Below, piece after piece: positions 1 through 64,000 of a DNA stretch of 64,000 bases. The position numbers were made by a program, and so were the translations under genes. This DNA comes from Thermodesulfobacteriota bacterium (lineage in GTDB: Bacteria; Desulfobacterota; Binatia; Bin18). The stretch spans positions 800,001 to 864,000 of the forward strand of contig OZ219926.1 of NCBI GenBank assembly GCA_964291405.2, given 5' to 3'. The notes below the pieces were generated by a model that had not been told where the DNA came from, ran no database searches, and worked only from the letters and a program-made list of their open reading frames with translations. The first letter of the stretch is position 1. Each line of letters starts with the position of its first letter.

Positions 1-1095
1 GCCTATATGTCGCCGCTGTTAAAAGCCGTTGAAACGGCCGGCATCAACGGCCTGCGACGCAAAGCCGTGCCCGCCGAGATTGGGACGGCCGATTTCTTTG
101 ACCCGGCAGAAGAACTGCGCCTTGCGTTCGCCCGGCTCATACATACCTCGCCCGAGCGGATCGCCCTTATCCCTGCGGTCAGCTATGGGATGGGTATCGC
201 GACATATAATCTCCCGCTCAGACCGGACCAGAACGTCGTGATTCCCGGCGAGGAGTTCCCGAGTAACGTCTACCCCTGGCTGGAGCAGTGCAAGCGCACG
301 CGCGCTACCTTGCGTCGAGTTGACCGGCCCCAAGAGTCGCACGCACCGGGAGCGGTCTGGAACGCAAGATTTCTCGAAGCCATCGATACCCATACTGCCG
401 TCGTCGCCCTGAGTAGTGTGCACTGGACGGATGGCACGCTCTTTGATCTGGAACAGATTGGACAGCGGGCTCGCGCTGTGGGCGCCCTGTTTATCGTGGA
501 CGGCACCCAGTCGGTCGGCGCTCTGCCGTTTGATTTCGAGCGGGTTCAGCCCGACCTTTTGGTCTGTGCCGGTTATAAGTGGCTGCTCGGCCCCTACCAG
601 TACAGCTTCGCGGCTGTCGGTGATCGCTTGCTGAACGGCGAGCCATTTGAGCACAACTGGATTAACCGCAAAGACAGTCAGAATTTCAGCGCCTTGATCA
701 ATTATCAGTCCGAATATCAACCAGGGGCGCGACGCTTTGATACCGGGGAGCGCTCAAATTTCATTATGATTCCCATGCTCTTCACGGCCCTCAAGCAGAT
801 CGGCGAATGGGGAGTGGACAATATCCAGACTTACTGCGCACGGCTGAGCGAAGAACTTGGTCAGGCCCTTGAGGGGACTCCTTACACGGTCGCGCCACCA
901 CACGAGCGCGCAGCCCACCTATTTGGTGTTCGGATTGCCGATGTCGAGCAGATCTCCGCTATTCTCGAAGCCTTACGTCAGCGCGACGTGTACGTCTCGC
1001 AGCGCGGCGCCTCTATTCGCGTGTCGCCCCATGTCTACAATACGAAGGAAGATATTATGGCGCTGGCCGAGGCACTGCGGGCAGTCGCACGCTAG
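1..1095 (+). CDS. PLP-dependent aminotransferase class V family protein (5' end probably upstream of window)
   Basis: AYMSPLL N-terminal segment, EFPSN, VDGTQSVGA, GYKWLLGP (PLP lysine) and IRVSPHVYN motifs; frame open from base 1. Confidence 0.85.
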   Translation, partial: AYMSPLLKAVETAGINGLRRKAVPAEIGTADFFDPAEELRLAFARLIHTSPERIALIPAVSYGMGIATYNLPLRPDQNVVIPGEEFPSNVYPWLEQCKRTRATLRRVDRPQESHAPGAVWNARFLEAIDTHTAVVALSSVHWTDGTLFDLEQIGQRARAVGALFIVDGTQSVGALPFDFERVQPDLLVCAGYKWLLGPYQYSFAAVGDRLLNGEPFEHNWINRKDSQNFSALINYQSEYQPGARRFDTGERSNFIMIPMLFTALKQIGEWGVDNIQTYCARLSEELGQALEGTPYTVAPPHERAAHLFGVRIADVEQISAILEALRQRDVYVSQRGASIRVSPHVYNTKEDIMALAEALRAVAR

Positions 1096-1287
1096 CCCCC
1101 ACCGATATCTTTTGATCGTGCTTGTGAGCTTGTCGGGTTTGACTATTTGGTATATGCCTCTGATTTTCTCATGGTAAATGGCCAACCGACGGGCTGGACT
1201 ACTTCTTCTCTGGAAACCCTGCCACTCTCCAAAGAAGAAAGGCGGGGAATATATGGTGGCAATATGGCGCGATTTCTGAAACGCTAG
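1096..1287 (+). pseudogene. Probable C-terminal remnant of an amidohydrolase
   Basis: Frame without a proper start reads ...ELVGFDYLVYASDF...LPLSKEERRGIYGGNMARFLKR*, resembling the amidohydrolase_2 C-terminus. Confidence 0.45.
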
Positions 1288-1349
1288 ATGGACAAATCAG
1301 GGCAAAAATTTCTCAGCAGGGACACACGTAAAGAAAGGAGAGATGAGCA

Positions 1350-1781
1350 ATGCATACGAATACGTTTCTAGCTGTAGCGATGCTCGGAGCCGCCTTGACA
1401 TGGACGGGATGCGAATTGGGAGCCGGAGATTCAGAAGTCAACGTCGAAGCCATTTCCGGCAGCAAGATGGTAGTGACAGGGATCGATGACTTCGAGTGCT
1501 TTCGCGCCGAGGTCCAGTCGGCACAGCAGCCGCCCGTGCATGTCCCCCAGGACGAAGGGGCAACAGAAAAAGTCGTCAATGGAGAGGCCACGATTCCCGT
1601 AGCTATGAGCGTCGGCGAAATCATCGTTACCAAGGTGAGGCTCACGATTCCAGAGAACTGCGGGTCGGTGAATGGGGAAATTGAATATAGAGGGGATCCC
1701 AACTCCAATGTGCACGGACCTCTCCCCTTCACCTTTATCTCTGGTGACACCCAGACCTTTCCGCGCCACACCTTCAAATAG
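1350..1781 (+). CDS. Hypothetical lipoprotein
   Basis: AAGGAG RBS, hydrophobic signal peptide, lipobox-like WTGC. Confidence 0.65.
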   Translation: MHTNTFLAVAMLGAALTWTGCELGAGDSEVNVEAISGSKMVVTGIDDFECFRAEVQSAQQPPVHVPQDEGATEKVVNGEATIPVAMSVGEIIVTKVRLTIPENCGSVNGEIEYRGDPNSNVHGPLPFTFISGDTQTFPRHTFK

Positions 1782-1890
1782 CGCCGGGTCCGACCCTATC
1801 TCTTCAGACGGTCTGGATTCGAGCCCCTTTGAGACTGACCTCTCAGCGCATCAGTGCTGGGAGGTCTCCGTCCGAGATCAGGAGACGAGT

Positions 1891-2487
1891 GTGAGTGATA
1901 CGGCGACTCGGCGAGCGGAGTGGGAAACCCGCTATCACACCGGCCACACCGCTTGGCAACGGGAAGCGGCCAACCCGGCCCTTTTCACCTGGCTGGCGCA
2001 AGGCCTGCTGCACCCGTGTCGCATACTTATTCCCGGCTGTGGGCGTTGCCATGAGGTGGTCACCCTGGCCCAGCAGGGGTTCGAGGTCACCGCCGTTGAT
2101 CTCGCCCCAGCGGCAATACACGGCGCCCAACGGTTGATTAAGAACGCGGGTGTTGCCGCGGAAGTCATTCAAGCCGACTTACTCGACTGGGATGCCCCGG
2201 CCCGCTTCGATGCAGTCTACGACCAGACCTGTCTGTGTGCCCTCGATCCCTCAACCCGCCAGGACTACGAACGCCAACTCTTCTCGTGGCTCAGGCCGGG
2301 CGGACAACTGTTTGCCCTCTTTATGCAGGCGACCAATCCGGATGGTCCTCCGTTTCCGTGCGATCTCGACACCATGCATCAGCTTTTTCAGGACGCTCGC
2401 TGGAAATGGCGGGACGCTGAGCCGCTCTCCATTCCACATCCGGCCGGACTGCACGAGTTAGGCTGTATCCTTACGCGTCGGGCCTAG
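1891..2487 (+). CDS. Thiopurine S-methyltransferase (TPMT) family SAM-dependent methyltransferase
   Basis: WETRY..GHTAW, ILIPGCG motif I, VYDQTCLCAL, GPPF; GTG start after GGAG. Confidence 0.85.
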   Translation: MSDTATRRAEWETRYHTGHTAWQREAANPALFTWLAQGLLHPCRILIPGCGRCHEVVTLAQQGFEVTAVDLAPAAIHGAQRLIKNAGVAAEVIQADLLDWDAPARFDAVYDQTCLCALDPSTRQDYERQLFSWLRPGGQLFALFMQATNPDGPPFPCDLDTMHQLFQDARWKWRDAEPLSIPHPAGLHELGCILTRRA

Positions 2488-2562
2488 CGAATCCGTTCGC
2501 CTCCTGTGACCTCTCTCAAGGCAGACTCCATCGCAGCGCGCGGGTGAAACACCAGGAGCGGA

Positions 2563-3483
2563 TTACGTGCCACCTCTTTCGTAGTACTCAAAAACACGAA
2601 AGATAATCCGCGCCGGTCTAAAATAGGAGGCGTTCTTATTAACGACTTGGCGCTTGACCGTTTGGGTCGTCCAATTGCCGAAGGCATCGTACCGATAGGT
2701 AAACATCTCGGTGTGGCGCCGCCGACCATCATCCACGTACACAATACGCTCAGTCGGATCACCGTTGTTATTGAAGTGGGTGTCCGTTCGCTCACTCAAC
2801 CGGGAGTTCGAGGCATAGACAAAAGAGACTCGGGTCACCAGGGTTCCCCGAAAATCGCGGTGGTAGACGACCTTCTTCACGAGCGTATCTGCTGCGTCAT
2901 ACCACAACTGCTCTTCAATATTTCCCTGAACATCGTAACGCGAGGCCGTACGGTTTTTCAGCTCACCGCCTGGCTGATAGGTACGAGACTCGATTTCCCA
3001 GCCATGGTCGTCATACTGAAAATTTGTTTGTTCTGTCAGCACATCCCTGGCCGAATAGGAACGCGACTCGGTCGGGGAGCCGTGGTCGGCATAGGATGAG
3101 ACAGCGCGTCCCAAAAGGCTGTTCTCCGGCCCGTAGCGCAGCACTTCTCTTTCATTTGTACGCGCGTCGTACAAAAAGACTGCACGCTCACGGAGCGTTC
3201 CATCCGGGTCATACGAGAGGCGCTCAGTGCAATTGCCACGCCGGTCAAACCGATCAGCACGAATCGGCAGTTCTGCCTGCGACTCCCACTTGTCACCCTG
3301 TTTCACTAGGTCGGCCCGAAAGATGGATAACGATCTGACGGGCCCCCGCAGTCCGAGGACGTCCCTTTCGGTCTCCGTTTGCTGTCTCGGGCCAGGAGAG
3401 CGCACGCTTTCGCAGGACAAACAGAGCAGTCCAAGGAGAAAGGCGCTGAGGAACCGATACAGGTCACGCTTGAGTCTTGGCAT
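2563..3483 (-). CDS. YD/RHS-like repeat lipoprotein
   Basis: Lipobox CLSC, LGLRGPVRS, repeated YDxxG motifs, YRYDAFGNWT near C-terminus. Confidence 0.7.
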   Translation of the reverse strand: MPRLKRDLYRFLSAFLLGLLCLSCESVRSPGPRQQTETERDVLGLRGPVRSLSIFRADLVKQGDKWESQAELPIRADRFDRRGNCTERLSYDPDGTLRERAVFLYDARTNEREVLRYGPENSLLGRAVSSYADHGSPTESRSYSARDVLTEQTNFQYDDHGWEIESRTYQPGGELKNRTASRYDVQGNIEEQLWYDAADTLVKKVVYHRDFRGTLVTRVSFVYASNSRLSERTDTHFNNNGDPTERIVYVDDGRRRHTEMFTYRYDAFGNWTTQTVKRQVVNKNASYFRPARIIFRVFEYYERGGT

Positions 3484-3563
3484 TATTTTTCTATTTTCCG
3501 TATTTGAAAAAAGTGTGGTAGATTTCATACTGCTTGCCTTAACTCAGATGAAGAGCGCTCATC

Positions 3564-4600
3564 ATGCTGTTTCGCGAACTCAACCGCAGCGCCACCAAGA
3601 CCTATCTGATTGGGTGCGAAAAAACACAGGAAGTCGCCCTCATTGACCCGGTCTTGGAAAAAACCGACCGCTATCTCGCCCTGCTCGCCTATTATGGATA
3701 TACGCTCAACAGCATCATCGATACGCACACCCACGCGGATCATTTAACGGGGAGTTGGGAGTTGCGGGATCTGACCGATGCGCCGGTGATCATGCATCGA
3801 CGAGCCCCCGCCCCGCATGTTGATATGCATGTCGAAGACGGACAACTCATCCGAGTTGGGACGCTCACCCTACACGTGCTCGCAACCCCAGGCCATACGC
3901 CTGACAGTATGTGCCTCCACGCCATGGATCGAGTGTTCACCGGCGATACCCTGTTTATCCACGGCACCGGGCGGACCGACTTTCCCGAGGGCGACCCAGG
4001 CGCCCAGTACGACAGCATCTATCATAAACTGTTTCCGCTGCCCGACAGCACGCTGGTCTTTCCCGGTCATGATTATCGGGGACATACCCAATCCACTATC
4101 GGCGAAGAAAAACAGACAAATCCACGCGTTGCCGGGCGCAGTCGCCAGGAATATGTCGATTTGATGAACAACCTCCACCTCTCACTGCCGGATAAAATTC
4201 AGGAAGTTCTCCAACCGAACCAGTCTGCCATTGAAGACCAATCCATCCAGTTTCCGAGTCTCTCGGCACTGAATGGCGTGCGCCAGCTTTCCGCCCAAGA
4301 AGTCCAAGCCCAACGGGAGAGCACTACCCCCCCGCTCTTGCTTGATGTTCGTGAGCCAGACGAGTACAGCGATGACCTTGGCCATATACCGGGCAGCATC
4401 CTCATCCCCTCAAAGAGGTGCCGGCACGGGCGGGAGAAATTGAACACCATAAAGACGGTCATATCATTGTTGTATGTCGGGCCGGAGTCCGCAGTACAAC
4501 GGCCGCCGCTATTCTTACCGGTCTTGGATTCGAGCGTGTTTCAAATCTCAAAGGGGGGATGCTGGACTGGAATGAACAACAGTTACCCATTGCGCGCTAG
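3564..4600 (+). CDS. Persulfide dioxygenase (ETHE1-like MBL fold)-rhodanese fusion, with a frameshift at about 4406-4410
   Basis: THTHADH, TPGHT, FTGDTL, GTGRTDF, PGHDY motifs; rhodanese LDVREPDEY..GHIPGS continues in the 4418-4600 frame with CRAGVRS and LKGGMLDW. Confidence 0.85.
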
Positions 4601-4660
4601 TTGGGAGAGCGTGGCGGCTCGCCCGAGATCCGACGCACACCGCGGGAAGGAGCAGACCAC

Positions 4661-6205
4661 ATGGAAGCAGCCACTCACGAAGCGTCCCCAGCAGCACCCG
4701 AAGTGAGATGGGCCAAGGTCATTGATCACACCAAATGTATTGGCTGCCATGCGTGCAGTACAGCCTGCAAATCAGAAAACCATGTCCCAGTCTCGGTCAA
4801 TCGCACCTATGTGAAATACACCGACGTGGGCACCTTCCCGAACGCTCGGCGAGCTTTTCAGGTCACCCGTTGCAATCAGTGTCAGGACGCACCCTGCACC
4901 CACGCCTGTCCGACCGCGGCCATGTACGCCCGGTCTGACGGCATTGTGGATTTTGACAAATCCATCTGTATTGGCTGCAAAGCCTGTATTGCGGCCTGTC
5001 CGTACGACGCGATCTTTATCAACCCCGAAGACCACTCGGCCGAGAAATGCAATTTTTGTGCGCATCGGATCGATATGAACCTGGAGCCGGCCTGCGTTGT
5101 GGTATGCCCGACAGAAGCGATTATGGTGGGCGACCTGAATGACTCCGGTTCAAGCGTGGCGGCAATCGTGGGCCGGGAGCCCGTTGCCGTGCGGCGTCCT
5201 GAAAAGGAAACCCACCCCAAATTATTCTACACCGGCGCCCACCAGGCTACGCTCGACCCACTGGCTGCCACACGGCCCGAAGGCGGCCTTTTTCTGTGGA
5301 GTGAGCAGGGCCGGGGAGCGCAACAGGTGACCTCAGGCCATCCGACCCGGCACAACAGCTCCGCCCAGGCCGTGCTGGCCTATGACGTGCCACACCGTGC
5401 CCCGTGGGACTGGCGGCTGAGCCTGTATACCTGGACCAAAGGACTGGCCTCGGGAGCCTATCTGATTCCAGCCTTTCTGGTGCTCTTTGGAGTGCTGAGT
5501 CCTGAGCATATGCTCTGGCAATGGCTCGCCCCGATTCTGAGCGGGATATTTCTCGCCCTCACCGGTCTGATTCTTATCGCCGATTTGGACCACCCCGAGC
5601 GCTTTATGCTGATCTTTACCCGCCCGCAGTGGAGGAGTTGGTTGGTCCGGGGCGCTTTTATCATCCTGGGTTTTGGCAGTGTTCTATTCCTCCACTTTCT
5701 GGCCACCCTCCTTGTAGGCGGAACCGCATGGCAGTCGGGCCTGATGCTGATCGGTATCCCACTTGGCGTACTGACGAGTGTGTATACCGCCTATCTCTTT
5801 GCACAATCTACTGCCCGTGACCTGTGGCAAAACCCACTCCTTCCCCTCCATTTTCTCGTCCAAACGCTTATTGCAGGAGCCGCTGCGCTCCTCCCCTGCG
5901 CGGTCTGGTGGGCACCTACCGTGGTTTCACCGGTCGCCACACTCCTGGGAGTAGCGTGCGCGCTGCATCTCCTCTTGGTGAGCGGGGAATTCACCCTGCA
6001 CCATCCCACCGTCCATGCGCATCTCGCCGCTGCCGAGATGACGAAGGGCCAATACCGGACGTATTTCTGGGGTGGCGTACTCCTCATCTCTCTCGGCCTG
6101 CTCGCGCCGTGGGCCGGCATACCAGCAGGGTGTGCGGCCCTCATTGGATTGCTGGCATATGAACACGCCTATGTTCAGGCCGGGCAAAGCGTACCGCTCG
6201 CCTAG
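4661..6205 (+). CDS. 4x[4Fe-4S] ferredoxin (NrfC/PsrB-like) fused to NrfD/PsrC-like membrane anchor
   Basis: CIGCHACSTAC, CNQCQDAPC, CIGCKACIAACP, CNFC..CVVVCP; then multiple TM helices with ADLDHPERF and SWLVRG; AAGGAG RBS. Confidence 0.9.
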   Translation: MEAATHEASPAAPEVRWAKVIDHTKCIGCHACSTACKSENHVPVSVNRTYVKYTDVGTFPNARRAFQVTRCNQCQDAPCTHACPTAAMYARSDGIVDFDKSICIGCKACIAACPYDAIFINPEDHSAEKCNFCAHRIDMNLEPACVVVCPTEAIMVGDLNDSGSSVAAIVGREPVAVRRPEKETHPKLFYTGAHQATLDPLAATRPEGGLFLWSEQGRGAQQVTSGHPTRHNSSAQAVLAYDVPHRAPWDWRLSLYTWTKGLASGAYLIPAFLVLFGVLSPEHMLWQWLAPILSGIFLALTGLILIADLDHPERFMLIFTRPQWRSWLVRGAFIILGFGSVLFLHFLATLLVGGTAWQSGLMLIGIPLGVLTSVYTAYLFAQSTARDLWQNPLLPLHFLVQTLIAGAAALLPCAVWWAPTVVSPVATLLGVACALHLLLVSGEFTLHHPTVHAHLAAAEMTKGQYRTYFWGGVLLISLGLLAPWAGIPAGCAALIGLLAYEHAYVQAGQSVPLA

Positions 6206-6216
6206 GGGACATCATC

Positions 6217-9141
6217 ATGAGTACTGAGAGACCCAATAAACGCGTGTCTGCCGCTCGTCAGGATACAGAGGCACGGGAGGAGACGTTTTATCCAGGACCA
6301 AGTCGCAATCACCTCGCGTCGTTTCCTCCCAAGGAACGCTGGGACGATTGGATTGAGTTGGACGCCCGCGCCTGGCCGCGACGCGTCGAACAACGCTCGA
6401 TGCTTGTTCCCACCACGTGTTTTAACTGCGAGTCAGCCTGCGGCCTGCTGGCCTATGTTGATCCGGAGACGCTCAGCGTCAGAAAATTCGAGGGTAATCC
6501 TGAACATCCGGCCTCACGGGGCCGGAACTGCGCCAAGGGCCCAGCCACACTCAACCAGATCAACGATCCTGACCGCATTCTCTACCCCCTGAAACGGGCG
6601 GGAAAACGTGGCGAAGGAAAGTGGCAACAGGTTTCCTGGGACGAGGCGCTCGGTGATATTGCCGGCCGCCTTCGGCGGGCGCTCCAGGAAGGCCGTCGCA
6701 ACGAAATCATGTACCACGTTGGCCGTCCTGGCGAGGATGGTTACACCGAACGCGTCCTGGCCGCCTGGGGTGTCGATGGCCACAACTCCCATACCAATAT
6801 CTGTTCGTCCGGGGCTCGCGCCGGATATCATTTTTGGATGGGTGCGGACCGCCCCAGCCCCGACCACGAACATGCCGATGTCATCCTTCTCATCAGCGCC
6901 CACCTGGAATCGGGCCATTATTTTAATCCGCACGCCCAGCGCATTATGGATGCCAAGCGGCGTGGGGCCAAGCTCATCGTCTTTGACGTCCGCCTGTCCA
7001 ATAGCGCCACCCACGCCGACCATTGGGTTGCACCCTATCCGGGAAGCGAGGCGGCCATTCTACTCGCTATAGCCAATCACCTTATTCAGACCGAACAATA
7101 CAACCGCACTTTTGTGCGTGACTGGTGGAACTGGCAGGAATATCTCCAAGAAGAGCGGCCTGACCTGGAGCCTACGTTTGAAAACTTTGAGGCCGTGCTG
7201 AAACAGCTCTATACTGAGTACAGCTTCGCCTTTGCAGCCCAGGAATCCGGGGTCAGCCCGCAGACCATTGAGGCCATCGCCACCCTGGTTGCCTCCGCTG
7301 GAACGCGACTGGCGACCCACACCTGGCGGAGTGCGTCCGCCGGAAATCTCGGCGGCTGGCAGGTGGCGCGGGCGCTGTTTTTCCTCAACGCCCTCACGGG
7401 CGCGGTAGCAACACCGGGCGGGACGTATCCCAATGCGTGGAACAAGTTTGTGCCACGGCCCATCCATACCCCACCCCATCCAGCCATGTGGAATACGCTT
7501 TCCTGGCCGGCCGAATACCCGCTGGCTATTCACGAACTGTCTTTTCTACTGCCGCATTTTCTAAAAGAAGAACGCGCCAAACTCGATGTCTATTTCACCC
7601 GTGTGTATAACCCGGTCTGGACCAATCCCGACGGGTTTTCGTGGATTGAAACCCTCAGCGATGAACAAAAAATCAGCTTGCACGTTGCCCTGACTCCAAC
7701 CTGGAACGAGAGTGCCTACTTCGCCGATTACATTCTGCCCATGGGCGTTGGTAGCGAGCGCCACGACACGCATTCCTACGAAACGCACGACGCCCAGTGG
7801 ATCGGGTTCCGTCAGCCCGTCCTGCGAGCCGCCAGAGAACGCCTCGGTCAGCCGGTGACAGATACGCGCCAGGCAAACCCAGGCGAAGTCTGGGAAGAGA
7901 ACGAGTTCTGGATCGAGTTATCCTGGCAGGTCGACCCGGATGGCTCGCTGGGGATACGCCAATATTTTGAATCCAAAGCCCACCCAGGCCAGAAGCTTAC
8001 CCTTGACGAGTATTACGGGTTTATCTTTGGGCAGTCAGTTCCAGGGCTCCCGGAACAGGCCGCCGCCCAGGGACTCTCGCCGCTGGCCTATATGCGTCGC
8101 TACGGCGCGTTTGAAATCCAAAAAAACATCGGAGCGGTCCACGCACAAACAGTCCCACCAGTTGAACTGGACAATACCCAGGTTGACCATCTGGGCCGTG
8201 TCTTCACCGCAAGCCCCAAGCCCGCCGGTCCGAATATCGTCCCCCTGCCCTCGCCGGATGGGGATACAGATGGCCGTCGCCATGTTGGCGTCAAAATAGC
8301 GAGCCGAGACGGTAACGTATATCGCGGCTTTCCAACCCCAAGCGGACGCCTTGAGTTTTATTCAAAGACCCTGAAGGACTGGGGCTGGCCGGAATACGCC
8401 CTCCCCACGTATAGCAAGAGCCATATCCATCCCGACCGGCTCACGGACGACCAAATGGTCTTGATCCCGACCTTTCGCCTACCGGTCCAGATTCACACCC
8501 GGAGCGCAAATGCCAAATGGCTGGACGAGATTGCCCACACCAACCCGCTCTGGCTGCATCCCGGTGATGCCAAGCGCCTGGGTGTAGTCACAGGAAACCT
8601 CGTCCGGGTCGAGACCGAGATCGGCTATTTTGTGCTCAAAGCCTGGGTGACAGAAGGGATTCGACCCGGCATCGTTGGCTGTAGCCACCACATGGGCCGC
8701 TGGAAGCTCGATCAGGCTGGCCAGCGTCAGATGATGGCCACGGTCGGACTCGACCGAAACGGCAGTCAGTGGCACTTGTCTCGCAAGCAGGCAGTCCACG
8801 GCTATCCGAGTGAGGATGCCGATAGCGCACGTGTCTGGTGGACGGATACCGGCGTACATCAGAATCTCACCTTTCCGGTCCACCCTGACCCGATCTCCGG
8901 CATGCACTGCTGGCACCAAGCCGTTCGCGTTCGTCCTGCCCAAAAAGGCGATCAGTATGGGGATATTCAGGTCGATACGGACAAGGCGCATACCGCGTAT
9001 AAGAAGTGGCTCGAACTGACCCGGCCGGCCAGTCAGGTCTCGCCAGACGGCTCACGGCGGCCCTACTGGATGTTACGCCCACTCAAGCCAGGCCGAGAGA
9101 ATTATCAACTGCCTGAGACGGAGCGACCGCCTAAGGACTGA
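6217..9141 (+). CDS. Molybdopterin oxidoreductase (DMSO reductase superfamily) catalytic subunit, no Tat signal
   Basis: CFNCESACG..C FS0 motif, RILYPLKR, HNSHTNICSSG, FPTPSGRLEF, C-terminal molydopterin-binding domain. Confidence 0.9.
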   Translation: MSTERPNKRVSAARQDTEAREETFYPGPSRNHLASFPPKERWDDWIELDARAWPRRVEQRSMLVPTTCFNCESACGLLAYVDPETLSVRKFEGNPEHPASRGRNCAKGPATLNQINDPDRILYPLKRAGKRGEGKWQQVSWDEALGDIAGRLRRALQEGRRNEIMYHVGRPGEDGYTERVLAAWGVDGHNSHTNICSSGARAGYHFWMGADRPSPDHEHADVILLISAHLESGHYFNPHAQRIMDAKRRGAKLIVFDVRLSNSATHADHWVAPYPGSEAAILLAIANHLIQTEQYNRTFVRDWWNWQEYLQEERPDLEPTFENFEAVLKQLYTEYSFAFAAQESGVSPQTIEAIATLVASAGTRLATHTWRSASAGNLGGWQVARALFFLNALTGAVATPGGTYPNAWNKFVPRPIHTPPHPAMWNTLSWPAEYPLAIHELSFLLPHFLKEERAKLDVYFTRVYNPVWTNPDGFSWIETLSDEQKISLHVALTPTWNESAYFADYILPMGVGSERHDTHSYETHDAQWIGFRQPVLRAARERLGQPVTDTRQANPGEVWEENEFWIELSWQVDPDGSLGIRQYFESKAHPGQKLTLDEYYGFIFGQSVPGLPEQAAAQGLSPLAYMRRYGAFEIQKNIGAVHAQTVPPVELDNTQVDHLGRVFTASPKPAGPNIVPLPSPDGDTDGRRHVGVKIASRDGNVYRGFPTPSGRLEFYSKTLKDWGWPEYALPTYSKSHIHPDRLTDDQMVLIPTFRLPVQIHTRSANAKWLDEIAHTNPLWLHPGDAKRLGVVTGNLVRVETEIGYFVLKAWVTEGIRPGIVGCSHHMGRWKLDQAGQRQMMATVGLDRNGSQWHLSRKQAVHGYPSEDADSARVWWTDTGVHQNLTFPVHPDPISGMHCWHQAVRVRPAQKGDQYGDIQVDTDKAHTAYKKWLELTRPASQVSPDGSRRPYWMLRPLKPGRENYQLPETERPPKD

Positions 9142-10913
9142 TGAAGCGCTTTCTCCCGTTTCTCGACCTCCGGGCTTACCAGCTTCGTCATCTTCCTCGG
9201 GACCTGCTCGCCAGCCCGAGCGTGACCTTTCTCGACATTCCCCAAGGCGTGGCCTATGCCATGATTGCCGGTCTTCCCCCGGCCATGGGCCTGTATGCAG
9301 CAGCCATGCCGGCCATAGTGGGCGCGCTGTTCCGCAGCTCCCGCCATGTTGTGACTGGCCCTACGAACGCCGTGAGTCTGCTGGTTGGCACCGCCGTCGC
9401 TGCCGAGGTGGCGCACGGTGGCGCGAGTCCCATGACCGTCGGAGTCACCCTGGCCTTTATGGTTGGGGTTGTCCAATTTCTCGCCGGGCTACTGCGACTC
9501 GACGCGCTCGCCGATTATATCTCACAGCCGGTTGTCCGTGGGTATATCTCAGGAGCCGCCGTCCTGATTCTGATCGGCCAGCTTCCCAATGCAACCGGCA
9601 CGGTTCGCGTTGTCGGCAATCCCATCCAGATGATCGGCGGCTGGCTGTCTTCGCTCTCGGAAGTCCAACTGCTCGCCGTCCTTTTCACCCTCGGCACAAT
9701 TGCCTGTGTCCTATATCTGCGTCACTTTTATCCCCGTCTGCCAGCCGCCATTCTCGCCCTGGGGCTCAGCATCGTTGTGGCACGCGTCTTTCAGTTGTCT
9801 GACGCCGGGCTCCAACTAGTTGCCGACCTCGCCCCTCTGCCAGCCGGTCTGCCGCCGTTCACCGTGCCGCACCTGGACCAGTGGGCGAGCCTGCTCCCGA
9901 TGGCACTTGCCTGTGCTGTCCTGTCCCTGGTTGAGTCCAGTTCTGTGGCCCGTACGCTTGCGACCAAGTCGGGGCAGCGACTTGATATGGCGGCCGAATT
10001 TTCGGGCCAGGGACTGGCAAATATCGCTGCCGCTTTCTCGGGCGGCTACCCGGTCAGCGGCAGTTTGGCCCGTTCAACCTTGAATCAGCAAGCTGGAGCA
10101 CAGAGCCGTCTGTCGGCGCTGTTTTGCGGACTGTTGATGCTGGCCGTGCTGCTCTTTCTCGGACCCGTGGTCAATCAGACTCCGATTGCCAGTCTGGCCG
10201 GTCTGTTGTTCGTCTTAGCCTCGGATCTCATCGACAGGGATCGTATTCGTATGATACTGCGCGGTACCCGGGGCGACCGGGTGGCATTTCTCACCACGCT
10301 CGTCGGGACGTGGCTCGTACCGCTCGATCAAGCCATTTATATTGGCGTCGGGATCAGTATTCTCCTCTTTTTACGTCGCGCCCGGCTGCTCACGATCCGA
10401 GAGATGACGATCAGCGAGAAAGGCCGCTTTCGAGAGGTTGACCAAGAGCAGGAAGATCAGGGGCAACACTGTTCCGCTATTCGTATCCTCAACCTGACGG
10501 GCCCATTATTTTTTGCAGCATCAGGAGAGCTACAAGCCGCGGTTGAGCGAATAAATGTCGAGCCTCATATCCGCGTCGTTATTCTCCGCATCCGCCAGAC
10601 GCAGGGCCTGGACATCACCATCGCCAGCCTACTCGAATCCAGCCAACGTCAGTTGGAGAGCTCCGGCAAAACCCTCCTCGTCCTGGGTCTGCGTCCCGAC
10701 GCCATGCAGCTATTTGAAAAAACCGGTATCGCTACGCGTATCGGGCCGACAAATCTCTTTCCGGCCCAATCCGGCTGGTTTACCGCCATGGAGGCCGCTC
10801 TCCGCCGCGCCCTCGCGCTGGCAGGAGGGCATAGCTGCGGCACGCACTGTCCGTTTGCCGCATATCTCACCGCCCAAGAGGCACTTCGTGGTAATCCCGC
10901 AGCATCACATTGA
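9141..10913 (+). CDS. SulP family anion (sulfate) permease with STAS domain
   Basis: PQGVAYAMIAGLPPAMGLY, GPT, GSLARS, GPLFFA; start overlaps upstream stop. Confidence 0.92.
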   Translation: MKRFLPFLDLRAYQLRHLPRDLLASPSVTFLDIPQGVAYAMIAGLPPAMGLYAAAMPAIVGALFRSSRHVVTGPTNAVSLLVGTAVAAEVAHGGASPMTVGVTLAFMVGVVQFLAGLLRLDALADYISQPVVRGYISGAAVLILIGQLPNATGTVRVVGNPIQMIGGWLSSLSEVQLLAVLFTLGTIACVLYLRHFYPRLPAAILALGLSIVVARVFQLSDAGLQLVADLAPLPAGLPPFTVPHLDQWASLLPMALACAVLSLVESSSVARTLATKSGQRLDMAAEFSGQGLANIAAAFSGGYPVSGSLARSTLNQQAGAQSRLSALFCGLLMLAVLLFLGPVVNQTPIASLAGLLFVLASDLIDRDRIRMILRGTRGDRVAFLTTLVGTWLVPLDQAIYIGVGISILLFLRRARLLTIREMTISEKGRFREVDQEQEDQGQHCSAIRILNLTGPLFFAASGELQAAVERINVEPHIRVVILRIRQTQGLDITIASLLESSQRQLESSGKTLLVLGLRPDAMQLFEKTGIATRIGPTNLFPAQSGWFTAMEAALRRALALAGGHSCGTHCPFAAYLTAQEALRGNPAASH

Positions 10914-11057
10914 CAGAAGGCAGACCTATCTGAAAACCCTCAGTCCCGGTCGCAGGGCAACCTCCGTTCCAAAATCCCCTTGCCTTGGCCTCTGCGTCTG
11001 GTTACGTTGATGCCGTTTTGTAGGAGGGGTCCGTACCCAGGGGAAGGATGTCACCGG

Positions 11058-12443
11058 ATGTCGCAGTACGTTGAAGGACCAGACGCAGGTCTTGTTGTTG
11101 AAGACCATGCCCAACTCATCGAATACTTCTTTGACGCTGCAAAGCCCCGAGCAGACTGGCGTATTGGCACAGAGTACGAACTGCTCGGCGTGTCACGTCG
11201 GAGCGGTCGTGCCGCGCGCTACTCCGGTCGACGCGGCATTGAGTATATCTTGAGCCGATTGGCAGACTCCCTGGAATGGGAACCCCAGGAAGAAGAAGGC
11301 CGTATTATCGCCCTCCAGGGCGAGCGCGCCAATATCGCCCTTGAACCCGGTGCTCAGCTCGAACTCTCCGGCGAACAGTGCGAAACTGTCCATTGTGCGG
11401 ACAAAGAACTTCGTCGCCATCTCAAGCACCTGCTACCCATTGCGGACGAATTGGACATTGACTTCGTGAACTTGGGAGTCCAGCCGGTCAGCCCGCTCGA
11501 CGACATCCAGTGGATTCCCAAAACGCGCTATCAGATCATGGCCCCGTATATGGAGAAGGTCGGCACGCTGGGACACCGCATGATGAAGCAGACCGCTTCC
11601 ATTCAGGTCAATTTCGACTTCAGCGATGAAGCCGACGCTATGCTGAAGTTTAAGGCCAGCATGGGCCTCGTGCCCATCCTGTCTGCCATGTTTGCCAACT
11701 CCCCGATTTCAGATGGCAGTCTGAACGGTTTTATGACCATGCGCGGCCACGTCTGGACTGCAACGGACAAACGCCGGTGTGGCCTGCTGCCTTTTGCCTT
11801 TGCGGACGCTCCGACATTTGAAGACTATGCCGAATACGCGCTGAATATTCCCATGTATTTCATTGTGCGCAAGGGTCAGTGGATCAATATGACCCATATG
11901 TCCTTTCGCCAATTTTTGGAGGAGGGACATGAAGGCGAACGCCCCACCCTGGAAGACTGGAGCATTCACCTGACAACCCTTTTTCCGGAAGTGCGGATCA
12001 AAAAATACCTGGAGATCCGCTGCTTCGACAACCAGCCATTCGAATACATGCTGGCCGTCCCGGCCCTCACCAAGGGCATCTTCTTTGATACCGACCCCCT
12101 GCTGGCCGCCTGGGATCTGGTCAAAAAATGGAGTTGGGACGAACGCCTCGAAGCCTATCATCAGGCCCATCGCCAGGCCCTGGGCGCACGTGTGCGGGGC
12201 ATCCGCCTGCTCGATCTGGCCAAAGAACTGGTAACGATTGCCTGGGAGGGCCTGGGACGGCATAACGACTGCAACGAGGCCGGCGCAAATGAGACCATCT
12301 ATCTTGAGCGACTACGTGATGAGATCGACAAAGGCCAATGTCCAGCCTATCGCGTGATTGAAGAGTGGATGACCCACTGGAACTATGACGCCAAACGCCT
12401 CGTTGACGGCACGGCCTACCGGCTGCCGGATGAGGACGAATAA
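11058..12443 (+). CDS. gshA: Glutamate--cysteine ligase (GCS2/plant-type)
   Basis: IGTEYE, LEPGAQLELSG, MMKQTASIQVNFD, AMFANSP, HLTTLFPEVRIKKYLEIR. Confidence 0.88.
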   Translation: MSQYVEGPDAGLVVEDHAQLIEYFFDAAKPRADWRIGTEYELLGVSRRSGRAARYSGRRGIEYILSRLADSLEWEPQEEEGRIIALQGERANIALEPGAQLELSGEQCETVHCADKELRRHLKHLLPIADELDIDFVNLGVQPVSPLDDIQWIPKTRYQIMAPYMEKVGTLGHRMMKQTASIQVNFDFSDEADAMLKFKASMGLVPILSAMFANSPISDGSLNGFMTMRGHVWTATDKRRCGLLPFAFADAPTFEDYAEYALNIPMYFIVRKGQWINMTHMSFRQFLEEGHEGERPTLEDWSIHLTTLFPEVRIKKYLEIRCFDNQPFEYMLAVPALTKGIFFDTDPLLAAWDLVKKWSWDERLEAYHQAHRQALGARVRGIRLLDLAKELVTIAWEGLGRHNDCNEAGANETIYLERLRDEIDKGQCPAYRVIEEWMTHWNYDAKRLVDGTAYRLPDEDE

Positions 12444-12528
12444 GCAGTAGCCCCTCCCTCAACACCGCTTGCCTCTCCCCACCACCCTGCCGAGGACCGC
12501 GGCATAACGGCCTTACCCGCTCTTGAGG

Positions 12529-14250
12529 TTACACCGAGCCGTCAACGCGTACGGTCAGAATATCAACGTTGTGATACTGTTGGTGTCGTACAGATGAGGC
12601 GAAGTGGCGCAGCAAACGTAGCGAGATTTCACGCTCGTTTGGCGTTTCCACGTGTTCTCCGAGCAAGGCCATGTGGTCTTCAAGGTTTTCCTCGCCAATC
12701 GCCGCCATAAACTCCAACTCCACGGCACCGCCGTCCTGACGCGCGATCACGTGCAAACGGCGTCCCGCGTGAGTCGCCGAGTCCTCCCGTTGTTGCACCA
12801 GACTCAGCATCGCTTCCTCGCCGATCAAACCCAGGCGTTGGGTCGCTTCTGTGCTCCACCTCAGTCGGGCGGCACACTCGCTCAGGAAAGCCTCAAGCTG
12901 CGGCAAGCTCTCGATTGCCAACTCCATTTCAAGATGTCTGCGGCGGGGGCTGGTCAACTCCATGAATGCGGTTAATCCCACCACCATGAGCCCCCCCGCG
13001 GTGATGCCGTCGCTCAGGAGCAGTTCCCAGGCCCCGCTCAGGTAGTCGGGGAAAATGGCCTGATACTGGAAGCCCACCCCAACCCAGAACGACACGCCGG
13101 TCACCAGCGCTTTACGATAATCGCTCCCTCCTTGGAGAATAAGTTGCATCCCCTGATTCAGTATGGGTCCAAACAGAATAATGAGATAGGCGGCAGCCAC
13201 CGGACTTGGAATGGCGATCAACACGGCCATCACCTTCGGCAGGAACGCCAAGACGAAAAAGACGACGCCGATGCATACCCCGACACGACGCGCTGCCACA
13301 CCGGTCAACTCCACAAACGGCGCACTTGATGGAGCAGTCCCACTCGGTATCGTCCCAGCGATACCACACAGCAGATTACCCAAACCGACGGTGGCAACCG
13401 CACCCTGGACCGAGCGGAGATCAGTCGCCCGCCGTCTGCGCCACGAGACCCGCTGAGTAGCAACGGCATGGCCGAGGGTCCCGGTCGTTCCGATTAGTGC
13501 CACAAACAGGAACCCCGGCAGGAGAGACCAGAAGGCGGGACTAAACGTCAGCCCCACCCCTGGCCAAGCATTCGAAGGAAAACCGACCCAGGGCGCGGCT
13601 AATATCTGCCCGGTATCGTACAGGCCAAAAGGCGCGGCCACCGCGCAGCCTAGCGCAATCCCAATAAGCGGCGCCCATGGTCGCCATGCCGCTGAGGCCC
13701 GTAGCGAGAGCGCTAAAGCCACGGCAAAGGTGACCACCCCACTCGTCGGGGCCGCAGCCCATGGCGTCCCTTCCGGCACCTCGTTCAGCATCCGAAAGAC
13801 TGCTGGCATGATGGAAACAGGTATCAGGGCGAGAATCGTCCCGGTCACGACCGGCGTGATGAAACGCCGCAGCAAGGAGAGACGGGTGGCCAGCGCAAAC
13901 TGAAATATCGAGGCCACAATAAGCAGGGTGGCCATCAGGGACGGGCCGCCTTCAACGAGCGCCGTGATACATACGCCGATGAAGGCACTGCTGGTCACCA
14001 TGGGGAGCACATATCCGGAGCCAAAGCGCCCGATGCGGAAAACCTGCAATACCGATGTCGCCGCATTCACCGCAAACAGCGCAAAGATGCTCCAGGACAG
14101 ATAGGTGTCGTCCTGATTCGCCGCCCGCATGATAATAGTCGGAATGAGTACCAGGCCGGGACACATGATCATCGCCCGCTGAAAGCTGAGCCCAAAGGCG
14201 AGCGTATACGGTGGGCGTTCATCAGGTTCGTAGAGGAGAGAAGGCATCAT
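12529..14250 (-). CDS. NCS2 (xanthine/uracil) family permease with C-terminal soluble extension
   Basis: N-terminal YEPDERPP, TPVVTG, many TM helices, then about 140 aa hydrophilic tail (EEAM..L, HQQYHNVDILTVRV). Confidence 0.8.
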   Translation of the reverse strand: MMPSLLYEPDERPPYTLAFGLSFQRAMIMCPGLVLIPTIIMRAANQDDTYLSWSIFALFAVNAATSVLQVFRIGRFGSGYVLPMVTSSAFIGVCITALVEGGPSLMATLLIVASIFQFALATRLSLLRRFITPVVTGTILALIPVSIMPAVFRMLNEVPEGTPWAAAPTSGVVTFAVALALSLRASAAWRPWAPLIGIALGCAVAAPFGLYDTGQILAAPWVGFPSNAWPGVGLTFSPAFWSLLPGFLFVALIGTTGTLGHAVATQRVSWRRRRATDLRSVQGAVATVGLGNLLCGIAGTIPSGTAPSSAPFVELTGVAARRVGVCIGVVFFVLAFLPKVMAVLIAIPSPVAAAYLIILFGPILNQGMQLILQGGSDYRKALVTGVSFWVGVGFQYQAIFPDYLSGAWELLLSDGITAGGLMVVGLTAFMELTSPRRRHLEMELAIESLPQLEAFLSECAARLRWSTEATQRLGLIGEEAMLSLVQQREDSATHAGRRLHVIARQDGGAVELEFMAAIGEENLEDHMALLGEHVETPNEREISLRLLRHFASSVRHQQYHNVDILTVRVDGSV

Positions 14251-14498
14251 TCACCCTCATTCCATGCATAGTCTCGTCCCAGCCGGCCTAACGCAGGGCC
14301 GGTGTAATGAACTTGGCACAAACATCACTTTCGCTGAGACGTGTCTTTTCCATGGCTAGCTTACCCATATTCATCATATCTCACCCCCATACGCCAGCAC
14401 AGCGTCTCCCCATCTAACCCCCATCCCCTTTTCTGTTTCCCCTCCCCGCGTTTCGTGTTATGAAGCCGGTACACAACGATTGAAATAAGGAGGGTCGT

Positions 14499-15467
14499 AT
14501 GGATATTCCCAAAGACAAGCTCCTCTGGATTTATGAGCGTATGCAGCTCATCCGGGTGTTTGAAACCAGGGTCAGTACCGAGTTTGGGAAGGGAAAGATC
14601 CCAGGCTTCGTGCATCTCTATGCCGGGGAAGAAGCGGTCGCGGTCGGGATCTGTGCCAATCTCACGGACGCTGACTATATGACCTCTACCCATCGCGGAC
14701 ACGGGCACTGTGTGGCAAAAGGGGTGGACGTACAGGGCATGATGGCCGAACTGTTCGGCAAAGCCACGGGGATTTGCAAGGGCAAGGGCGGCTCCATGCA
14801 TATCGCCGATATGGACAAGGGTATGCTGGGAGCCAACGGGATTGTCGGCGGCGGCCCGCCGCTCGCCTGCGGGTCCGGCCTGACCGCCAAAACCAATGGC
14901 ACCGACCAGGTGACCATCTGCTTCTTTGGCGATGGAGCCTCAGAGCAAGGCACCTTGCACGAGAGCCTCAACCTGGCCGCAATCTGGAAGCTGCCTATTA
15001 TTTTTGTGGCCGAGAATAACGGCTATGCCGAGTCGACGCCGGCGCATTATCATTGCAGCGTCGAGAATATCGCCGACCGCGCCGCAGCGTACAACATGCC
15101 GGGCGTCACCATAGACGGGAACGACCTGTTTGCCGTGTATGAATCGGCGCATGAGGCCGTTGCGCGCGCCCGGGCCGGACAGGGCCCGAGCCTGCTGGAG
15201 TGCAAGACCTATCGTCACCACGGCCATTTTGAAGGCGATGCGCAGACCTATAAAATCGCGGAAGAAAACGAAAAATACCGTACCGAACTCGATCCGATCA
15301 AGCGCTTTAAAGACGCCGTCCTGCCCCGTGGCCTTATATCCGAAGACGAGTTGGCGGCAATCGATCAACGGGTCAACGGCGCGATTGACGAAGCCGTCAC
15401 ATTCGCGGAAGACAGCCCCTTCCCCGAGGTCCAGGAAACCTTCACTGATGTGTATGTGAGTTATTAG
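14499..15467 (+). CDS. acoA: Acetoin/2-oxoacid dehydrogenase E1 alpha
   Basis: IPGFVHLYAGEEA, STHRGHGHC, GKGGSMH, FFGDGA..ENN TPP motif. Confidence 0.85.
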   Translation: MDIPKDKLLWIYERMQLIRVFETRVSTEFGKGKIPGFVHLYAGEEAVAVGICANLTDADYMTSTHRGHGHCVAKGVDVQGMMAELFGKATGICKGKGGSMHIADMDKGMLGANGIVGGGPPLACGSGLTAKTNGTDQVTICFFGDGASEQGTLHESLNLAAIWKLPIIFVAENNGYAESTPAHYHCSVENIADRAAAYNMPGVTIDGNDLFAVYESAHEAVARARAGQGPSLLECKTYRHHGHFEGDAQTYKIAEENEKYRTELDPIKRFKDAVLPRGLISEDELAAIDQRVNGAIDEAVTFAEDSPFPEVQETFTDVYVSY

Positions 15468-15486
15468 GAACTTGCGGAGAAATACT

Positions 15487-16500
15487 ATGGCAGAGCGAGA
15501 ATTGAATTTTGGTGAGGCGCTGAATGAAGCCATGCGTCAGGAGATGCAGCGCGACCCGAAAGTGGTGATCATGGGCGAGGACGTTGCCGGCGGAGCCGAT
15601 GTCGATCACCTCGAAGGCGACGAAGCCTGGGGCGGCGTCCTGGGCGTGACAAAAGGTCTGGTCAAAGAGTTTGGCCGGGATCGTGTTATTGATACGCCTA
15701 TCAGCGAGTCCGGCTTTATTGGCGCGGCTGTTGGCGCCGCGGCCACCGGCCTACGTCCCATTGCCGAGATGATGTTCGTCGGGTTTATGGGCGTATGTTT
15801 TGATCAGCTTCTGAACCAGGGCGCCAAACTCCGCTATATGTTTGGCGGCAAAGCCAAAGTCCCCCTGGTGATTCGGACCATCTGCGGGGGCGGATACCGC
15901 GCCGCGGCCCAGCACTCTCAGGTGTTGCATTCCCTCTTTACCCATATCCCCGGCCTCAAAACGGTCGTCCCCTCGACGCCGTATGACGCCAAAGGGCTCC
16001 TGATTTCGGCGATCCGGGATGATGATCTGGTGATCTTCTTTGAGGATATCACCTTCGGCGGCATCAAGGGCGCCGTGCCGGAGGAAGACTACAGTATTCC
16101 GTTTGGAAAGGCAGACATTAAGCGGGCCGGTGAGGATGTCACGATCGTGGCTATCGGCAAGATGGTCCATCATTCCCTGGCCGCAGCCACGGAGCTAGAA
16201 AAGCAGGGCAAAAGCGCGGAGGTGATCGATCCTCGCACCCTCTCGCCCTTTGACGAAGACGCGGTTCTGGCCTCGGTCGAAAAGACGGGCCGACTGGTGA
16301 TTGCCGACGAATCGCACCCACGCTGCAACGTGGCAACCGATATCGCGGCCATGGTCGCGGACAAGGGGTTTGATTATTTGAACGCGCCCATAAAAATGGT
16401 GTCGGCCCCTCACACCCCGGTGCCGTTCAGCCCGCCCCTGGAAGATCACTATCTGCCCAACCCGCAGAAAATCAGCGAGGCGGCTCTGGGATTGTTTTAG
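15487..16500 (+). CDS. acoB: Acetoin/2-oxoacid dehydrogenase E1 beta
   Basis: GEDVAGG..DEAWGGVLGVTKGL, DTPISE, AAQHSQ, DPRTLSP. Confidence 0.85.
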   Translation: MAERELNFGEALNEAMRQEMQRDPKVVIMGEDVAGGADVDHLEGDEAWGGVLGVTKGLVKEFGRDRVIDTPISESGFIGAAVGAAATGLRPIAEMMFVGFMGVCFDQLLNQGAKLRYMFGGKAKVPLVIRTICGGGYRAAAQHSQVLHSLFTHIPGLKTVVPSTPYDAKGLLISAIRDDDLVIFFEDITFGGIKGAVPEEDYSIPFGKADIKRAGEDVTIVAIGKMVHHSLAAATELEKQGKSAEVIDPRTLSPFDEDAVLASVEKTGRLVIADESHPRCNVATDIAAMVADKGFDYLNAPIKMVSAPHTPVPFSPPLEDHYLPNPQKISEAALGLF

Positions 16501-16571
16501 GCATGAGGGACTGAGGCTTGGGGAAACCTAATCTCCAACCCCCAGTCCCCAACCCCTAACCCCTATTTCCC

Positions 16572-17549
16572 ATGTTATCCGTCGGTATTATTGCAAACCC
16601 GCGTGCGGGCAAGGACATCCGCCGCCTTGTGGCACATGGTTCCATTCTTGATACTCAGGAAAAAGTCTATATCGTCCGGCGGGCCATTCTCGGCATTCAA
16701 GGTGCCGGGGCGAACGAAGTGGTCCTCTTTCCCGACCCGGCCAATATCTTTACCAAAGCCCTGTCCGGGATAGAAAACGAGCTGCGTCTCATCACGCGTT
16801 TTCTTGAAATGTCGATCTTTGATGAGGCTAGCGATTCAACCCGAGCGGCGCAGCTCATGCGCGAGCAAGGGGTGGCCTGCGTTATCGTCATTGGCGGCGA
16901 CGGCACCAACCGGGTGGTCACCAAAGGCAGTGGCAGCATGCCGCTCGTTCCGCTTTCAACCGGAACGAATAACGCCTTTCCCCAGTTTTTAGAGTCAACC
17001 CTGGCGGGCTTGGCCGCAGGCTATTACGCGGCCCGACACTTCTCCCCGGAAACGTGTACCCGCCCGACCAAGCGGCTCAACCTGTACCGGAATGGGACGC
17101 TCGAAGACATCGCCCTGGTTGATGCGGCCGTGTGTGATTACCAGTTTGTTGGCGCCAGGGCCGTGTGGGAGGCCGAGCGTATCAAGGAACTCTTTCTCAC
17201 CCAGGGCCAGCCCACGAATATCGGCCTAGCCTCAATCGGTGGCAGCCTGCATCCTATCCGTCCGGCTGACGATGCCGGGCTGTATGTCCGCTTCGGGGGT
17301 AATACCCGCTCGATCAACGCGCCTATTGCGCCTGGGATGGTGGTTCCCGTCTCTATCCAACACCATGGCCTGATGGAGATTGGCGCTCGGATGCCCGTCA
17401 CTTTTACGCCCTCGATTATCGCACTCGATGGTGAGCGAGAACTGGTCGTGAATGCAGACGACCGGTGGGAAGTTGAACTCTCGTGGGATGGCCCGCGCGT
17501 GCTGGATATTGAAAAGGTCATGGACACCGCCCGTCAGCCCACCGAGTAA
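16572..17549 (+). CDS. acoX: AcoX / ATP-NAD kinase family protein
   Basis: GIIANPRAGKDIRRLVA, GGDGTNR, STGTNNAFP, ALDGERE; adjacent to acoAB. Confidence 0.8.
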   Translation: MLSVGIIANPRAGKDIRRLVAHGSILDTQEKVYIVRRAILGIQGAGANEVVLFPDPANIFTKALSGIENELRLITRFLEMSIFDEASDSTRAAQLMREQGVACVIVIGGDGTNRVVTKGSGSMPLVPLSTGTNNAFPQFLESTLAGLAAGYYAARHFSPETCTRPTKRLNLYRNGTLEDIALVDAAVCDYQFVGARAVWEAERIKELFLTQGQPTNIGLASIGGSLHPIRPADDAGLYVRFGGNTRSINAPIAPGMVVPVSIQHHGLMEIGARMPVTFTPSIIALDGERELVVNADDRWEVELSWDGPRVLDIEKVMDTARQPTE

Positions 17550-17578
17550 GCCGGCCCCAACCCAGGAAGACGCGCCGC

Positions 17579-18544
17579 ATGAAAATCGTTCTATGCTCTA
17601 CCCATTTCCCTCATTGTTCCGAGACGCTCCGACACCATCTGCCGGATGACACCATTATTGCCTGTCCGGCGGAGGAGGTGCTGAGTACGACGCGCGATGC
17701 CGATGTGGTTGTGCCGACCATGCACCGCGTGGACGCGGAAATTATTCGAGCCACCTCGGCACGCATGATCCACCAGTTCGGCGTCGGGCTCGAAGGCGTG
17801 GATATTCCGGTTGCGACCGAACAAGGTATCTATGTGGCCAATGTCCCAGGCCAGGAAGGGGCGGGCAACGCCGCCTCAGTCTCGGAGCACGCCATCTTTC
17901 TCATGCTCGCCTTAGCCCGAAAATTTCCCCAGGCGGCTGAAAACGTACGGCGCGGTGTCTTTGGCTCCCCTATGGGTAAGGGACTGCTGAATAAGACGGT
18001 CGCCATTCTCGGCGTCGGGAGTATCGGGACGGAACTGGCCAGTCGCCTGCGCCATTTTGACGTGCGTCTGCTGGGCCTGAAACAACACCCGTCCGAACGC
18101 ATCAAAGAAGAATACGGGTTTGACTTCCTTGGTGGGCCGCCCGACCTCAGTCACGTCCTGGCAGAAGCCGACTTCGTTGTCCTGGCCCTTCCGGTCACGC
18201 CCCACACGCGGGAGGTCATCAATGCGCAGGCCCTCGCCGGCATGAAGAACACGACCTATCTCATTAATGTTGGGCGTGGCCCGGTCATCGATCATGACGC
18301 CCTAGTGACGGCTCTGGCCAATAAAGATATCGCCGGAGCAGCTCTGGACGTTTTTTGGGACGAGCCGACCGACCCGGCCGACCCGCTGTTTCGATATAAT
18401 GTGATTGCTACGCCCCATACCGCGGGCGTGACCGATTTGTCGTATAACGACATCGCGCGCGGCTTGGCTGCCAATGTCAACCGTCTGCGCGCCGGCGAGC
18501 CGCCCATCAACTGTGTCAATCTGGCGGAAGTCCGAGCCAAATAG
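17579..18544 (+). CDS. D-isomer specific 2-hydroxyacid dehydrogenase
   Basis: GVGSIG Rossmann motif, INVGRG, ALDVFWDEP, TPHTAG. Confidence 0.9.
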   Translation: MKIVLCSTHFPHCSETLRHHLPDDTIIACPAEEVLSTTRDADVVVPTMHRVDAEIIRATSARMIHQFGVGLEGVDIPVATEQGIYVANVPGQEGAGNAASVSEHAIFLMLALARKFPQAAENVRRGVFGSPMGKGLLNKTVAILGVGSIGTELASRLRHFDVRLLGLKQHPSERIKEEYGFDFLGGPPDLSHVLAEADFVVLALPVTPHTREVINAQALAGMKNTTYLINVGRGPVIDHDALVTALANKDIAGAALDVFWDEPTDPADPLFRYNVIATPHTAGVTDLSYNDIARGLAANVNRLRAGEPPINCVNLAEVRAK

Positions 18545-18555
18545 CTCCCTGCTCT

Positions 18556-19326
18556 ATGCATTGCTCTCAATCGATCTGGCTGATTTCCATTGGAGCCCTG
18601 CTCTCGCTGCTCCTGGCCTGCAACAGCTCGACGCCGTCCAAGCCGCCTCGCCAACCCACCCCGCTCGACCTGTCTACGGTGGGCACGATTTCCGGAAGCA
18701 TCCATTTCGAGGGTCCCGTGCCGGAGCAGAGCGTGCTGCAACTCGGCGGCTGGTCGGAATGTGCCGTCCAACACGAGGGGACAGTTTACGCCGGGGATGT
18801 GCTGGTCACTAACGGCAGGCTGCAGAACGCCCTGGTGTATATCAAGGACGGTCTGGGCGAGCGGGTTTTTACCGTTCCTGAAGAATCGGTTGAGAACGAC
18901 CAAAAAGGCTGCGTCTTTCTGCCGCGTATTATGGCGATTCGGGTCGATCAACCGGTTCGCTATCTTAATAGCGACCCCATGGCCCATAATGTCCACGGCC
19001 TGCCGCGCAATTCATCCCACTGGAATTTCAGTCTGGGGCTCAAGGGTACATCGCGGAACGTGACCGTGGATGCGGAGGAAGTCGGCATTGAGGTCAAGTG
19101 TGACATCCACGGCTGGATGCGAAGTTATCTGGGCGTGTTCGACCACCCGTATTTTGCCCTGAGCGATCAGGACGGAGCCTTCAGGCTCCACAACGTCCCA
19201 CCGGGCGAGTACACCATTACCGCCTGGCATGAACGGTTTGGCACGCGCTCACAAAAAGTTGCTCTATCGGAAAAGGGAGAAGCAAAGGTCGTGCTGACGT
19301 TTCAATCAGACGCACATCAGGAGTAG
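18556..19326 (+). CDS. Lipoprotein with cupredoxin-like and carboxypeptidase-regulatory-like domains
   Basis: Lipobox LLAC, DQKGCVFLP, NSDPMAHNVH, KCDIHGWM, HPYFA, VPPGEYTITAWHE. Confidence 0.7.
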   Translation: MHCSQSIWLISIGALLSLLLACNSSTPSKPPRQPTPLDLSTVGTISGSIHFEGPVPEQSVLQLGGWSECAVQHEGTVYAGDVLVTNGRLQNALVYIKDGLGERVFTVPEESVENDQKGCVFLPRIMAIRVDQPVRYLNSDPMAHNVHGLPRNSSHWNFSLGLKGTSRNVTVDAEEVGIEVKCDIHGWMRSYLGVFDHPYFALSDQDGAFRLHNVPPGEYTITAWHERFGTRSQKVALSEKGEAKVVLTFQSDAHQE

Positions 19327-19330
19327 TCCG

Positions 19331-19954
19331 TCACTCCTCTACCGGCCAGTCTCTGGCTACCTTCCCACTGATCTGGAAAATCAGATGATAGGCTAGACCG
19401 AAGCCGAGCACCAGGACAATAATCAGCCACAGCGGCCCAAAGGTAATCGACGGATAATGCCCGGAGCCGGTGATCATGCCAAACAGCATGGGGACGGACA
19501 GAAAGGTGTTTGTGCGAGAGGCGAGCAATGCCCTCTTGGGCAGCGCCGGGTCCGGCGCCTCGCCCTTGACCGTAGCGGTAATGATCTGCTGCTGGGCCGG
19601 CCAGATAATGAACCAGACGTTGAACCACATGATCGTACCGAACAGCGCACCCATGCTGATCCACAGCCCCGCACTCGATCCGAACAGACCGGCATCGCCG
19701 GTAAAGCCGCTCCCTAGCAGGAAATACTTCCAGAGAATCATCAACAGACCGGACAGAAAGGTGAACATGGCTCCCCAGCGGAACCACCACAGCGTACGCG
19801 GCATGATCTGCGGGACAACCTGTTTGCGAACCTCCGCTTCGAGTGCGCCCTGAAAGTGGGCGTTAATCAAATTGAAATAGTACAGTAGTCCGATCCAGGT
19901 AATACCGGCCAATAGGTGAATCCAGCGGAATAGCGCTTGGAGAATATCATCCAT
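19331..19954 (-). CDS. Urate hydroxylase PuuD-like membrane protein (Urate_ox_N domain only)
   Basis: RWIHLLAGITWIGLLYYFN, WWFRWGA, MWFNVWFIIWPAQ, SRTNTFLSVPM; GGAGG RBS. Confidence 0.75.
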   Translation of the reverse strand: MDDILQALFRWIHLLAGITWIGLLYYFNLINAHFQGALEAEVRKQVVPQIMPRTLWWFRWGAMFTFLSGLLMILWKYFLLGSGFTGDAGLFGSSAGLWISMGALFGTIMWFNVWFIIWPAQQQIITATVKGEAPDPALPKRALLASRTNTFLSVPMLFGMITGSGHYPSITFGPLWLIIVLVLGFGLAYHLIFQISGKVARDWPVEE

Positions 19955-20133
19955 CGTCTTCCCTCCGTATGACTCTGCCTCTTCTCCCGTACCACTACTA
20001 AAGACCGTCTCATGGCGGGAGTCAATAACAGGGTAGCGTGACATCTGAAAAGGACGGACTATCTCCGGACGAATCGCTTCGCTAAGGAAAGAAACGGGAA
20101 TCACATGTGCTCGCAAACAAAGGGGGAAGTCGC

Positions 20134-20505
20134 GTGCAATATCTTCTGATTGGATTGGGAGGCTTTTTGGGTGCAAACGCGCGCTTTCTGGTTTCAAGCT
20201 GGGCGGCGCGGCTTCTGGGAACGAGCTTTCCGTACGGAACGTTTCTCGCCAATATAAGCGGCAGTTTTCTCCTTGGCGTCGCCATCGCCGTCCTGCACGA
20301 CCGAGCGCTCCTGGCATCCCCACAGCGACACTTCTTCGCCGTTGGGTTTCTGGGTGCCTATACCACCTTCTCGACGTTCACATATGAGTCGATGCAGTTG
20401 TTTCAGAACGGCGGCGTTCTGCTCGGTGTGTTGAATATTGTTGGTAGCGTTGTGGTCGGTCTGCTCGCTGTTGTGGGTGGTTTCTGGATTGGCAGATTAT
20501 TGTAA
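20134..20505 (+). CDS. crcB: Fluoride efflux channel CrcB/FluC
   Basis: GGFLGANAR, FPYGTFLAN, GFLGAYTTFSTF. Confidence 0.92.
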   Translation: MQYLLIGLGGFLGANARFLVSSWAARLLGTSFPYGTFLANISGSFLLGVAIAVLHDRALLASPQRHFFAVGFLGAYTTFSTFTYESMQLFQNGGVLLGVLNIVGSVVVGLLAVVGGFWIGRLL

Positions 20506-20580
20506 ACCCTCACGGCTTCCATTACCTATGCATGACACAGACCTGTTCTACAGGTCATACCTGGGAGAGAAGGAACACCG

Positions 20581-21660
20581 ATGGAACATATTCCGCCAGG
20601 CTGGACCGAACCTGAAACCGTGGCCGTTCGTCCGGAAGCCGCTCTTGATCTGAATGTGGTGGATACCTATGTGCGTGAGCGTCTACCCGATGCTGACGGC
20701 CCACTAACGGTTGTGCAATTTGCCGGCGGGCATGCCAATCTGACCTATCTGGTGCGCTTTGGTACTCACGAATACGTCCTCCGCCGGCCGCCCGGTGGTC
20801 CACTGGCCGTAGGGGCCTATGATATGGCTCGGGAATTTCGGGCGCTGTCTGCCCTGTGGCCGGTTTTTCCACCGGCCTCGCGGCCGTATTTTTTTTGTGA
20901 CGACACAAGCGTCCTGGGTGCACCGTTTTTTGTCATGGAGCGTAAAAGCGGCCTGGTTATCCATAAAGACCTGCCAGCGGAGCAGCTTGGTCGGCCGGAC
21001 GTGTATACCCGCCTGAGTGAAGCCGTTGTGGACACCTTGATTGACTTTCACGCAGTAGATTATCGGGCGGTCGAACTCGACACCTTGGGCAGACCCCAGG
21101 GCTTTGTCGAACGGCAGGTTCGCAACTGGCGCAAGCGCTGGGAGTCGGCCAAGGTCGAAGAACTCCCGCTTATGGACGAACTCGGACAGTGGTTGGCTAG
21201 CTATGTGCCAGCTTCGCCCTCTCCGACCCTGCTGCATAATGACTATAAGCTCGACAATCTGATGGTCGATCCAACAGACATCACCCGGATTATTGCCCTC
21301 TTTGACTGGGACCAATGTACGCTTGGCGATCCGCTTATTGACCTGGGCCTGTTACTCAATTATTGGACCCAGCACGATGATCCGCCGGGCCGGCGGGAGA
21401 TTGCCCAGATGCCCGTTTTACCGGGGTTCTTGTCTCGGGACGCAATCGTCCAGCGCTATGCTCAGCGGAGTGGCCGTGACGTCGGTAATATCAGATTTTA
21501 TGAAACCTTCGCGCTATGGAAAACAGCCGTTGTGGGTATGCAGCTCTTTGTGTTGTACAAGAACGGCCAACTCAGGGATGAGCGCCTCGGCGATTTTGAT
21601 CGCCGCGCCGTCATCCTGGCTGAGACCGCGCATGCGGTCGCTCATCCCAGCCAGTTTTGA
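20581..21660 (+). CDS. Phosphotransferase (APH/ACAD10-like) family protein
   Basis: GGHANLTY, VLRRPP, LHNDYKLDN, DWD..TLGDPLIDLG. Confidence 0.88.
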   Translation: MEHIPPGWTEPETVAVRPEAALDLNVVDTYVRERLPDADGPLTVVQFAGGHANLTYLVRFGTHEYVLRRPPGGPLAVGAYDMAREFRALSALWPVFPPASRPYFFCDDTSVLGAPFFVMERKSGLVIHKDLPAEQLGRPDVYTRLSEAVVDTLIDFHAVDYRAVELDTLGRPQGFVERQVRNWRKRWESAKVEELPLMDELGQWLASYVPASPSPTLLHNDYKLDNLMVDPTDITRIIALFDWDQCTLGDPLIDLGLLLNYWTQHDDPPGRREIAQMPVLPGFLSRDAIVQRYAQRSGRDVGNIRFYETFALWKTAVVGMQLFVLYKNGQLRDERLGDFDRRAVILAETAHAVAHPSQF

Positions 21661-21709
21661 TACAAACGAGTCGGTATTCCCCGTATAGACTAATTGGTTG
21701 CGACTAGGC

Positions 21710-21907
21710 ATGAGCAACACATTGTTTGCACGATTCGGTTGTCTGCTGATCTGCTGTCTCGTTTTGAGCCAGTGTACACCAGCACGCCGCCTACCGCCGC
21801 CTGCACCTCAGCCGATCAGTGTGACCCCACCGTCCCCGCCGCCGACACCGCCGGTTTCAGCAGAAGAGTTGCTCAACCGGTTCAACATCACTCTGGACCG
21901 GGCGTAA
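21710..21907 (+). CDS. Short proline-rich lipoprotein-like ORF, possibly truncated
   Basis: Hydrophobic N-terminus, LSQC, Pro-rich linker, then abrupt stop. Confidence 0.35.
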   Translation: MSNTLFARFGCLLICCLVLSQCTPARRLPPPAPQPISVTPPSPPPTPPVSAEELLNRFNITLDRA

Positions 21908-21964
21908 TCCGGGTGGGGTTACGCCCAGCGCATTGACCCTGTAGGTACGCACACAGGGAGGTTA

Positions 21965-22552
21965 CTAAGCGGAGGATTGTGCCTCCTGCCCTGGAGTGGT
22001 CTCCGCGGGGTGCAGCGGGCAGGTCTGCCCAATCTCCAGACCGAGCACATGAATCAACCGACCGTAGCCGACAAAGGTCACAATTCGCCAGCCCAGTTCC
22101 AGGATTTCCGGCTCGGTAAAATGCTCGCGCAAATCGTCAAACAGCGCTGGTGAAGCCAGGCGGTGGTCTCCGGCCAGGATATCCGCAAAGCGAATCGCCG
22201 CTTTCTCGCGCGGTGTAAAGAGTTCACTCGTCTCGTACTGGGGCAGCGCTGCAATCAGTTCTTCCGTCACTCCTTGTTGCCTTGCCAAGGCAAACCGGGC
22301 GTGCATTCATAAATTGCAGTCGTTGCGCTCAGCCACCTTGAGGCGGGCCAACTCGGTCAGTTTGACGTCAACCTTGCCCCGTTCGCCTGACACCAACGGG
22401 AAATAGAAATTGATAAACGACTTGAACACCTCAGGCGCGTGGGCAAACACCTGTACGAACTCCGACCCGCCGAGTTCCTGGTCGTACTCGCGCATAATTG
22501 CCTGAAGTTCAGTGTCAACCTGATCAAAGGGAACCTTACTCACCCGATCCAT
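21965..22552 (-). CDS. Carboxymuconolactone decarboxylase/AhpD-like protein with in-frame UGA (putative selenoprotein, CxxU), 195 aa
   Basis: ORFs 22307-22552 and 21965-22306 are in the same frame, joined only by TGA, giving ELARLKVAERNDCNL-U-MHAR..FTPREKAAIRFAD. Confidence 0.82.
22277..22293 (-). promoter_or_regulatory. Putative bacterial SECIS hairpin
   Basis: TTGCCTT-GGC-AAGGCAA perfect stem starting 13 nt after the UGA, with a G-first apical loop. Confidence 0.65.
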
Positions 22553-22689
22553 GGGACTCCTCCTGCTTTTACAATATTTCCTCTCTTCCGCGATTTTTTT
22601 TTCAGATGAAAAAGCAAGTCCGCCACGCTGATGCGGGACACGGTCGCATTGACAGGCAGTTGTGTTTTCTGAACCATAAGAAGACCAGC

Positions 22690-23403
22690 ATGCCCGTCTA
22701 CCAACTGACTGAGGAACTCGTCTTTCCCAATCCTGAATGGGCGAACCCGGAAGGGCTGTTGGCGGTCGGCGGGGATCTGGGTCTCAAGCGTTTATTGCTG
22801 GCCTATCAACTCGGTATTTTTCCGTGGTATAGCGACGATTCCCCGATTCTATGGTGGAGTCCGCCGCAACGCTGTGTCATCGATCCGGACGGGTTTCATA
22901 TCTCCCGCAGCCTGCGTCGGCTGCTCCGGCAGGGGCGCTTTTCGGTCACGTTTGACCGGGCCTTTGAGGAGGTGGTCTACGCCTGCGCGGAAACCCGGAT
23001 TCGGAACGGAGAAGGTACCTGGATTACACCCGACATGCTGACTGCCTACTGCGCCCTGCATGAAGCCGGCTTTGCTCACTCGGCTGAGGCCTGGGACAAC
23101 GGTGAGCTTGTGGGGGGGATTTACGGAGTGAGTTTGGGGCGCGCGTTTTTTGGCGAGTCGATGTTCAAACGAGTGGCCAATGCCTCAAAAGTCGCCTTCT
23201 GCCGCTTAACGCAGCAGCTCCACCAATGGCAATTTCAATTGATCGACTGTCAGATCGTTAATCCGCATCTACAACGGCTTGGAGCGTATGAAATTCCACG
23301 CAGCGTTTTTCTCCAGCTCCTCGCCGAGGCCCGGCAGTTCCCGACCCGGCGCGGGAAGTGGTCATGCCTCAAGGCTGTGCCACTGCTTGACCGGTATCCT
23401 TGA
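22690..23403 (+). CDS. aat: Leucyl/phenylalanyl-tRNA--protein transferase
   Basis: GLLAVGGDL, GIFPWY, ILWWSP, FFGESMF, NASKVAF, LIDCQ. Confidence 0.95.
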   Translation: MPVYQLTEELVFPNPEWANPEGLLAVGGDLGLKRLLLAYQLGIFPWYSDDSPILWWSPPQRCVIDPDGFHISRSLRRLLRQGRFSVTFDRAFEEVVYACAETRIRNGEGTWITPDMLTAYCALHEAGFAHSAEAWDNGELVGGIYGVSLGRAFFGESMFKRVANASKVAFCRLTQQLHQWQFQLIDCQIVNPHLQRLGAYEIPRSVFLQLLAEARQFPTRRGKWSCLKAVPLLDRYP

Positions 23404-23446
23404 ATTTATTATTCTCCGGTAACGTTTCCGACGGGGGAATAGTGTC

Positions 23447-23699
23447 ATGCTTGAAGGAACAAAGCAGAGTTCGGCACCAATCAGGGGGCGACGCGTTGAG
23501 GTCACGGTACCCGCCCAGGATGTCGGCCTAGTGAAGGCCGTCGCTGGCGCGCTCCGCACGGGCGGCGATCGCCTGCGCGACGCTCTCGCCCCTCTGACAG
23601 CAGTTAATTGCTAGCTTTTCTACGGGCCTCTCCGCTTGTGGGGGAAGACCTGACAATCGAGCCGACCGAACGCCGGGCCGCGTGGTGGACTTTGAATAG
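23447..23699 (+). pseudogene. Degraded antitoxin-like gene
   Basis: RRVEVTVPAQDVGLVKAVA, then in shifted frames LLAFLRASPLVGEDLTIE..VVDFE*, directly upstream of the PIN gene. Confidence 0.5.
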
Positions 23700-24095
23700 T
23701 GGCGTTTCTGATCGACACGAACGTTATCAGCGAGACCTTCCGTCCACGCCCGGCTCCCCGAGTGCGTGAATGGGTCAGTCGCCAGATGGCGAGCGACCTG
23801 TTCCTTGCGGGAGTCTCGGAGAGCTCGTGCGCGGCGCCCGTCGTGTGCGGGACAGGACGCAACGGGAGCGCCTCGCCCGCTGGATCAATCACGATCTGGC
23901 CACACAGTTTCAAGGTCGTATCCTCCCCTTTGATCGGGAGGCGGCGGTGATCTGGGGGACAATTATGGGCGAAGGTGACAGGACCGGTCAGCCAAAGCCC
24001 ATGGCGCGCAGATCGCAAGTGGCGTTGGCCTAACCCTAGCGCAATATCAGGGATTTCAAAGACATGGGGGTGGCGCTTCGATCCCGACGGAGTGA
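23699..24095 (+). pseudogene. VapC/PIN toxin pseudogene
   Basis: FLIDTNVISE, then frameshifted GELVRG..ILPFD..W and RNIRDF pieces with several indels. Confidence 0.75.
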
Positions 24096-24549
24096 TAAGC
24101 TGAGGTTTGGGGAGGCGGAATGTCGAGGGAAGCCGCCCACGCCTCTCTTGCCGTTGGCCAGCGTCTTTGTTTTTCCACTTCCGGCACCTGTAACTTGGAT
24201 ATGTCCATGCACGGCAGCGATGGCCCTGCCTGTTCATCGTCCGGCATGTGTTGCTCACCGTTCGCAGAGCTTGGGGTATTTTTCGCGGTCCACGCCTTTA
24301 CAAAATTAATTTTCTCTTGCTCGTAGGTCTTTTGCGGGATAAGGCTGGCGCAGGATTTTGAAAAAACGAATCAACACCAAGAAATCAGACTGTAGCCGTC
24401 CACGGACCTCTTGAAGCAAGGCCTCGCGCTTGTAATGATCGCACACGCTCTTTTTTGGCCCCGGATGCTGGCCAGCACGGTAGCTTTCTTTTCAAACTAT
24501 ACGTAGGGATCCCTCGATGGGAGCAGCCGTCTTTCATTTCGCTATGAGA

Positions 24550-25053
24550 AGAGCCAACAGTGCGCCTCAATATCAGCAGACGGATTGATCTCTTCACTTG
24601 TTATTTTCGACAGTCTTTCCAGAGAGTGCCCTAGGTCCACCGTATGGAACCAAGGGGGAATATTTCGAGGTAATTGGCTCTCATCGAACGAAATTTGACT
24701 ATTAAATATGACTATTCCTGAGATGTGGTCCTTGGAATTCTGCCTGACGGCAGTTCAGGCGTTGGAGAAAGTTGAGAAGCACACTCTTATTCTCTCGTAT
24801 TTGAAGATAGGGGTTACGCCCCTCCATCTCGACCCCGTCGGCGTACCATTGCCTTCAGAAAGTAATCTTCCCTCCATAGTCCTTGAAATTAAGAACGACT
24901 ACCTCGCTTCAATATCAACGGTCAGAATCTTTACTCCAAGCGCGTCTTCGCCGGAATCTTCCCAGCCCAACTGGAGTTGAGCGAGTAGAGCGTCGAAAGC
25001 AGTATTCGCTTATGTGTCCGAAACGCTCGCCGCCTATATGCTCTTACGGTCAT
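24550..25053 (-). pseudogene. Degraded NERD-domain nuclease(-helicase) gene fragment
   Basis: Pieces across frames: MTVRAY, NTAFDALLAQL, VVVLNFKDYGGKITF*, NPYLQIRENK, HISGIVIF..WFH; lower GC. Confidence 0.5.
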
Positions 25054-25129
25054 TCTGGATGCAGTTCGATATTGAATTGACTGGGATACGGCTGTTCTCG
25101 TGAGATGGACCGGTCCACGTCTATCAACA

Positions 25130-25927
<798 letters not shown>

Positions 25928-26011
25928 ATCTCTCCCCCCGTTTGCTCCGTATAAAGAAAACCCCCTCACCCTGGCCAGAGTGAAGGGGCAAGGGCACGCT
26001 ATGCAGCATTG

Positions 26012-26887
26012 CTAAATCAGTTCGTATTTCTTGAGCGTGGCTTTCAGCTTTTCCTTATTGGCGTCGGCCATGGGGGCCAGCGGCTGACGCAGCTCGGCTT
26101 CACACATGCCCATCAGCGCCAGGGCGGTCTTGGCCGGAATTGGGTTGGTCTCGATAAACAAGGCGCGGATGAGCGGGACGAGGCTGAGTTGCAGGGCGGA
26201 CGCTTTGTCCCACTCCCTGTTCAGCCCGGCGTTTGCCAGCTCGGCCATAGCCTTGGGCGCAACATTGGCCGCGGTGCTGATAACACCGGCGCCGCCCAGC
26301 GCCATCATGGAAAACGTCAGCGTATCTTCGCCCGACAAGATGGCCAGGTTGTCGCCGCAGGCGAGCCGGATGTCGATCACCTGATCGACTGAGCCGGAGG
26401 CTTCCTTGACGCCAACAATGTTCTCGATCTGGGACAGACGGGCCATGGTCTCGGGCAGGATATTCGAGCCCGTTCGGCTCGGAATATTGTAAAAGACGAT
26501 GGGGAAGCCCTGGGCCGCCTCGGCTACCGCTTTGTAGTGCTGGTAGATGCCTTCTTGCGGTGGTCGGTTATAATACGGCGAGATCATGAGCGCGCCGTCG
26601 GCCCCAATTTCTTGGGCTTCGCACGTCATGTGGATGGCTTCCGCGGTTGAGTTCGACCCCGTCCCGGCCACTACGGGAATACGCTTCCTGGCGACCTCGA
26701 CGACCAGTTTGACCACCTGCGTATGTTCCTGGTGAGAGAGCGTCGCAGACTCACCCGTTGTCCCACACGGAACGATCCCATGCGTCCCGCTTTTAATATG
26801 CCATTCAACCAGGTCTCCCAACCGTTGCTCATCGACGGCATTGTTCTTGAACGGCGTAACCAGCGCCACCAGTGATCCTGAAAACAT
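26012..26887 (-). CDS. dapA: 4-hydroxy-tetrahydrodipicolinate synthase
   Basis: ALVTPF, CGTTGES, YNIPSRTG, GVKEASG, ETNPIP. Confidence 0.96.
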   Translation of the reverse strand: MFSGSLVALVTPFKNNAVDEQRLGDLVEWHIKSGTHGIVPCGTTGESATLSHQEHTQVVKLVVEVARKRIPVVAGTGSNSTAEAIHMTCEAQEIGADGALMISPYYNRPPQEGIYQHYKAVAEAAQGFPIVFYNIPSRTGSNILPETMARLSQIENIVGVKEASGSVDQVIDIRLACGDNLAILSGEDTLTFSMMALGGAGVISTAANVAPKAMAELANAGLNREWDKASALQLSLVPLIRALFIETNPIPAKTALALMGMCEAELRQPLAPMADANKEKLKATLKKYELI

Positions 26888-26931
26888 GCTGCCCTCCTGT
26901 TCTCTTTTGCGATCAAAGAGGAACGCCCATA

Positions 26932-27771
26932 CTACTCGACTTCGACAATTCCTTCAAAGACTTCTTCCGCCGCGCCGGTCATATAGACGTGGTTATCTTC
27001 GGCGCGCCATTCTATTTCCAGGTCGCCACCCCGCAGGTGGACGGTGACCAGGCGCTCCGATTTCTCGTTGAGAACCGCGGCCACACCCGCTCCACAAGCC
27101 CCCGTGCCACACGCCCAGGTTTCTCCGGATCCGCGTTCCCACACCCGCATATTGAGTTCGGACGGACTGACCACCTGAATAAACTCGGTATTGACCCGGT
27201 TGGGGAAGAAGGCGTGACTCTCAAACTGAGGACCGATTTTTTCCAGCGCTATGGCCTCAACGTCGTCGACAAAGGTGACGCAGTGCGGATTGCCCATGGA
27301 GACACAGGTCACGGCATACGCTTGCCCGTCAACGTGCAGCGGCTGGTTCACAATGTGGCCTTCTGCGGCCACAGGGATCTGTGGCCCGTCAAGGATAGGC
27401 TCACCCATATCGACCGTCACACGGGCCACTCTGCCATCTTCAACTTCGAGAAAGAGCACCTTCAGCCCAGCGTCTGTGTCCACTCGGAGCGGATTGTCGG
27501 TCGCAATGCCGTGGTCGTATAGATATTTCCCGACGCAGCGGATTCCGTTGCCACACATCTCTCCGCGGCTGCCATCCGCATTATACATCTCCATGCGGGC
27601 ATGGGCCGTCTCCGACGGGCAGATCAGAATAAGCCCATCTCCACCTATACCCGTCCGGCGCTGACTCACCTGCCGGGCGACCCTGACGGGGTCGGGAAGC
27701 TGGGTGTCAAACGCATTGACATAGATATAGTCGTTGCTGATGCCATGCATCTTGGTAAACGGAAGCTTCAT
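26932..27771 (-). CDS. dapF: Diaminopimelate epimerase
   Basis: FTKMHG.SND, EMCGNG, MGNPH, ERGSGETWACGTG. Confidence 0.96.
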   Translation of the reverse strand: MKLPFTKMHGISNDYIYVNAFDTQLPDPVRVARQVSQRRTGIGGDGLILICPSETAHARMEMYNADGSRGEMCGNGIRCVGKYLYDHGIATDNPLRVDTDAGLKVLFLEVEDGRVARVTVDMGEPILDGPQIPVAAEGHIVNQPLHVDGQAYAVTCVSMGNPHCVTFVDDVEAIALEKIGPQFESHAFFPNRVNTEFIQVVSPSELNMRVWERGSGETWACGTGACGAGVAAVLNEKSERLVTVHLRGGDLEIEWRAEDNHVYMTGAAEEVFEGIVEVE

Positions 27772-27805
27772 GCGTACTGCCTTCCACTGACTGCATACCG
27801 GCTAG

Positions 27806-27859
27806 AAAGAGTAAACGTGTTCAGCATCATCATGTCATTGGAGAACACGTTTACCCTTT
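27806..27859. repeat. Palindromic intergenic element, copy 1
   Basis: AAAGAGTAAACGTGTTC-N20-GAACACGTTTACCCTTT. Confidence 0.8.
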
Positions 27860-28321
27860 GCCCCCTCCGGCTTGCTCCTCCCAGACCAGCTCAACCGTAT
27901 TCGAGACATTGCCCAGATAGCCGTCCAAGGTGACGGCCAGAACACGGTAGCGGTACAAGGTACCAGCCGTCAGCGGCTCGTCCGTATAGCTGAACTTTCT
28001 CTCTTGTTGAAAGCGATCACGGTCTTCTACCGGAATCAGTGCCAGCCGGGTGAAGGGCTGCCTGCCCGCCCCGTCTCGTTGCGCCCGTAGTACCACAAAT
28101 CCGCCCAGGTCGTCCATCTGGCTGCCATCAGCGTAGCGTTGGGGGCGCCCCCAGCGAAGCGTGACGCTCCGCTCTCCTATGGTCAAGGCTAAGTCACTAA
28201 TCGCTTCGGGCGCAACGAGCGAGGGGGGACGAATATCGGTTTTATGTCCGCAGGCGGACAGCAGGAGCAGCGCCCCACTTCCAAGCAGGCAGGCGAGAGC
28301 GTATTGCCTCAGCACGATCAT
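27851..28321 (-). CDS. Lipoprotein (LptM/YifL-like N-terminus plus fibronectin type III-like domain)
   Basis: LSACGHKTDIRPP lipobox; LRW and YRYRVLAV FN3-like pattern. Confidence 0.7.
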   Translation of the reverse strand: MIVLRQYALACLLGSGALLLLSACGHKTDIRPPSLVAPEAISDLALTIGERSVTLRWGRPQRYADGSQMDDLGGFVVLRAQRDGAGRQPFTRLALIPVEDRDRFQQERKFSYTDEPLTAGTLYRYRVLAVTLDGYLGNVSNTVELVWEEQAGGGKG

Positions 28322-29694
28322 ACTCCTGCCGAGCGAAGCTGGCGCTCAACATTTTTTTGCGCAGTCCCGCCATAGGACTGACGCCGCTCGACCGCGGCTT
28401 CCAGGCTGAGGCGCGGTAGCAGATCGGCCTCGAACAAGGGGGAAAACTGCTGCCAGTCCTGAAGCGTCAACTGGTGGAGCTCTTTTCCCTCAGCCACACA
28501 CCACTGGACCACCGCACCGACAACGCTATGGGCCTGACGAAACGGCATTTTCTTCTCAACCAGATAGTCGGCAACATCGGTTGCCAGCATGAATCCGCCC
28601 AACGCCGCCTCGGCCAGTCTCTCGGTACGGAAGCGCAACTGCCCCAGCATAGGCTCAAGAACAGTCAGAATACCCTTGAGCGTGTCTACCGTGTCAAACA
28701 GGGGTTCCTTGTCCTCTTGCAAGTCGCGATTATAGGTCAGCGGTAATCCCTTAAGTACGGTCAGCAGGGCGAACAGGTTACCGTATAGGCGGCCAGTCTT
28801 GCCGCGAATAATTTCCGGGACGTCGGGATTCTTTTTTTGGGGCATCATGGAACTGCCGGTCGAAAAGGCCTCCGGCAACTCAATAAAGCCGAATTCACTG
28901 CTCGACCACAGTACGAGTTCTTCGGACAAACGGCTGAGATGCATACCCAGAATCGCCCCGCCGGACAGAAACTCGACCACAAAGTCCCGGTCAGCCACCG
29001 TATCCAGGCTGTTTTCACTCACCCGGGCAAAACCGAGTAAACGTGCAACATAGGCGCGATCAATCGGCAGTGTAGTGCCGGCCAGCGCCCCGGCTCCCAG
29101 GGGCAAGACATTCACACGCTCGCCGCTCTGTTGCAAACGTTCGGCATCGCGGCTGAACATCTCGTGGTAGGCGAGCAGGTGATGGGCAAGCAACACCGGC
29201 TGGGCACGCTGGAGATGGGTATAGCCGGGCAGGACAACGGCCCGGTGGCGCTTGGCCACTCTGGCCAGCCGTTTCTGCAAGCGGCTGAGGAGTTTGAGAA
29301 TCGCCGCGATCTCGTCGCGCACAAAGAGGCGGACATCCAATAGGACCTGATCATTGCGGCTTCGGGCCGTATGCAGCTTGCCGCCGAGCGGACCGACTTT
29401 CTCCGTGAGCCGCCGCTCGATGGCCATATGAATATCCTCATCCGACGGCAGGAAGGGAAAGCGGTCCTGCTCCAGCTCACGCTCGATATTTTTGAGTCCG
29501 GTCAGAATTTTCTGTCCCTCGGCTCGACTCAGCAGCTTCTGTTTGACCAACATCCGACAGTGAGCCACGCTGCCCTGGATGTCGTAGCGGGCCAGGCGTC
29601 GATCAAAGGCCAGCGAAGACGTGAAGGCTTCCATACGCGGGTCGGCCGCGGCAGCGAATCGTCCGGCCCAGGCTTTTGTGCTTTTTGATTTCAT
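28318..29694 (-). CDS. argH: Argininosuccinate lyase
   Basis: WAGRF, HTARSRNDQ, GYTHLQRAQP, GSSMMPQKKNPD. Confidence 0.97.
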   Translation of the reverse strand: MKSKSTKAWAGRFAAAADPRMEAFTSSLAFDRRLARYDIQGSVAHCRMLVKQKLLSRAEGQKILTGLKNIERELEQDRFPFLPSDEDIHMAIERRLTEKVGPLGGKLHTARSRNDQVLLDVRLFVRDEIAAILKLLSRLQKRLARVAKRHRAVVLPGYTHLQRAQPVLLAHHLLAYHEMFSRDAERLQQSGERVNVLPLGAGALAGTTLPIDRAYVARLLGFARVSENSLDTVADRDFVVEFLSGGAILGMHLSRLSEELVLWSSSEFGFIELPEAFSTGSSMMPQKKNPDVPEIIRGKTGRLYGNLFALLTVLKGLPLTYNRDLQEDKEPLFDTVDTLKGILTVLEPMLGQLRFRTERLAEAALGGFMLATDVADYLVEKKMPFRQAHSVVGAVVQWCVAEGKELHQLTLQDWQQFSPLFEADLLPRLSLEAAVERRQSYGGTAQKNVERQLRSAGV

Positions 29695-29766
29695 CGAGAC
29701 ATACGGGACAGGGACCCGCGGCTGGCTCCACCCTGTCGATTCTTGCCCATCGGGAGACGTTCGTCC

Positions 29767-30966
29767 CTACTTCTGGGCCAGCCTACGAATCCGCAAACGC
29801 AGGGAATTGAGGCGGATAAATCCTTCCGCGTCTGCCTGTTGATACTCGCCACTCTCGTCAAAAGACGCGACCTCGGGATTGTACAAGGTGCGATCGGATT
29901 TGCGACCCACCACCATCACATTGCCTTTATACAGCTTGAGCCGGACTGTGCCGGTGACGTTTTTCTGCGACTCATCGATAGCAGCCTGGAGCATCTCGCG
30001 TTCAGGTGCAAACCAATAGCCATAATAGATCATCTCCGCGTAGCGCGGGATCAGCGAGTCGCGCAGATGCACGACTTCGCGGTCCAGGGTCAGCGTCTCC
30101 AGCGCCCGGTGCGCCGTATGCAGAATCGTACCGCCGGGCGTCTCATACACACCCCGCGCCTTCATGCCCACGTAGCGATTCTCGACCAAGTCGCATCGCC
30201 CAATGCCGTGTTTCCCGCCCAGCTCATTGGCTTTGGCCAGCAGGCTGGCCGGAGACAGAGCTTCACCGTTAATCGCCGTGGGATCGCCGGCCACAAAATC
30301 GATTTCAATATATTCAGGCTGGTCGGGGGCGTTCTCCGGTGCAACCGACAGCACAAACATATCTTCATACGGTTCCCGCCAGGGGTCTTCCAGGATGCCG
30401 CCCTCAAAACTCAGATGCAGCAGATTACGGTCCGTGCTGTAGGGCTTCTCCCGGCTGACCGGAATGGGGATCTGCCGCTCTTCGGCATAGGCGATAAGGT
30501 CGGCGCGGCCCTGCATGTCCCACTCCCGCCAGGGCGCAATCACGGTGATATGCGGCTCCAGGGCATAGTAGGTCAGCTCAAAGCGGACTTGGTCGTTGCC
30601 TTTTCCCGTCGCGCCATGCGAAACCGCATCCGCGCCCTCCTGGCGAGCGATTTCAATCTGGCGCTTCGCGATCAGCGGCCGGGCAATGGAGGTCCCCAGC
30701 AGGTAGCCGTCCTCGTAAGAGGTGTTGGCGCGCAGCATGGGAAACACATATTCACGCACAAACTCCTCGCGCAGATCTTCGATATAAATCGCGCTGGCCC
30801 CGACCGCCTGGGCTTTTTCTTCGACGGGTGCAAGTTCCTCCCCTTGGCCAAGGTCGGCACAAAAGGCGACCACCTCGCAACCATAGATATCAATCAGCCA
30901 ACGCAGGATGACCGAGGTATCGAGTCCGCCACTATAGGCAAGAACGACTTTTTTCACATCTACCAC
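29767..30966 (-). CDS. argG: Argininosuccinate synthase
   Basis: [30 protein letters not shown]. Confidence 0.97.
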
Positions 30967-31002
30967 AAGTGATTTCCTTTCAATCCAGACGGCTCAGCGC
31001 CG

Positions 31003-31058
31003 AAAAGAGTAAACGTGTTCAGCCTCTCATATCTATTGGAGAACACGTTCACTCTTTT
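31003..31058. repeat. Palindromic intergenic element, copy 2
   Basis: AAAAGAGTAAACGTGTTC-N20-GAACACGTTCACTCTTTT. Confidence 0.8.
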
Positions 31059-31969
31059 TACCCTTGAAGCAGCCAGACCATAATGGCTTTTTGGATATGC
31101 AGACGGTTTTCGGATTGGTCAAAAACGACCGACTGTAGACCGTCCAACACGTCTGCCGTGATCTCCTCTCCCCGATGGGCGGGCAGACAGTGCATGACCA
31201 GCGCGTCCGGTTTTGCCAGGCTCATCACCTCGGCATTGATCTGATAGTCGGCGAACGCCTGGCGGCGAACTGCTCCTTCCTCCTCCTGGCCCATACTCGT
31301 CCACACATCGGTATAGACCGCGTCAGCCTCACGCGCGGCCTCAGCCACGGTATGGGTGACTGTCACCCGCGCACCGGCATGACGCGTCTGCTCCAGGACA
31401 GCCCGGTCCGGCTCATATCCGGGCGGGCAGGCCAGCACAAAACGAAACGGCAGTTTCACCGCGGCATGTAACCAGGAATGCACCACGTTATTGCCATCGC
31501 CGACAAAAGCGATTTTCAGGCCCTCAAGAGCGCCCCGGTGTTCGATCAGGGTCAAACAGTCGGCCAGCACCTGGCACGGGTGGAGCAGATCGGACAACCC
31601 GTTGATGACCGGAATCGTTGCGGCCTGGGCGAGTTCGGTCAGCGCCTGATGTGAGAAGGTCCGAGCCATGATGAGATCAACCCAGCGCGAGAGGTTCTTG
31701 GCAACATCGGGAACGGTTTCCCGTGTACCCAGCCCGATATCCTGGGGTGAGAGATAAATCGCATACCCACCCAGTTGGTCCATGCCAGCCTCGAACGTCA
31801 CACGGGTGCGCAAGCTGGGCTTCTCAAAAATCATCGCCAGCGTTTTGCCCGCTAGGATCGGATGCGGCCAGCCCTTTTGGCGGTCAGCCTTGAGCCGCTG
31901 CGCCAGCGAAAAGAGCGCCTCGACCTCCTCCTGGGTCAAATCGCTGATACTGATTAGGTCGCGTTTCAT
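31058..31969 (-). CDS. argF: Ornithine carbamoyltransferase
   Basis: FEKPSLRTR, HPCQ, HCLPAHRGEE. Confidence 0.96.
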   Translation of the reverse strand: MKRDLISISDLTQEEVEALFSLAQRLKADRQKGWPHPILAGKTLAMIFEKPSLRTRVTFEAGMDQLGGYAIYLSPQDIGLGTRETVPDVAKNLSRWVDLIMARTFSHQALTELAQAATIPVINGLSDLLHPCQVLADCLTLIEHRGALEGLKIAFVGDGNNVVHSWLHAAVKLPFRFVLACPPGYEPDRAVLEQTRHAGARVTVTHTVAEAAREADAVYTDVWTSMGQEEEGAVRRQAFADYQINAEVMSLAKPDALVMHCLPAHRGEEITADVLDGLQSVVFDQSENRLHIQKAIMVWLLQG

Positions 31970-33153
31970 TGTCGGGCCAGTACTTTTTCAAGGATGTCCA
32001 GGCCTTCGTCGATCTCATCCTTGGTGATGATCAGCGGCGGGATAAACCGTAGCACTTTTCCCGCGGCGCAATTGATCATCACCCCTTCGGTCAGACAGGT
32101 GTCCGCAATTTTTCCGCCTTCGCGGTCGAGTTCAGCTCCCAGAATCAGCCCTTTTCCGCGCACATCGGTAATAAAGGAAAACTTTTCTTTCAACGCCTGA
32201 AGCCGGCTCAGAAAATAGGCTCCCATCTCGGCACAATTGTCGAGCACGCCCTCGTTGAGCAGGGTTTCAACCACCGCAATCCCGGAGGCGCAGGCAATCG
32301 CATTGCCGCCAAACGTTGAGCCGTGCGTTCCGAGGCTGAGGCTTTCCGCCACCTCGGCTGTTGTCAGCATGGCCCCAATCGGCACCCCTCCGCCCAGCGC
32401 CTTGGCGAGCGGCATAATATCCGGAGTCACCCCTTCGTGTTCATGGGCGAAGAGTTTTCCTGTCCGCCCCATGCCGACTTGCACCTCGTCAAAAATGAGC
32501 AGCAGCCCGTTGCGGTCGCACAACTCGCGCAATCCTCTAAGATAGCCGTCGGGCGGCACGACCACCCCGCCTTCGCCCTGAATCGGCTCGACTAAAATCG
32601 CGACGGTCTTATCCGACAGGGCCGCTTCCATGGCCGCCAGGTCCCCAAACGGCACATAGCGGAAGCCCTCTAGCACCGGCCCGAACCCCTGGCGCACTTT
32701 TTCCTGGCCGGTGGCGGCAATCGTGGCCATAGTCCGACCATGAAACGAGCCCAGCGTGGAGAGAATCTCGTAGCGCCCCTCACGCTTATCCACCCCATAT
32801 TTACGCGCTAGTTTAATCGAGGCTTCGTTGGCCTCGGCTCCGCTATTACAAAAGAACACCCTATCGGCAAACGAATGAGTACACAGCAGTTCGGCCAGAC
32901 GCGCCTGCGGAATAATATAATGCAGATTGGAAATATGCGTGAGCGTCGCAACCTGCTCCTGCACGGCTTTGACCACCGCAGGGTGACATTGCCCCAGGTT
33001 CATCACCGCCAGGCTGGCAAAAAAATCCAAATAGGACTTCCCCTCCGCATCCCACAGGCGGCAGCCTTCACCCCGGACAAAGGCAACCGGAAAACGGGCA
33101 TAGGTGGAACATAGATATTGATTATTCAGGTCAACGATTTCCTGGCTGTTCAT
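31966..33153 (-). CDS. argD: Acetylornithine aminotransferase
   Basis: NSGAEANE, FHGRT, EPIQGEGG, DEVQVGMGRTG, AKALGGG; arg operon context. Confidence 0.93.
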   Translation of the reverse strand: MNSQEIVDLNNQYLCSTYARFPVAFVRGEGCRLWDAEGKSYLDFFASLAVMNLGQCHPAVVKAVQEQVATLTHISNLHYIIPQARLAELLCTHSFADRVFFCNSGAEANEASIKLARKYGVDKREGRYEILSTLGSFHGRTMATIAATGQEKVRQGFGPVLEGFRYVPFGDLAAMEAALSDKTVAILVEPIQGEGGVVVPPDGYLRGLRELCDRNGLLLIFDEVQVGMGRTGKLFAHEHEGVTPDIMPLAKALGGGVPIGAMLTTAEVAESLSLGTHGSTFGGNAIACASGIAVVETLLNEGVLDNCAEMGAYFLSRLQALKEKFSFITDVRGKGLILGAELDREGGKIADTCLTEGVMINCAAGKVLRFIPPLIITKDEIDEGLDILEKVLARQ

Positions 33154-33289
33154 ATGCTTTTCCCCCTGGCTGCTTTGTCAAAAAATCACGCTTTCACAGT
33201 CGCAGTGCACTCACACCTCTTGCTCTTCTTGCAGAAGTTCACCCCTATACACCTGCACCCTATTTTTGCCAAGAGCGCGTGGAAAAGCG

Positions 33290-34177
33290 TTACGCCGTGT
33301 GCCGAACCACTTCGGTCCCGATACCGGCTTTGGTCAGAATTTCCAGCAGGATAGCGTGACGCACACGGCCATCAAGAACATGCGCCTTTTGCGCCCCGCC
33401 ATGCAGCGCGGCAATACAGCACTCGACCTTAGGGATCATCCCTGCGTGAATGACGCCCTCGGCGATGAGTGCCTCAGCTTCAGCCGCGGTCAGTGTCGGC
33501 AGGAGCTTATCGTCTTTATCCTGAATCCCTGCGACATCGGTCAGTAAAATAAACTTTTCGGCTTGGAGGGCTTCGGCTATTTTCCCGGCAACCAGATCGG
33601 CGTTGATATTATACGTTTCACCATTCAGGCCAATGCCGATCGGGGCAATCACCGGAATAAAGTCCTGGGCGGTCAGGGCATGAATCACGCGCGGATTCAC
33701 GCCTATAATCTCTCCCACATGACCAATATCACGTTGCACGGTCCGTCCATTTTCTTCCGTATCGACCAGCATTTGACGCGCCACGACGAACTCGCCATCT
33801 TTGCCGGTAATCCCAACCGCGGGGTTTCCCTGTTGATTGATGAGGGTCACAATCTCCTTATTGACCCGGTTGAGCACCATCTCGACCACTTCCATAGTCG
33901 GATCATCGGTCACGCGCATACCGCGTACAAAGTGGGAGGGAATATCCAAGCGTTTGAGCAACTGCCCAATCTGCGGGCCACCACCGTGGACGACAACCGG
34001 ATTCATACCCACGTATTTGAGGAGGACGATATCCTCGGCAAAGTGTTGCTTGAGGTCCTCGTCCTGCATGGCGTGCCCGCCATATTTGATAACAATGGTC
34101 TTGCCGGAAAAACGACGAATAAACGGCAAGGCTTCCAGCAGGATATCGGCCTTTTGAATGAGTTCGTCCATATGCAC
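33290..34177 (-). CDS. argB: Acetylglutamate kinase
   Basis: VIKYGGHAM, VHGGGPQI, NINAD, GMIPK. Confidence 0.96.
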   Translation of the reverse strand: MHMDELIQKADILLEALPFIRRFSGKTIVIKYGGHAMQDEDLKQHFAEDIVLLKYVGMNPVVVHGGGPQIGQLLKRLDIPSHFVRGMRVTDDPTMEVVEMVLNRVNKEIVTLINQQGNPAVGITGKDGEFVVARQMLVDTEENGRTVQRDIGHVGEIIGVNPRVIHALTAQDFIPVIAPIGIGLNGETYNINADLVAGKIAEALQAEKFILLTDVAGIQDKDDKLLPTLTAAEAEALIAEGVIHAGMIPKVECCIAALHGGAQKAHVLDGRVRHAILLEILTKAGIGTEVVRHTA

Positions 34178-34287
34178 ATCCGTGCTCAGGCATACTGCCT
34201 AGTGCGCTCTGTTTCACTGTGTAGTGTGACTTGCCCTGGGTCAAGAGCGGCTTGGTTTCTAGTTTCACTCGACTATAATGGCAGGCC

Positions 34288-35190
34288 ATGCGGTCACGTC
34301 TATTTCTTTGGCCAATGTATTTCGCCGGCTTCCTCTATGTGAGCAGTCTTGGGTACCCGGCTGAGGCAGGGGCCGACCTCTATCGTTGGACCGACACAAG
34401 GGGGATTATTCACATTGTGGATGAAAGCGTAGAGATTCCTGAAACCTACCAGGATCGGGTAAAAATCTATCGCTCTTTCTCCTCAGACGTTGCCTCATCA
34501 CCGGCCCTCATCACCCCGAGCCGCGAGTATTCCGCCCTCAGCCAGGGAGCCTTTGCCCAAAAAATTGCCGTAGACTTTGGCCTGATCAAAGACGGGAGCA
34601 TCGACGCCTTGGGCCCGCTGAACGGAGTCGGCATCCAGCCCGCGGGAGGCTGGCAGGTGAGCCGCAACCTTGACCCGGACAGTGTAGACCAACTGGCGGC
34701 GGCGGTCCGACGGGCTGCAACAGCCCAGCGCCTGGCGCTTTCCGCCGATGGAGCCGAAGCCATTATCCGCCAGGCCGCGATTGACTTTATTCCGCCACCA
34801 CCGCCACCCGAGCCCGTAGTCCAGGCAGAGCCGGACGTTGTCATTGTCAAACAGCCCCCGCGTATTATCGAAGTCATCCGCGAGCCCTATTACGTTGAAA
34901 CGCCAGTGGTAGTGCATGCCCTGCGCCCTTATCGTCCGTACCGGCGGCTCCGTCGTTTCCCCCGTCAGGAGCGCAGAGAGCGAGAGGTTTACCGCCCGCT
35001 GCATACGATTCGGCGCCGCAATCCCTCAATTCGTCCTTCCAAACCGTCCATCAGCCGTAAGACTCCTGGCCACTCGATTCGTCCATCCGGGCCATCCATC
35101 AGTCGCAGGCCTCTCAGCCACTCGATTCGGCGCGGCCCCTTTATCGCCAACACAACAACCCAGGCCACAGCACCGTTTATCCAGCGGTAA
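34288..35190 (+). CDS. Secreted DUF4124-like protein with Pro-rich linker and basic low-complexity tail
   Basis: Signal peptide, ADLYRWTD.RG.IH, PPPPPPEP, Arg/Ser-rich repeats. Confidence 0.65.
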   Translation: MRSRLFLWPMYFAGFLYVSSLGYPAEAGADLYRWTDTRGIIHIVDESVEIPETYQDRVKIYRSFSSDVASSPALITPSREYSALSQGAFAQKIAVDFGLIKDGSIDALGPLNGVGIQPAGGWQVSRNLDPDSVDQLAAAVRRAATAQRLALSADGAEAIIRQAAIDFIPPPPPPEPVVQAEPDVVIVKQPPRIIEVIREPYYVETPVVVHALRPYRPYRRLRRFPRQERREREVYRPLHTIRRRNPSIRPSKPSISRKTPGHSIRPSGPSISRRPLSHSIRRGPFIANTTTQATAPFIQR

Positions 35191-35213
35191 GTTTCTCAGG
35201 GAGTTGTAGAAAA

Positions 35214-36065
35214 ATGGAAGAGCAGCCCGCAGTCATCCCCCCCGTACCGCTCGCCCTTGAAGGCTCGGCCATACTCCACCAGATGTTTCGCGTACGCTGG
35301 GCGGACTGGAGGGCCGTATCCGCCAGGGCTCAGAACGAAATTCTGGACGACGCAGTGCGAGCCTTTAGCACCATGGAAGCGGAAAGCTCCGAACAAACCG
35401 GGCTCTTTTCCCTCTTGGGGCATAAGGGTGACCTCATGCTTGTCCATTTTCGACCGACCTTTGATGCTGTGAACGAGGCAGAGTTGCAGATCGCAAGGCT
35501 CGGGCTGAGCGATTTTCTTGAGCCCACGACCTCGTACGTCTCGGTGGTCGAGCTTGGGCTGTATGAAGCCTCGATCCACCTGTACCGCAGCCTGGCCGAA
35601 CAGGGCCTCCAGCCGGGCACGGCCGAATGGCGTGAGGCCGTGGAGAAAGAGCTCGCACAAAAGCGCGAAGCGATGGCCAGTCGGGTCTGGCCGTCCATTC
35701 CGGCCCGCCGCTATCTCAGCTTCTATCCTATGGACAAGAAACGCGGCGAGGACAAAAACTGGTATCAACTTTCCATCACCGCCCGGCAGCAGATGATGCG
35801 CGAGCACGGCATGATCGGCCGTCGCTACGCCGGGCAGGTCACCCAGATCATTTCGGGCTCAATTGGTTTCGACGACTGGGAGTGGGGTGTGGACCTTTTT
35901 GCCGATGATCCCCTGGTGTTCAAAAAACTGGTCTATGAGATGCGCTTTGACGAGGCTAGCGCCGTGTATGGGCTTTTTGGGTCGTTCTATCTCGGGCTGC
36001 GTTTTCCGGCCGCGGAACTCGGCAGTCTGCTGAACGGACGTGCTCCGGCCTTTCGGCAGGAGTAA
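35214..36065 (+). CDS. hemQ: Coproheme decarboxylase / chlorite dismutase family
   Basis: LGHKGDLM, YVSVVELGLY, FYPMDKKR, WY.L..R..MM.EHG.IGR, DDWEWGV, EMRFDEASA. Confidence 0.82.
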   Translation: MEEQPAVIPPVPLALEGSAILHQMFRVRWADWRAVSARAQNEILDDAVRAFSTMEAESSEQTGLFSLLGHKGDLMLVHFRPTFDAVNEAELQIARLGLSDFLEPTTSYVSVVELGLYEASIHLYRSLAEQGLQPGTAEWREAVEKELAQKREAMASRVWPSIPARRYLSFYPMDKKRGEDKNWYQLSITARQQMMREHGMIGRRYAGQVTQIISGSIGFDDWEWGVDLFADDPLVFKKLVYEMRFDEASAVYGLFGSFYLGLRFPAAELGSLLNGRAPAFRQE

Positions 36066-36123
36066 GGGCCAGGTGCGTCGCTCGCTCTTTCTTTTCCGTT
36101 GCCGATCATTACAATAGCGGGCC

Positions 36124-37269
36124 ATGACAAGCGCAGATGTCGTCGTTCTTGGGGCTGGCGTAATCGGCAGTTCCATTGCCCACACCTTTGCCCGACACCA
36201 ATACAAGACCATCCTGGTCGATAAACAACAGCCGGGCCAGGAAGCGTCAGCCGCCGCGGCCGGGATTCTGGCCGTTTCCAGCGGACGCTCGAAGCGTGGC
36301 CCGATGTATCAACTCAAGAAGGCCAGCCAGGCGCTCTATCCTGCGCTGATTCAAGAGATTCAGCAGGCAACCGGTATTGACGTTGAATATCAGACCGTCG
36401 GAGTTTTCTGCCTCATCCGCAACGACGCCGACGAAAAAAAATATCGTAAGCTGTACGAGCTCAGACAAGAACAGGGCCATCCCGTCACCTGGCTGTCAGC
36501 CGAGGCGCTCCGGCAGGCGGAACCAGCTCTGAGCCCAGACCTGCGCGGAGCCGTCCATTTTTCGAGCGATCATCATCTGCATAATGGCAAGCTGGCCACC
36601 GCTTGGGCACTGGCGGCTGAAAAATGTGGCGCGCAACTAAGAACTGGCATAACGGTGACCGAGGTTCGCCGGACAGGGGGACGTGTCCAATCTGTCCGTA
36701 TTGGCGACGAGTGGGTTGAAGCTGGGACGGTAGTGATAGCCACGGGCTCTTGGTCGCGTCAGGTCGGGGAGCTGTTTGGTATCGCGATTCCCGTCGAGCC
36801 GGCCAAAGGTCAGATGTTGGCCGTTCGCGCCACTCAGCTCAACCACGTGATCTCGTGCGATGAGCACTATCTGGTCCCACGCAAAAACGGCGAGGTCATT
36901 ATTGGCTCAACCGTCGAGTATGCCGGGCATACAAAAGACGTCACGCTGGATACGATTCAGAATTTCATTGACCGTTCAGAAGCGCTTGTGCCAGGGATCA
37001 GCAAGGCTCCGCTCAGTCGATTTTGGGCCGGATTACGACCCTATTCACCGACGCGTCGGCCCATTCTGTGCCGGGCGCCCGACATCGACAACGTTGTTCT
37101 GGCTACCGGTCATCATCGCAACGGCATTGTCCTGGCCCCTATTACCGGCAAATTGATTTACGAGCTGATCACAACGGACCAACCCTCACTGGACCTGACT
37201 CCCTTCGCCCTGCCCAGGGAACCCCTTCCGCCACCGGGTCCGGACGAATCACCCGATGAGGCAGACTGA
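36124..37269 (+). CDS. thiO: Glycine oxidase ThiO / FAD-dependent oxidoreductase
   Basis: GAGVIG, ASAAAAGIL, KGQM, YLVPR, WAGLRP, GHHRNGIVLAP. Confidence 0.8.
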   Translation: MTSADVVVLGAGVIGSSIAHTFARHQYKTILVDKQQPGQEASAAAAGILAVSSGRSKRGPMYQLKKASQALYPALIQEIQQATGIDVEYQTVGVFCLIRNDADEKKYRKLYELRQEQGHPVTWLSAEALRQAEPALSPDLRGAVHFSSDHHLHNGKLATAWALAAEKCGAQLRTGITVTEVRRTGGRVQSVRIGDEWVEAGTVVIATGSWSRQVGELFGIAIPVEPAKGQMLAVRATQLNHVISCDEHYLVPRKNGEVIIGSTVEYAGHTKDVTLDTIQNFIDRSEALVPGISKAPLSRFWAGLRPYSPTRRPILCRAPDIDNVVLATGHHRNGIVLAPITGKLIYELITTDQPSLDLTPFALPREPLPPPGPDESPDEAD

Positions 37270-37361
37270 AGTCCGTATCGCATTGCCACGTCCACAGCAG
37301 TGTGCGATAATTCGTTCCATTCAGGCAGAGGGAAAACCATATTCCGGAGGGAGGAAATTTC

Positions 37362-37565
37362 ATGGACGAGGTCAAAATTCGAGTGCTTAAGAACGGGCCA
37401 TACGAGGTCAAAGGCACAGTCACGCTCACGGACCAGAAGCGCAACCCGTATACGGTTGAGGACGACGCCATTTATCTGTGCCGCTGCGGTCAATCGGCAA
37501 ACAAGCCGTTCTGCGACGGCACCCACACCGACGCCGGCTTTAAGGCCGAAGAAACAGCCGAATAG
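37362..37565 (+). CDS. CDGSH iron-sulfur domain protein
   Basis: NGPY, LCRCGQSANKPFCDGTH; GGAGG RBS. Confidence 0.9.
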   Translation: MDEVKIRVLKNGPYEVKGTVTLTDQKRNPYTVEDDAIYLCRCGQSANKPFCDGTHTDAGFKAEETAE

Positions 37566-37577
37566 CGTCTTAAGAAA

Positions 37578-38045
37578 ATGCAAATACGCCTTCTTACTAC
37601 ATTTGCATTTGTTTTCTTCATCGGCTTCGGTCTGTACGGAGACATTGAGGCAGCCTGCAGTTCCCAGAACATCGGGGAAACGACCTTCCATTCATGCTCT
37701 GACGGCTCGACAGGCGTTTCCCGTAACCTTGGTGGTACCGCCTTTCACACTTGGTCTGACGGCTCGGTCGGCGCCTCTCAAAACTTTGGTGGTACCGCCT
37801 TTCATACTTGGTCTGATGGCTCGGTCGGGAGTTCTCAAAGCCTTGGCGGTACCACCTTCCATAATTGGTCCGACGGTGCGGCCGGCGCTTCTCGCAACCT
37901 TGGCGATACTACCTTTCACACTTGGTCTGATGGCTCGGTCGGGAGTTCTCAAAGCCTTGGCAATACTACCTTTCACACGTGGTCTGGCGGCTCGGCAGGC
38001 ACTTCTCGCAACCTTAGCGGTACCACCTTTCACAATCGGGATTAG
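37578..38045 (+). CDS. Secreted protein made of 19-aa tandem repeats
   Basis: Signal peptide, then six full and one partial S(R/Q)(N/S)LGGTTFHTWSDGSVG(A/S) units. Confidence 0.75.
   Translation: MQIRLLTTFAFVFFIGFGLYGDIEAACSSQNIGETTFHSCSDGSTGVSRNLGGTAFHTWSDGSVGASQNFGGTAFHTWSDGSVGSSQSLGGTTFHNWSDGAAGASRNLGDTTFHTWSDGSVGSSQSLGNTTFHTWSGGSAGTSRNLSGTTFHNRD
37662..38042 (+). repeat. 57-bp coding tandem repeat (about 6.7 copies)
   Basis: Recurrent CCTTTCACACTTGGTCTGACGGCTCGGTCGG at 57-nt period with synonymous variation. Confidence 0.9.
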
Positions 38046-38680
38046 TCGTGCTTTAGACCCTTATCAAGCTCGGGCATCCTCATATTTTTCGATGTTGTCT
38101 GTTGAGCCGTATCGCTCAGCACCTGAACCGCTCGCACACCGGCCCCGTAGCGATAGACCATTTCCCCCCCCCAATACCCCTGGATCGTCAGACCGATTAA
38201 TCCCATGCCGGCCAGGATGATATACAGGAGCGGCAATTGCTCGCGAATTTGTAACCGCGCCACAAGCAGGATGATAAAAAATCCGAGCAGCACGTATCCG
38301 CCATATTCGTGGTAGAAGAGTAGTTCCCCGACTTGGGGATCAAAAACACTGCCGGGCTGTGGGAGCTGCTGTTCGATCCAGCCACTCAGGACAGCCAGGC
38401 CCACCCCGCCAACGCCGGCGAGAAAACCGATCTTGCCGGTCTGTTGCCAGTCTCGCCGTCCGCCAAGGCTTCCACCACAGTCAAGAAGCACACCAAAAAC
38501 AACCAGGGCAATGGCAAAATGAACGCACACGGGATGCAGCAGGACGATGAGACCGGCGTCAAGCGGGGGTACTGGAACGCCGTCATCGGCCCAACCGAAA
38601 CCGACAGTCAGCACGCAGCTGGCGCCGAGGATGCAGCATACCTGCCTCCAGAGTTTCCCGTTTTTCATGGCGCTGGGCAT
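38042..38680 (-). CDS. DUF2231-like membrane protein
   Basis: LHPVCVHFAIAL, HE, GYWGGEMVYRYGAGV. Confidence 0.75.
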   Translation of the reverse strand: MPSAMKNGKLWRQVCCILGASCVLTVGFGWADDGVPVPPLDAGLIVLLHPVCVHFAIALVVFGVLLDCGGSLGGRRDWQQTGKIGFLAGVGGVGLAVLSGWIEQQLPQPGSVFDPQVGELLFYHEYGGYVLLGFFIILLVARLQIREQLPLLYIILAGMGLIGLTIQGYWGGEMVYRYGAGVRAVQVLSDTAQQTTSKNMRMPELDKGLKHD

Positions 38681-38756
38681 CTGCGTATCGATTTCCCTCC
38701 CCCGGTCTCGATGCTAGACTATGTTGAAACGTACGCGGATACTACAGGAGGTAGGA

Positions 38757-39134
38757 GTGCCACCGTCTGAGATGCCCCCTTCAGTCACTATTGCCCAATT
38801 GGGAGAGATCGAGCCGGGAAAGACCAAAAAATTTATGCTGTCAGTCGAGGGACGAGAGACCGAATGTTTTGTGGTGAACTACGATGGCCAGTACTTCGCG
38901 TACATCAACCGTTGTGCGCACGTGCCCATGACCATGGACTGGATCGATAACCAATTCTTGACCGAAGACGGTCGCTATATCCTGTGCGCAACGCATGGGG
39001 CGGCTTTTGAGCCGGATACGGGAGAATGTGTGTTTGGTCCGCCGTGCGGAAAATTTTTAGTCCGCGTGCCGCTCACCATAGACGGCGACCGGATTCTGGC
39101 TGGTCAGCCGATTGAAGATGAGATAATCGACTGA
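38757..39134 (+). CDS. Rieske [2Fe-2S] ferredoxin
   Basis: NRCAH and LCATHGAAF..TGEC..GP. Confidence 0.9.
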   Translation: MPPSEMPPSVTIAQLGEIEPGKTKKFMLSVEGRETECFVVNYDGQYFAYINRCAHVPMTMDWIDNQFLTEDGRYILCATHGAAFEPDTGECVFGPPCGKFLVRVPLTIDGDRILAGQPIEDEIID

Positions 39135-39202
39135 TTCGTTGCCCCCGTCGAGCCGTCGGGAGCTGGGGGTAGACTATTGACACCCGCTTCCGCACTCAGC
39201 CG

Positions 39203-39454
39203 TTATTCCCACTCGTCACCGAAGTGGGCGCGTAGCAGGCGTTGTTTGAGATAGTCCAGACTACCAAGGTCTTCGATGATATCGCCGCCGGTATCATAAA
39301 AGAAAATCTCACCGCGCTTATTGCGTCCGATCGCCACCAGCCATTCGAGCTCATCGCGATCTTCCAGCAAGTAATTGATGGTCTGTGAGACCCCTTTGGC
39401 AGGGATCAGCGTGACTTTTGAAGAGTGTGGTTTTTCTTGTGTGTTTGATGGCAT
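39203..39454 (-). CDS. Hypothetical protein
   Basis: 83-aa ORF with GGAG RBS, co-oriented with rlmD. Confidence 0.55.
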   Translation of the reverse strand: MPSNTQEKPHSSKVTLIPAKGVSQTINYLLEDRDELEWLVAIGRNKRGEIFFYDTGGDIIEDLGSLDYLKQRLLRAHFGDEWE

Positions 39455-39527
39455 ATTCTATCTCCACCGAAGCGCTTTTCCAGGTGCGGTACGGGGATGT
39501 TGCAGGAAGCATAGGAGGCTGTTTTCA

Positions 39528-40835
39528 TCAAGTCAATACAGCAATCGCGATTGTTTCAACGTGGTAGGTATGGGGGAAAAGGTCGACGGGCTGGAGGCAC
39601 TCAACCCGGTATCCCAATTGGCCGAGACGGTGCAGATCACGGGCGAGTGTCGTGGGGTCGCACGAGACATAGACCACCTTTTGAATCTTCAGTCGAGGGA
39701 TATCGTCGAGGCTATCGGCGGCTCCCGCCCGAGGCGGGTCCAGCACCAGGATATCAGCCTCTACCTTGCGCTGGACTAATGTTTGCAGCCCGACTCGGGC
39801 CGAGGCATGAACAAAGGTCACATTGTCCAGCCCCGTCCGGACAACGTTCTCGCGAGCGTCGGCAAGCGCATGCGGGTCCTGTTCGATGCCGATGAGCGCG
39901 CTGACCCGCCTGGCAATCGGCAGGCTCAGATTACCGGCGCCCGTATGACATTCAATCACTTTTTGTGACTCATTAAAATCGCTCAGCCGAAGAAGAGCGG
40001 CGATCAGGAGTCGGTTGCCCGCAGGGTTGACCTGCGTAAACCCGCCCCGCTTCACCTCCAGAATCAGGTCGTCAACGCCCAGGTCCAGCACAATACGGGT
40101 CTCACCCCACACGCGGCGCCAGCCGCGGCCAAAGAGTATCAACCCGGCCACATCGTCGTGTCTGGCGACAAAGGCCGTGCATTCTTCCTCATCATCGGCC
40201 TGAAAATGCCCTTGCGCATTCCCGATCAGAACCACCCCGCCGGTCGCCGCCCGGAGCGGGTCGCTCGTGATCAGCTCGATGCGTCGTACGATGGTCCGTA
40301 ACCGGGTCAGCCAGGCGCGGGCGCGCGCCAAATGCGTCGCACAGTCCTCTCCGGCAATGAGACAGTCCCCGAGTTCGACCAACTCGTGCGACTGGGACTG
40401 ATAAAAGCCGAGCCGGGTAGGCGGTTCGGTCCGCAGACGGATACGATGGCGATAGCGCCACTCCTGCGGACTGGGAAGAATCGGGAGTACGGGCGGGTCC
40501 TCCACACCTCCAATACGCCGCATATGCTCTCGAACGAGCGCCTCCTTGGCCCTGAGTTGTTCCGCATAGGTCACATGCTGCCACGGGCAACCACCGCAGC
40601 GCGGCACATAGCGACACGGCGGCATCCGCCGGGCCGGGCCAGGTTGCCGGACAGCGACAAGGTGGCCGTGTGCGTACCGTTTTTTTTCTTCGGTCAGGAC
40701 AACATCCACCCGGTCCCCAGGGGCCGTCTGCGGGATAAAGACGACTTTCCCTCCGTCTTTGCCGTTCACCCGGCCGACGCCCGCCGGACCGTAGGACAGC
40801 CTGTCAATTGAGAGCGGGATGGGAACCGAGGGCAT
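39528..40835 (-). CDS. rlmD: 23S rRNA (uracil-C5)-methyltransferase RlmD family
   Basis: TRAM domain, C..CGGC.WQH, FTQVN, LDPPRAG, YVSCDPTTLARD, DLFPHTYHVE. Confidence 0.9.
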   Translation of the reverse strand: MPSVPIPLSIDRLSYGPAGVGRVNGKDGGKVVFIPQTAPGDRVDVVLTEEKKRYAHGHLVAVRQPGPARRMPPCRYVPRCGGCPWQHVTYAEQLRAKEALVREHMRRIGGVEDPPVLPILPSPQEWRYRHRIRLRTEPPTRLGFYQSQSHELVELGDCLIAGEDCATHLARARAWLTRLRTIVRRIELITSDPLRAATGGVVLIGNAQGHFQADDEEECTAFVARHDDVAGLILFGRGWRRVWGETRIVLDLGVDDLILEVKRGGFTQVNPAGNRLLIAALLRLSDFNESQKVIECHTGAGNLSLPIARRVSALIGIEQDPHALADARENVVRTGLDNVTFVHASARVGLQTLVQRKVEADILVLDPPRAGAADSLDDIPRLKIQKVVYVSCDPTTLARDLHRLGQLGYRVECLQPVDLFPHTYHVETIAIAVLT

Positions 40836-40939
40836 GCGACCTTCAACTTGGGCTTTTTCTTTATCGGACGGCCACTCACCCACAGACTGCGAGCAACTGG
40901 TATTCCTGGCTTATGTTAATATGTGGTAGGAGACAAGCC

Positions 40940-41374
40940 ATGCTCACCATCCGTCGCGGAAGACGAACCGACCTCACCGCCTGCCAGACGATGCTCTTCC
41001 CGGACACCCCTGACGAGGAGTGGCGCCAAGCGGAAGTTCGTCACTGGCGGCGCCTCGCTCGGGACCCAGCGCTCGACTTCTACGTGGCCCAGCATGCCGG
41101 CGTGCTCCAGGGTATGATTCTGATCAACTATATTCGTCGCCTCCGCCGCTCCGGTTGGCTGGCAGTTGTCGATATCGCGGTCTTACCTTCTGCGCCGGCG
41201 CGGGTCGGGCAAGCGTTACTCAATTTCGCAAAGGAGCGGGCCCAGAAACGGGAGTGTCCCAGCGTGGTCTGGCTGCCGTGTTCGGGCCAGTCAACAGCGC
41301 AACTTCTCCCCGCCTTTTTCAGGGATAGTGGCTTTCAACAGGTCGGAGAGTTCTGGTCGTGCCCCCTAGAATAG
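40940..41374 (+). CDS. GNAT-like N-acetyltransferase
   Basis: TIRRG..DL start, VGQALL.FA, FFRDSGFQ. Confidence 0.55.
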   Translation: MLTIRRGRRTDLTACQTMLFPDTPDEEWRQAEVRHWRRLARDPALDFYVAQHAGVLQGMILINYIRRLRRSGWLAVVDIAVLPSAPARVGQALLNFAKERAQKRECPSVVWLPCSGQSTAQLLPAFFRDSGFQQVGEFWSCPLE

Positions 41375-41469
41375 GAGTTGGCGGATGGATAACACCGCGC
41401 CAGACACCAGTCCCCTACTTGACCCTGGAACCCGGCCCGAGCTATTAGGAAGCGAATAGTGCGACGTGT

Positions 41470-41546
41470 CGGGGTGTGGCTCAGCCTGGTAGAGCACACG
41501 GTTCGGGACCGTGGGGTCGCTGGTTCAAATCCAGTCACCCCGACCA
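41470..41546 (+). tRNA. tRNA-Pro(CGG)
   Basis: CGGGGTG acceptor stem, anticodon arm CACGG-TTCGGGA-CCGTG, GGTTCAAATCC, encoded CCA. Confidence 0.97.
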
Positions 41547-41618
41547 TTGCTCTCTCGCTTTCCAGGAACTCGGACATATCCGCCAGTTATACTGACGGGT
41601 GAGGCAGACTCGGACATC

Positions 41619-42242
41619 ATGCTCTCAGACCCCGACCTGGACGTTCTGATCTTTTCCAGTGTTGCGGCCTATCTGTGCGGCTCTATTCCAACTGGTGCGC
41701 TCATCGCCAAACGACAGGGGATCGCTGTCCAGGAGGCGGGGAGTGGTAATATAGGGGCAACGAATGTTGCGCGTACGGCAGGGAAAAAGGCCGGCATACT
41801 GACCCTCATAGGGGATATCCTCAAAGGTCTCTTCCCCGTTCTCATTATCCGCTGGCTAGGACTGGGCGAGGTTGTTCAGGCCAGTGCTGCCGCGATGGCA
41901 ATTCTGGGTCACCTTTTTCCTGTCTTTCTCCGTTTTATGGGTGGTAAGGGGGTTGCCACCGGGCTGGGCGTTTTCTTGGGCCTCGCACCAATAGCCATCC
42001 TGACGGCACTGCTCGGTTTTGTCCTGGTGTTTGTGGTGTTCCGTATTGTCTCGCTTGCATCTCTTGTGGCGGCAGCGCTCACACCCTGCTTCATCTTCTT
42101 TTTCGCCTACCCGCGGCCTGTTCTTCTTGCGGGCATCGTGATCGCCGGGCTGATTATTGTCCGTCATCACGACAATATCGTGCGTCTGCTGAAAGGTGAG
42201 GAACAAAAGTTTCGGGCAGAAAAGTCGGTCCCTTCTGCCTAA
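41619..42242 (+). CDS. plsY: Glycerol-3-phosphate acyltransferase
   Basis: GSIPTG, GSGNIGATN, DILKG, GH.FP..GGKGVAT, RHHDNI.RL. Confidence 0.95.
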   Translation: MLSDPDLDVLIFSSVAAYLCGSIPTGALIAKRQGIAVQEAGSGNIGATNVARTAGKKAGILTLIGDILKGLFPVLIIRWLGLGEVVQASAAAMAILGHLFPVFLRFMGGKGVATGLGVFLGLAPIAILTALLGFVLVFVVFRIVSLASLVAAALTPCFIFFFAYPRPVLLAGIVIAGLIIVRHHDNIVRLLKGEEQKFRAEKSVPSA

Positions 42243-42270
42243 AAAAAGTGCGTTGCCTGGGAACTAGGCA
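42236..42270. promoter_or_regulatory. Tandem NtrC-like enhancer sites
   Basis: TGCCT-N7-GTGCG and TGCCT-N7-AGGCA upstream of the sigma54 promoter. Confidence 0.55.
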
Positions 42271-42334
42271 GCATGAGCCCCCTGTATCTATGCTGTTTCT
42301 TAAGGAATTTCCCGCTCCTGAGGCCTGTGCAGAC

Positions 42335-42350
42335 TGGCATTTGTCTTGCT
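42335..42350 (+). promoter_or_regulatory. Sigma54 -24/-12 promoter of glnB-glnA
   Basis: TGGCAT-TTGTC-TTGCT with canonical spacing. Confidence 0.8.
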
Positions 42351-42432
42351 CATATTCATGAGAGTGCCGTAAGGTGGATTACGCCCTCCGCAGTACGCCT
42401 GTCCGCTTTACATGTTGCATATTTTATTTTAG

Positions 42433-42804
<372 letters not shown>

Positions 42805-42864
42805 TGCCGACCGCGAGCATCTGCACGGAACATCATTGCTAGTGTAAGGAGGAAAAGAGTCACT

Positions 42865-44277
42865 ATGACGCCACAAGAAGCTATCGCTCTGGCAAAGGAA
42901 ACGGGTGCTGAGTTAGTCGACCTCAAGTTCATGGACCTGATCGGGACCTGGCAACATTTCACCATACCGCTGAGTGAATATAACGAAGACCTGTTCGAGG
43001 ACGGATCAGGTTTTGACGGCTCTTCGATTCGCGGCTGGCAGCCGATTAACGCCTCGGACATGCTGGTCATGCCCGACCCCAGCACAGCGGTCATGGACCC
43101 GTTCTACGAACGGCCGACGCTCAGCCTGCTCTGCAATATCGTGGACCCGATCACGCGTGAGCCGTACTCGCGCGATCCGCGCGGCATCGCCAAGAAGGCT
43201 GAAGCTTATGTCCAGTCCGGTGGGTTCGGCGAAGTAGCGTATTTCGGACCTGAGCCGGAATTCTTCATCCTTGACGAAGTCCGTTTCGATCAGAATGCGT
43301 ACGAAGGCTATTATCACGTCAATTCGATTGAAGGCGTCTGGAACTCCGGCCGGGAAGAAGGCCCCAATCTTGGCTATAAGCCCCGGCACAAAGAAGGCTA
43401 CTTTCCGGTATCGCCCCTCGACTCGTATCAAGACGTCCGGACTGAGATGGTTCAGATGATGGAGCAGGTTGGAATTCGAGTTGAGAAGCACCACCACGAG
43501 GTCGCCACCGCTGGCCAAGCGGAGATCGACCTGCGCTTCCTGCCCCTGGTCCAAATGGCCGATGCGCTGCAATGGTATAAATATATTGTCAAAAACGTGG
43601 CCAAGAGACATGGGAAAACCGCGACCTTTATGCCCAAGCCAGTCTTTGGTGACAATGGCTCGGGCATGCATACCCACCAGTCGGTCTGGAAGGACGGCAA
43701 TCCGCTCTTCGCCGGTGATAGCTATGGCGGCATGAGCGAATTTGCCATGCACTATATTGCCGGCATCCTGGCCCACGCGCCGGCCATTTGTGCTTTTGCC
43801 GCCCCAACGGCCAATTCCTATCGTCGCCTGGTTCCGGGATTTGAAGCGCCGGTCAACCTGGCCTACTCTTCCCGCAACCGTTCGGCAGCCGTGCGTATTC
43901 CCATGTATTCCATGAGTCCCAAGGCGAAGCGCATTGAGGTTCGCTTTCCGGATGCAACCAGCAATGGCTATCTGGCCTTCTCGGCGATGCTGATGGCTGG
44001 TCTCGACGGAGTTGAGCGGAAGCTGAACCCAGGCGATCCACTGGATAAAGACATTTATGCCCTGACCCCCGAAGAGCTGGCCCATGTCCCATCCGTGCCC
44101 GGCTCACTGCCGGAGGCCCTGGACGCCCTGGAAAAAGATCATGATTTTCTGTTAAAGGGAGATGTGTTTACCCAGGATGTGGTAGAGACGTGGGTCGAAT
44201 ACAAACGGACCCAGGAGATTGACGAACTCCGCCTGCGACCCCATCCCTACGAATTTGCGCTGTACTACGACGCCTAA
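42865..44277 (+). CDS. glnA: Glutamine synthetase type I
   Basis: [42 protein letters not shown] adenylylation site. Confidence 0.98.
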
Positions 44278-44300
44278 AGCGGGCGATTCAGCCTTGCTAT

Positions 44301-44336
44301 AAAGCCCTGGAGGATGGAGTCTTCCAGGGCTTTTTT
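44301..44336 (+). terminator. Rho-independent terminator after glnA
   Basis: AAAGCCCTGGAGGA-TGGAG-TCTTCCAGGGC-TTTTTT. Confidence 0.85.
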
Positions 44337-44451
44337 CTTGTGCCAGACGCCTCGCCGCCTTGACAAAGCCAGGCGTCTCAGGCAGACAAGGGTGGCGTAA
44401 ACGCTCTGGTTTACTGAAAAAATTAGACCAACCAAACAAGGAGAAGAATCT

Positions 44452-45390
44452 ATGCTGCTCGATGAAAGAGTCGCTATTGTGACAGGAGCCGGACGTGGAA
44501 TCGGACGAGAAGAAGCCCTGCTCCTGGCAAAGAATGGAGCCAAGGTTGTGGTTAACGACTTGGGAGGCAGCTTCGATGGTACTGGCTCGGATGACAGCCC
44601 GGCCCAGCAGGTGGTCGACGAAATTAAAGCCGCGGGTGGCGAGGCCGTAGCGAATTTTGAAAGTGTCACTGACTTCGCGGGAGCCAAACGTATTGTCGAA
44701 TGTGCGCTCGATTCCTTTGGCAAACTCAATATTCTCGTCAACAACGCCGGTATCCTGCGCGACCGGATGATCTTCAATATGTCCGAAGACGAGTGGGACG
44801 CGGTCCTGAACGTCCACCTGAAAGGCTCTTTCAACTGTTCCCGCCACGCCTGCGAATACTGGCGCGAGCAGCATAAGCAGGGAAATCTTTTGAATGGCCG
44901 CGTGATTAACACGTCCTCGGACGCCGGTCTGCTCGGCAGCCCCGGTCAGCCCAACTACGGTCCGGCAAAAGCGGCGCTGGCCACTATGGCCATTATCGTT
45001 GACCGCGAGATGCAGAAATATGGGGTCACCGGCAATGCCATCGCCCCGCTTGCGCGCACGCGGATGACCGTGGACGCGACGCCGCAAACTGCTGGTCTGA
45101 TGGCCGGGCCGGAAGAAGAAGGCGCGCATGACTATTTTGATCCCGGCCATATTGCGCCGTTGGTCACTTGGCTGGCGAGTGAAGATGCGGCAGATGTCCA
45201 CGGCGAGGTGTTTCGGGTTGGTGGAGGCTGTGTGTGGCTGATGCAGGGTTGGCATTCCGTCGGAACCGTCAAGAAAAAAGGCATGTGGGACGCGGCCGAG
45301 TTGGGCGAGCAACTCAAGGTCGAACTGGCCAAGGGCAACACCGCCAAAGAAGACCTGGGATCGATATTCAAGTCCCTCAAACAGGACTGA
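44452..45390 (+). CDS. Short-chain dehydrogenase/reductase (hydroxyacyl-CoA dehydrogenase-like)
   Basis: TGAGRGIG, VVNDLG, NNAGILRD, YGPAK. Confidence 0.92.
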   Translation: MLLDERVAIVTGAGRGIGREEALLLAKNGAKVVVNDLGGSFDGTGSDDSPAQQVVDEIKAAGGEAVANFESVTDFAGAKRIVECALDSFGKLNILVNNAGILRDRMIFNMSEDEWDAVLNVHLKGSFNCSRHACEYWREQHKQGNLLNGRVINTSSDAGLLGSPGQPNYGPAKAALATMAIIVDREMQKYGVTGNAIAPLARTRMTVDATPQTAGLMAGPEEEGAHDYFDPGHIAPLVTWLASEDAADVHGEVFRVGGGCVWLMQGWHSVGTVKKKGMWDAAELGEQLKVELAKGNTAKEDLGSIFKSLKQD

Positions 45391-45472
45391 GTCCGCTGAC
45401 CTTAGACAGTCGGTACCAGAAGAGGAGGGCCGGACCTGCCCTTCTGGTCCGTCTCTCTTTGTACTCCAGGAC

Positions 45473-45985
45473 ATGCAGAACCCGGACATTCTTGTGAGCC
45501 AGCCATCTGCCTATAATATTCTTATTGTGTGCCACGCGAATACCAGCCGGAGCGTGATGGCCCATGTCCTCTTGGAAAAGATGTTGGTAGACCGCGATGT
45601 CCGGCATATTGACGTGCGCTCCGGTGGCATAGCCATTTACGCCAGGGATGGCATGATCGCGTCCCTTGACGCCTATTTCATTTTGCAGGAGCACGGAATT
45701 CAGATTAAGCGCGACGAGTTCGTTTCAACCGACCTCAAACGGCATCGAGAGCTTATTGCCGATGCCGACCTGATCCTGACTATGACGAATGAGCAGAAAT
45801 CCATGCTCGACGCCTATCCCGAAGCAGACGGCAAAGCGGCCTTTACGCTCAAGGAGTTTGCCGGCGAGCAGGGAGATATTGAGGACCCGGCCATGCAGGG
45901 CGAAGAGGCCTTTCGGGCGCGTATGGTCGAAATCAAACGTTGTCTTGAGCATTCGTTTGACGACCTCCTGCAACGGGCCGCGTGA
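45473..45985 (+). CDS. Low molecular weight phosphatase (LMW-PTP/ArsC fold)
   Basis: IVCHANTSRSVMA, ADLILTM, DIEDP. Confidence 0.8.
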   Translation: MQNPDILVSQPSAYNILIVCHANTSRSVMAHVLLEKMLVDRDVRHIDVRSGGIAIYARDGMIASLDAYFILQEHGIQIKRDEFVSTDLKRHRELIADADLILTMTNEQKSMLDAYPEADGKAAFTLKEFAGEQGDIEDPAMQGEEAFRARMVEIKRCLEHSFDDLLQRAA

Positions 45986-45990
45986 CCACT

Positions 45991-46425
45991 ATGGCGCAGT
46001 CGTCATCCTGGGCCGGTTTTACCAATCCGGCCGACGCTACGATCCGGGATATTCTGGCAACCCCGCGGACGATTGCCGTTGTCGGCTGTTCGCCTGACCC
46101 GAGTCGGGACAGCCATCAGATCGCGACCTTGCTCAAGGCCAAGGGCCATACGATTATCCCGGTGAACCCGCACTGCCAGGAGGTGCTGGGCGAGCAGTGT
46201 TTTCCGAGTCTGCGCGTCGTGCCGACTCGCATAGAGATGGTTGACGTGTTTCGGCGTTCGCAGTTCGTCGGCCAGGTCGCCGAGGAGTCCATAGCCGTAG
46301 GCGCGTCCGTACTGTGGCTGCAATTAGGCGTCATTGACCCTGCTGCGGCGCAGCGGGCACACGCGGCAGGGCTCACTGTGGTCATGGATCGCTGTCCGGC
46401 TATTGAATACCGGCGGCTGTTTTAG
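45991..46425 (+). CDS. CoA-binding protein
   Basis: IAVVGCSPDPSRDS, IPVNP, VDVFR, WLQLG, VMDRC. Confidence 0.9.
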   Translation: MAQSSSWAGFTNPADATIRDILATPRTIAVVGCSPDPSRDSHQIATLLKAKGHTIIPVNPHCQEVLGEQCFPSLRVVPTRIEMVDVFRRSQFVGQVAEESIAVGASVLWLQLGVIDPAAAQRAHAAGLTVVMDRCPAIEYRRLF

Positions 46426-46434
46426 CGTTGCGTT

Positions 46435-47007
46435 ATGTCCGATTCGCCACCGAGCAAGCTCAAGCCCTGGCAGCGTCTCGACTCTGAAACCGTCTATTCG
46501 TGTCGCATCTTTTCGCTGCAAAAGAACCGTTCCCGTTCGCCCCGGACAAACGAAGAGCATGACTTCTTCGTGCTCGACAGCGGTGATTGGGTCAATATCA
46601 TACCCGTGACAGCCGATGACCGCGTTGTGCTGATCCGGCAATATCGGCACGGGACGAACGATATGACCCTCGAAATTCCAGGGGGTATGGTTGACCAGGA
46701 AGACCCGTCACCGCTGCACGCCGCCCGTCGGGAGATGCAAGAAGAGACCGGCTACGACTCGGAGGACATTATTCCGCTGGGCGCGATCCACCCCAACCCG
46801 GCGATTCAGGGCAACCGCTGTCACAGCTTTCTGGCCCGTAATGTCGAACAACGCTTTGAGCCCAGCTTCGATACCACAGAAGAAACCGAGGTCATACTAG
46901 CCCCGCTTGTTGACATTCCTGACCTCATTCGCCAAGAACATATTACCCACGCGTTGGTTGTGGTTGCATTTCACTGGTACGACCTGCTCAAGCGTGGAAC
47001 TAAGTAA
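46435..47007 (+). CDS. NUDIX hydrolase (ADP-ribose pyrophosphatase-like)
   Basis: EIPGGMVD..AARREMQEETGY Nudix box, QYRHG. Confidence 0.9.
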   Translation: MSDSPPSKLKPWQRLDSETVYSCRIFSLQKNRSRSPRTNEEHDFFVLDSGDWVNIIPVTADDRVVLIRQYRHGTNDMTLEIPGGMVDQEDPSPLHAARREMQEETGYDSEDIIPLGAIHPNPAIQGNRCHSFLARNVEQRFEPSFDTTEETEVILAPLVDIPDLIRQEHITHALVVVAFHWYDLLKRGTK

Positions 47008-47017
47008 CTACCCTCTT

Positions 47018-48101
47018 TCAGCCTTCCCCGCCTAGATTTTCGCGCACCAGCCGACCCATTTCCTGGCAGCCAACCACCCGGCACTCGGGCTGGGCAATGT
47101 CAGGCGTGCGGTAGCCATTTCCCAGCACCTGATCAACTCGCCTCTTCAATCGCCAGGGCGGCCTCGTCCTGGCCAAAGGAGAGACGCAGCATGAGCGCGA
47201 TGGACAGAATCATGGCCAGCGGGTTGGCCTTGTCCTGACCCGCAATGTCCGGCGCCGTGCCATGAATGGGCTCAAACAGACCGCGGCTGCCTTCGCCCAG
47301 CGACGCAGAGGGCAGCAGGCCCATGGACCCGGCCAGCATTGAGGCTTCGTCTGTCAAGATATCGCCGAACATGTTTTCCGCGGCAATCACGTCAAAGTCG
47401 GCGGGTCGCCGGATCAAATGCATCGACATGGCGTCCACCAACACGTCTTCATACTCGACATCGGGGTACTCTTGGGCGACTTCATTGGCGACCTCGCGCC
47501 ACATACGTGAGGACGCCATGATATTGGCCTTATCGACCGAGGTGAGCTTCTTGCGCCGCTTCCGCGCCAAGTCGAATGAGGCCCGCATGAGTCGCTCGAC
47601 CTCTCCCTCGGTATAGAAAATCGTATCGACTGCCTCCCGCCCGGACGCGCCGGTCCGGCGTTCGCTCGGCCGGCCGTAATAGACGCCCCCGGTCAGTTCC
47701 CGGACGACCATGAGATCGACGCCTTCCAAGACTTCGGGTTTCAAGGTCGAGGCGTGCAGCAGATGGCGGTTGACCTGAACCGGCCGCAAGTTGGCAAAAA
47801 GTTCGAGCTCTTTGCGCAGCCCAAGAATAGCTTGCTCGGGTCGAACCGAGGCCTTCGGGTCGTCCCATTTCGGCCCTCCGACGGCACCAAGCAGGACGGC
47901 GTCGCTTTCTTTGGCAAGCCGCAGAGCCGAATCCGTCAGAGCCACACCGTGTTCGTCAATCGAGCAGCCGCCCGCCAAGGCCAACTCAAAAGAAAAGGCA
48001 ATGTCAAATTGTGAGCCAACAATCTCGAGGACCTTGATTGCCTCGCCCATGACCTCGGGACCAATACCGTCTCCGCCAAATACTGCAATATTATGCGCCA
48101 T
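47018..48101 (-). CDS. leuB: 3-isopropylmalate dehydrogenase (frameshift about 47137)
   Basis: [38 protein letters not shown]; C-terminus VDQVL..GYRTPDI..EMG in shifted frame. Confidence 0.95.
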
Positions 48102-48208
48102 GCTTTCTCCTTTTCGCCGGTCAAACCCATCACAAACGGGAGCACAAGCAAATAGGGGCGACCGTCTGGCCGCCCCTTGATACTCACCCGTCGTTACGCG
48201 GACGAGAC

Positions 48209-49762
48209 TTATGGCCCCTCGCGATGGACGCCGGACCGGTCTCCATAGCGTTCCATTTGAGCGAACTTATTGAGCGCATTGGTGAAGGCCAAGGCACTGG
48301 CCATAATAATGTCGGTGTGGGAGCCCTGGCCGTTCACGGAGGCTCCGTTTTTGCGCAGGAGGCACGAGACCTCGCCCTGGGCATCAGTCCCGCCGGTGAT
48401 GGATTTGACCGAGTAGCGCTCTAGCTTGAGGTCCATTTGCGCAATCTGGGCAATCGCCTTGTAGCAGGCGTCAACCATACCGTCGCCGGAGGCGTTCTCA
48501 ATCAATTCCTCGCCGTTCACCTTCATCTTCACGGTGGCATGCGGAACCGCCATGCTGGATGAGGTGACATTCATATACATCAGTTCGTACTTCTCGGGGA
48601 TACGGGCCGTCTCTTCCATCACAATCGCCATCAGGTCTTCGTCGTAGACGCTCTTTTTCTTGTCGGCCAGGGCCTTAAAACGCATGAAGGCCTTATTCAT
48701 ATCGGTCCCCGTGTAATCAATACCCAGGAATTTCAGCCGCTCAATAAAGGCGTGCCGACCCGAGTGTTTCCCTAAGACGAGTCTATTGCTGTCCAAGCCT
48801 ATCGTCTGAGGCTGCATGATCTCATAGGTCAGCTTGTATTTCAGGACGCCGTCCTGGTGAATGCCGGCCTCGTGGGCAAAGGCATTATCACCGACCACCG
48901 GCTTATTGATGGGAACGATGATGCCGGTAATTTGAGACAGGAGTTGACTGGAGGGGTAAATCTGCTCGGTCACGATCTGCGTGCCGACATTGGCGAATAC
49001 GTCCTCTCGCGTTCTGAGCGCCATGACGACTTCTTCCATGGATGTATTCCCCGCGCGTTCGCCTATGCCGTTAATCGTGCACTCCACTTGGCGGGCACCG
49101 TTCTCAATGGCCGCCAGGGAGTTCGCTACGGCCAAGCCCAAATCGTTGTGGCAATGCGCACTCCAGGTCACGTCTCCACCGCCGGGCACCGTTTCCCGCA
49201 GATACTGAAACAAGGCACCGAATTGATGGGGGATAGCATAGCCGGTCGTGTCCGGGACATTAATGGTCACGGCTCCGGCCCGAATGACCTCACCAAAAAT
49301 CTGGACCAGAAAGTCGCGATCCGTACGAGAGGCGTCTTCGGCTGAAAACTCGATATAGTCAAGGTGTTTTTTCGCGTACTCGACCGCCCAGACCGCGGCG
49401 TCAACGCACTCCTGACGACTCATCATGAGTTTATGTTTGAGATGAATATCGGAGGTGGCAATAAAAATATGCACCCCGGGGTGCTTGGCCTTCTCGACGG
49501 CCCGAATCGCGCGCCGAATATCGTCTTCCTTGGTGCGCGACAGACTCAAGACAATAGGCGTTGAGACGAGTTCGGCAACACGCCGGACCGATTCAAAGTC
49601 GCCCTCCGACGACGCGGCAAAGCCGGCCTCGATCACGTCCACATTGAGCTTTTCGAGCTGTCCGGCGACCATCACCTTTTCTTCAATATTCATGGTCGCG
49701 CCGGGCGACTGCTCACCGTCGCGTAGCGTGGTATCAAAAATCCTTACAAATTCGCGTTCCAT
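48209..49762 (-). CDS. leuA: 2-isopropylmalate synthase
   Basis: [52 protein letters not shown]. Confidence 0.96.
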
Positions 49763-49788
49763 AACGTCCTCCTCAGTATTGTCCATAT

Positions 49789-49820
49789 AAAAAAAGGGCT
49801 GCGAGTATACCCGCAACCCT
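49789..49820 (-). terminator. Attenuator terminator upstream of leuA
   Basis: AGGGTTGCGGG-TATA-CTCGCAGCCC followed by a T7 run, just before the leuA RBS. Confidence 0.85.
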
Positions 49821-49880
49821 CTCAAACAAGAGGCCACGGATCAGAATTTCCGCCCGTGGCCTCCAAGAGTCTGGTGTGAC

Positions 49881-49964
49881 CTATACACCTCCCTCGGATC
49901 CCTCAGGCGGGATGCTAAGCAGGAGGCCGAGTAGGAGACCTAACGTGTTAGTCGTGTTGGTCAT
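49881..49964 (-). CDS. Leucine-rich leader peptide (27 aa) of the leuA attenuator
   Basis: MTNTTNTLGLLLGLLLSIPPEGSEGGV with RBS, 7 Leu in 9 codons including rare TTA/CTA, followed by hairpins and a terminator. Confidence 0.78.
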   Translation of the reverse strand: MTNTTNTLGLLLGLLLSIPPEGSEGGV

Positions 49965-49974
49965 ATACCTTCCC

Positions 49975-50856
49975 TTATACCGAACCCTTTTTCTCATTGT
50001 CAAGTGAACGGGGCTGCTGCTCGGAGGGTTCACGGACCTGTTTTGGTTGGACGAGGGCAACGTCGGGCCCGGCTTCCTCCGACCGTCTATTCTTCCACAG
50101 ACGTACGACCATACCGACCGGGCCGGACAACGCATACACGCAGGTAATGGCAAATAACATGATCTGCGGCTCGGCAATGGTCAACTGTAAGAGAATGATG
50201 CCTACAACCAGCAGGCCAAAGGGCTGACGGTCGCGTAGATTCAGATCTTTAAAGCTCGCATAGCGAATCGTACTGATCATCAGGCCGGCCAGCACATACA
50301 CCAACAGGAGGAGGGTAATATGCTTGCTTGTCGTCCCTTCCCCACCTAGATAGTCATACACCCAAATCGTCGTTGCGATGACGGCCGCCGCAGCCGGAAT
50401 CGGTAGACCAACAAAACTCTCCTTATCCACCACTCCACTTTGGACATTAAAGCGAGCCAGACGGAGGGCACCACACACCACGTATAATGCCGCCGCCAAC
50501 CACCCCCACGCGCCCCACGGCTCCAACGCCCAGCGATAGGCCAACAAACCGGGGGCCACACCAAAAGCTACGAGGTCGGACAGAGAATCGTATTCCGCGC
50601 CAAAACGGCTGGAGGTTTTCGTCATACGGGCGATACGGCCATCGAGGGAATCGAAGATCAGCGCAATCAGGATCGCGGTAGCCGCGACCCTGAACTCTCC
50701 CTGCAGGGTGGTCACGCTGGCGTAAAACCCGCAGAACAGCCCGCCCGTCGTAAAAAGATTGGGCAGCAGATAGACGCCCTTGCGCAGAGGGGGGCGTATT
50801 TTTTTGCGGGTCGGCAGCCGCCGGACTTTCTCGCGGGTCTGCATAGCCACGGGCAC
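49975..50856 (-). CDS. pssA: CDP-diacylglycerol--serine O-phosphatidyltransferase
   Basis: LPNLFT, DSLDGRIAR..S.FGAEYDSLSD, LRLARFN, FVGLPIP. Confidence 0.93.
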   Translation of the reverse strand: MPVAMQTREKVRRLPTRKKIRPPLRKGVYLLPNLFTTGGLFCGFYASVTTLQGEFRVAATAILIALIFDSLDGRIARMTKTSSRFGAEYDSLSDLVAFGVAPGLLAYRWALEPWGAWGWLAAALYVVCGALRLARFNVQSGVVDKESFVGLPIPAAAAVIATTIWVYDYLGGEGTTSKHITLLLLVYVLAGLMISTIRYASFKDLNLRDRQPFGLLVVGIILLQLTIAEPQIMLFAITCVYALSGPVGMVVRLWKNRRSEEAGPDVALVQPKQVREPSEQQPRSLDNEKKGSV

Positions 50857-50864
50857 ACTCCCTG

Positions 50865-51512
50865 TTACGTTTTCGTGCTAGTGCGGTATTCGCCGATCAC
50901 TGTCTCTCCAGCCTTTACTCGTTGTCCGACGGCTATTTTCAACTCTACCTCTGTCGGACAATACACGTCCACCCGGGAGCCCAACATGATCATGCCGTAC
51001 CGGTCACCTTGTTGGACTTGTTCTCCGTCCGTCAGACGGCAGACAATGCGCCGGGCCAGCATACCAGCAATCTGGACCAGGACAACCCAGCGACCGTGGG
51101 TATCCTGAATACTGACCGCATTCTGCTCGTTGACCTCGGCGGCATCGGCGGCAAACGCAGCTCGAAATTTTCCCGGCTGATAGCGAATCCGGGTGACCTT
51201 TCCGGTCACCGGTACACGATTAACATGCACGTTGAGCGGAGACAGGAAGATGCCGACCCGAGAAGCAGGTTGCTCCGAGGCGTATTTGCCGCGTGCCAGC
51301 GGCTCAACCGTGATAACGCGTCCATCGGCAGGAGAGACAATCGCATCGGTTTCGCCAGGAATCTCACGATCAGGATCACGAAAGAAAAAGGCAATAAAGA
51401 GGGTTAGCCCAAGGAGAATCCAGCCAGAGAAGTGAAAGTCGAGCAGACCGAGCACGAGAGAGAGTGAGCCAGACCCGAAAATCCAGGGATATCCCTCACG
51501 CGCAAAATGCAT
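50865..51512 (-). CDS. psd: Phosphatidylserine decarboxylase
   Basis: FFRDPDR, SPADG, FLSPLNVHVNR, QIAG..ARRI, LGSRVD. Confidence 0.93.
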   Translation of the reverse strand: MHFAREGYPWIFGSGSLSLVLGLLDFHFSGWILLGLTLFIAFFFRDPDREIPGETDAIVSPADGRVITVEPLARGKYASEQPASRVGIFLSPLNVHVNRVPVTGKVTRIRYQPGKFRAAFAADAAEVNEQNAVSIQDTHGRWVVLVQIAGMLARRIVCRLTDGEQVQQGDRYGMIMLGSRVDVYCPTEVELKIAVGQRVKAGETVIGEYRTSTKT

Positions 51513-51584
51513 AATCACAACACGGGAAGCGAAAAGAGGAGGCCACGCTCCCCTCCCCGCGTGTCTGCCCCGTCATGGCCCGAG

Positions 51585-52607
51585 TTAATTTTTCGCCTTA
51601 TCGACCAGCCTATCCTGCTGGAGCCAAGGCATCATACCGCGCAGATTGTCGCCGACAACTTCAGCCCTATGACTCGCGCCCTCTTTGCGCAGGGCGTTAA
51701 AGCGCGGCAAGCCAGACCGATATTCATTCATCCATTCGTCGGCGAATTTTCCAGACTGAATATCAGCCAGGATATGCTTCATCGCTGCACGGGTTTCGTC
51801 TCCAATGACTCGTTTACCACGGGTCATATCTCCAAACTCGGCCGTATTGCTGATGGAATAGCGCATATTCGTGATCCCACCTTCGTAGATGAGGTCCACG
51901 ATCAGCTTCATTTCGTGCAGGCACTCAAAATACGCCATCTCCGGCGCATAGCCGGCATCAACCAGGGTCTCAAAGCCGGCCCGCATGAGTTCGGTTACCC
52001 CACCGCACAGGACGGTCTGTTCCCCAAACAGATCGGTCTCGGTCTCTTCTTTGAACGAGGTCTCTAAAATCGCAGCGCGTCCCCCACCGATGGCCGACGC
52101 GTAGGCCATGGCCACCGGCTTGGTATCCCCGGACGGGTCTTGCGCCATCGCGATCAGGCAGGGCACACCACGGCCTTTCTCAAATTCACTCCGGACGAGA
52201 TGGCCGGGACCTTTGGGAGCGACCATGAAAACGTTCACCTCTTCGGGCGGAACGATTTTCTTGAAGTGGATATTAAATCCGTGCGCACAAGCGAGGTATT
52301 TCCCGGCTTTGAGACCGGCTTTGATGTCAGATTCATACATCTCGCTGGCGACCTCGTCGGGTGTCAGGATCATGATGATATCGGCGTCAGCCGAGGCTGC
52401 TCCAACCTCCTGGACCACAAAGCCGGCCTCCTCGGCCTTTTTCCAGGAGCCGCTGTCTTTCCGCAGCCCAATCCGGACGTCCATCCCGGAGTCACGCAGG
52501 TTGAGGGCATGGGCGTGGCCCTGGCTGCCGTATCCGACAATGACGATTTTCTTTCCCGTGAGCAGGGATAAGTCGGCATCGTTGTCATAATAAATATTCA
52601 TGCTCAT
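51585..52607 (-). CDS. ilvC: Ketol-acid reductoisomerase
   Basis: [27 protein letters not shown]. Confidence 0.97.
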
Positions 52608-52680
52608 GCTATTTACTCCTTTTGTCTTTTCCTCCTGAGCCCTTTCGTCTGCACTCGTGACGAAGGGCCTCTGGATTCTC

Positions 52681-53223
52681 CTAGCGCAGCCGACGTACCT
52701 TCCGCTGCTGCTCTAGTGTGTTGTCCGCAGTCGTTGCTGAGAGTGTCTGAAGCCCGCGCTGAACAGCGACTTTTCCGGTTCGCACGATCTCCTTTATGCC
52801 CAGCGGCTTGAGCAAATCCAAGATGGCAGTAATCTTCCCCTCATCGCCGGTCACTTCAATCACAAAGGAGCGTGGCCCAGCGTCAATCACTTTGGCTCGG
52901 AAGATATTGATGATATTCAGGATTTCGCCGCGTGTGCGTTCGTCTGCCGCAACCTTGATGAGCGCCATCTCACGTTCCACGTGAGGTGTGTCTTGGAAGT
53001 CACTGACCTTGATGACGCAGATCAGTTTATTGAGCTGTTTCGTGATCTGCTCGACAATCTGATCGTCGCCTTCCGTGACGAGCGTGATACGGGATAATGA
53101 TGGGTCCAGGGTCTTTGCCACGCTCAGGCTATCAATATTGAAGCCACGGCCACTAAAAAGTCCGGCGACCCGAGCGAGAACGCCGAATTCATTCTCAACT
53201 AAGATGGAGATTGTATGACGCAT
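52681..53223 (-). CDS. ilvN: Acetolactate synthase small subunit
   Basis: [35 protein letters not shown]. Confidence 0.95.
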
Positions 53224-53343
53224 AAATCCTGTTGCTCAATGAGCTTCTGAGAAGGAAACGTTTAACCGGGCGACGCCCCAGCCATACGAACGGGGTTGAG
53301 GTACTCCCAGGCGAGTCGAAACCGTGGACGCAGCGATCCTCGG

Positions 53344-53574
53344 TTATGCTGCTTGTCGTTTGTGGCGGGCGAGGATTTCCATGATGCGATCTTTACCCGC
53401 TAGTTTTTGTTTTTGAATCGTTTTTTCTTCGACCTCTTCTTCTTCAGTCAGGAAGGGTTTTGCCCTGAGTTCTTGAAGGCGCTGTTTGAGTTGAGCGTGT
53501 TCCTCATAGTGGCGGCGCAGTTCGGGGTCAGTATCGAGCAGGGAACGGATCAACTCTTCTTCTTTGACATCCAT
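53344..53574 (-). CDS. DUF465/YdcH-like small protein
   Basis: EEH..L, LTEEEEVE...KQKLAGKD. Confidence 0.75.
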   Translation of the reverse strand: MDVKEEELIRSLLDTDPELRRHYEEHAQLKQRLQELRAKPFLTEEEEVEEKTIQKQKLAGKDRIMEILARHKRQAA

Positions 53575-53693
53575 AAGTAACCCTCCTGAAAATGAAAGGA
53601 AAGAGAACTCTAGTATAGCCCGAGTGAGGTTGTCAATGTCTCATCTCGTGCCCGGCGGACAGGCGGAGGCTCTCCGCCGGGGCTTGCATATGT

Positions 53694-55781
53694 TTAATGA
53701 CTGGCTTCCTCTTTCGCCTGCTTACTCTCTTGAATGATTTTTTCCGTTAAATGATGCGGCACTTCCTCGTAGTGCGAAAAACCAACCTCAAAGGTACCGC
53801 GTCCACTGGTCATAGACCGGAGATCAGGCGCATAGGTTAATATCTCAGCCATGGGAACGGAGGCCTTAATGATCTGATTGTTGCCCTTGGCGTCGACACT
53901 CACGAGTCTGCCACGTCGCCGGTTAATATCACCACTGATATCACCCATATATTCCTCTGGCACAGTGATATCGAGGTGCATAATGGGCTCCAGCAACACC
54001 GGCTTCGCCTTTTCCAGCGCGTGTTGGATACCAATAGAGCCGGCAATCTGAAACGCCATGTCCGAGGAGTCCACCTCGTGGTAGGAGCCGTCATACAGCA
54101 CCACCTGGACATCCACGATGGGATAGCCGGCTAGAAACCCTTTGCCCAGGGCGTCGACTACACCTTTTTGCACTGACGGAATATATTGACGCGGAATCGC
54201 GCCGCCTCTTATTTCGTTGACGAATTCAAAACCCGCACCACGGGTGAGAGGTCCGACTCGCAGCCAGGTATCGCCAAACTGGCCTCGCCCACCCGATTGT
54301 TTCTTCAAGCGGCCCTGGGCCTCCGTTCTGCCGGTAATGGTTTCACGATACGGCACCTTGGGCGCTTTCAGCTCCACGTCAACGCCGTATTTCCGCTTCA
54401 GTTTTTCGACCACCACTTCAATATGAAGTTGGCCGGCACCGGAAATGAGGATCTCGTTGGACTGTTGGTCCCGGTCCACCTTGAGGGCCGGATCCTCCTC
54501 GTTGAGGCGGTCCAGAGAGGTCATAATCTTTTCTTCGTCGCCGCGAGACTTGAGCCCCAGGGCGAACGAGATGGCCGGATTGAATTCGACCAGCGGAGGC
54601 AAGAGAGTGGGATTTTTGTCGTCGCACAGCGTATCGCCGGTATGCGTCTCTTTGAGCTTGGCCACACCGATGATATCGCCCGGCAATGCCGTGGCCACGG
54701 GTTCCTGCTTTTTGCCCTTCAGATGGAACAACTGGCCGAGACGTTCTTTGGCATCACGGGTCGCATTATACACGACCGAGTCACTCTCCACCTTTCCAGA
54801 AATCACATGGAAGAGCGCCAGTTTGCCCGCTTGTGAGTCAACCGTCTTAAACACCCGGGCGGTAAACGGCGCGCTCGGGTCAGGACTGCGCTCAACTTCC
54901 TCATGGGTTTTCGGGTCGGTAGCGGCCATACCCGGACGGGAGGCCGGAGAGGGAAGCAGGTCAACCATGGCGTTCAACACCGGCTGGATGCCCAGAGTCT
55001 GGCTCCCGGAGAGACACAGTACGGGAAAAATCTGGGAGGCCGCCACACCTGCACTCAATCCCTGGGTAATGTCTTCCGCGCTCAACTCCTCGCCCTCAAG
55101 ATAGCGTGTCAGGAGATCGTCGTCTGTTTCGGCAACTGCCTCAATCAATTTTTCACGATAGTCATCCGCTTGACCTTGGAGGTCATCGGGAATGGCCTCG
55201 GCCGTGACTTCGCCCTTATCGCCTTGAAACATCAGGGCTTTCATAGACAACAGATCCACTACCCCCCGAAAGCCAGCCTGAGAGCCAACCGGAATGTGAA
55301 TCGGGGTCAGGGTGGTCTCAAGCGTACTATTCAGGGCATCGATAGCCGCGCCGAATTCCCCCTCCTCGCGGTCCATCCGGGATAGACAGACGATGCGAGG
55401 AAGCTGCAGGTCCTTGGCCCAATTCCACAGCCGTTCAGTCTCGACCTTGAGTTGGCCGGCTGGGCCGGCGATGAAGAGGGCTCCGCTCATCGCCTCCATG
55501 GCATAGCGTGTGTCCGGTAAAAAGTTCGCATATCCAGGCGGGTCAACCAAACAGATGTCGTGCTTCTTCCAGTGCAGCGTATGGAAGGCCGTGGAGAGGG
55601 TGGTTTTTCGGCGCATTTCCTCGGGCTCAAAGTCGAACACCGAGCTTTCATCCTCCACCCGTCCCTGACGGGTAGTCTCGCCAGCGGCGTACAAGAGCGC
55701 TTCCCCCAGGGTCGTCTTCCCGGCCCCACCTTCAGCGAGTAGTCCAATGGTTCGGATGCGATGGATATCATCAGCAGCCAT
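53694..55781 (-). CDS. Elongation factor G paralog (EF-G2-like)
   Basis: GKTT, GQLHIE, VPYRETI, KKQSGGRGQFG, DGSYHEVDSS, LLEPI; outside the str operon. Confidence 0.88.
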   Translation of the reverse strand: MAADDIHRIRTIGLLAEGGAGKTTLGEALLYAAGETTRQGRVEDESSVFDFEPEEMRRKTTLSTAFHTLHWKKHDICLVDPPGYANFLPDTRYAMEAMSGALFIAGPAGQLKVETERLWNWAKDLQLPRIVCLSRMDREEGEFGAAIDALNSTLETTLTPIHIPVGSQAGFRGVVDLLSMKALMFQGDKGEVTAEAIPDDLQGQADDYREKLIEAVAETDDDLLTRYLEGEELSAEDITQGLSAGVAASQIFPVLCLSGSQTLGIQPVLNAMVDLLPSPASRPGMAATDPKTHEEVERSPDPSAPFTARVFKTVDSQAGKLALFHVISGKVESDSVVYNATRDAKERLGQLFHLKGKKQEPVATALPGDIIGVAKLKETHTGDTLCDDKNPTLLPPLVEFNPAISFALGLKSRGDEEKIMTSLDRLNEEDPALKVDRDQQSNEILISGAGQLHIEVVVEKLKRKYGVDVELKAPKVPYRETITGRTEAQGRLKKQSGGRGQFGDTWLRVGPLTRGAGFEFVNEIRGGAIPRQYIPSVQKGVVDALGKGFLAGYPIVDVQVVLYDGSYHEVDSSDMAFQIAGSIGIQHALEKAKPVLLEPIMHLDITVPEEYMGDISGDINRRRGRLVSVDAKGNNQIIKASVPMAEILTYAPDLRSMTSGRGTFEVGFSHYEEVPHHLTEKIIQESKQAKEEASH

Positions 55782-55861
55782 ATTTCCCTCCTTCATGGAA
55801 GCGTGGCACGATCTGCGTTACTGCGTTGCGTCACAGTCGTCTTCATATCGCATCTACGCTC

Positions 55862-56626
55862 TTAATGATTTCGTTCATACAGAATACGCAGGCCCTCCAG
55901 GGTCACGAACTCATCGACCTCCTCAATGGTTCGTGATTCTGCCGCGATCAGCTGGGCAAATCCACCCGTGGCGATCACGTGGGCCTGCGCGCCATTTTCA
56001 TGCTGAATACGCTCTACCATCCCGTCAACCAGAGCCGTGTAGCCATAATAGATACCAGATTGGATGGCGTTAACCGTATTGCGGCCAACAATCTTGGGCG
56101 GCTTAACCATTTCCACCCGGTAGAGTTTGGCCGTTTTGTGAAAAAGCGCATCCAGGGAAATCCCCACCCCTGGGACAATAGCCCCCCCCAGGTATTCTCC
56201 GGCTTGCGTCACATAGTCAAAGGTTGTGGCGGTCCCAAAATCGACAATAATCGTGGCGGTCCGGTAGCGTTCATAGGCTGCCACCGCATTCACGATCCGG
56301 TCGGCCCCAACCTCTCGAGGGTTGTCATACAGGATCGGCATCCCGGTCTTGATGCCTGGGCCGACAATGAGAGGAGTCAGCTGAAAATACGTCTGGGCGA
56401 GGTCTTCGAGCGTTTTCACCATTGCCGGCACAACGCTCGACGCAATAATACCGGTCACACAAGAGAGGCTGAGTCCGCGAGCGGTAAACAGGCTTTGCAA
56501 CAATACCCCATACTCGTCTGCCGTTCGCTCCGCCTCGGTCACAAAGCGCCAGTGATAGGCGAGGTCTTGCGTGTCGTAGAGACCAGCGACCGTATGCGTA
56601 TTCCCCACATCAACGGCGAGTATCAT
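55862..56626 (-). CDS. coaX: Type III pantothenate kinase
   Basis: [27 protein letters not shown]. Confidence 0.95.
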
Positions 56627-56641
56627 GGGCGTCCACTTCGA

Positions 56642-57508
56642 TCAGTTCACTGTGTCCGTCTTTCGATAGCCATCAACCACGGTCACATCACCGGCCAGAA
56701 TACGCTGGACGCGAGGGGACGGCCTCTCCTGCCCTTCCGGAGCCACGGATTCAACCAAGAGTGCACCGTCCCGATCAATACCACGCACCGTCCCTGAGAT
56801 TATCCCTTCAGGCGCTGTCACCGTGATCGACTTTCCCAGCAACTCAGACGCATAGCCTTCCCAGGCTGCACCTACTACCGGGAATCCTTTTTCTAGCCAC
56901 AGAACGTATAATTTCTCAAGATGGGTCAGCAAACTGACAGTAAACGCCACCCGGTCAACCGGCTCCCCACGCATCAGGGAGAGCGAAGAGGCCTTATCCT
57001 GTAACTCTTCAGGAAATGACGAGAGCGGGGCATTAATATTGATTCCGATACCGACAATGACGGACCTGAGCTGCGAGCCGTTTGCCTGCATCTCAGTCAG
57101 GATACCGCACACTTTTTTCCCCGAGACCAGGACATCGTTAGGCCATTTTATGGAGGGCACCAACTGCGTCTGTTGGACGATGGCTTCGGCCACTGCCACG
57201 GAGGCCAGCAGACTTAATTGTGGTGCGGCTGAGGTAGGTTTCCGGGGGCGGAGAATGACCGACAGATAGAGGTTTACTCCGGGCGGCGAAACCCAACTCC
57301 GCCCCAAGCGGCCCTTACCGCCAGTCTGCGCATCAGCAATCACAACCGTTCCCTCGGCTGCATCCTCTCGGGCTAGTCTGGCAGCCGACGTATTGGTGGA
57401 ATCGATAGTATCAAAAAAATGCAGCGGGCGACCGAGCAGCCGCGGCACCGGTTGGGACAACTGAGACATAAGGGCTATCTCAAAGCTGTGGTCAGGCAGG
57501 TCGTCCAT
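56642..57508 (-). CDS. birA: Biotin--protein ligase
   Basis: DSTN, QTGGKGRLGRSW, KWPND, KVCGILTE. Confidence 0.92.
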   Translation of the reverse strand: MDDLPDHSFEIALMSQLSQPVPRLLGRPLHFFDTIDSTNTSAARLAREDAAEGTVVIADAQTGGKGRLGRSWVSPPGVNLYLSVILRPRKPTSAAPQLSLLASVAVAEAIVQQTQLVPSIKWPNDVLVSGKKVCGILTEMQANGSQLRSVIVGIGININAPLSSFPEELQDKASSLSLMRGEPVDRVAFTVSLLTHLEKLYVLWLEKGFPVVGAAWEGYASELLGKSITVTAPEGIISGTVRGIDRDGALLVESVAPEGQERPSPRVQRILAGDVTVVDGYRKTDTVN

Positions 57509-57524
57509 GAGAGCGTTCCAGACC

Positions 57525-58380
57525 CTACGACCCCGATTCACAGGTCACAGCCATGCTTAGGTCTGCGGCTGGAGTTGAATGGGTCAGGGCACCGACCGAG
57601 ATAAAATCCACCCCTGTTTCCGCCACTTCCCGCACGCGCGCCAGCAATATGTTGCCCGAGGCTTCAACCAGGGCCCGTCCGCGTATCAGGTGCACGGCCT
57701 CGGTCATCTGGGCGGTGGTCATATTATCCAGCAGGATGATGTCGGCCTGGGCGTCGAGCGCTTCCTCGACCTCAGCCAGAGTTGTGCATTCCACTTCGAT
57801 ACGCAGCCAGGTTGACGCCTGACTCCGCGCCTGGCGGACCGCAGCACCCACCCCACCACAGACGGCAATGTGGTTATCTTTAATCAACACTCCGTCGTCC
57901 AGCCCGAGCCGATGATTTCTTCCCCCACCCTGGACAACCGCATATTTATCCAGCAGGCGCAGGCCGGGTAGGGTTTTTCGAGTATCAATAATGGTGCAGT
58001 GGGTCCCGGCCACAGCCTCAACAAATTTTCGAGTCAGGGTCGCCACCCCGGAGAGGTGTTGCAGAAAATTGAGCAAAGTCCGCTCCGCAGTAAGCAGCCC
58101 GGCGGCCTGTCCTCGCACCCTCGGCAACAACCGTTCCGACCGGAACCTGTCTCCCCTCTTGCACGAGTAACCGCACCTCAGCCGTTTTATCCGTCTGCGC
58201 CAGAACCATTGCAATGAGTGGTAGTCCTGCCAGCACAACATCGGCCTTGGCCGTAATTTTTCCATGCGCCGCCTGGTTGATGGGAATCGTCGCTCGTGTG
58301 GTCGCATCGCCCCGACCCACGTCCTCTTCCAGCGCGAGGCGAATCAGCCGGTCCACAGCCGGATGGTCAAACGGATACAT
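57525..58380 (-). CDS. nadC: Nicotinate-nucleotide pyrophosphorylase (frameshift about 58119)
   Basis: ALEEDVGRGDATT in one frame; ER..LN, DTRKT.PG, HRLGLDD..LIKDNH, LLDN, EASG in the other. Confidence 0.93.
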
Positions 58381-58490
58381 GGACTAGGAATGTATATAGC
58401 CGGAGAGGCTGAAACAAGGTGAGAGTGTGCCGAGCCCTCGTGCCGGGTGGGCAACAGACGTCAGGGAATCTTTATAGTAATGCTCGTCGC

Positions 58491-59078
58491 CTAAACCTCT
58501 GCAGACTCCTCGTACTCCGCGATAATCGTATCGTTCATATGGGAAAGATGCCGCGTCTCTCCCAAAGAATTAATCGAGTCATATGAGAGGAACGAGCACT
58601 GTTCGTATTCGGTGAGTGGATAACTCCTCGGTGTATCTTTCTGCTCCTTTAGCAACCCCACTAAATAACTCCCATCCTCGTCTTCAAATTTATTAAGAGA
58701 GCCGCGGAAGAATCCGGTCCAGGAACTATGTCCCCTTTCGTACTGATTCGTGATGGATAACATCTTCCAGACCTTGTCCTCATAGATAGGTATCGCCAAA
58801 TCGGGCTCCAGAACGACAATTGGCTCAACCCTAAAGCGAATCGTGAAAGGATCTGGGTCATCAAAAATTGGGCTATCATCGTGGTAGGTCTCAGATTGAA
58901 CCTGAAGCGCTCCACACCACCGTGACAAGCGAGTCAAGTAACAGAGGAAGATGTCCCCGGGGCTAACTCGCTCACCCGCCAAGCGTCTATGTCGTTCCCG
59001 GAAGCCAGTGACATCTGCGCCATTCTCTCGGAAGGCGAACCACGTCTCAGGTGTAAACAGATCTAAGAAATATGCCAC
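58491..59078 (-). CDS. EVE-domain protein, apparently internally deleted
   Basis: YFLDLFTPETW, GD.FLCY, P...RF.VEP; lower GC. Confidence 0.6.
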   Translation of the reverse strand: MAYFLDLFTPETWFAFRENGADVTGFRERHRRLAGERVSPGDIFLCYLTRLSRWCGALQVQSETYHDDSPIFDDPDPFTIRFRVEPIVVLEPDLAIPIYEDKVWKMLSITNQYERGHSSWTGFFRGSLNKFEDEDGSYLVGLLKEQKDTPRSYPLTEYEQCSFLSYDSINSLGETRHLSHMNDTIIAEYEESAEV

Positions 59079-59188
59079 ATGACCTCCTTCGTAACGAACG
59101 AGTGAGACGGCAAGGTTGGAAGAGAAATTTTCAGGTGTCCTCTGACGCGCTCTCGGTTGAGGTGTGTCAGCATCCAGACCGCCTAGCT

Positions 59189-59584
59189 TCAGAGTTGTCT
59201 GATATTCGGCAGGGTGGCCATCCTGCGGTCCAGCGTCAGCACTCGCAGGTCAGCGCGGGAGTAATCGTCAGCAATGAGGCGATCGAACAGACCGGGGCCA
59301 CCAGACGCTTCCAGGGCCTCAATAACGGCTCGCCCGTTGAGAGGGGCGACCAAGCCGCTGGTCAGTGCTCTTGACAACTCCGAACGGGCCTCGGTCTCAG
59401 ATACGTCGTAGTGGTGCTGGACCGCAACGTAGGCTTCTCCGATAACTTGATTCGATGCGAATATCTCTGCGCCGCTGACAACGAGTGCATTCAACCGTTC
59501 CACACAGTGCTCAAATGCGTCGGGAGGCTCACCGGTGATCAGCCTTACGAGCACCGAGGTGTCAATCCCGTAGCGCAGGTCCAT
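59189..59584 (-). CDS. PIN domain toxin (VapC-like)
   Basis: IDTSVLVR, E, DRLIA, LTLD. Confidence 0.85.
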   Translation of the reverse strand: MDLRYGIDTSVLVRLITGEPPDAFEHCVERLNALVVSGAEIFASNQVIGEAYVAVQHHYDVSETEARSELSRALTSGLVAPLNGRAVIEALEASGGPGLFDRLIADDYSRADLRVLTLDRRMATLPNIRQL

Positions 59585-59813
59585 GTCCTTGTTCCCGTTG
59601 GTCTCGGAACTTGCGGATGTCGAACGGTGGATGTCCGGGTGGAATCTTGTCGCGAAGCCCCCCGAGCCGAGACAAATCTATCCGCCGCGGCCGCAGAATG
59701 AAGCCGTCAGGGCCTTCTTCCAGTTCGAGTTGGTCGCCTGGGCCCACGCCGAGCGCGTCCAGCACCCTCGCCGGGAAAGTCACCTGGCGCTTTGATGTGA
59801 TCTTTACAACCAT
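59562..59813 (-). CDS. AbrB/MazE-family antitoxin
   Basis: KITSKRQVTFP..V..ALGVGPGD; overlaps the PIN gene. Confidence 0.88.
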   Translation of the reverse strand: MVVKITSKRQVTFPARVLDALGVGPGDQLELEEGPDGFILRPRRIDLSRLGGLRDKIPPGHPPFDIRKFRDQREQGHGPALRD

Positions 59814-59858
59814 ATCATCTCTCCTTACAAAAAATATACATAAGTAAGGAGAAATGAT
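59814..59858. promoter_or_regulatory. Inverted repeat, probable TA operator
   Basis: ATCATCTCTCCTTAC-N15-GTAAGGAGAAATGAT directly upstream of the antitoxin. Confidence 0.65.
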
Positions 59859-59904
59859 CAAGCGATGTATCTATCGCAGCCTGACGTAAGGGAGCATCAA
59901 GCGT

Positions 59905-62900
59905 TTACCCCAACGCGGCGAGATTCTCGTTGAGCGTCCCTAACTGCGACTCCATGTCGGCCAGCTTGGAGCGCTCTTTTGCGACCACCTCGGGGTTTGC
60001 CCGTGAGAGGAATTTCTCGTTACCGAGTTTTTTCCGTACGCCCTCAAGCGTACCACTCAGCTTTTTGATCTGTCCGTTCAAACGCGCCCGTTCTTTCTCG
60101 GTATCAATGACCCCGAGCACGTACACCTCAAGCTCGCCCACAACCGCGGTGGCGGAATCGCGCGTCCGTTCGGCGTCGGCGGCCATCTCAACAGACTCGA
60201 CCCCAGCCAGGCCTTGAATATGGATCAGACCCTTGTTCAGGATATCCGGCGCTTGGTCCACGGTTTTGATGCGCACCTGCACCCGCTGTTTCGGCGGCAC
60301 CGTATACTGGCTGCGGATATCGCGGATGGCCCGAATAATGTTCTGTAAAAAGTCTACCTGCTGTTCGAGTTGCTCATCCTGCCAACTCGTATTCGGTTGC
60401 GGCCAGGGCGCGTGGGATATCGAGGCCGGCGTCTGAAGCGGGCTCTCGATTCCGCGCCGGGCGGCATGTTCATTCAGTTGTTGCCACAAGAAGTCGGTCA
60501 CAAAAGGAATAAACGGGTGAAACAACCGCAGAGTCTGATCTACGCAAAAGGCCAGGACTTGTCGGGCGCTGTCCGCGCCGTCCGTGCGTAGACGCGGCTT
60601 GATCATTTCCAGATACCAATCGCACAGCTCCGACCAGAAAAAATCCCGCGCCACGGACAGGGCGGCCGCCGGATTATAGGTCTCAAGCTGCTGCTGTACT
60701 TCGGCGATTGCCCGCGTCAGACGGGATAATATCCAGCGCTCCTCGAACGGCAGTGTAGCCGGATTCAACTCCACGAAGGGGGCCAGCTCAAGGTTCAACA
60801 AGGCAAACCGCGTCGCGTTCCACAGCTTGTTGCAGAAGTGGCGACCGACCTCAAAGCGGTCGCTAATCAGCTTGGCCGAGGGGATGTCCGGCATAGTGCC
60901 GAGCACATCAAATTCTTTTCCAGTTTTGGGACACACATAGGTAAAAATGCTGCTGCCGTGCTTGGCTTTTGCCAGGTCTACGGGCTCATTGGTAAATGGC
61001 GATATGGCTTGAACGGGGAGGCGAATGTCCTGGGAGCCGGTTTGCATCTCACACAGGACGTAGCGCATGGCATCGCAGCCGTAGCGTTCGATAATATCCA
61101 CCGGGTCGATGCCATTGCCTTTCGACTTGCTCATCCGCTCGCCCTTGCCATCCAAAATCGTGGCATGGATAAAGACGTCGGTGAACGGCACGTCACCCAG
61201 GTTATACAGTCCCATCAGGACCATGCGGGCGACCCATAAGGTAATGATGTCGCGCCCGGTCACCAGACAGGAACCGGGATAATAATACGAGAGGCAGTCG
61301 GGGGAACCGTCGTGTGTCCCCAGGGGCGACTGACCGGCTTCAATAGCCGCAGTGTTGGGGTCGGGCCAGCCCAGGGTGCTGTGCGGCCACAACCCGCTCG
61401 AGAACCAAGTATCCAGCACGTCGGGATCACGAACAAAGCCAGCCGCTTCCAGGTCGCTCACCACGTCCGCTTGGCTGGACGGCTCACGCAAACACACCAG
61501 AATTTTTCCCTGGATTTGCGCTAACGTGTCGTCGGCAACGGATCGAGCCAGGTGATCGGGCGTATCGGGACCAATGAGTTCGTTGGTGTCGCCCGTTTGC
61601 AAACGGGCGACTACATCTTCCTGTGTTAGATAGGGTGTAAGCCAGGTAAGCTGTTCCAGTAATGCCTGGCCTTGAAAGCTACCCGACCAGATCGGAATCT
61701 GATGCCCCCACCAGAGCTGGCGGCTGATGCACCAGTCCCGCTTCTCGGCGAGCCAGTTGATATAGGTGTTCCGGTAGCGAATGTCCGGATGAAATGAAAC
61801 GTTCTTGCCCGTGGGCGAGCGCCACTTGCCTTCGGCAGCATCGAGGGCGGCCTGGGCGAGTCCGGGTGCGACAAATTCATTGGCCGTCCCCCGGCCGCAT
61901 ACGACACCCCCGTCCACATCACCCATGCGCACGAACCACTGCTCCGACAGATAGGGCTCAACCGGCGTCTTGGAGCGATCCGAGTGGCCGATTTCGATCT
62001 CCCGATCCTCAATCGCCTCAAGCAGGCCGAGAGCGTCCAAATCCTGGATAACCTTGTCTCGGGCCGTAAAGCGATCGAGTCCTTGATATGATCCGGCCTG
62101 GTCGTTCAAAGAACCATCGGCACTCAGAATGTTAATAATGCCGATCTCCTCGCTATGACGGCCCCAGACATCGTAGTCATTGGGATCGTGGCCTGGGGTG
62201 ATTTTTACACAACCGCTGCCGAGTTCGGGTTTTGCCCATTCGTCGCAGATGAGTGGAATCGGGCGGTCCAGCAGCGGGAGGCGCACCAGACGGCCGGCTC
62301 TGGCCATGGCCGCGAGCTGTTCAAGCTGCCGTAGATGTGTATCGCGTCGTTTTTCAAGCCGCGCCACTTCCGCTTCCAACTCGACCCGCTCTTTTTGGCC
62401 GGCTCGGGTCAGGCGCTCCTGTGTTTTGCGAATCAGTTCTTCCAGGGCTCCGCGTGGGTCGGGATGGCAGGCTACCGCCGTATCACCCAGCATAGTTTCA
62501 GGCCGCGTTGTAGCCACCACTACGTATTCCGGTTCGCCGGGCTGAGGGTGAATGACCGGATAGCGCAAATGCCAGAAATGCCCCTGGACGCTTTCGTACA
62601 CAATCTCGTCATCCGCGACCGCAGTCTGCAAGTGGCAGTCCCAGTTGACCAGGCGCGTCCCACGAAAAATCAGACTGTCCCGGAACAGGTGAAAAAAGGT
62701 CCACTGGACGGCCCGGGCACAAACCGCGTCCATGGTAAAGCGCTGGCGGTCCCAGTCACACGAACAGCCCATGGCTTGCTGTTGACTGACAATGCGGGCC
62801 TGGTATTGCTCTTTCCAGTCCCAGATGCGTTCGACCAGTGCCTCGCGGCCAATATCATGCCGCGTTTTACCTTCCAGTTCGAACAGGCGCTTTTCCACAA

Positions 62901-63177
62901 CGGCTTGCGTGGCGATACCGGCGTGGTCCGTTCCGGCCATCCATAGCGCGTTCTCTCCCATCATGCGATGCCAGCGCGTCAGCATGTCCTGCATGACGTT
63001 GTCCATGGCGTGCCCCATGTGCAGAGCGCCGGTGACATTCGGCAGCGGCATCATGATCACATAGCGTTGCTCGTTGTCATCTGGTGTCGCGGCAAAAGGT
63101 TTGGTCTCTGCCCAGCGTTGGACAATCGTCTTTTCCAGTGCGGTTGGGTCGTATTGGCTGGCCAGTTCGTTTGGCAT
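59905..63177 (-). CDS. valS: Valine--tRNA ligase
   Basis: PNVTGALHMGH, DHAGIATQ, TTRPET, DWCISRQLWWGH, RMSKS, C-terminal coiled coil. Confidence 0.96.
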   Translation of the reverse strand: MPNELASQYDPTALEKTIVQRWAETKPFAATPDDNEQRYVIMMPLPNVTGALHMGHAMDNVMQDMLTRWHRMMGENALWMAGTDHAGIATQAVVEKRLFELEGKTRHDIGREALVERIWDWKEQYQARIVSQQQAMGCSCDWDRQRFTMDAVCARAVQWTFFHLFRDSLIFRGTRLVNWDCHLQTAVADDEIVYESVQGHFWHLRYPVIHPQPGEPEYVVVATTRPETMLGDTAVACHPDPRGALEELIRKTQERLTRAGQKERVELEAEVARLEKRRDTHLRQLEQLAAMARAGRLVRLPLLDRPIPLICDEWAKPELGSGCVKITPGHDPNDYDVWGRHSEEIGIINILSADGSLNDQAGSYQGLDRFTARDKVIQDLDALGLLEAIEDREIEIGHSDRSKTPVEPYLSEQWFVRMGDVDGGVVCGRGTANEFVAPGLAQAALDAAEGKWRSPTGKNVSFHPDIRYRNTYINWLAEKRDWCISRQLWWGHQIPIWSGSFQGQALLEQLTWLTPYLTQEDVVARLQTGDTNELIGPDTPDHLARSVADDTLAQIQGKILVCLREPSSQADVVSDLEAAGFVRDPDVLDTWFSSGLWPHSTLGWPDPNTAAIEAGQSPLGTHDGSPDCLSYYYPGSCLVTGRDIITLWVARMVLMGLYNLGDVPFTDVFIHATILDGKGERMSKSKGNGIDPVDIIERYGCDAMRYVLCEMQTGSQDIRLPVQAISPFTNEPVDLAKAKHGSSIFTYVCPKTGKEFDVLGTMPDIPSAKLISDRFEVGRHFCNKLWNATRFALLNLELAPFVELNPATLPFEERWILSRLTRAIAEVQQQLETYNPAAALSVARDFFWSELCDWYLEMIKPRLRTDGADSARQVLAFCVDQTLRLFHPFIPFVTDFLWQQLNEHAARRGIESPLQTPASISHAPWPQPNTSWQDEQLEQQVDFLQNIIRAIRDIRSQYTVPPKQRVQVRIKTVDQAPDILNKGLIHIQGLAGVESVEMAADAERTRDSATAVVGELEVYVLGVIDTEKERARLNGQIKKLSGTLEGVRKKLGNEKFLSRANPEVVAKERSKLADMESQLGTLNENLAALG

Positions 63178-63244
63178 TAGCTCGCTCCTTGGGAAAGCAG
63201 ACTCACACGATGAAAGGCGCGATCTGTTGTCTCAGCATCCCAGT

Positions 63245-63280
63245 AAAAAGGGGCTTCCCTCTTTTTGAGAAAAGCCCCCT
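63245..63280 (-). terminator. Terminator-like hairpin after tRNA-Leu
   Basis: GGGGCTT...AAGCCCC stem with T run on the minus strand. Confidence 0.55.
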
Positions 63281-63286
63281 GACTTA

Positions 63287-63370
<84 letters not shown>

Positions 63371-63537
63371 GTGAAGTACGTGAAGTACTTACCCGCCGCC
63401 CTGTTCGCCTGTCAATCCCGCGGGAGTGCAGCATGCCGGGGATCGCACCAGCGGATCTCGCCTGGCGGGGCTGGTCACTCTTGAACGGCCCACGCTGACA
63501 CAAAACAAAAGGTTATGGGGAGGGGTCGCTCCAGCCC

Positions 63538-63723
63538 TTACTCCGGTTCCTGATGACCCGCGTTGGCCAGGAATGAGACAAACACGGCCACGCTGAGTGC
63601 ACCTAAGACGCCCAGCGTCACGGCCCCAGTCGACACAAACCCCTCATCAGAAAAACCCGCGGCCTGCCAGGATCCGACCAATACGGCCGCCCCAACGACT
63701 ACGCCTAATACTGTCCCAAGCAT
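63538..63723 (-). CDS. Small two-TM hypothetical protein
   Basis: AAGGAG RBS, two hydrophobic segments. Confidence 0.5.
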   Translation of the reverse strand: MLGTVLGVVVGAAVLVGSWQAAGFSDEGFVSTGAVTLGVLGALSVAVFVSFLANAGHQEPE

Positions 63724-63919
63724 GCGCGAAACTCCTTGTCTTCCAATACAGCCTGCTGCTTCCTTTACCAGTTCTCCGGGTGGAGGACTAGGGTACTCCG
63801 GGGATCTAGGCGGATTCTCTTGCCCCAGTACAGCAGTCCTCAGACTTGCAGACTAGTATTTTTTCTGGATTCTCGGTAAGGGAAAGATACAATTCCATAC
63901 AACACTAAAGGAGGTTTAT

Positions 63920-64000
63920 ATGTCAGCGGGGAACGGTGAAGTCAGTCTTGAGGGGTCCATCGATTGTGACGGCCATATTTTGGAGCCGTCCGATTTGTGG
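63920..64000 (+). CDS. Amidohydrolase family protein (5' partial)
   Basis: AAGGAGG RBS, MSAGNGEVSLEGSIDCDGHILEPSDLW with DxDxH motif. Confidence 0.75.
   Translation, partial: MSAGNGEVSLEGSIDCDGHILEPSDLW

Follow-up and report, generated by a model that had tools for sequence, protein, structure and literature searches.

The operon described here lies in a 64,000-nucleotide stretch of DNA (the window) from a sponge-associated Binatia bacterium with an aerobic-type, 97.5%-complete genome. All five genes of interest are on the plus strand at the coordinates proposed by an earlier, sequence-only reading: a persulfide dioxygenase-rhodanese gene (PDO-Rhd), a fused iron-sulfur/membrane anchor subunit (NrfCD), a molybdenum subunit (MopB), a SulP-STAS transporter and gshA. 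The features, with the type of evidence in brackets, are as follows:

3504..3531, plus strand: sigma-70-like promoter match TTGAAA-16-CATACT, possible operon promoter (consensus scan only)
3564..4600, plus strand: ETHE1-type persulfide dioxygenase with C-terminal rhodanese, PRF type (Pfam, PDB matches, relatives)
4661..6205, plus strand: fused PsrB/NrfC-like 4x[4Fe-4S] and NrfD/PsrC-like anchor subunit, no Tat leader (Pfam, NCBIfam, motifs)
6217..9141, plus strand: catalytic Mo-bisPGD subunit of the MopB/DMSO-reductase superfamily, 974 aa, no Tat leader (Pfam, NCBIfam, alignment)
9141..10913, plus strand: SulP-family anion transporter with C-terminal STAS domain (Pfam, NCBIfam)
10980..12443, first ATG at 11058, plus strand: plant/proteobacterial-type glutamate-cysteine ligase gshA (Pfam, TIGR01436)

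The tight, co-oriented block from PDO-Rhd through NrfCD and the Tat-less MopB to SulP is as that reading described it, including the overlap between the last two genes: the TGA of the MopB gene and the ATG of the SulP gene share one base (TGATG). The NrfCD stop and the MopB ATG, which is preceded by GGGGA, are 11 nt apart, and 60 nt separate the PDO-Rhd stop (4598–4600) from the likely ATG of NrfCD at 4661 (the listed ORF is 4601–6205). The gap between SulP and gshA is 66 nt with a TTG start and about 145 nt with the first ATG. The promoter match lies 33 nt 5' of the PDO-Rhd start; the consensus scan returned 9 sites as compared to 4.4 ± 2.3 in shuffles and is not evidence of function.

The dioxygenase part of the first gene is an MBL-fold domain (Pfam Lactamase_B, 2.2e-15) closely akin to characterised PDOs, with PDO 4ysb (8.9e-64), BpPRF (2.2e-51, residues 2–281) and human ETHE1 (2.7e-48) as the best solved relatives. 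In the window this part occupies frame 1 (3564–4409), and the following frame carries the rhodanese part (4412–4600): the Pfam Rhodanese match (2.7e-6) covers the stretch before the frameshift, and beyond it come the active-site Cys loop CRAGVRS and the true stop, in the new frame. An extra base at about 4405–4410 is present in 7/7 Binatia relatives, all of which have PDO-Rhd as a single ORF of about 345–349 aa, and the contigs of all four public runs examined (from four studies) carry at full depth a C inserted behind position 4405, the only indel in 3400–12500. Since relatives and public-run contigs have the missing C, the population carries an intact gene, and the proposed dioxygenase-rhodanese fusion is real. 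A 380-aa dioxygenase ORF (3564–4706) was rejected as an artefact that continues in the wrong frame after the loss of a C from the C-run at about 4405–4410; the apparent overlap of PDO-Rhd with the next ORF is therefore an artefact of the same one-base loss.

The second gene encodes Fer4_11 (3.2e-22) and NrfD (3.4e-17) in one 514-aa ORF, confirming the 4Fe-4S/NrfD fusion suggested earlier; its NCBIfam matches are TtrB/NrfC/DsrO-like (1e-47 to 1e-49), and none of them reaches its cut-off. A pattern search picked out three CxxCxxCxxxC-type motifs, and a fourth was recognised by eye. The NrfD/PsrC-like domain has about 7–8 helices, the first starting at residue 261, and the loops contain seven Lys and Arg residues on the FeS-domain side and none on the other, a positive-inside count that places the FeS domain, as a prediction, on the cytoplasmic side. 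Neither NrfCD nor MopB has a twin-arginine leader at its N-terminus, as judged by eye; read in this way, MopB has no Sec signal either, and its only RR is at 55–56 with no hydrophobic stretch after it, in agreement with the Tat-less Mo enzyme of the sequence-only reading. MopB contains the Pfam domains Molybdop_Fe4S4, Molybdopterin and Molydop_binding, an N-terminal FS0 Cys motif and Cys196 at the Mo-ligand position: in the alignment its TNICSS falls opposite a Cys-containing segment of PsrA (2vpw) and ArrA (6cz7), which we take to be the Mo-ligand region.

The best 120 database matches of MopB are 72–94% identical to it, and the family is very widespread, holding at least 64% identity across phyla, with relatives encoded on 645 genome stretches. 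In a quick tree the family clade (16 rows, SH-aLRT 100) stands apart from PhsA, DmsA, TorZ and all seven paralogues included from the genome of the window. By architecture and taxon overlap, MopB matches an unnamed, very widespread two-gene ‘psrBC-psrA’ (PSRLC3-type) family. Among curated models PhsA scores highest (196 bits, cut-off 694), followed by DmsA/YnfE (174 bits) and Fdh-alpha (156 bits), each well short of its cut-off, and no SoeA model is among the NCBIfam matches; the best solved relatives are Thermus PsrA (4e-32) and then ArrA (8e-31). With thiosulfate and polysulfide reductases as its top matches, and with one of the nearest non-family proteins carrying the source name ‘thiosulfate reductase/polysulfide reductase chain A’, the enzyme might work reductively, as a cytoplasm-facing, quinol-dependent polysulfide, persulfide, thiosulfate or tetrathionate reductase that converts sulfane sulfur to sulfide, like SreABC as first described. 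The Aquifex enzyme was first called a sulfur reductase and later SoeABC (PMC8076601, PMC4378227). However, every match to a reductase model is far below the curated cut-off, and, with the neighbourhood evidence given below, we consider a reductive role quite unlikely.

The transporter has both SulP domains (Sulfate_transp, 2.5e-77; STAS, 1.5e-10) and scores 303.9 bits with TIGR00815, below the cut-off of 380.45; it also has a weak match to the molybdate transporter family MFS_MOT1 (1.9e-4, below cut-off). SulP transporters are known chiefly for import, which is a point against the export proposed below. GshA (GCS2, 1.1e-62; TIGR01436, 447.8 bits, cut-off 463.15) is the sole match in the genome, with gshB about 535 kb away (C3:275693). 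While gshA adjoins the operon in 6/6 same-genus loci with variable spacing, it is linked in 0/74 non-close loci, two more distant Binatia loci among them, and the proposal that it forms part of the module did not hold up: gshA is a housekeeping neighbour making the thiol needed by the dioxygenase and is probably transcribed independently of the operon.

The locus had also been proposed to act without Sox or Dsr. This is upheld as far as SoxB, DsrA and AprA are concerned, none of which was found above cut-off in the 97.5%-complete genome. The genome does, however, encode elsewhere a SoxX-SoxA-like fusion cytochrome accompanied by an FccB/SQR-like flavoprotein, as well as a SorA-like protein of the SUOX fold (270.6 bits, cut-off 600).

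The 74 non-close loci used for comparison are mutually related, so that the counts are not independent; 44 have full flanks. The conserved core consists of the NrfCD fusion and the Mo subunit: NrfCD is present in 65/74 loci, and the order NrfCD then MopB is the same wherever both were found. A TorD-like chaperone gene follows the core in 55 of the 74 loci and is absent in Binatia. The other neighbours are PDO-like/MBL (30 loci), SulP (27, coming after the core), DsrE (16), TusA (15), ArsR (12), SQR-like (6) and CsoR-family (3) genes; a scan of the unassigned ORFs at 24 loci added TauE at 2 of them. NCBIfam identified type III SQR-like, TusA, MBL plus rhodanese and BigR-like proteins among the neighbours, and DsrE2 at 209.9 bits (cut-off 210).

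The NrfCD-MopB core recurs beside sulfur genes in other phyla, with at least one of those searched for (PDO-like, SulP, DsrE, TusA, SQR-like) in 45/74 loci. A rough estimate from copy number (about 6 PDO-like or SulP-query loci in 4.95 Mb of host genome) puts at only a few percent the chance that a randomly chosen gene has a PDO-like or SulP gene no more than about 19 kb away, the 45/74 also counting DsrE, TusA and SQR-like genes. One locus has the operon SQR-MBL-NrfCD-MopB-TorD-SulP; on plasmid pRHL3 of Rhodococcus jostii RHA1 the order is DsrE-TusA-NrfCD-MopB-Mrp, with three MBL genes and ArsR regulators to the sides. Persulfide-type regulators recur beside the core in other phyla. That arrangements and PDO types differ across phyla points to repeated recruitment, and the recurrence of sulfur-gene neighbours supports cytoplasmic sulfite:quinone oxidation. 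None of the searched sulfur genes was found in the fetched flanks of 29/74 loci, or in 16 of the 44 with full flanks.

These 16 loci, the ArsR-family regulators at 12/74 loci, the rank of ArrA as second-best solved relative and the MFS_MOT1 match of SulP would all fit a non-sulfur substrate such as arsenite/arsenate, selenate or an S/N-oxide, with the sulfur neighbours reflecting shared regulation or chance and SulP supplying molybdate or another anion. We regard this as highly improbable: a scan of 83 unassigned neighbour ORFs found no arsenic or selenium gene, the model of the sulfite sensor BigR also fits the ArsR-type neighbour, CsoR-family regulators are present too, sulfur genes recur in varied orders and types across phyla, and DmsA and TorZ fall outside the family clade in the quick tree. 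As for a reductive enzyme, the sulfane-sulfur carriers DsrE2 and TusA are common neighbours, which favours it, but the recurrent partners PDO, SQR and the TauE sulfite exporter are oxidative and either O2-dependent or quinone-reducing, and the hosts are, by record titles, mostly aerobic soil and marine heterotrophs. Quinol reduction of polysulfide, persulfide, thiosulfate or tetrathionate is, moreover, unfavourable without proton-motive drive, which again counts against it.

The explanation that we favour, and to which as a whole we give somewhat better than even weight, is that 3564–10913 is one operon for the intracellular disposal of sulfane sulfur, in which toxic sulfite is most likely converted to sulfate by an inward-facing Mo enzyme. 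Judging from what is known of the families, the ETHE1-type dioxygenase domain would convert glutathione persulfide and O2 to sulfite, and the fused rhodanese would shuttle sulfane sulfur among thiosulfate, persulfides and GSH. Working like SoeABC, the Mo enzyme would use the Cys-ligated Mo-bisPGD site of its Tat-less MopB subunit to oxidise sulfite to sulfate. The two electrons would travel via FS0 and the four NrfCD [4Fe-4S] clusters to quinone in the NrfD-type domain, whose inverted placement in the membrane would turn the enzyme towards the cytoplasm. The translationally coupled SulP-STAS may export the anion, most simply sulfate; this role, the substrate and the direction of the reaction we infer from the gene content, the architecture, the lack of export signals, the predicted topology and the recurrent sulfur-gene linkage. 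Against sulfite oxidation by this operon are the SorA-like protein, which could deal with sulfite in the periplasm, the full-flank loci devoid of searched sulfur genes and the lack of a TorD-like gene in Binatia.

The product that reaches the Mo enzyme may be other than sulfite, because CstB-type PDO-rhodanese fusions give off thiosulfate rather than sulfite, avoiding sulfite release by forming thiosulfate via a protein S-sulfonate (PMC12934615). The true substrate may thus be thiosulfate or carrier-bound sulfur, i.e. a persulfide or S-sulfonate on rhodanese, TusA or DsrE2, delivered by these carriers; a rhodanese is indeed fused to the PDO immediately 5' of the core, and in 15–16/74 loci, as on pRHL3, the core has DsrE2 and TusA genes right beside it. 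We nevertheless judge this unlikely: the PDO in the window is closest to the sulfite-releasing canonical PDOs (4ysb, ETHE1), its protein has one rhodanese domain like BpPRF and not the three-domain layout of CstB, tblastn gave no match to DsrE2 or TusA in Binatia, and the 29 loci without searched sulfur genes in the fetched flanks speak against it as well. Oxidation of free sulfite, the reading that we prefer, is not new in kind. A cytoplasmic ‘PSR’ in fused two-gene form was reported in 2008/2013, with sulfite oxidation as its suggested function (PMC3906813, PMC9324843, PMC6338057): the Tat-less fusion psrBC-psrA, in BCA order, is on record for green sulfur bacteria, Marine Group II, one haloarchaeon and Chloroflexi, again as a proposed sulfite oxidiser (PMC3906813), and PSRLC3 has been inferred to be a sulfite oxidase (PMC9324843). 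The searchable literature yielded no biochemical assay of any member of this family.

A PSRLC3-type complex of green sulfur bacteria has reportedly been treated by Frigaard & Bryant in 2008 and Gregersen in 2011. The genes in the window share several features with it: two genes, fused FeS and NrfD parts, BC then A, no Tat signal and a cytoplasm-facing enzyme. Also shared are the spread over phyla and domains, including haloarchaea and Chloroflexi (plasmid matches of the window's family), and the proposed sulfite oxidation; the likeness is one of architecture and taxon overlap. However, the green sulfur bacterial complex accompanies Dsr, whereas our core comes after a PDO-rhodanese that depends on O2, has translational coupling to SulP and belongs to a genome without DsrA. 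Besides green sulfur bacteria, the PSRLC3/‘psrBC-psrA’ complex has been noted for Marine Group A/II, Haladaptatus, Caldilinea and Chloroflexus (Wright 2013, PMC3906813).

The enzyme resembles SoeABC in its Mo subunit of about 110 kDa with Cys ligand, its FS0 and four-cluster FeS module, its haem-less NrfD anchor and its predicted cytoplasm-facing arrangement with inverted anchor and no export signal. SoeB and SoeC are separate proteins, encoded in the order soeA-B-C, whereas B and C are fused in the window. SoeABC is the sulfite:quinone oxidoreductase of Allochromatium vinosum and Aquifex aeolicus (PMC8076601, PMC10100899), and SoeA is listed as cytoplasmic with a Cys ligand (Table 1, PMC10100899). 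A KEGG-based survey lists SoeC for no groups other than Proteobacteria, three Clostridia and Aquificae (PMC8076601); Actinobacteria and Chloroflexi, which are missing from its list, do carry the family of the window enzyme. A sediment study gives SoeABC as not detected (PMC12345210); judging from the station codes M3, M8 and BHB10 in isolate names, MAGs with this family belong to that very study.

PsrABC and PhsABC, the best-scoring curated and solved relatives, have a common cofactor set with our enzyme and a Cys at the aligned ligand position. They are, however, Tat-exported, periplasm-facing and reductive, with three separate subunits and about 760 aa, as compared to 974 aa, no Tat leader and fused BC for the window enzyme, and Salmonella PhsA falls outside the family clade in the quick tree. 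Finally, as in the S. aureus cst operon (SQR, CstA, CstB, TauE, CstR), the Blh/BigR operon and Burkholderia BpPRF, a PDO-rhodanese heads a sulfide/persulfide clearance operon with the anion transporter last, and loci akin to ours carry CsoR-type or ArsR/BigR-type regulators, as cst- and BigR-type operons do. Those systems export sulfite or thiosulfate, while the window uses SulP instead of TauE and, like 30/74 related loci, adds a quinone-linked Mo enzyme which, placed beside a PDO, could conserve electrons, unlike export-only disposal.

ORF listing together with family scans bore out the five co-oriented genes proposed in the sequence-only reading, at the places proposed and with one frameshift artefact corrected:

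3564–4600: PDO-rhodanese fusion; its MBL-fold domain is strongly related to persulfide dioxygenases (PDOs) of solved structure
4661 (likely ATG) to 6205 (stop): PsrB/NrfC-type polyferredoxin fused to an NrfD membrane domain in a single ORF (NrfCD)
6217–9141: MopB, a 974-aa molybdopterin oxidoreductase
9141–10913: SulP-STAS protein
gene ending at 12443: plant-type glutamate-cysteine ligase (gshA)

Among solved structures, the PDO domain matches 4ysb (8.9e-64), BpPRF (2.2e-51, residues 2–281) and human ETHE1 (2.7e-48). The genes are tightly packed: 60 nt separate the PDO-rhodanese gene from NrfCD and 11 nt separate NrfCD from MopB, the ATG of MopB is preceded by GGGGA, and the MopB stop overlaps the SulP start in TGATG. 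The gap between SulP and gshA in the window is 66–145 nt, depending on the choice of start codon. Scanning the window for promoters yielded consensus matches only, and terminator matches were at chance level; no Rfam family was detected in window 1–15000. The organism’s DNA was found in sponge and coral metagenome runs, and no RNA run was present among the public sequencing runs containing it.

The listed 380-aa ORF of the PDO-rhodanese follows the wrong frame past approximately residue 282, with the rhodanese catalytic loop CRAGVRS and the stop codon at 4598–4600 both sitting in the adjacent frame. The C-run at ~4405–4410 has one extra base in all seven related Binatia loci, and a C inserted behind 4405 is present at full depth in contigs of four out of four public runs, originating from four studies. 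This is the sole indel over 3400–12500 in the run contigs, one of which is identical to the window apart from it. Since the missing C is present in both the relatives and the public runs, the frameshift is either an assembly error or private to the window’s assembly, and the organism itself carries the PDO-rhodanese fusion intact, at ~345 aa. The loss of a C from a homopolymer suggests that similar errors may affect other genes of the GCA_964291405.2 assembly.

MopB has an FS0 Cys motif at the N-terminus, and its Cys196 (‘TNICSS’) aligns with a Cys-containing stretch of Thermus PsrA and Shewanella ArrA, which we take to be the Mo-ligand region. In NrfCD, three CxxCxxCxxxC-type motifs were located by pattern search and a fourth by eye, with ~7–8 helices following from residue 261 onward. 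Neither MopB nor NrfCD has a twin-arginine leader at its N-terminus, as judged by eye, and the NrfCD loops contain seven Lys and Arg residues on the side of the FeS domain versus none on the opposite side. These features predict a cytoplasmic orientation for the whole enzyme, its anchor being inverted relative to PsrC; passages of PMC8076601 likewise propose an inverted anchor for SoeC.

All matches of MopB to curated models were sub-threshold, the best being PhsA (196 bits, cut-off 694), followed by DmsA/YnfE and Fdh-alpha, and its closest solved relatives are PsrA (4e-32) and ArrA (8e-31). The best 120 of 8000 scored database proteins are 72–94% identical to MopB; by source name they come from Binatia, Acidobacteriota, Armatimonadota, Dormibacteraceae, Thermodesulfobacteriota and others, and they are labelled either ‘molybdopterin-dependent oxidoreductase’ or ‘anaerobic selenocysteine-containing dehydrogenase’. 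The stored names of a homologue are also generic, and the 20 nearest cluster representatives in each of two look-ups yielded a single functional name, ‘thiosulfate/polysulfide reductase chain A’. Scanning species genomes recovered at least 645 stretches encoding MopB relatives. Clustered at 50% identity, the family shrinks to a handful of full-length representatives, beyond which the next full-length relatives are just 34–37% identical, and searching for homologues with the divergent member P0125 as query recovered this family and nothing else. By these comparisons, MopB is a member of a very large and tight family. Cultured carriers include Thermomicrobium roseum (megaplasmid, 60.5% identical), Rhodococcus jostii RHA1 (pRHL3, 56%) and haloarchaea (plasmids of Natrinema, Halomarina and Halomicrococcus, 51–53%). 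The relatives in Sulfurovum (39%) and Azoarcus (33%) lie beside separate B and C genes and a TorD-like gene.

In a quick maximum-likelihood tree of 39 rows, with no SoeA, PSRLC3, SreA, TtrA or ArrA sequence included, the family’s 16 rows cluster with an SH-aLRT support of 100 on a long stem. Their neighbours are unnamed Psr-like proteins, the Azoarcus type among them; Salmonella PhsA, E. coli DmsA and TorZ and six of the seven paralogues from the window’s own genome (G000) lie across the midpoint, and the seventh is likewise not in the family clade. A tblastn search of plasmids for a SoeA stand-in returned nine full-length family relatives and otherwise unrelated MopBs; the matches on Thioclava and Rhizobium plasmids were rejected as 712–726-aa enzymes with ferredoxin and FAD partners.

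We compared the window with 80 loci from other genomes, six from same-genus Binatia (MopB 91–97% identical) and 74 others, assigning neighbour ORFs against a targeted reference set. The same-genus loci all keep the PDO-rhodanese, NrfCD, MopB, SulP and gshA block along with a class-V aminotransferase and a lipoprotein gene, and five of the six also have a TPMT-like methyltransferase. The 74 other loci are related to one another, and their counts are thus not independent.

Genes in the 74 other loci
NrfCD fusion: 65/74
TorD-like chaperone: 55/74
PDO-like/MBL: 30/74
SulP: 27/74
DsrE: 16/74
TusA: 15/74
ArsR-family regulator: 12/74
LysR regulator: 12/74
SQR-like: 6/74
CsoR-family regulator: 3/74
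gshA: 0/74

At least one sulfur gene lies near the core in 45 of the 74 loci, and in 28 of the 44 that extend at least 4 kb on both sides. NCBIfam models matched type III SQR-like, DsrE2 (209.9 bits, cut-off 210), TusA and MBL plus rhodanese proteins among the neighbours, with the ArsR-type neighbour also matching the BigR model. Of the 202 unassigned neighbour ORFs, the 83 run against Pfam (loci L063–L088) include TauE in two loci as well as a rhodanese, a Na/sulfate symporter and a luciferase-like monooxygenase; no arsenic, selenium or nitrogen-oxide genes were found among these 83 ORFs. The arrangement differs from phylum to phylum: Binatia have an ETHE1-type PDO-rhodanese upstream of the core, Actinomycetota a 456-aa MBL-rhodanese together with SQR, and Gemmatimonadota DsrE2-TusA-MBL-rhodanese downstream of the core. 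Such variation in sulfur-gene order and type argues for repeated recruitment and not for a single inherited operon. The sequence-only interpretation of the locus stands in part: a module of PDO-rhodanese, NrfCD, MopB and SulP is credible and comparatively well backed, but gshA, absent from all of the 74 and separated from SulP by anything from ~70 nt to 1.4 kb in the same-genus loci, does not hold as a member. In G000, gshB is located ~535 kb away from gshA.

Several of the loci have features of their own. The R. jostii RHA1 pRHL3 locus (L092, 213180–233969) is a dense sulfur island with DsrE, TusA, a fused FeS-NrfD, MopB and Mrp/NBP35, flanked by three MBL-fold genes, two DUF202 genes, a thioredoxin and two ArsR regulators, in a genetically tractable strain. 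Its fused-subunit and Mo-subunit genes carry the locus tags RHA1_RS43840/43835. One Binatia MAG has two NrfCD-MopB-SulP copies on separate contigs (L015 and L016; MopB 77% and 76% identical to that of the window), with a PDO directly upstream in only one of them. A DUF3187 gene precedes the core in three Gemmatimonadota/Longimicrobiales loci (L070, L079 and L082), and a xanthine-dehydrogenase-type FAD subunit and a cytochrome b561 gene are found upstream in L076 and L084, the latter also having a Mo-binding subunit.

Upstream of the operon, window 7–1095 encodes the class-V aminotransferase, which resembles cysteine desulfurases (every NCBIfam match far short of cut-off) and recurs in 6/6 same-genus and 1/74 distant loci; window 1672–2487 encodes the TPMT-like thiol/selenium methyltransferase (5/6 and 1/74, respectively). 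The two could act in the supply or methylation of sulfane sulfur or sulfide. We rejected the intervening gene (hyp321, 2563–3528, minus strand) as a part of the module: this divergently oriented 321-aa protein resembles a YD-repeat lipoprotein, its leader (LLCLSC) being lipoprotein-like, and has repeated xYDxxG motifs and no Pfam or NCBIfam match. In Binatia its gene stays beside the operon, and a paralogue (23% identical) lies at G000:C3:3851461. From 18 to 64 kb, the remainder of the window consists of housekeeping genes; a chlorite-dismutase-family protein, probably HemQ-like, at 35214–36062 adjoins a DAO-type FAD oxidoreductase and a Rieske protein and is unrelated to the operon.

The genome of the window (4.95 Mb, 97.5% complete) only partly agrees with the proposal that the locus operates without Sox or Dsr: SoxB, DsrA and AprA gave no match above cut-off, but SoxX-SoxA-like and SorA-like SUOX-type genes are present. 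The former is a 476-aa ORF with SoxX-like (73.8 bits, cut-off 61) and SoxA-like (224.8, cut-off 110) cytochrome domains (L096, G000:C3:3748000–3752000), adjoined by a 424-aa FccB/SQR-like flavoprotein. The latter is a 431-aa SUOX-fold protein with SorA as its best match (270.6 bits, cut-off 600; L097, G000:C3:3984000–3988000), possibly a second, periplasmic sulfite route. G000 also encodes MsrP, a second, BicA-like SulP and assimilatory-type sulfite/nitrite reductase ORFs, and yielded no TorD-like (PF02613) gene above cut-off. The Mo enzyme is present in 10 of 15 other same-genus genomes and two of 10 other relatives, and in two of 151 genomes, G000 included, evenly sampled across the phylum. 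It was not found in five of the 15 same-genus genomes (G153, G110 and G163 among the relatives), one of which is rated 100% complete (4.2 Mb), and eight of the 10 carriers in the genus have genomes of ~5 Mb. The Mo enzyme thus behaves as an accessory module of patchy distribution, and the genome sizes suggest an accessory island in larger genomes.

What the recurring partners, the observed PDO among them, have in common is their product: sulfite, or a species in equilibrium with sulfite. Sulfite oxidation with quinone as acceptor is strongly exergonic, unlike the reduction of thiosulfate or polysulfide by quinol. We lean towards a pathway in which the PDO would convert GSSH to sulfite and MopB would oxidise sulfite to sulfate, with the electrons passing via the fused NrfCD subunit to the quinone pool and the anion leaving the cell through SulP, the direction and substrate of which are putative. 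The product of the window’s PDO-rhodanese is uncertain, since CstB-type PDO-rhodanese fusions, in the passages of PMC12934615 describing them, make thiosulfate without releasing sulfite. Rather improbably, in our estimation, the Mo enzyme could instead oxidise a sulfur intermediate attached to a protein or thiol, a persulfide or S-sulfonate passed on by the fused rhodanese (by DsrE2/TusA in other phyla), and not free sulfite, again sending electrons to the quinone pool and sulfate out via SulP, with no toxic sulfite released; tblastn found neither DsrE2 nor TusA in G000. If true, this pathway would be closed, cytoplasmic and energy-conserving, and would differ from Sox, rDsr, sHdr and SoeABC.

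The favoured route through free sulfite bears on a wider gap: many aerobic heterotrophs have SQR and PDO but no annotated enzyme that deals with the sulfite they form. The MopB family, present in at least 645 species genomes and occurring in phyla that include Acidobacteriota, Gemmatimonadota, Actinomycetota and Chloroflexota as well as in haloarchaea, could be the missing sulfite-oxidation step, and each sulfite would then give two electrons back to respiration. In the Binatia operon the family is cleanly tied to a canonical ETHE1-type PDO, and R. jostii RHA1 pRHL3, T. roseum and Natrinema are the culturable carriers to turn to; the literature searched contained no biochemical assay of any family member. 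In the relevant part of a KEGG-based survey, SoeC is confined to Proteobacteria, a few Clostridia and Aquificae (PMC8076601), and excerpts of a sediment survey report zero-valent-sulfur oxidation genes in 38.6% of MAGs, known sulfite-oxidation genes in 12.1%, and SoeABC as ‘not detected’ (PMC12345210). Four of our compared loci are from Gemmatimonadota MAGs with isolate names bearing the station codes of that survey (M3, M8 and BHB10), from which we infer that they stem from it. Set against the surveyed range of SoeC and the non-detection of SoeABC, the occurrence of the family in these MAGs indicates that standard annotation seems to miss it.

The architecture itself is known. Wright et al. 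2013 (PMC3906813), in the sections concerned, describe a psrBC fusion in BCA order lacking a Tat signal; they record it for Marine Group A/II, Haladaptatus, Caldilinea and Chloroflexus besides green sulfur bacteria, in which, according to a proposal they cite, the cytoplasmic PSR oxidises Dsr-derived sulfite. The window has the same format, with the fused BC gene followed by a Tat-less A. Passages of PMC9324843, PMC6338057 and PMC5473276 refer to PSRLC3, of ‘2 genes’, as ‘inferred to be sulfite oxidase’ or ‘an alternative sulfite-oxidizing system’. The window enzyme is thus a new member of an already-described format, and the sulfite role of the family is an existing proposal, ~18 years old. 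SoeABC, too, is regarded as a Cys-Mo enzyme that faces the cytoplasm and is coupled to a quinone site, as predicted for the enzyme of the window.

Follow-up and report, generated by a model that had tools for sequence, protein, structure and literature searches.

An in-frame UGA of an AhpD/CMD-like gene in a Binatia bacterium is very probably a selenocysteine codon

Within the window, by which we mean the whole stretch of 64,000 nucleotides that was analysed, we identified a complete, monocistronic gene on the minus strand (21965..22552) in which a UGA at codon 82 very probably specifies selenocysteine (Sec), giving a protein of the AhpD/CMD superfamily that is most likely a selenol/thiol oxidoreductase. 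The gene runs from an ATG at 22552-22550 to a TAG at 21967-21965, is preceded by the Shine-Dalgarno sequence AGGAGG (22559..22564, minus strand) 6 nt before the ATG, and encodes 195 aa when its single in-frame TGA (22309-22307, minus strand) is read through in translation. Its homologs begin at a Met that aligns with the Met of this ATG. A preliminary description of this DNA had placed a selenoprotein gene at the same coordinates without giving a strand; the coordinates are right, and the strand is minus. Reading 21965-22552 on the plus strand gives a meaningless translation with stops and was discarded. The two abutting ORFs that had been described, which share a frame and are split only by the TGA, are indeed present at 22307..22552 (81 aa) and 21965..22306 (113 aa), and translation places the TGA at the second position of a CxxC motif, within NDCNL-U-MHAR.

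The two ORFs are parts of one domain. The Pfam CMD domain PF02627 matches residues 40-124 of the read-through product with 42.1 bits against a gathering threshold of 23, and the TGA lies inside it. Since the domain straddles the TGA, neither half represents a whole domain, as the preliminary description had held. The residues C79-N-L-U82 lie within the PF02627 match, so that a CxxU motif in a domain of the AhpD/CMD type is present; codon 82 (22307..22309), the second position of this C79-x-x-U82 redox motif, aligns with Cys51 of the Pseudomonas aeruginosa protein PA0269. In both halves pN ranged from 0.06 to 0.30 versus 0.50 to 0.95 for pS. Where pS was unsaturated, which held for 8 of 9 comparisons of the C-terminal half and only 2 of 9 of the N-terminal half, dN/dS was 0.11-0.21. 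Judged by these substitution patterns, the N- and C-terminal halves are both under purifying selection.

We followed the codon-82 column through homologs at the level of DNA. A six-frame search found the protein in 60 of 61 related genomes, and each of the best 70 matches in these 61 genomes (E <= 8.7e-47) has a single in-frame TGA as its only internal stop. The match ranking just below these 70 is a decayed copy with three TGA and one TAG (genome G019). In a set of 26 loci, made up of seven copies from the gene's own genome and 19 same-genus orthologs, TGA occupies the column in 24, the other two being distant own-genome paralogs with Glu. The genome thus holds five paralogous copies of the Sec type with TGA at the column, that is, four paralogs beside the gene itself. 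All 21 further homologs, drawn from 20 loci of relatives and with identity falling to 30%, likewise have TGA. The preliminary description had looked to the pairing of Cys with TGA at this column as a check, and such pairing was found in a wider collection of 53 named genome and metagenome loci (in which L084-L087 duplicate places already counted): 51 could be mapped, of which 22 have TGA, 29 have TGC or TGT and none has TGG. At 59-66% identity, the full-length homologs in databases read CRLC here, with Cys at column 82. Two metatranscriptome libraries yielded contigs that run uninterrupted across the TGA. These contigs are 90-95% alike to the gene and so come from relatives; for this reason, and as carry-over of DNA is possible, we rejected them as proof of expression.

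A hairpin of the kind expected for a bacterial SECIS element lies just downstream of the UGA, within the coding sequence. Its stem begins 13 nt after the UGA and its loop 20 nt after, exactly as had been claimed, and the upper stem-loop (22277..22293, minus strand; 14-30 nt downstream) consists of a perfect 7-bp stem closed by a GGC apical loop (22286-22284). To follow this element through evolution we used an alignment of 31 distinct homologous 51-nt stretches starting at the UGA, with the helix at columns 17-23 and 27-33. Compensatory double changes occur at all seven stem pairs, and standard pairs fill 93.1% of the cells versus 35.5-49.8% after the 3' partner has been shifted by 1-3 columns. 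The covariation score was 0.671, compared with 0.057-0.175 for the shifted pairings, and none of 500 shuffles scored as high. The stem is kept though the peptides encoded by it vary (FALARQ, VALAKQ, YASARQ, TAQAVQ, SVQAGR and others). Moreover, 50 of 52 distinct TGA forms have a hairpin with >=5 bp, a G-led loop and a spacing of 17-21, versus 2 of 29 non-TGA forms. The loop differs by clade, being a GGC triloop at spacing 20 in the clade of the window's gene and an AGUU tetraloop at spacing 17 in a marine clade.

Folding energy was not distinctive. For 63 nt z was 0.02, and for 45 nt it was -1.31, with 22 of 200 shuffles folding equally well or better; support for the predicted hairpin therefore rests on covariation, and this comparative evidence is decisive. 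The published consensus for bacterial SECIS elements comprises a loop of 3-9 nt, a stem of 4-16 bp, a G in the first two loop positions, a spacing of 16-37 nt and an MFE of <= -7.5 kcal/mol (PMC13188914, Fig. 2 legend). The window's hairpin agrees with that legend in its GGC loop, its 7-bp stem, its spacing of 20 nt and, folded over the 45 nt that start at the UGA, its MFE of -14 kcal/mol. The upper stem alone reaches -6.3, above the -7.5 threshold. We also tried a stricter filter that demanded a contiguous stem with dG <= -7.5. It passed 23 of the 52 TGA forms and 3 of the 29 non-TGA forms, and the window's hairpin failed it at -6.3; it was set aside because the published model scores the whole element. 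In the MFE structure a lower helix flanks the upper stem (22268..22303, minus strand), tentatively extending the element. Its pairing, at 66.5% of cells with double changes in 2 of 5 pairs, is in part fixed by a conserved Gly codon, and we do not claim this extension.

The preliminary description had implied that the organism decodes Sec, and its genome (4.95 Mb in three contigs, 97.5% complete) bears this out. The host, an uncultured Candidatus Binatia bacterium, carries selA, selB and selD, with scores of 598, 393 and 308 bits that all exceed the curated cut-offs. Next to selA lies a tRNA-Sec that scores 69 bits, above the Rfam cut-off, and that ARAGORN identifies as tRNA-SeC (anticodon TCA). 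The selD gene is fused to a pyridine-nucleotide-disulfide oxidoreductase domain, an Ndh-selD fusion of the sort mentioned in the GOS paper (PMC2398784). Among the papers listed by our literature search, none linked Binatia with selenoproteins. Sponge metagenomes are among the runs that contain the stretch, one sponge run doing so at >=99% identity.

The gene itself stands alone between a divergent gene for Leu/Phe-tRNA protein transferase (aat) and a convergent gene for an APH-family kinase. At the same-genus loci the flanking aat is kept in 19 of 19 and the APH-kinase in 18 of 19. This conserved neighbourhood suggests no redox partner, and no AhpC/Prx partner gene is adjacent. A scan of 21700-22800 for promoters and terminators found nothing. 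Of the genome's other Sec paralogs, one has a divergently oriented GST gene next to it, and another precedes a DSBA-like gene that shares its strand.

Judged on sequence evidence, this is one intact gene whose internal UGA is predicted to be read as selenocysteine, and we weighed that prediction against three other accounts of the TGA. The TGA could be a real stop, leaving either a pseudogene or two small genes, an ORF of 81 aa and one of 113 aa that would start at the ATG directly after the TGA. Public protein collections do hold the Binatia orthologs only as C-terminal fragments of 108-116 aa (P0013, P0016-P0049), the split annotation that the preliminary description had foreseen. However, paralogs and homologs have a codon for I, Q, N, L, K, R or G directly behind the TGA, and none of these is a start codon; the TGA also lies inside both the Pfam domain and the predicted helix hairpin. 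Moreover, the TGA column persists in different families and classes, purifying selection acts on both halves, and homologs of the Cys form are uninterrupted; we consider a real stop very improbable. We give equally little credence to the idea that a variant code or near-cognate read-through puts Trp, Cys or Gly, and not Sec, at the UGA. In its favour, the database entries of four homologs (P0011, P0012, P0014 and P0015) show Trp at this column. Metagenome relatives of P0012 at 67-91% identity nevertheless have TGA in their DNA at 9 of 9 loci, so that the printed Trp is a translation artefact, and none of the 51 mapped loci uses TGG. TGA also closes 16 of the 38 long frames within the window, which indicates a standard genetic code; selA, selB and selD are without internal stops; and a variant reading would have to accommodate a complete Sec machinery together with a covarying hairpin at fixed distance. 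That the TGA is a mistake of assembly or sequencing, standing for TGC or TGG, has a negligible probability and is effectively refuted, since orthologs in 19 further genomes of the genus have it too. Contigs from two separate DNA runs also match 21900-22569 at >=99% identity; among the 40 of 46 differences listed, one falls within this interval, at 22469, and none at 22307-22309, an outcome which speaks against the base change that the preliminary description had named as a possible refutation. A Sec protein of 195 aa, as first proposed, is thus supported by the conserved UGA/Cys column, the covarying SECIS hairpin and the machinery.

The AlphaFold model of the protein (mean pLDDT 85.1, pTM 0.80) shows one all-helical domain, followed by a disordered tail at 182-195. 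In the model the active-site hairpin is formed by helices 63-76 and 80-92, with Cys79 and Sec82 at the start of the latter and Glu67 on the former. Foldseek returned AhpD-like and peroxidase-related structures with TM of 0.60-0.77. The active site of AhpD-like proteins has been described as a hairpin of two helices that carries a proton relay of five residues, which in PA0269 comprises Glu36, Cys48, Tyr50, Cys51 and His55 (PMC3141380). PA0269 (2O4D/2IJC/7XW1) is the closest solved relative of the window's protein (E 5.8e-13 by sequence, 8e-26 by profile; TMt 0.84-0.85) and has the same helix-hairpin site, its Glu36, Cys48 and Cys51 aligning with E67, C79 and U82. The two-helix hairpin with a Cys-X-X-Cys and a Glu 12 residues earlier is accordingly present, with U82 replacing the second Cys. 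E67 and C79 are invariant in our protein alignment (A1). The full five-residue relay, in contrast, is not kept: Arg86 stands in place of His55 (His137 in AhpD) and Leu81 in place of Tyr50 (His132). Arg86 is conserved in at least 90% of A1, Cys forms included. With two of the five relay positions lost, classical AhpD chemistry is not assured. The protein further differs from PA0269 in its Sec in place of Cys, in some 40 extra N-terminal residues forming two helices, and in the disordered tail.

The best NCBIfam matches, NF053654 'YciW-related (seleno)protein' (69.8 bits vs 310) and TIGR01926 'peroxidase-related enzyme' (45.6 vs 81.8), score far below their curated cut-offs, and all 24 members of A1 match both models likewise below the cut-offs. 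We place the protein in the YciW or 'peroxidase-related' branch of the AhpD/CMD superfamily. No curated NCBIfam model covers this subfamily, and automatic annotation will therefore not mark the Sec.

In the mechanism we propose, SelD would supply selenophosphate, SelA would make Sec-tRNA(Sec), and SelB would recognise the mRNA hairpin with its 7-bp stem and GGC loop and deliver Sec-tRNA(Sec) to the UGA at codon 82. C79-x-x-U82 would then form the redox centre, placed where the second helix of the AhpD hairpin begins, with Glu67 on the first helix. The second motif position is, we assume, the attacking nucleophile in the AhpD of M. tuberculosis. The U82 selenolate may similarly attack an oxidised substrate, be it a peroxide, a sulfenic acid or a disulfide, after which Cys79 would resolve the intermediate, giving a selenenylsulfide between U82 and C79 that a cellular thiol system would reduce. 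The product is probably a selenol/thiol oxidoreductase related to peroxidases, and the redox function that had been proposed for it we likewise infer from the motif and the fold. For comparison, PA0269 shows weak thiol-dependent reduction of H2O2 (PMC3141380).

Sec could also be inserted into an enzyme unrelated to peroxidases, such as a selenol-based reductive dehalogenase like Bmp8, a disulfide isomerase or a glutathione-linked reductase. By E-value the best Foldseek match is the tetrabromopyrrole debrominase Bmp8 (6OHI/6OHJ; 6OHJ at E 4.8e-6, TMq 0.74), which shares the fold over 177 aligned columns, and the family profile finds Bmp8 by sequence with E 1.1e-13. Bmp8 has been proposed to dehalogenate by oxidation of cysteines to a disulfide (PMC5577590), a cysteine-based redox mechanism. 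The missing AhpD relay His, the two paralogs beside the GST and DSBA-like genes, and the presence of the stretch at >=99% identity in two DNA runs, one of them a sponge metagenome, would fit such a function as well. Yet identity to Bmp8 is only 16-18%, and the match is no better than those to peroxidase-related proteins, whose structures are equal or better by TM (6K40 0.77, 2OYO 0.76); by profile PA0269 stands at 8e-26 vs 1e-13 for Bmp8. Neither halogenase nor bmp-like genes were found near the gene, which has no bmp cluster context, and the family occurs also in groundwater, planktonic and actinobacterial genomes. We regard an enzyme of this kind as distinctly unlikely. A more specific form of the idea, by analogy with Bmp8, would make the five Sec-bearing AhpD-like paralogs of this Binatia genome selenol-dependent dehalogenases or detoxifying reductases acting on brominated host metabolites in place of peroxidase adaptors. 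Were it true, a Bmp8-like fold would have been joined to deiodinase-like chemistry, with the loss of the His relay (Arg86) marking the shift in function. It draws on two points, the likeness in fold to Bmp8 and the absence of the relay His, and we strongly doubt it. The peroxidase-related oxidoreductase remains our preferred reading of the product.

Recoding mechanism, motif and family have all been described since 2005, and conceptually nothing here is new. Marine relatives at 57-64% identity (P0011, P0012, P0014 and P0015) share the TGA column. JGI names three of them (P0012, P0014 and P0015) AhpD-family or alkylhydroperoxidase-family enzymes and leaves P0011 nameless; the name 'alkylhydroperoxidase family enzyme' on these close homologs is, we presume, the COG2128 label. 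In the Sargasso Sea survey of 2005 an 'AhpD-like protein' (COG2128, CXXU) was represented by 27 sequences, with its SECIS shown (PMC1088965). The GOS survey of 2008 listed 'AhpD-like 1' (COG2128, CxxU) as its fourth largest family, with 299 selenoproteins vs 902 Cys homologs, and 'AhpD-like 2' (pfam02627) with 70 selenoproteins (PMC2398784). A 2026 review counts AhpD-like TIGR01926, CMD-like PF02627, AhpD-related NF041238 and a distant AhpD homolog, NF041047, among CxxU selenoproteins (PMC13188914), and BSepDB has a page for the AhpD-like family (PMC13326102). The novelty implied by the preliminary description accordingly does not hold, CxxU selenoproteins of the AhpD-like kind having long been catalogued (PMC1088965, PMC2398784). 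As far as the published descriptions of the COG2128 family go, with which rather than with lists of member sequences our comparison was made, the window's protein resembles it in its CMD/AhpD-type domain, the Sec of its CxxU motif, its many Cys homologs and a small SECIS with a G in the loop; it differs in its host, an uncultured Binatia bacterium.

The practical value of the result is a correction of annotation, as databases show the gene as a fragment of 113 aa or print its Sec as Trp. It also makes Binatia one more lineage in which several AhpD-like paralogs contain Sec. More generally, bacterial selenoproteins of the CxxU AhpD-like kind are routinely cut in two by gene callers.

The genome that carries the AhpD-like selenoprotein gene encodes four further members of the family at 34-62% identity (L023, L024, L025 and L026, at C3:3555121, 2657606, 1238766 and 1470213, respectively). 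In all four paralogs the CxxU column is again occupied by TGA, and each is furnished with a compensated hairpin of its own. The surroundings of two of these loci were also recorded: a divergent GST gene adjoins L023, while a DSBA-like gene lies downstream of L024 on the same strand. A tandem pair of Sec-containing paralogs of the family, separated by approximately 80 nt, was observed in a relative belonging to that same class (L051, G054:C17:73925-75721).

Several database proteins from marine metagenomes (P0011, P0012, P0014 and P0015) are printed with Trp at the Sec column and could mislead by giving the false impression of a Trp homolog. At the column where database entries print Trp, the DNA of the close relatives contains TGA in nine of nine cases (L124-L131 and L133). 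The printed Trp probably reflects the use of a TGA=Trp code during gene calling on short contigs.

The apical loop of one ortholog (L047 / L086, from the related genome G024) reads GCC rather than GGC, thereby losing the second G while retaining the first, and the protein is changed from Ala to Pro. Another related genome, G019, contains a decayed copy with three TGA and one TAG in a broken frame (C1:5589588-5590162), apparently a pseudogene, together with intact copies of the gene elsewhere. Distant homologs from Methylomirabilota / Rokubacteria MAGs (L113-L117) retain the TGA and a downstream hairpin, but the motif is missing its first Cys, the sequence there being G-V/S-P/Q-Y-U. Their products would carry Sec on its own, with no resolving Cys at -3.

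The selD gene of the host (L010:262-2529, on G000:C3) encodes a 755-aa protein in which a pyridine-nucleotide-disulfide oxidoreductase domain (PF07992) is joined to the AIRS/AIRS_C domains of selenophosphate synthetase. An Ndh-SelD fusion of this kind is noted in the GOS paper (PMC2398784). Sequencing runs containing the stretch at window positions 21900-22650 mostly bear the label of a sponge or a coral metagenome. An identity of at least 99% was seen for two DNA runs, one labelled sponge metagenome and the other bearing a coded organism; since one of these two may be the source sample, the labels are only a hint of the organism's habitat.

Between the convergent gene ends lies an 8-bp inverted repeat with an 11-nt loop (window 21900-21926; arms GGGCGTAA and TTACGCCC), which was not called by the terminator scan of 21700-22800 because no T-run follows it. 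On the other flank, where the Leu/Phe-tRNA protein transferase gene diverges, its longest ORF (22498-23403, + strand) extends into the 5' end of the selenoprotein gene. Within this ORF, similarity to the Pfam model begins only at residue 97, and the true start of the transferase is therefore probably further downstream.
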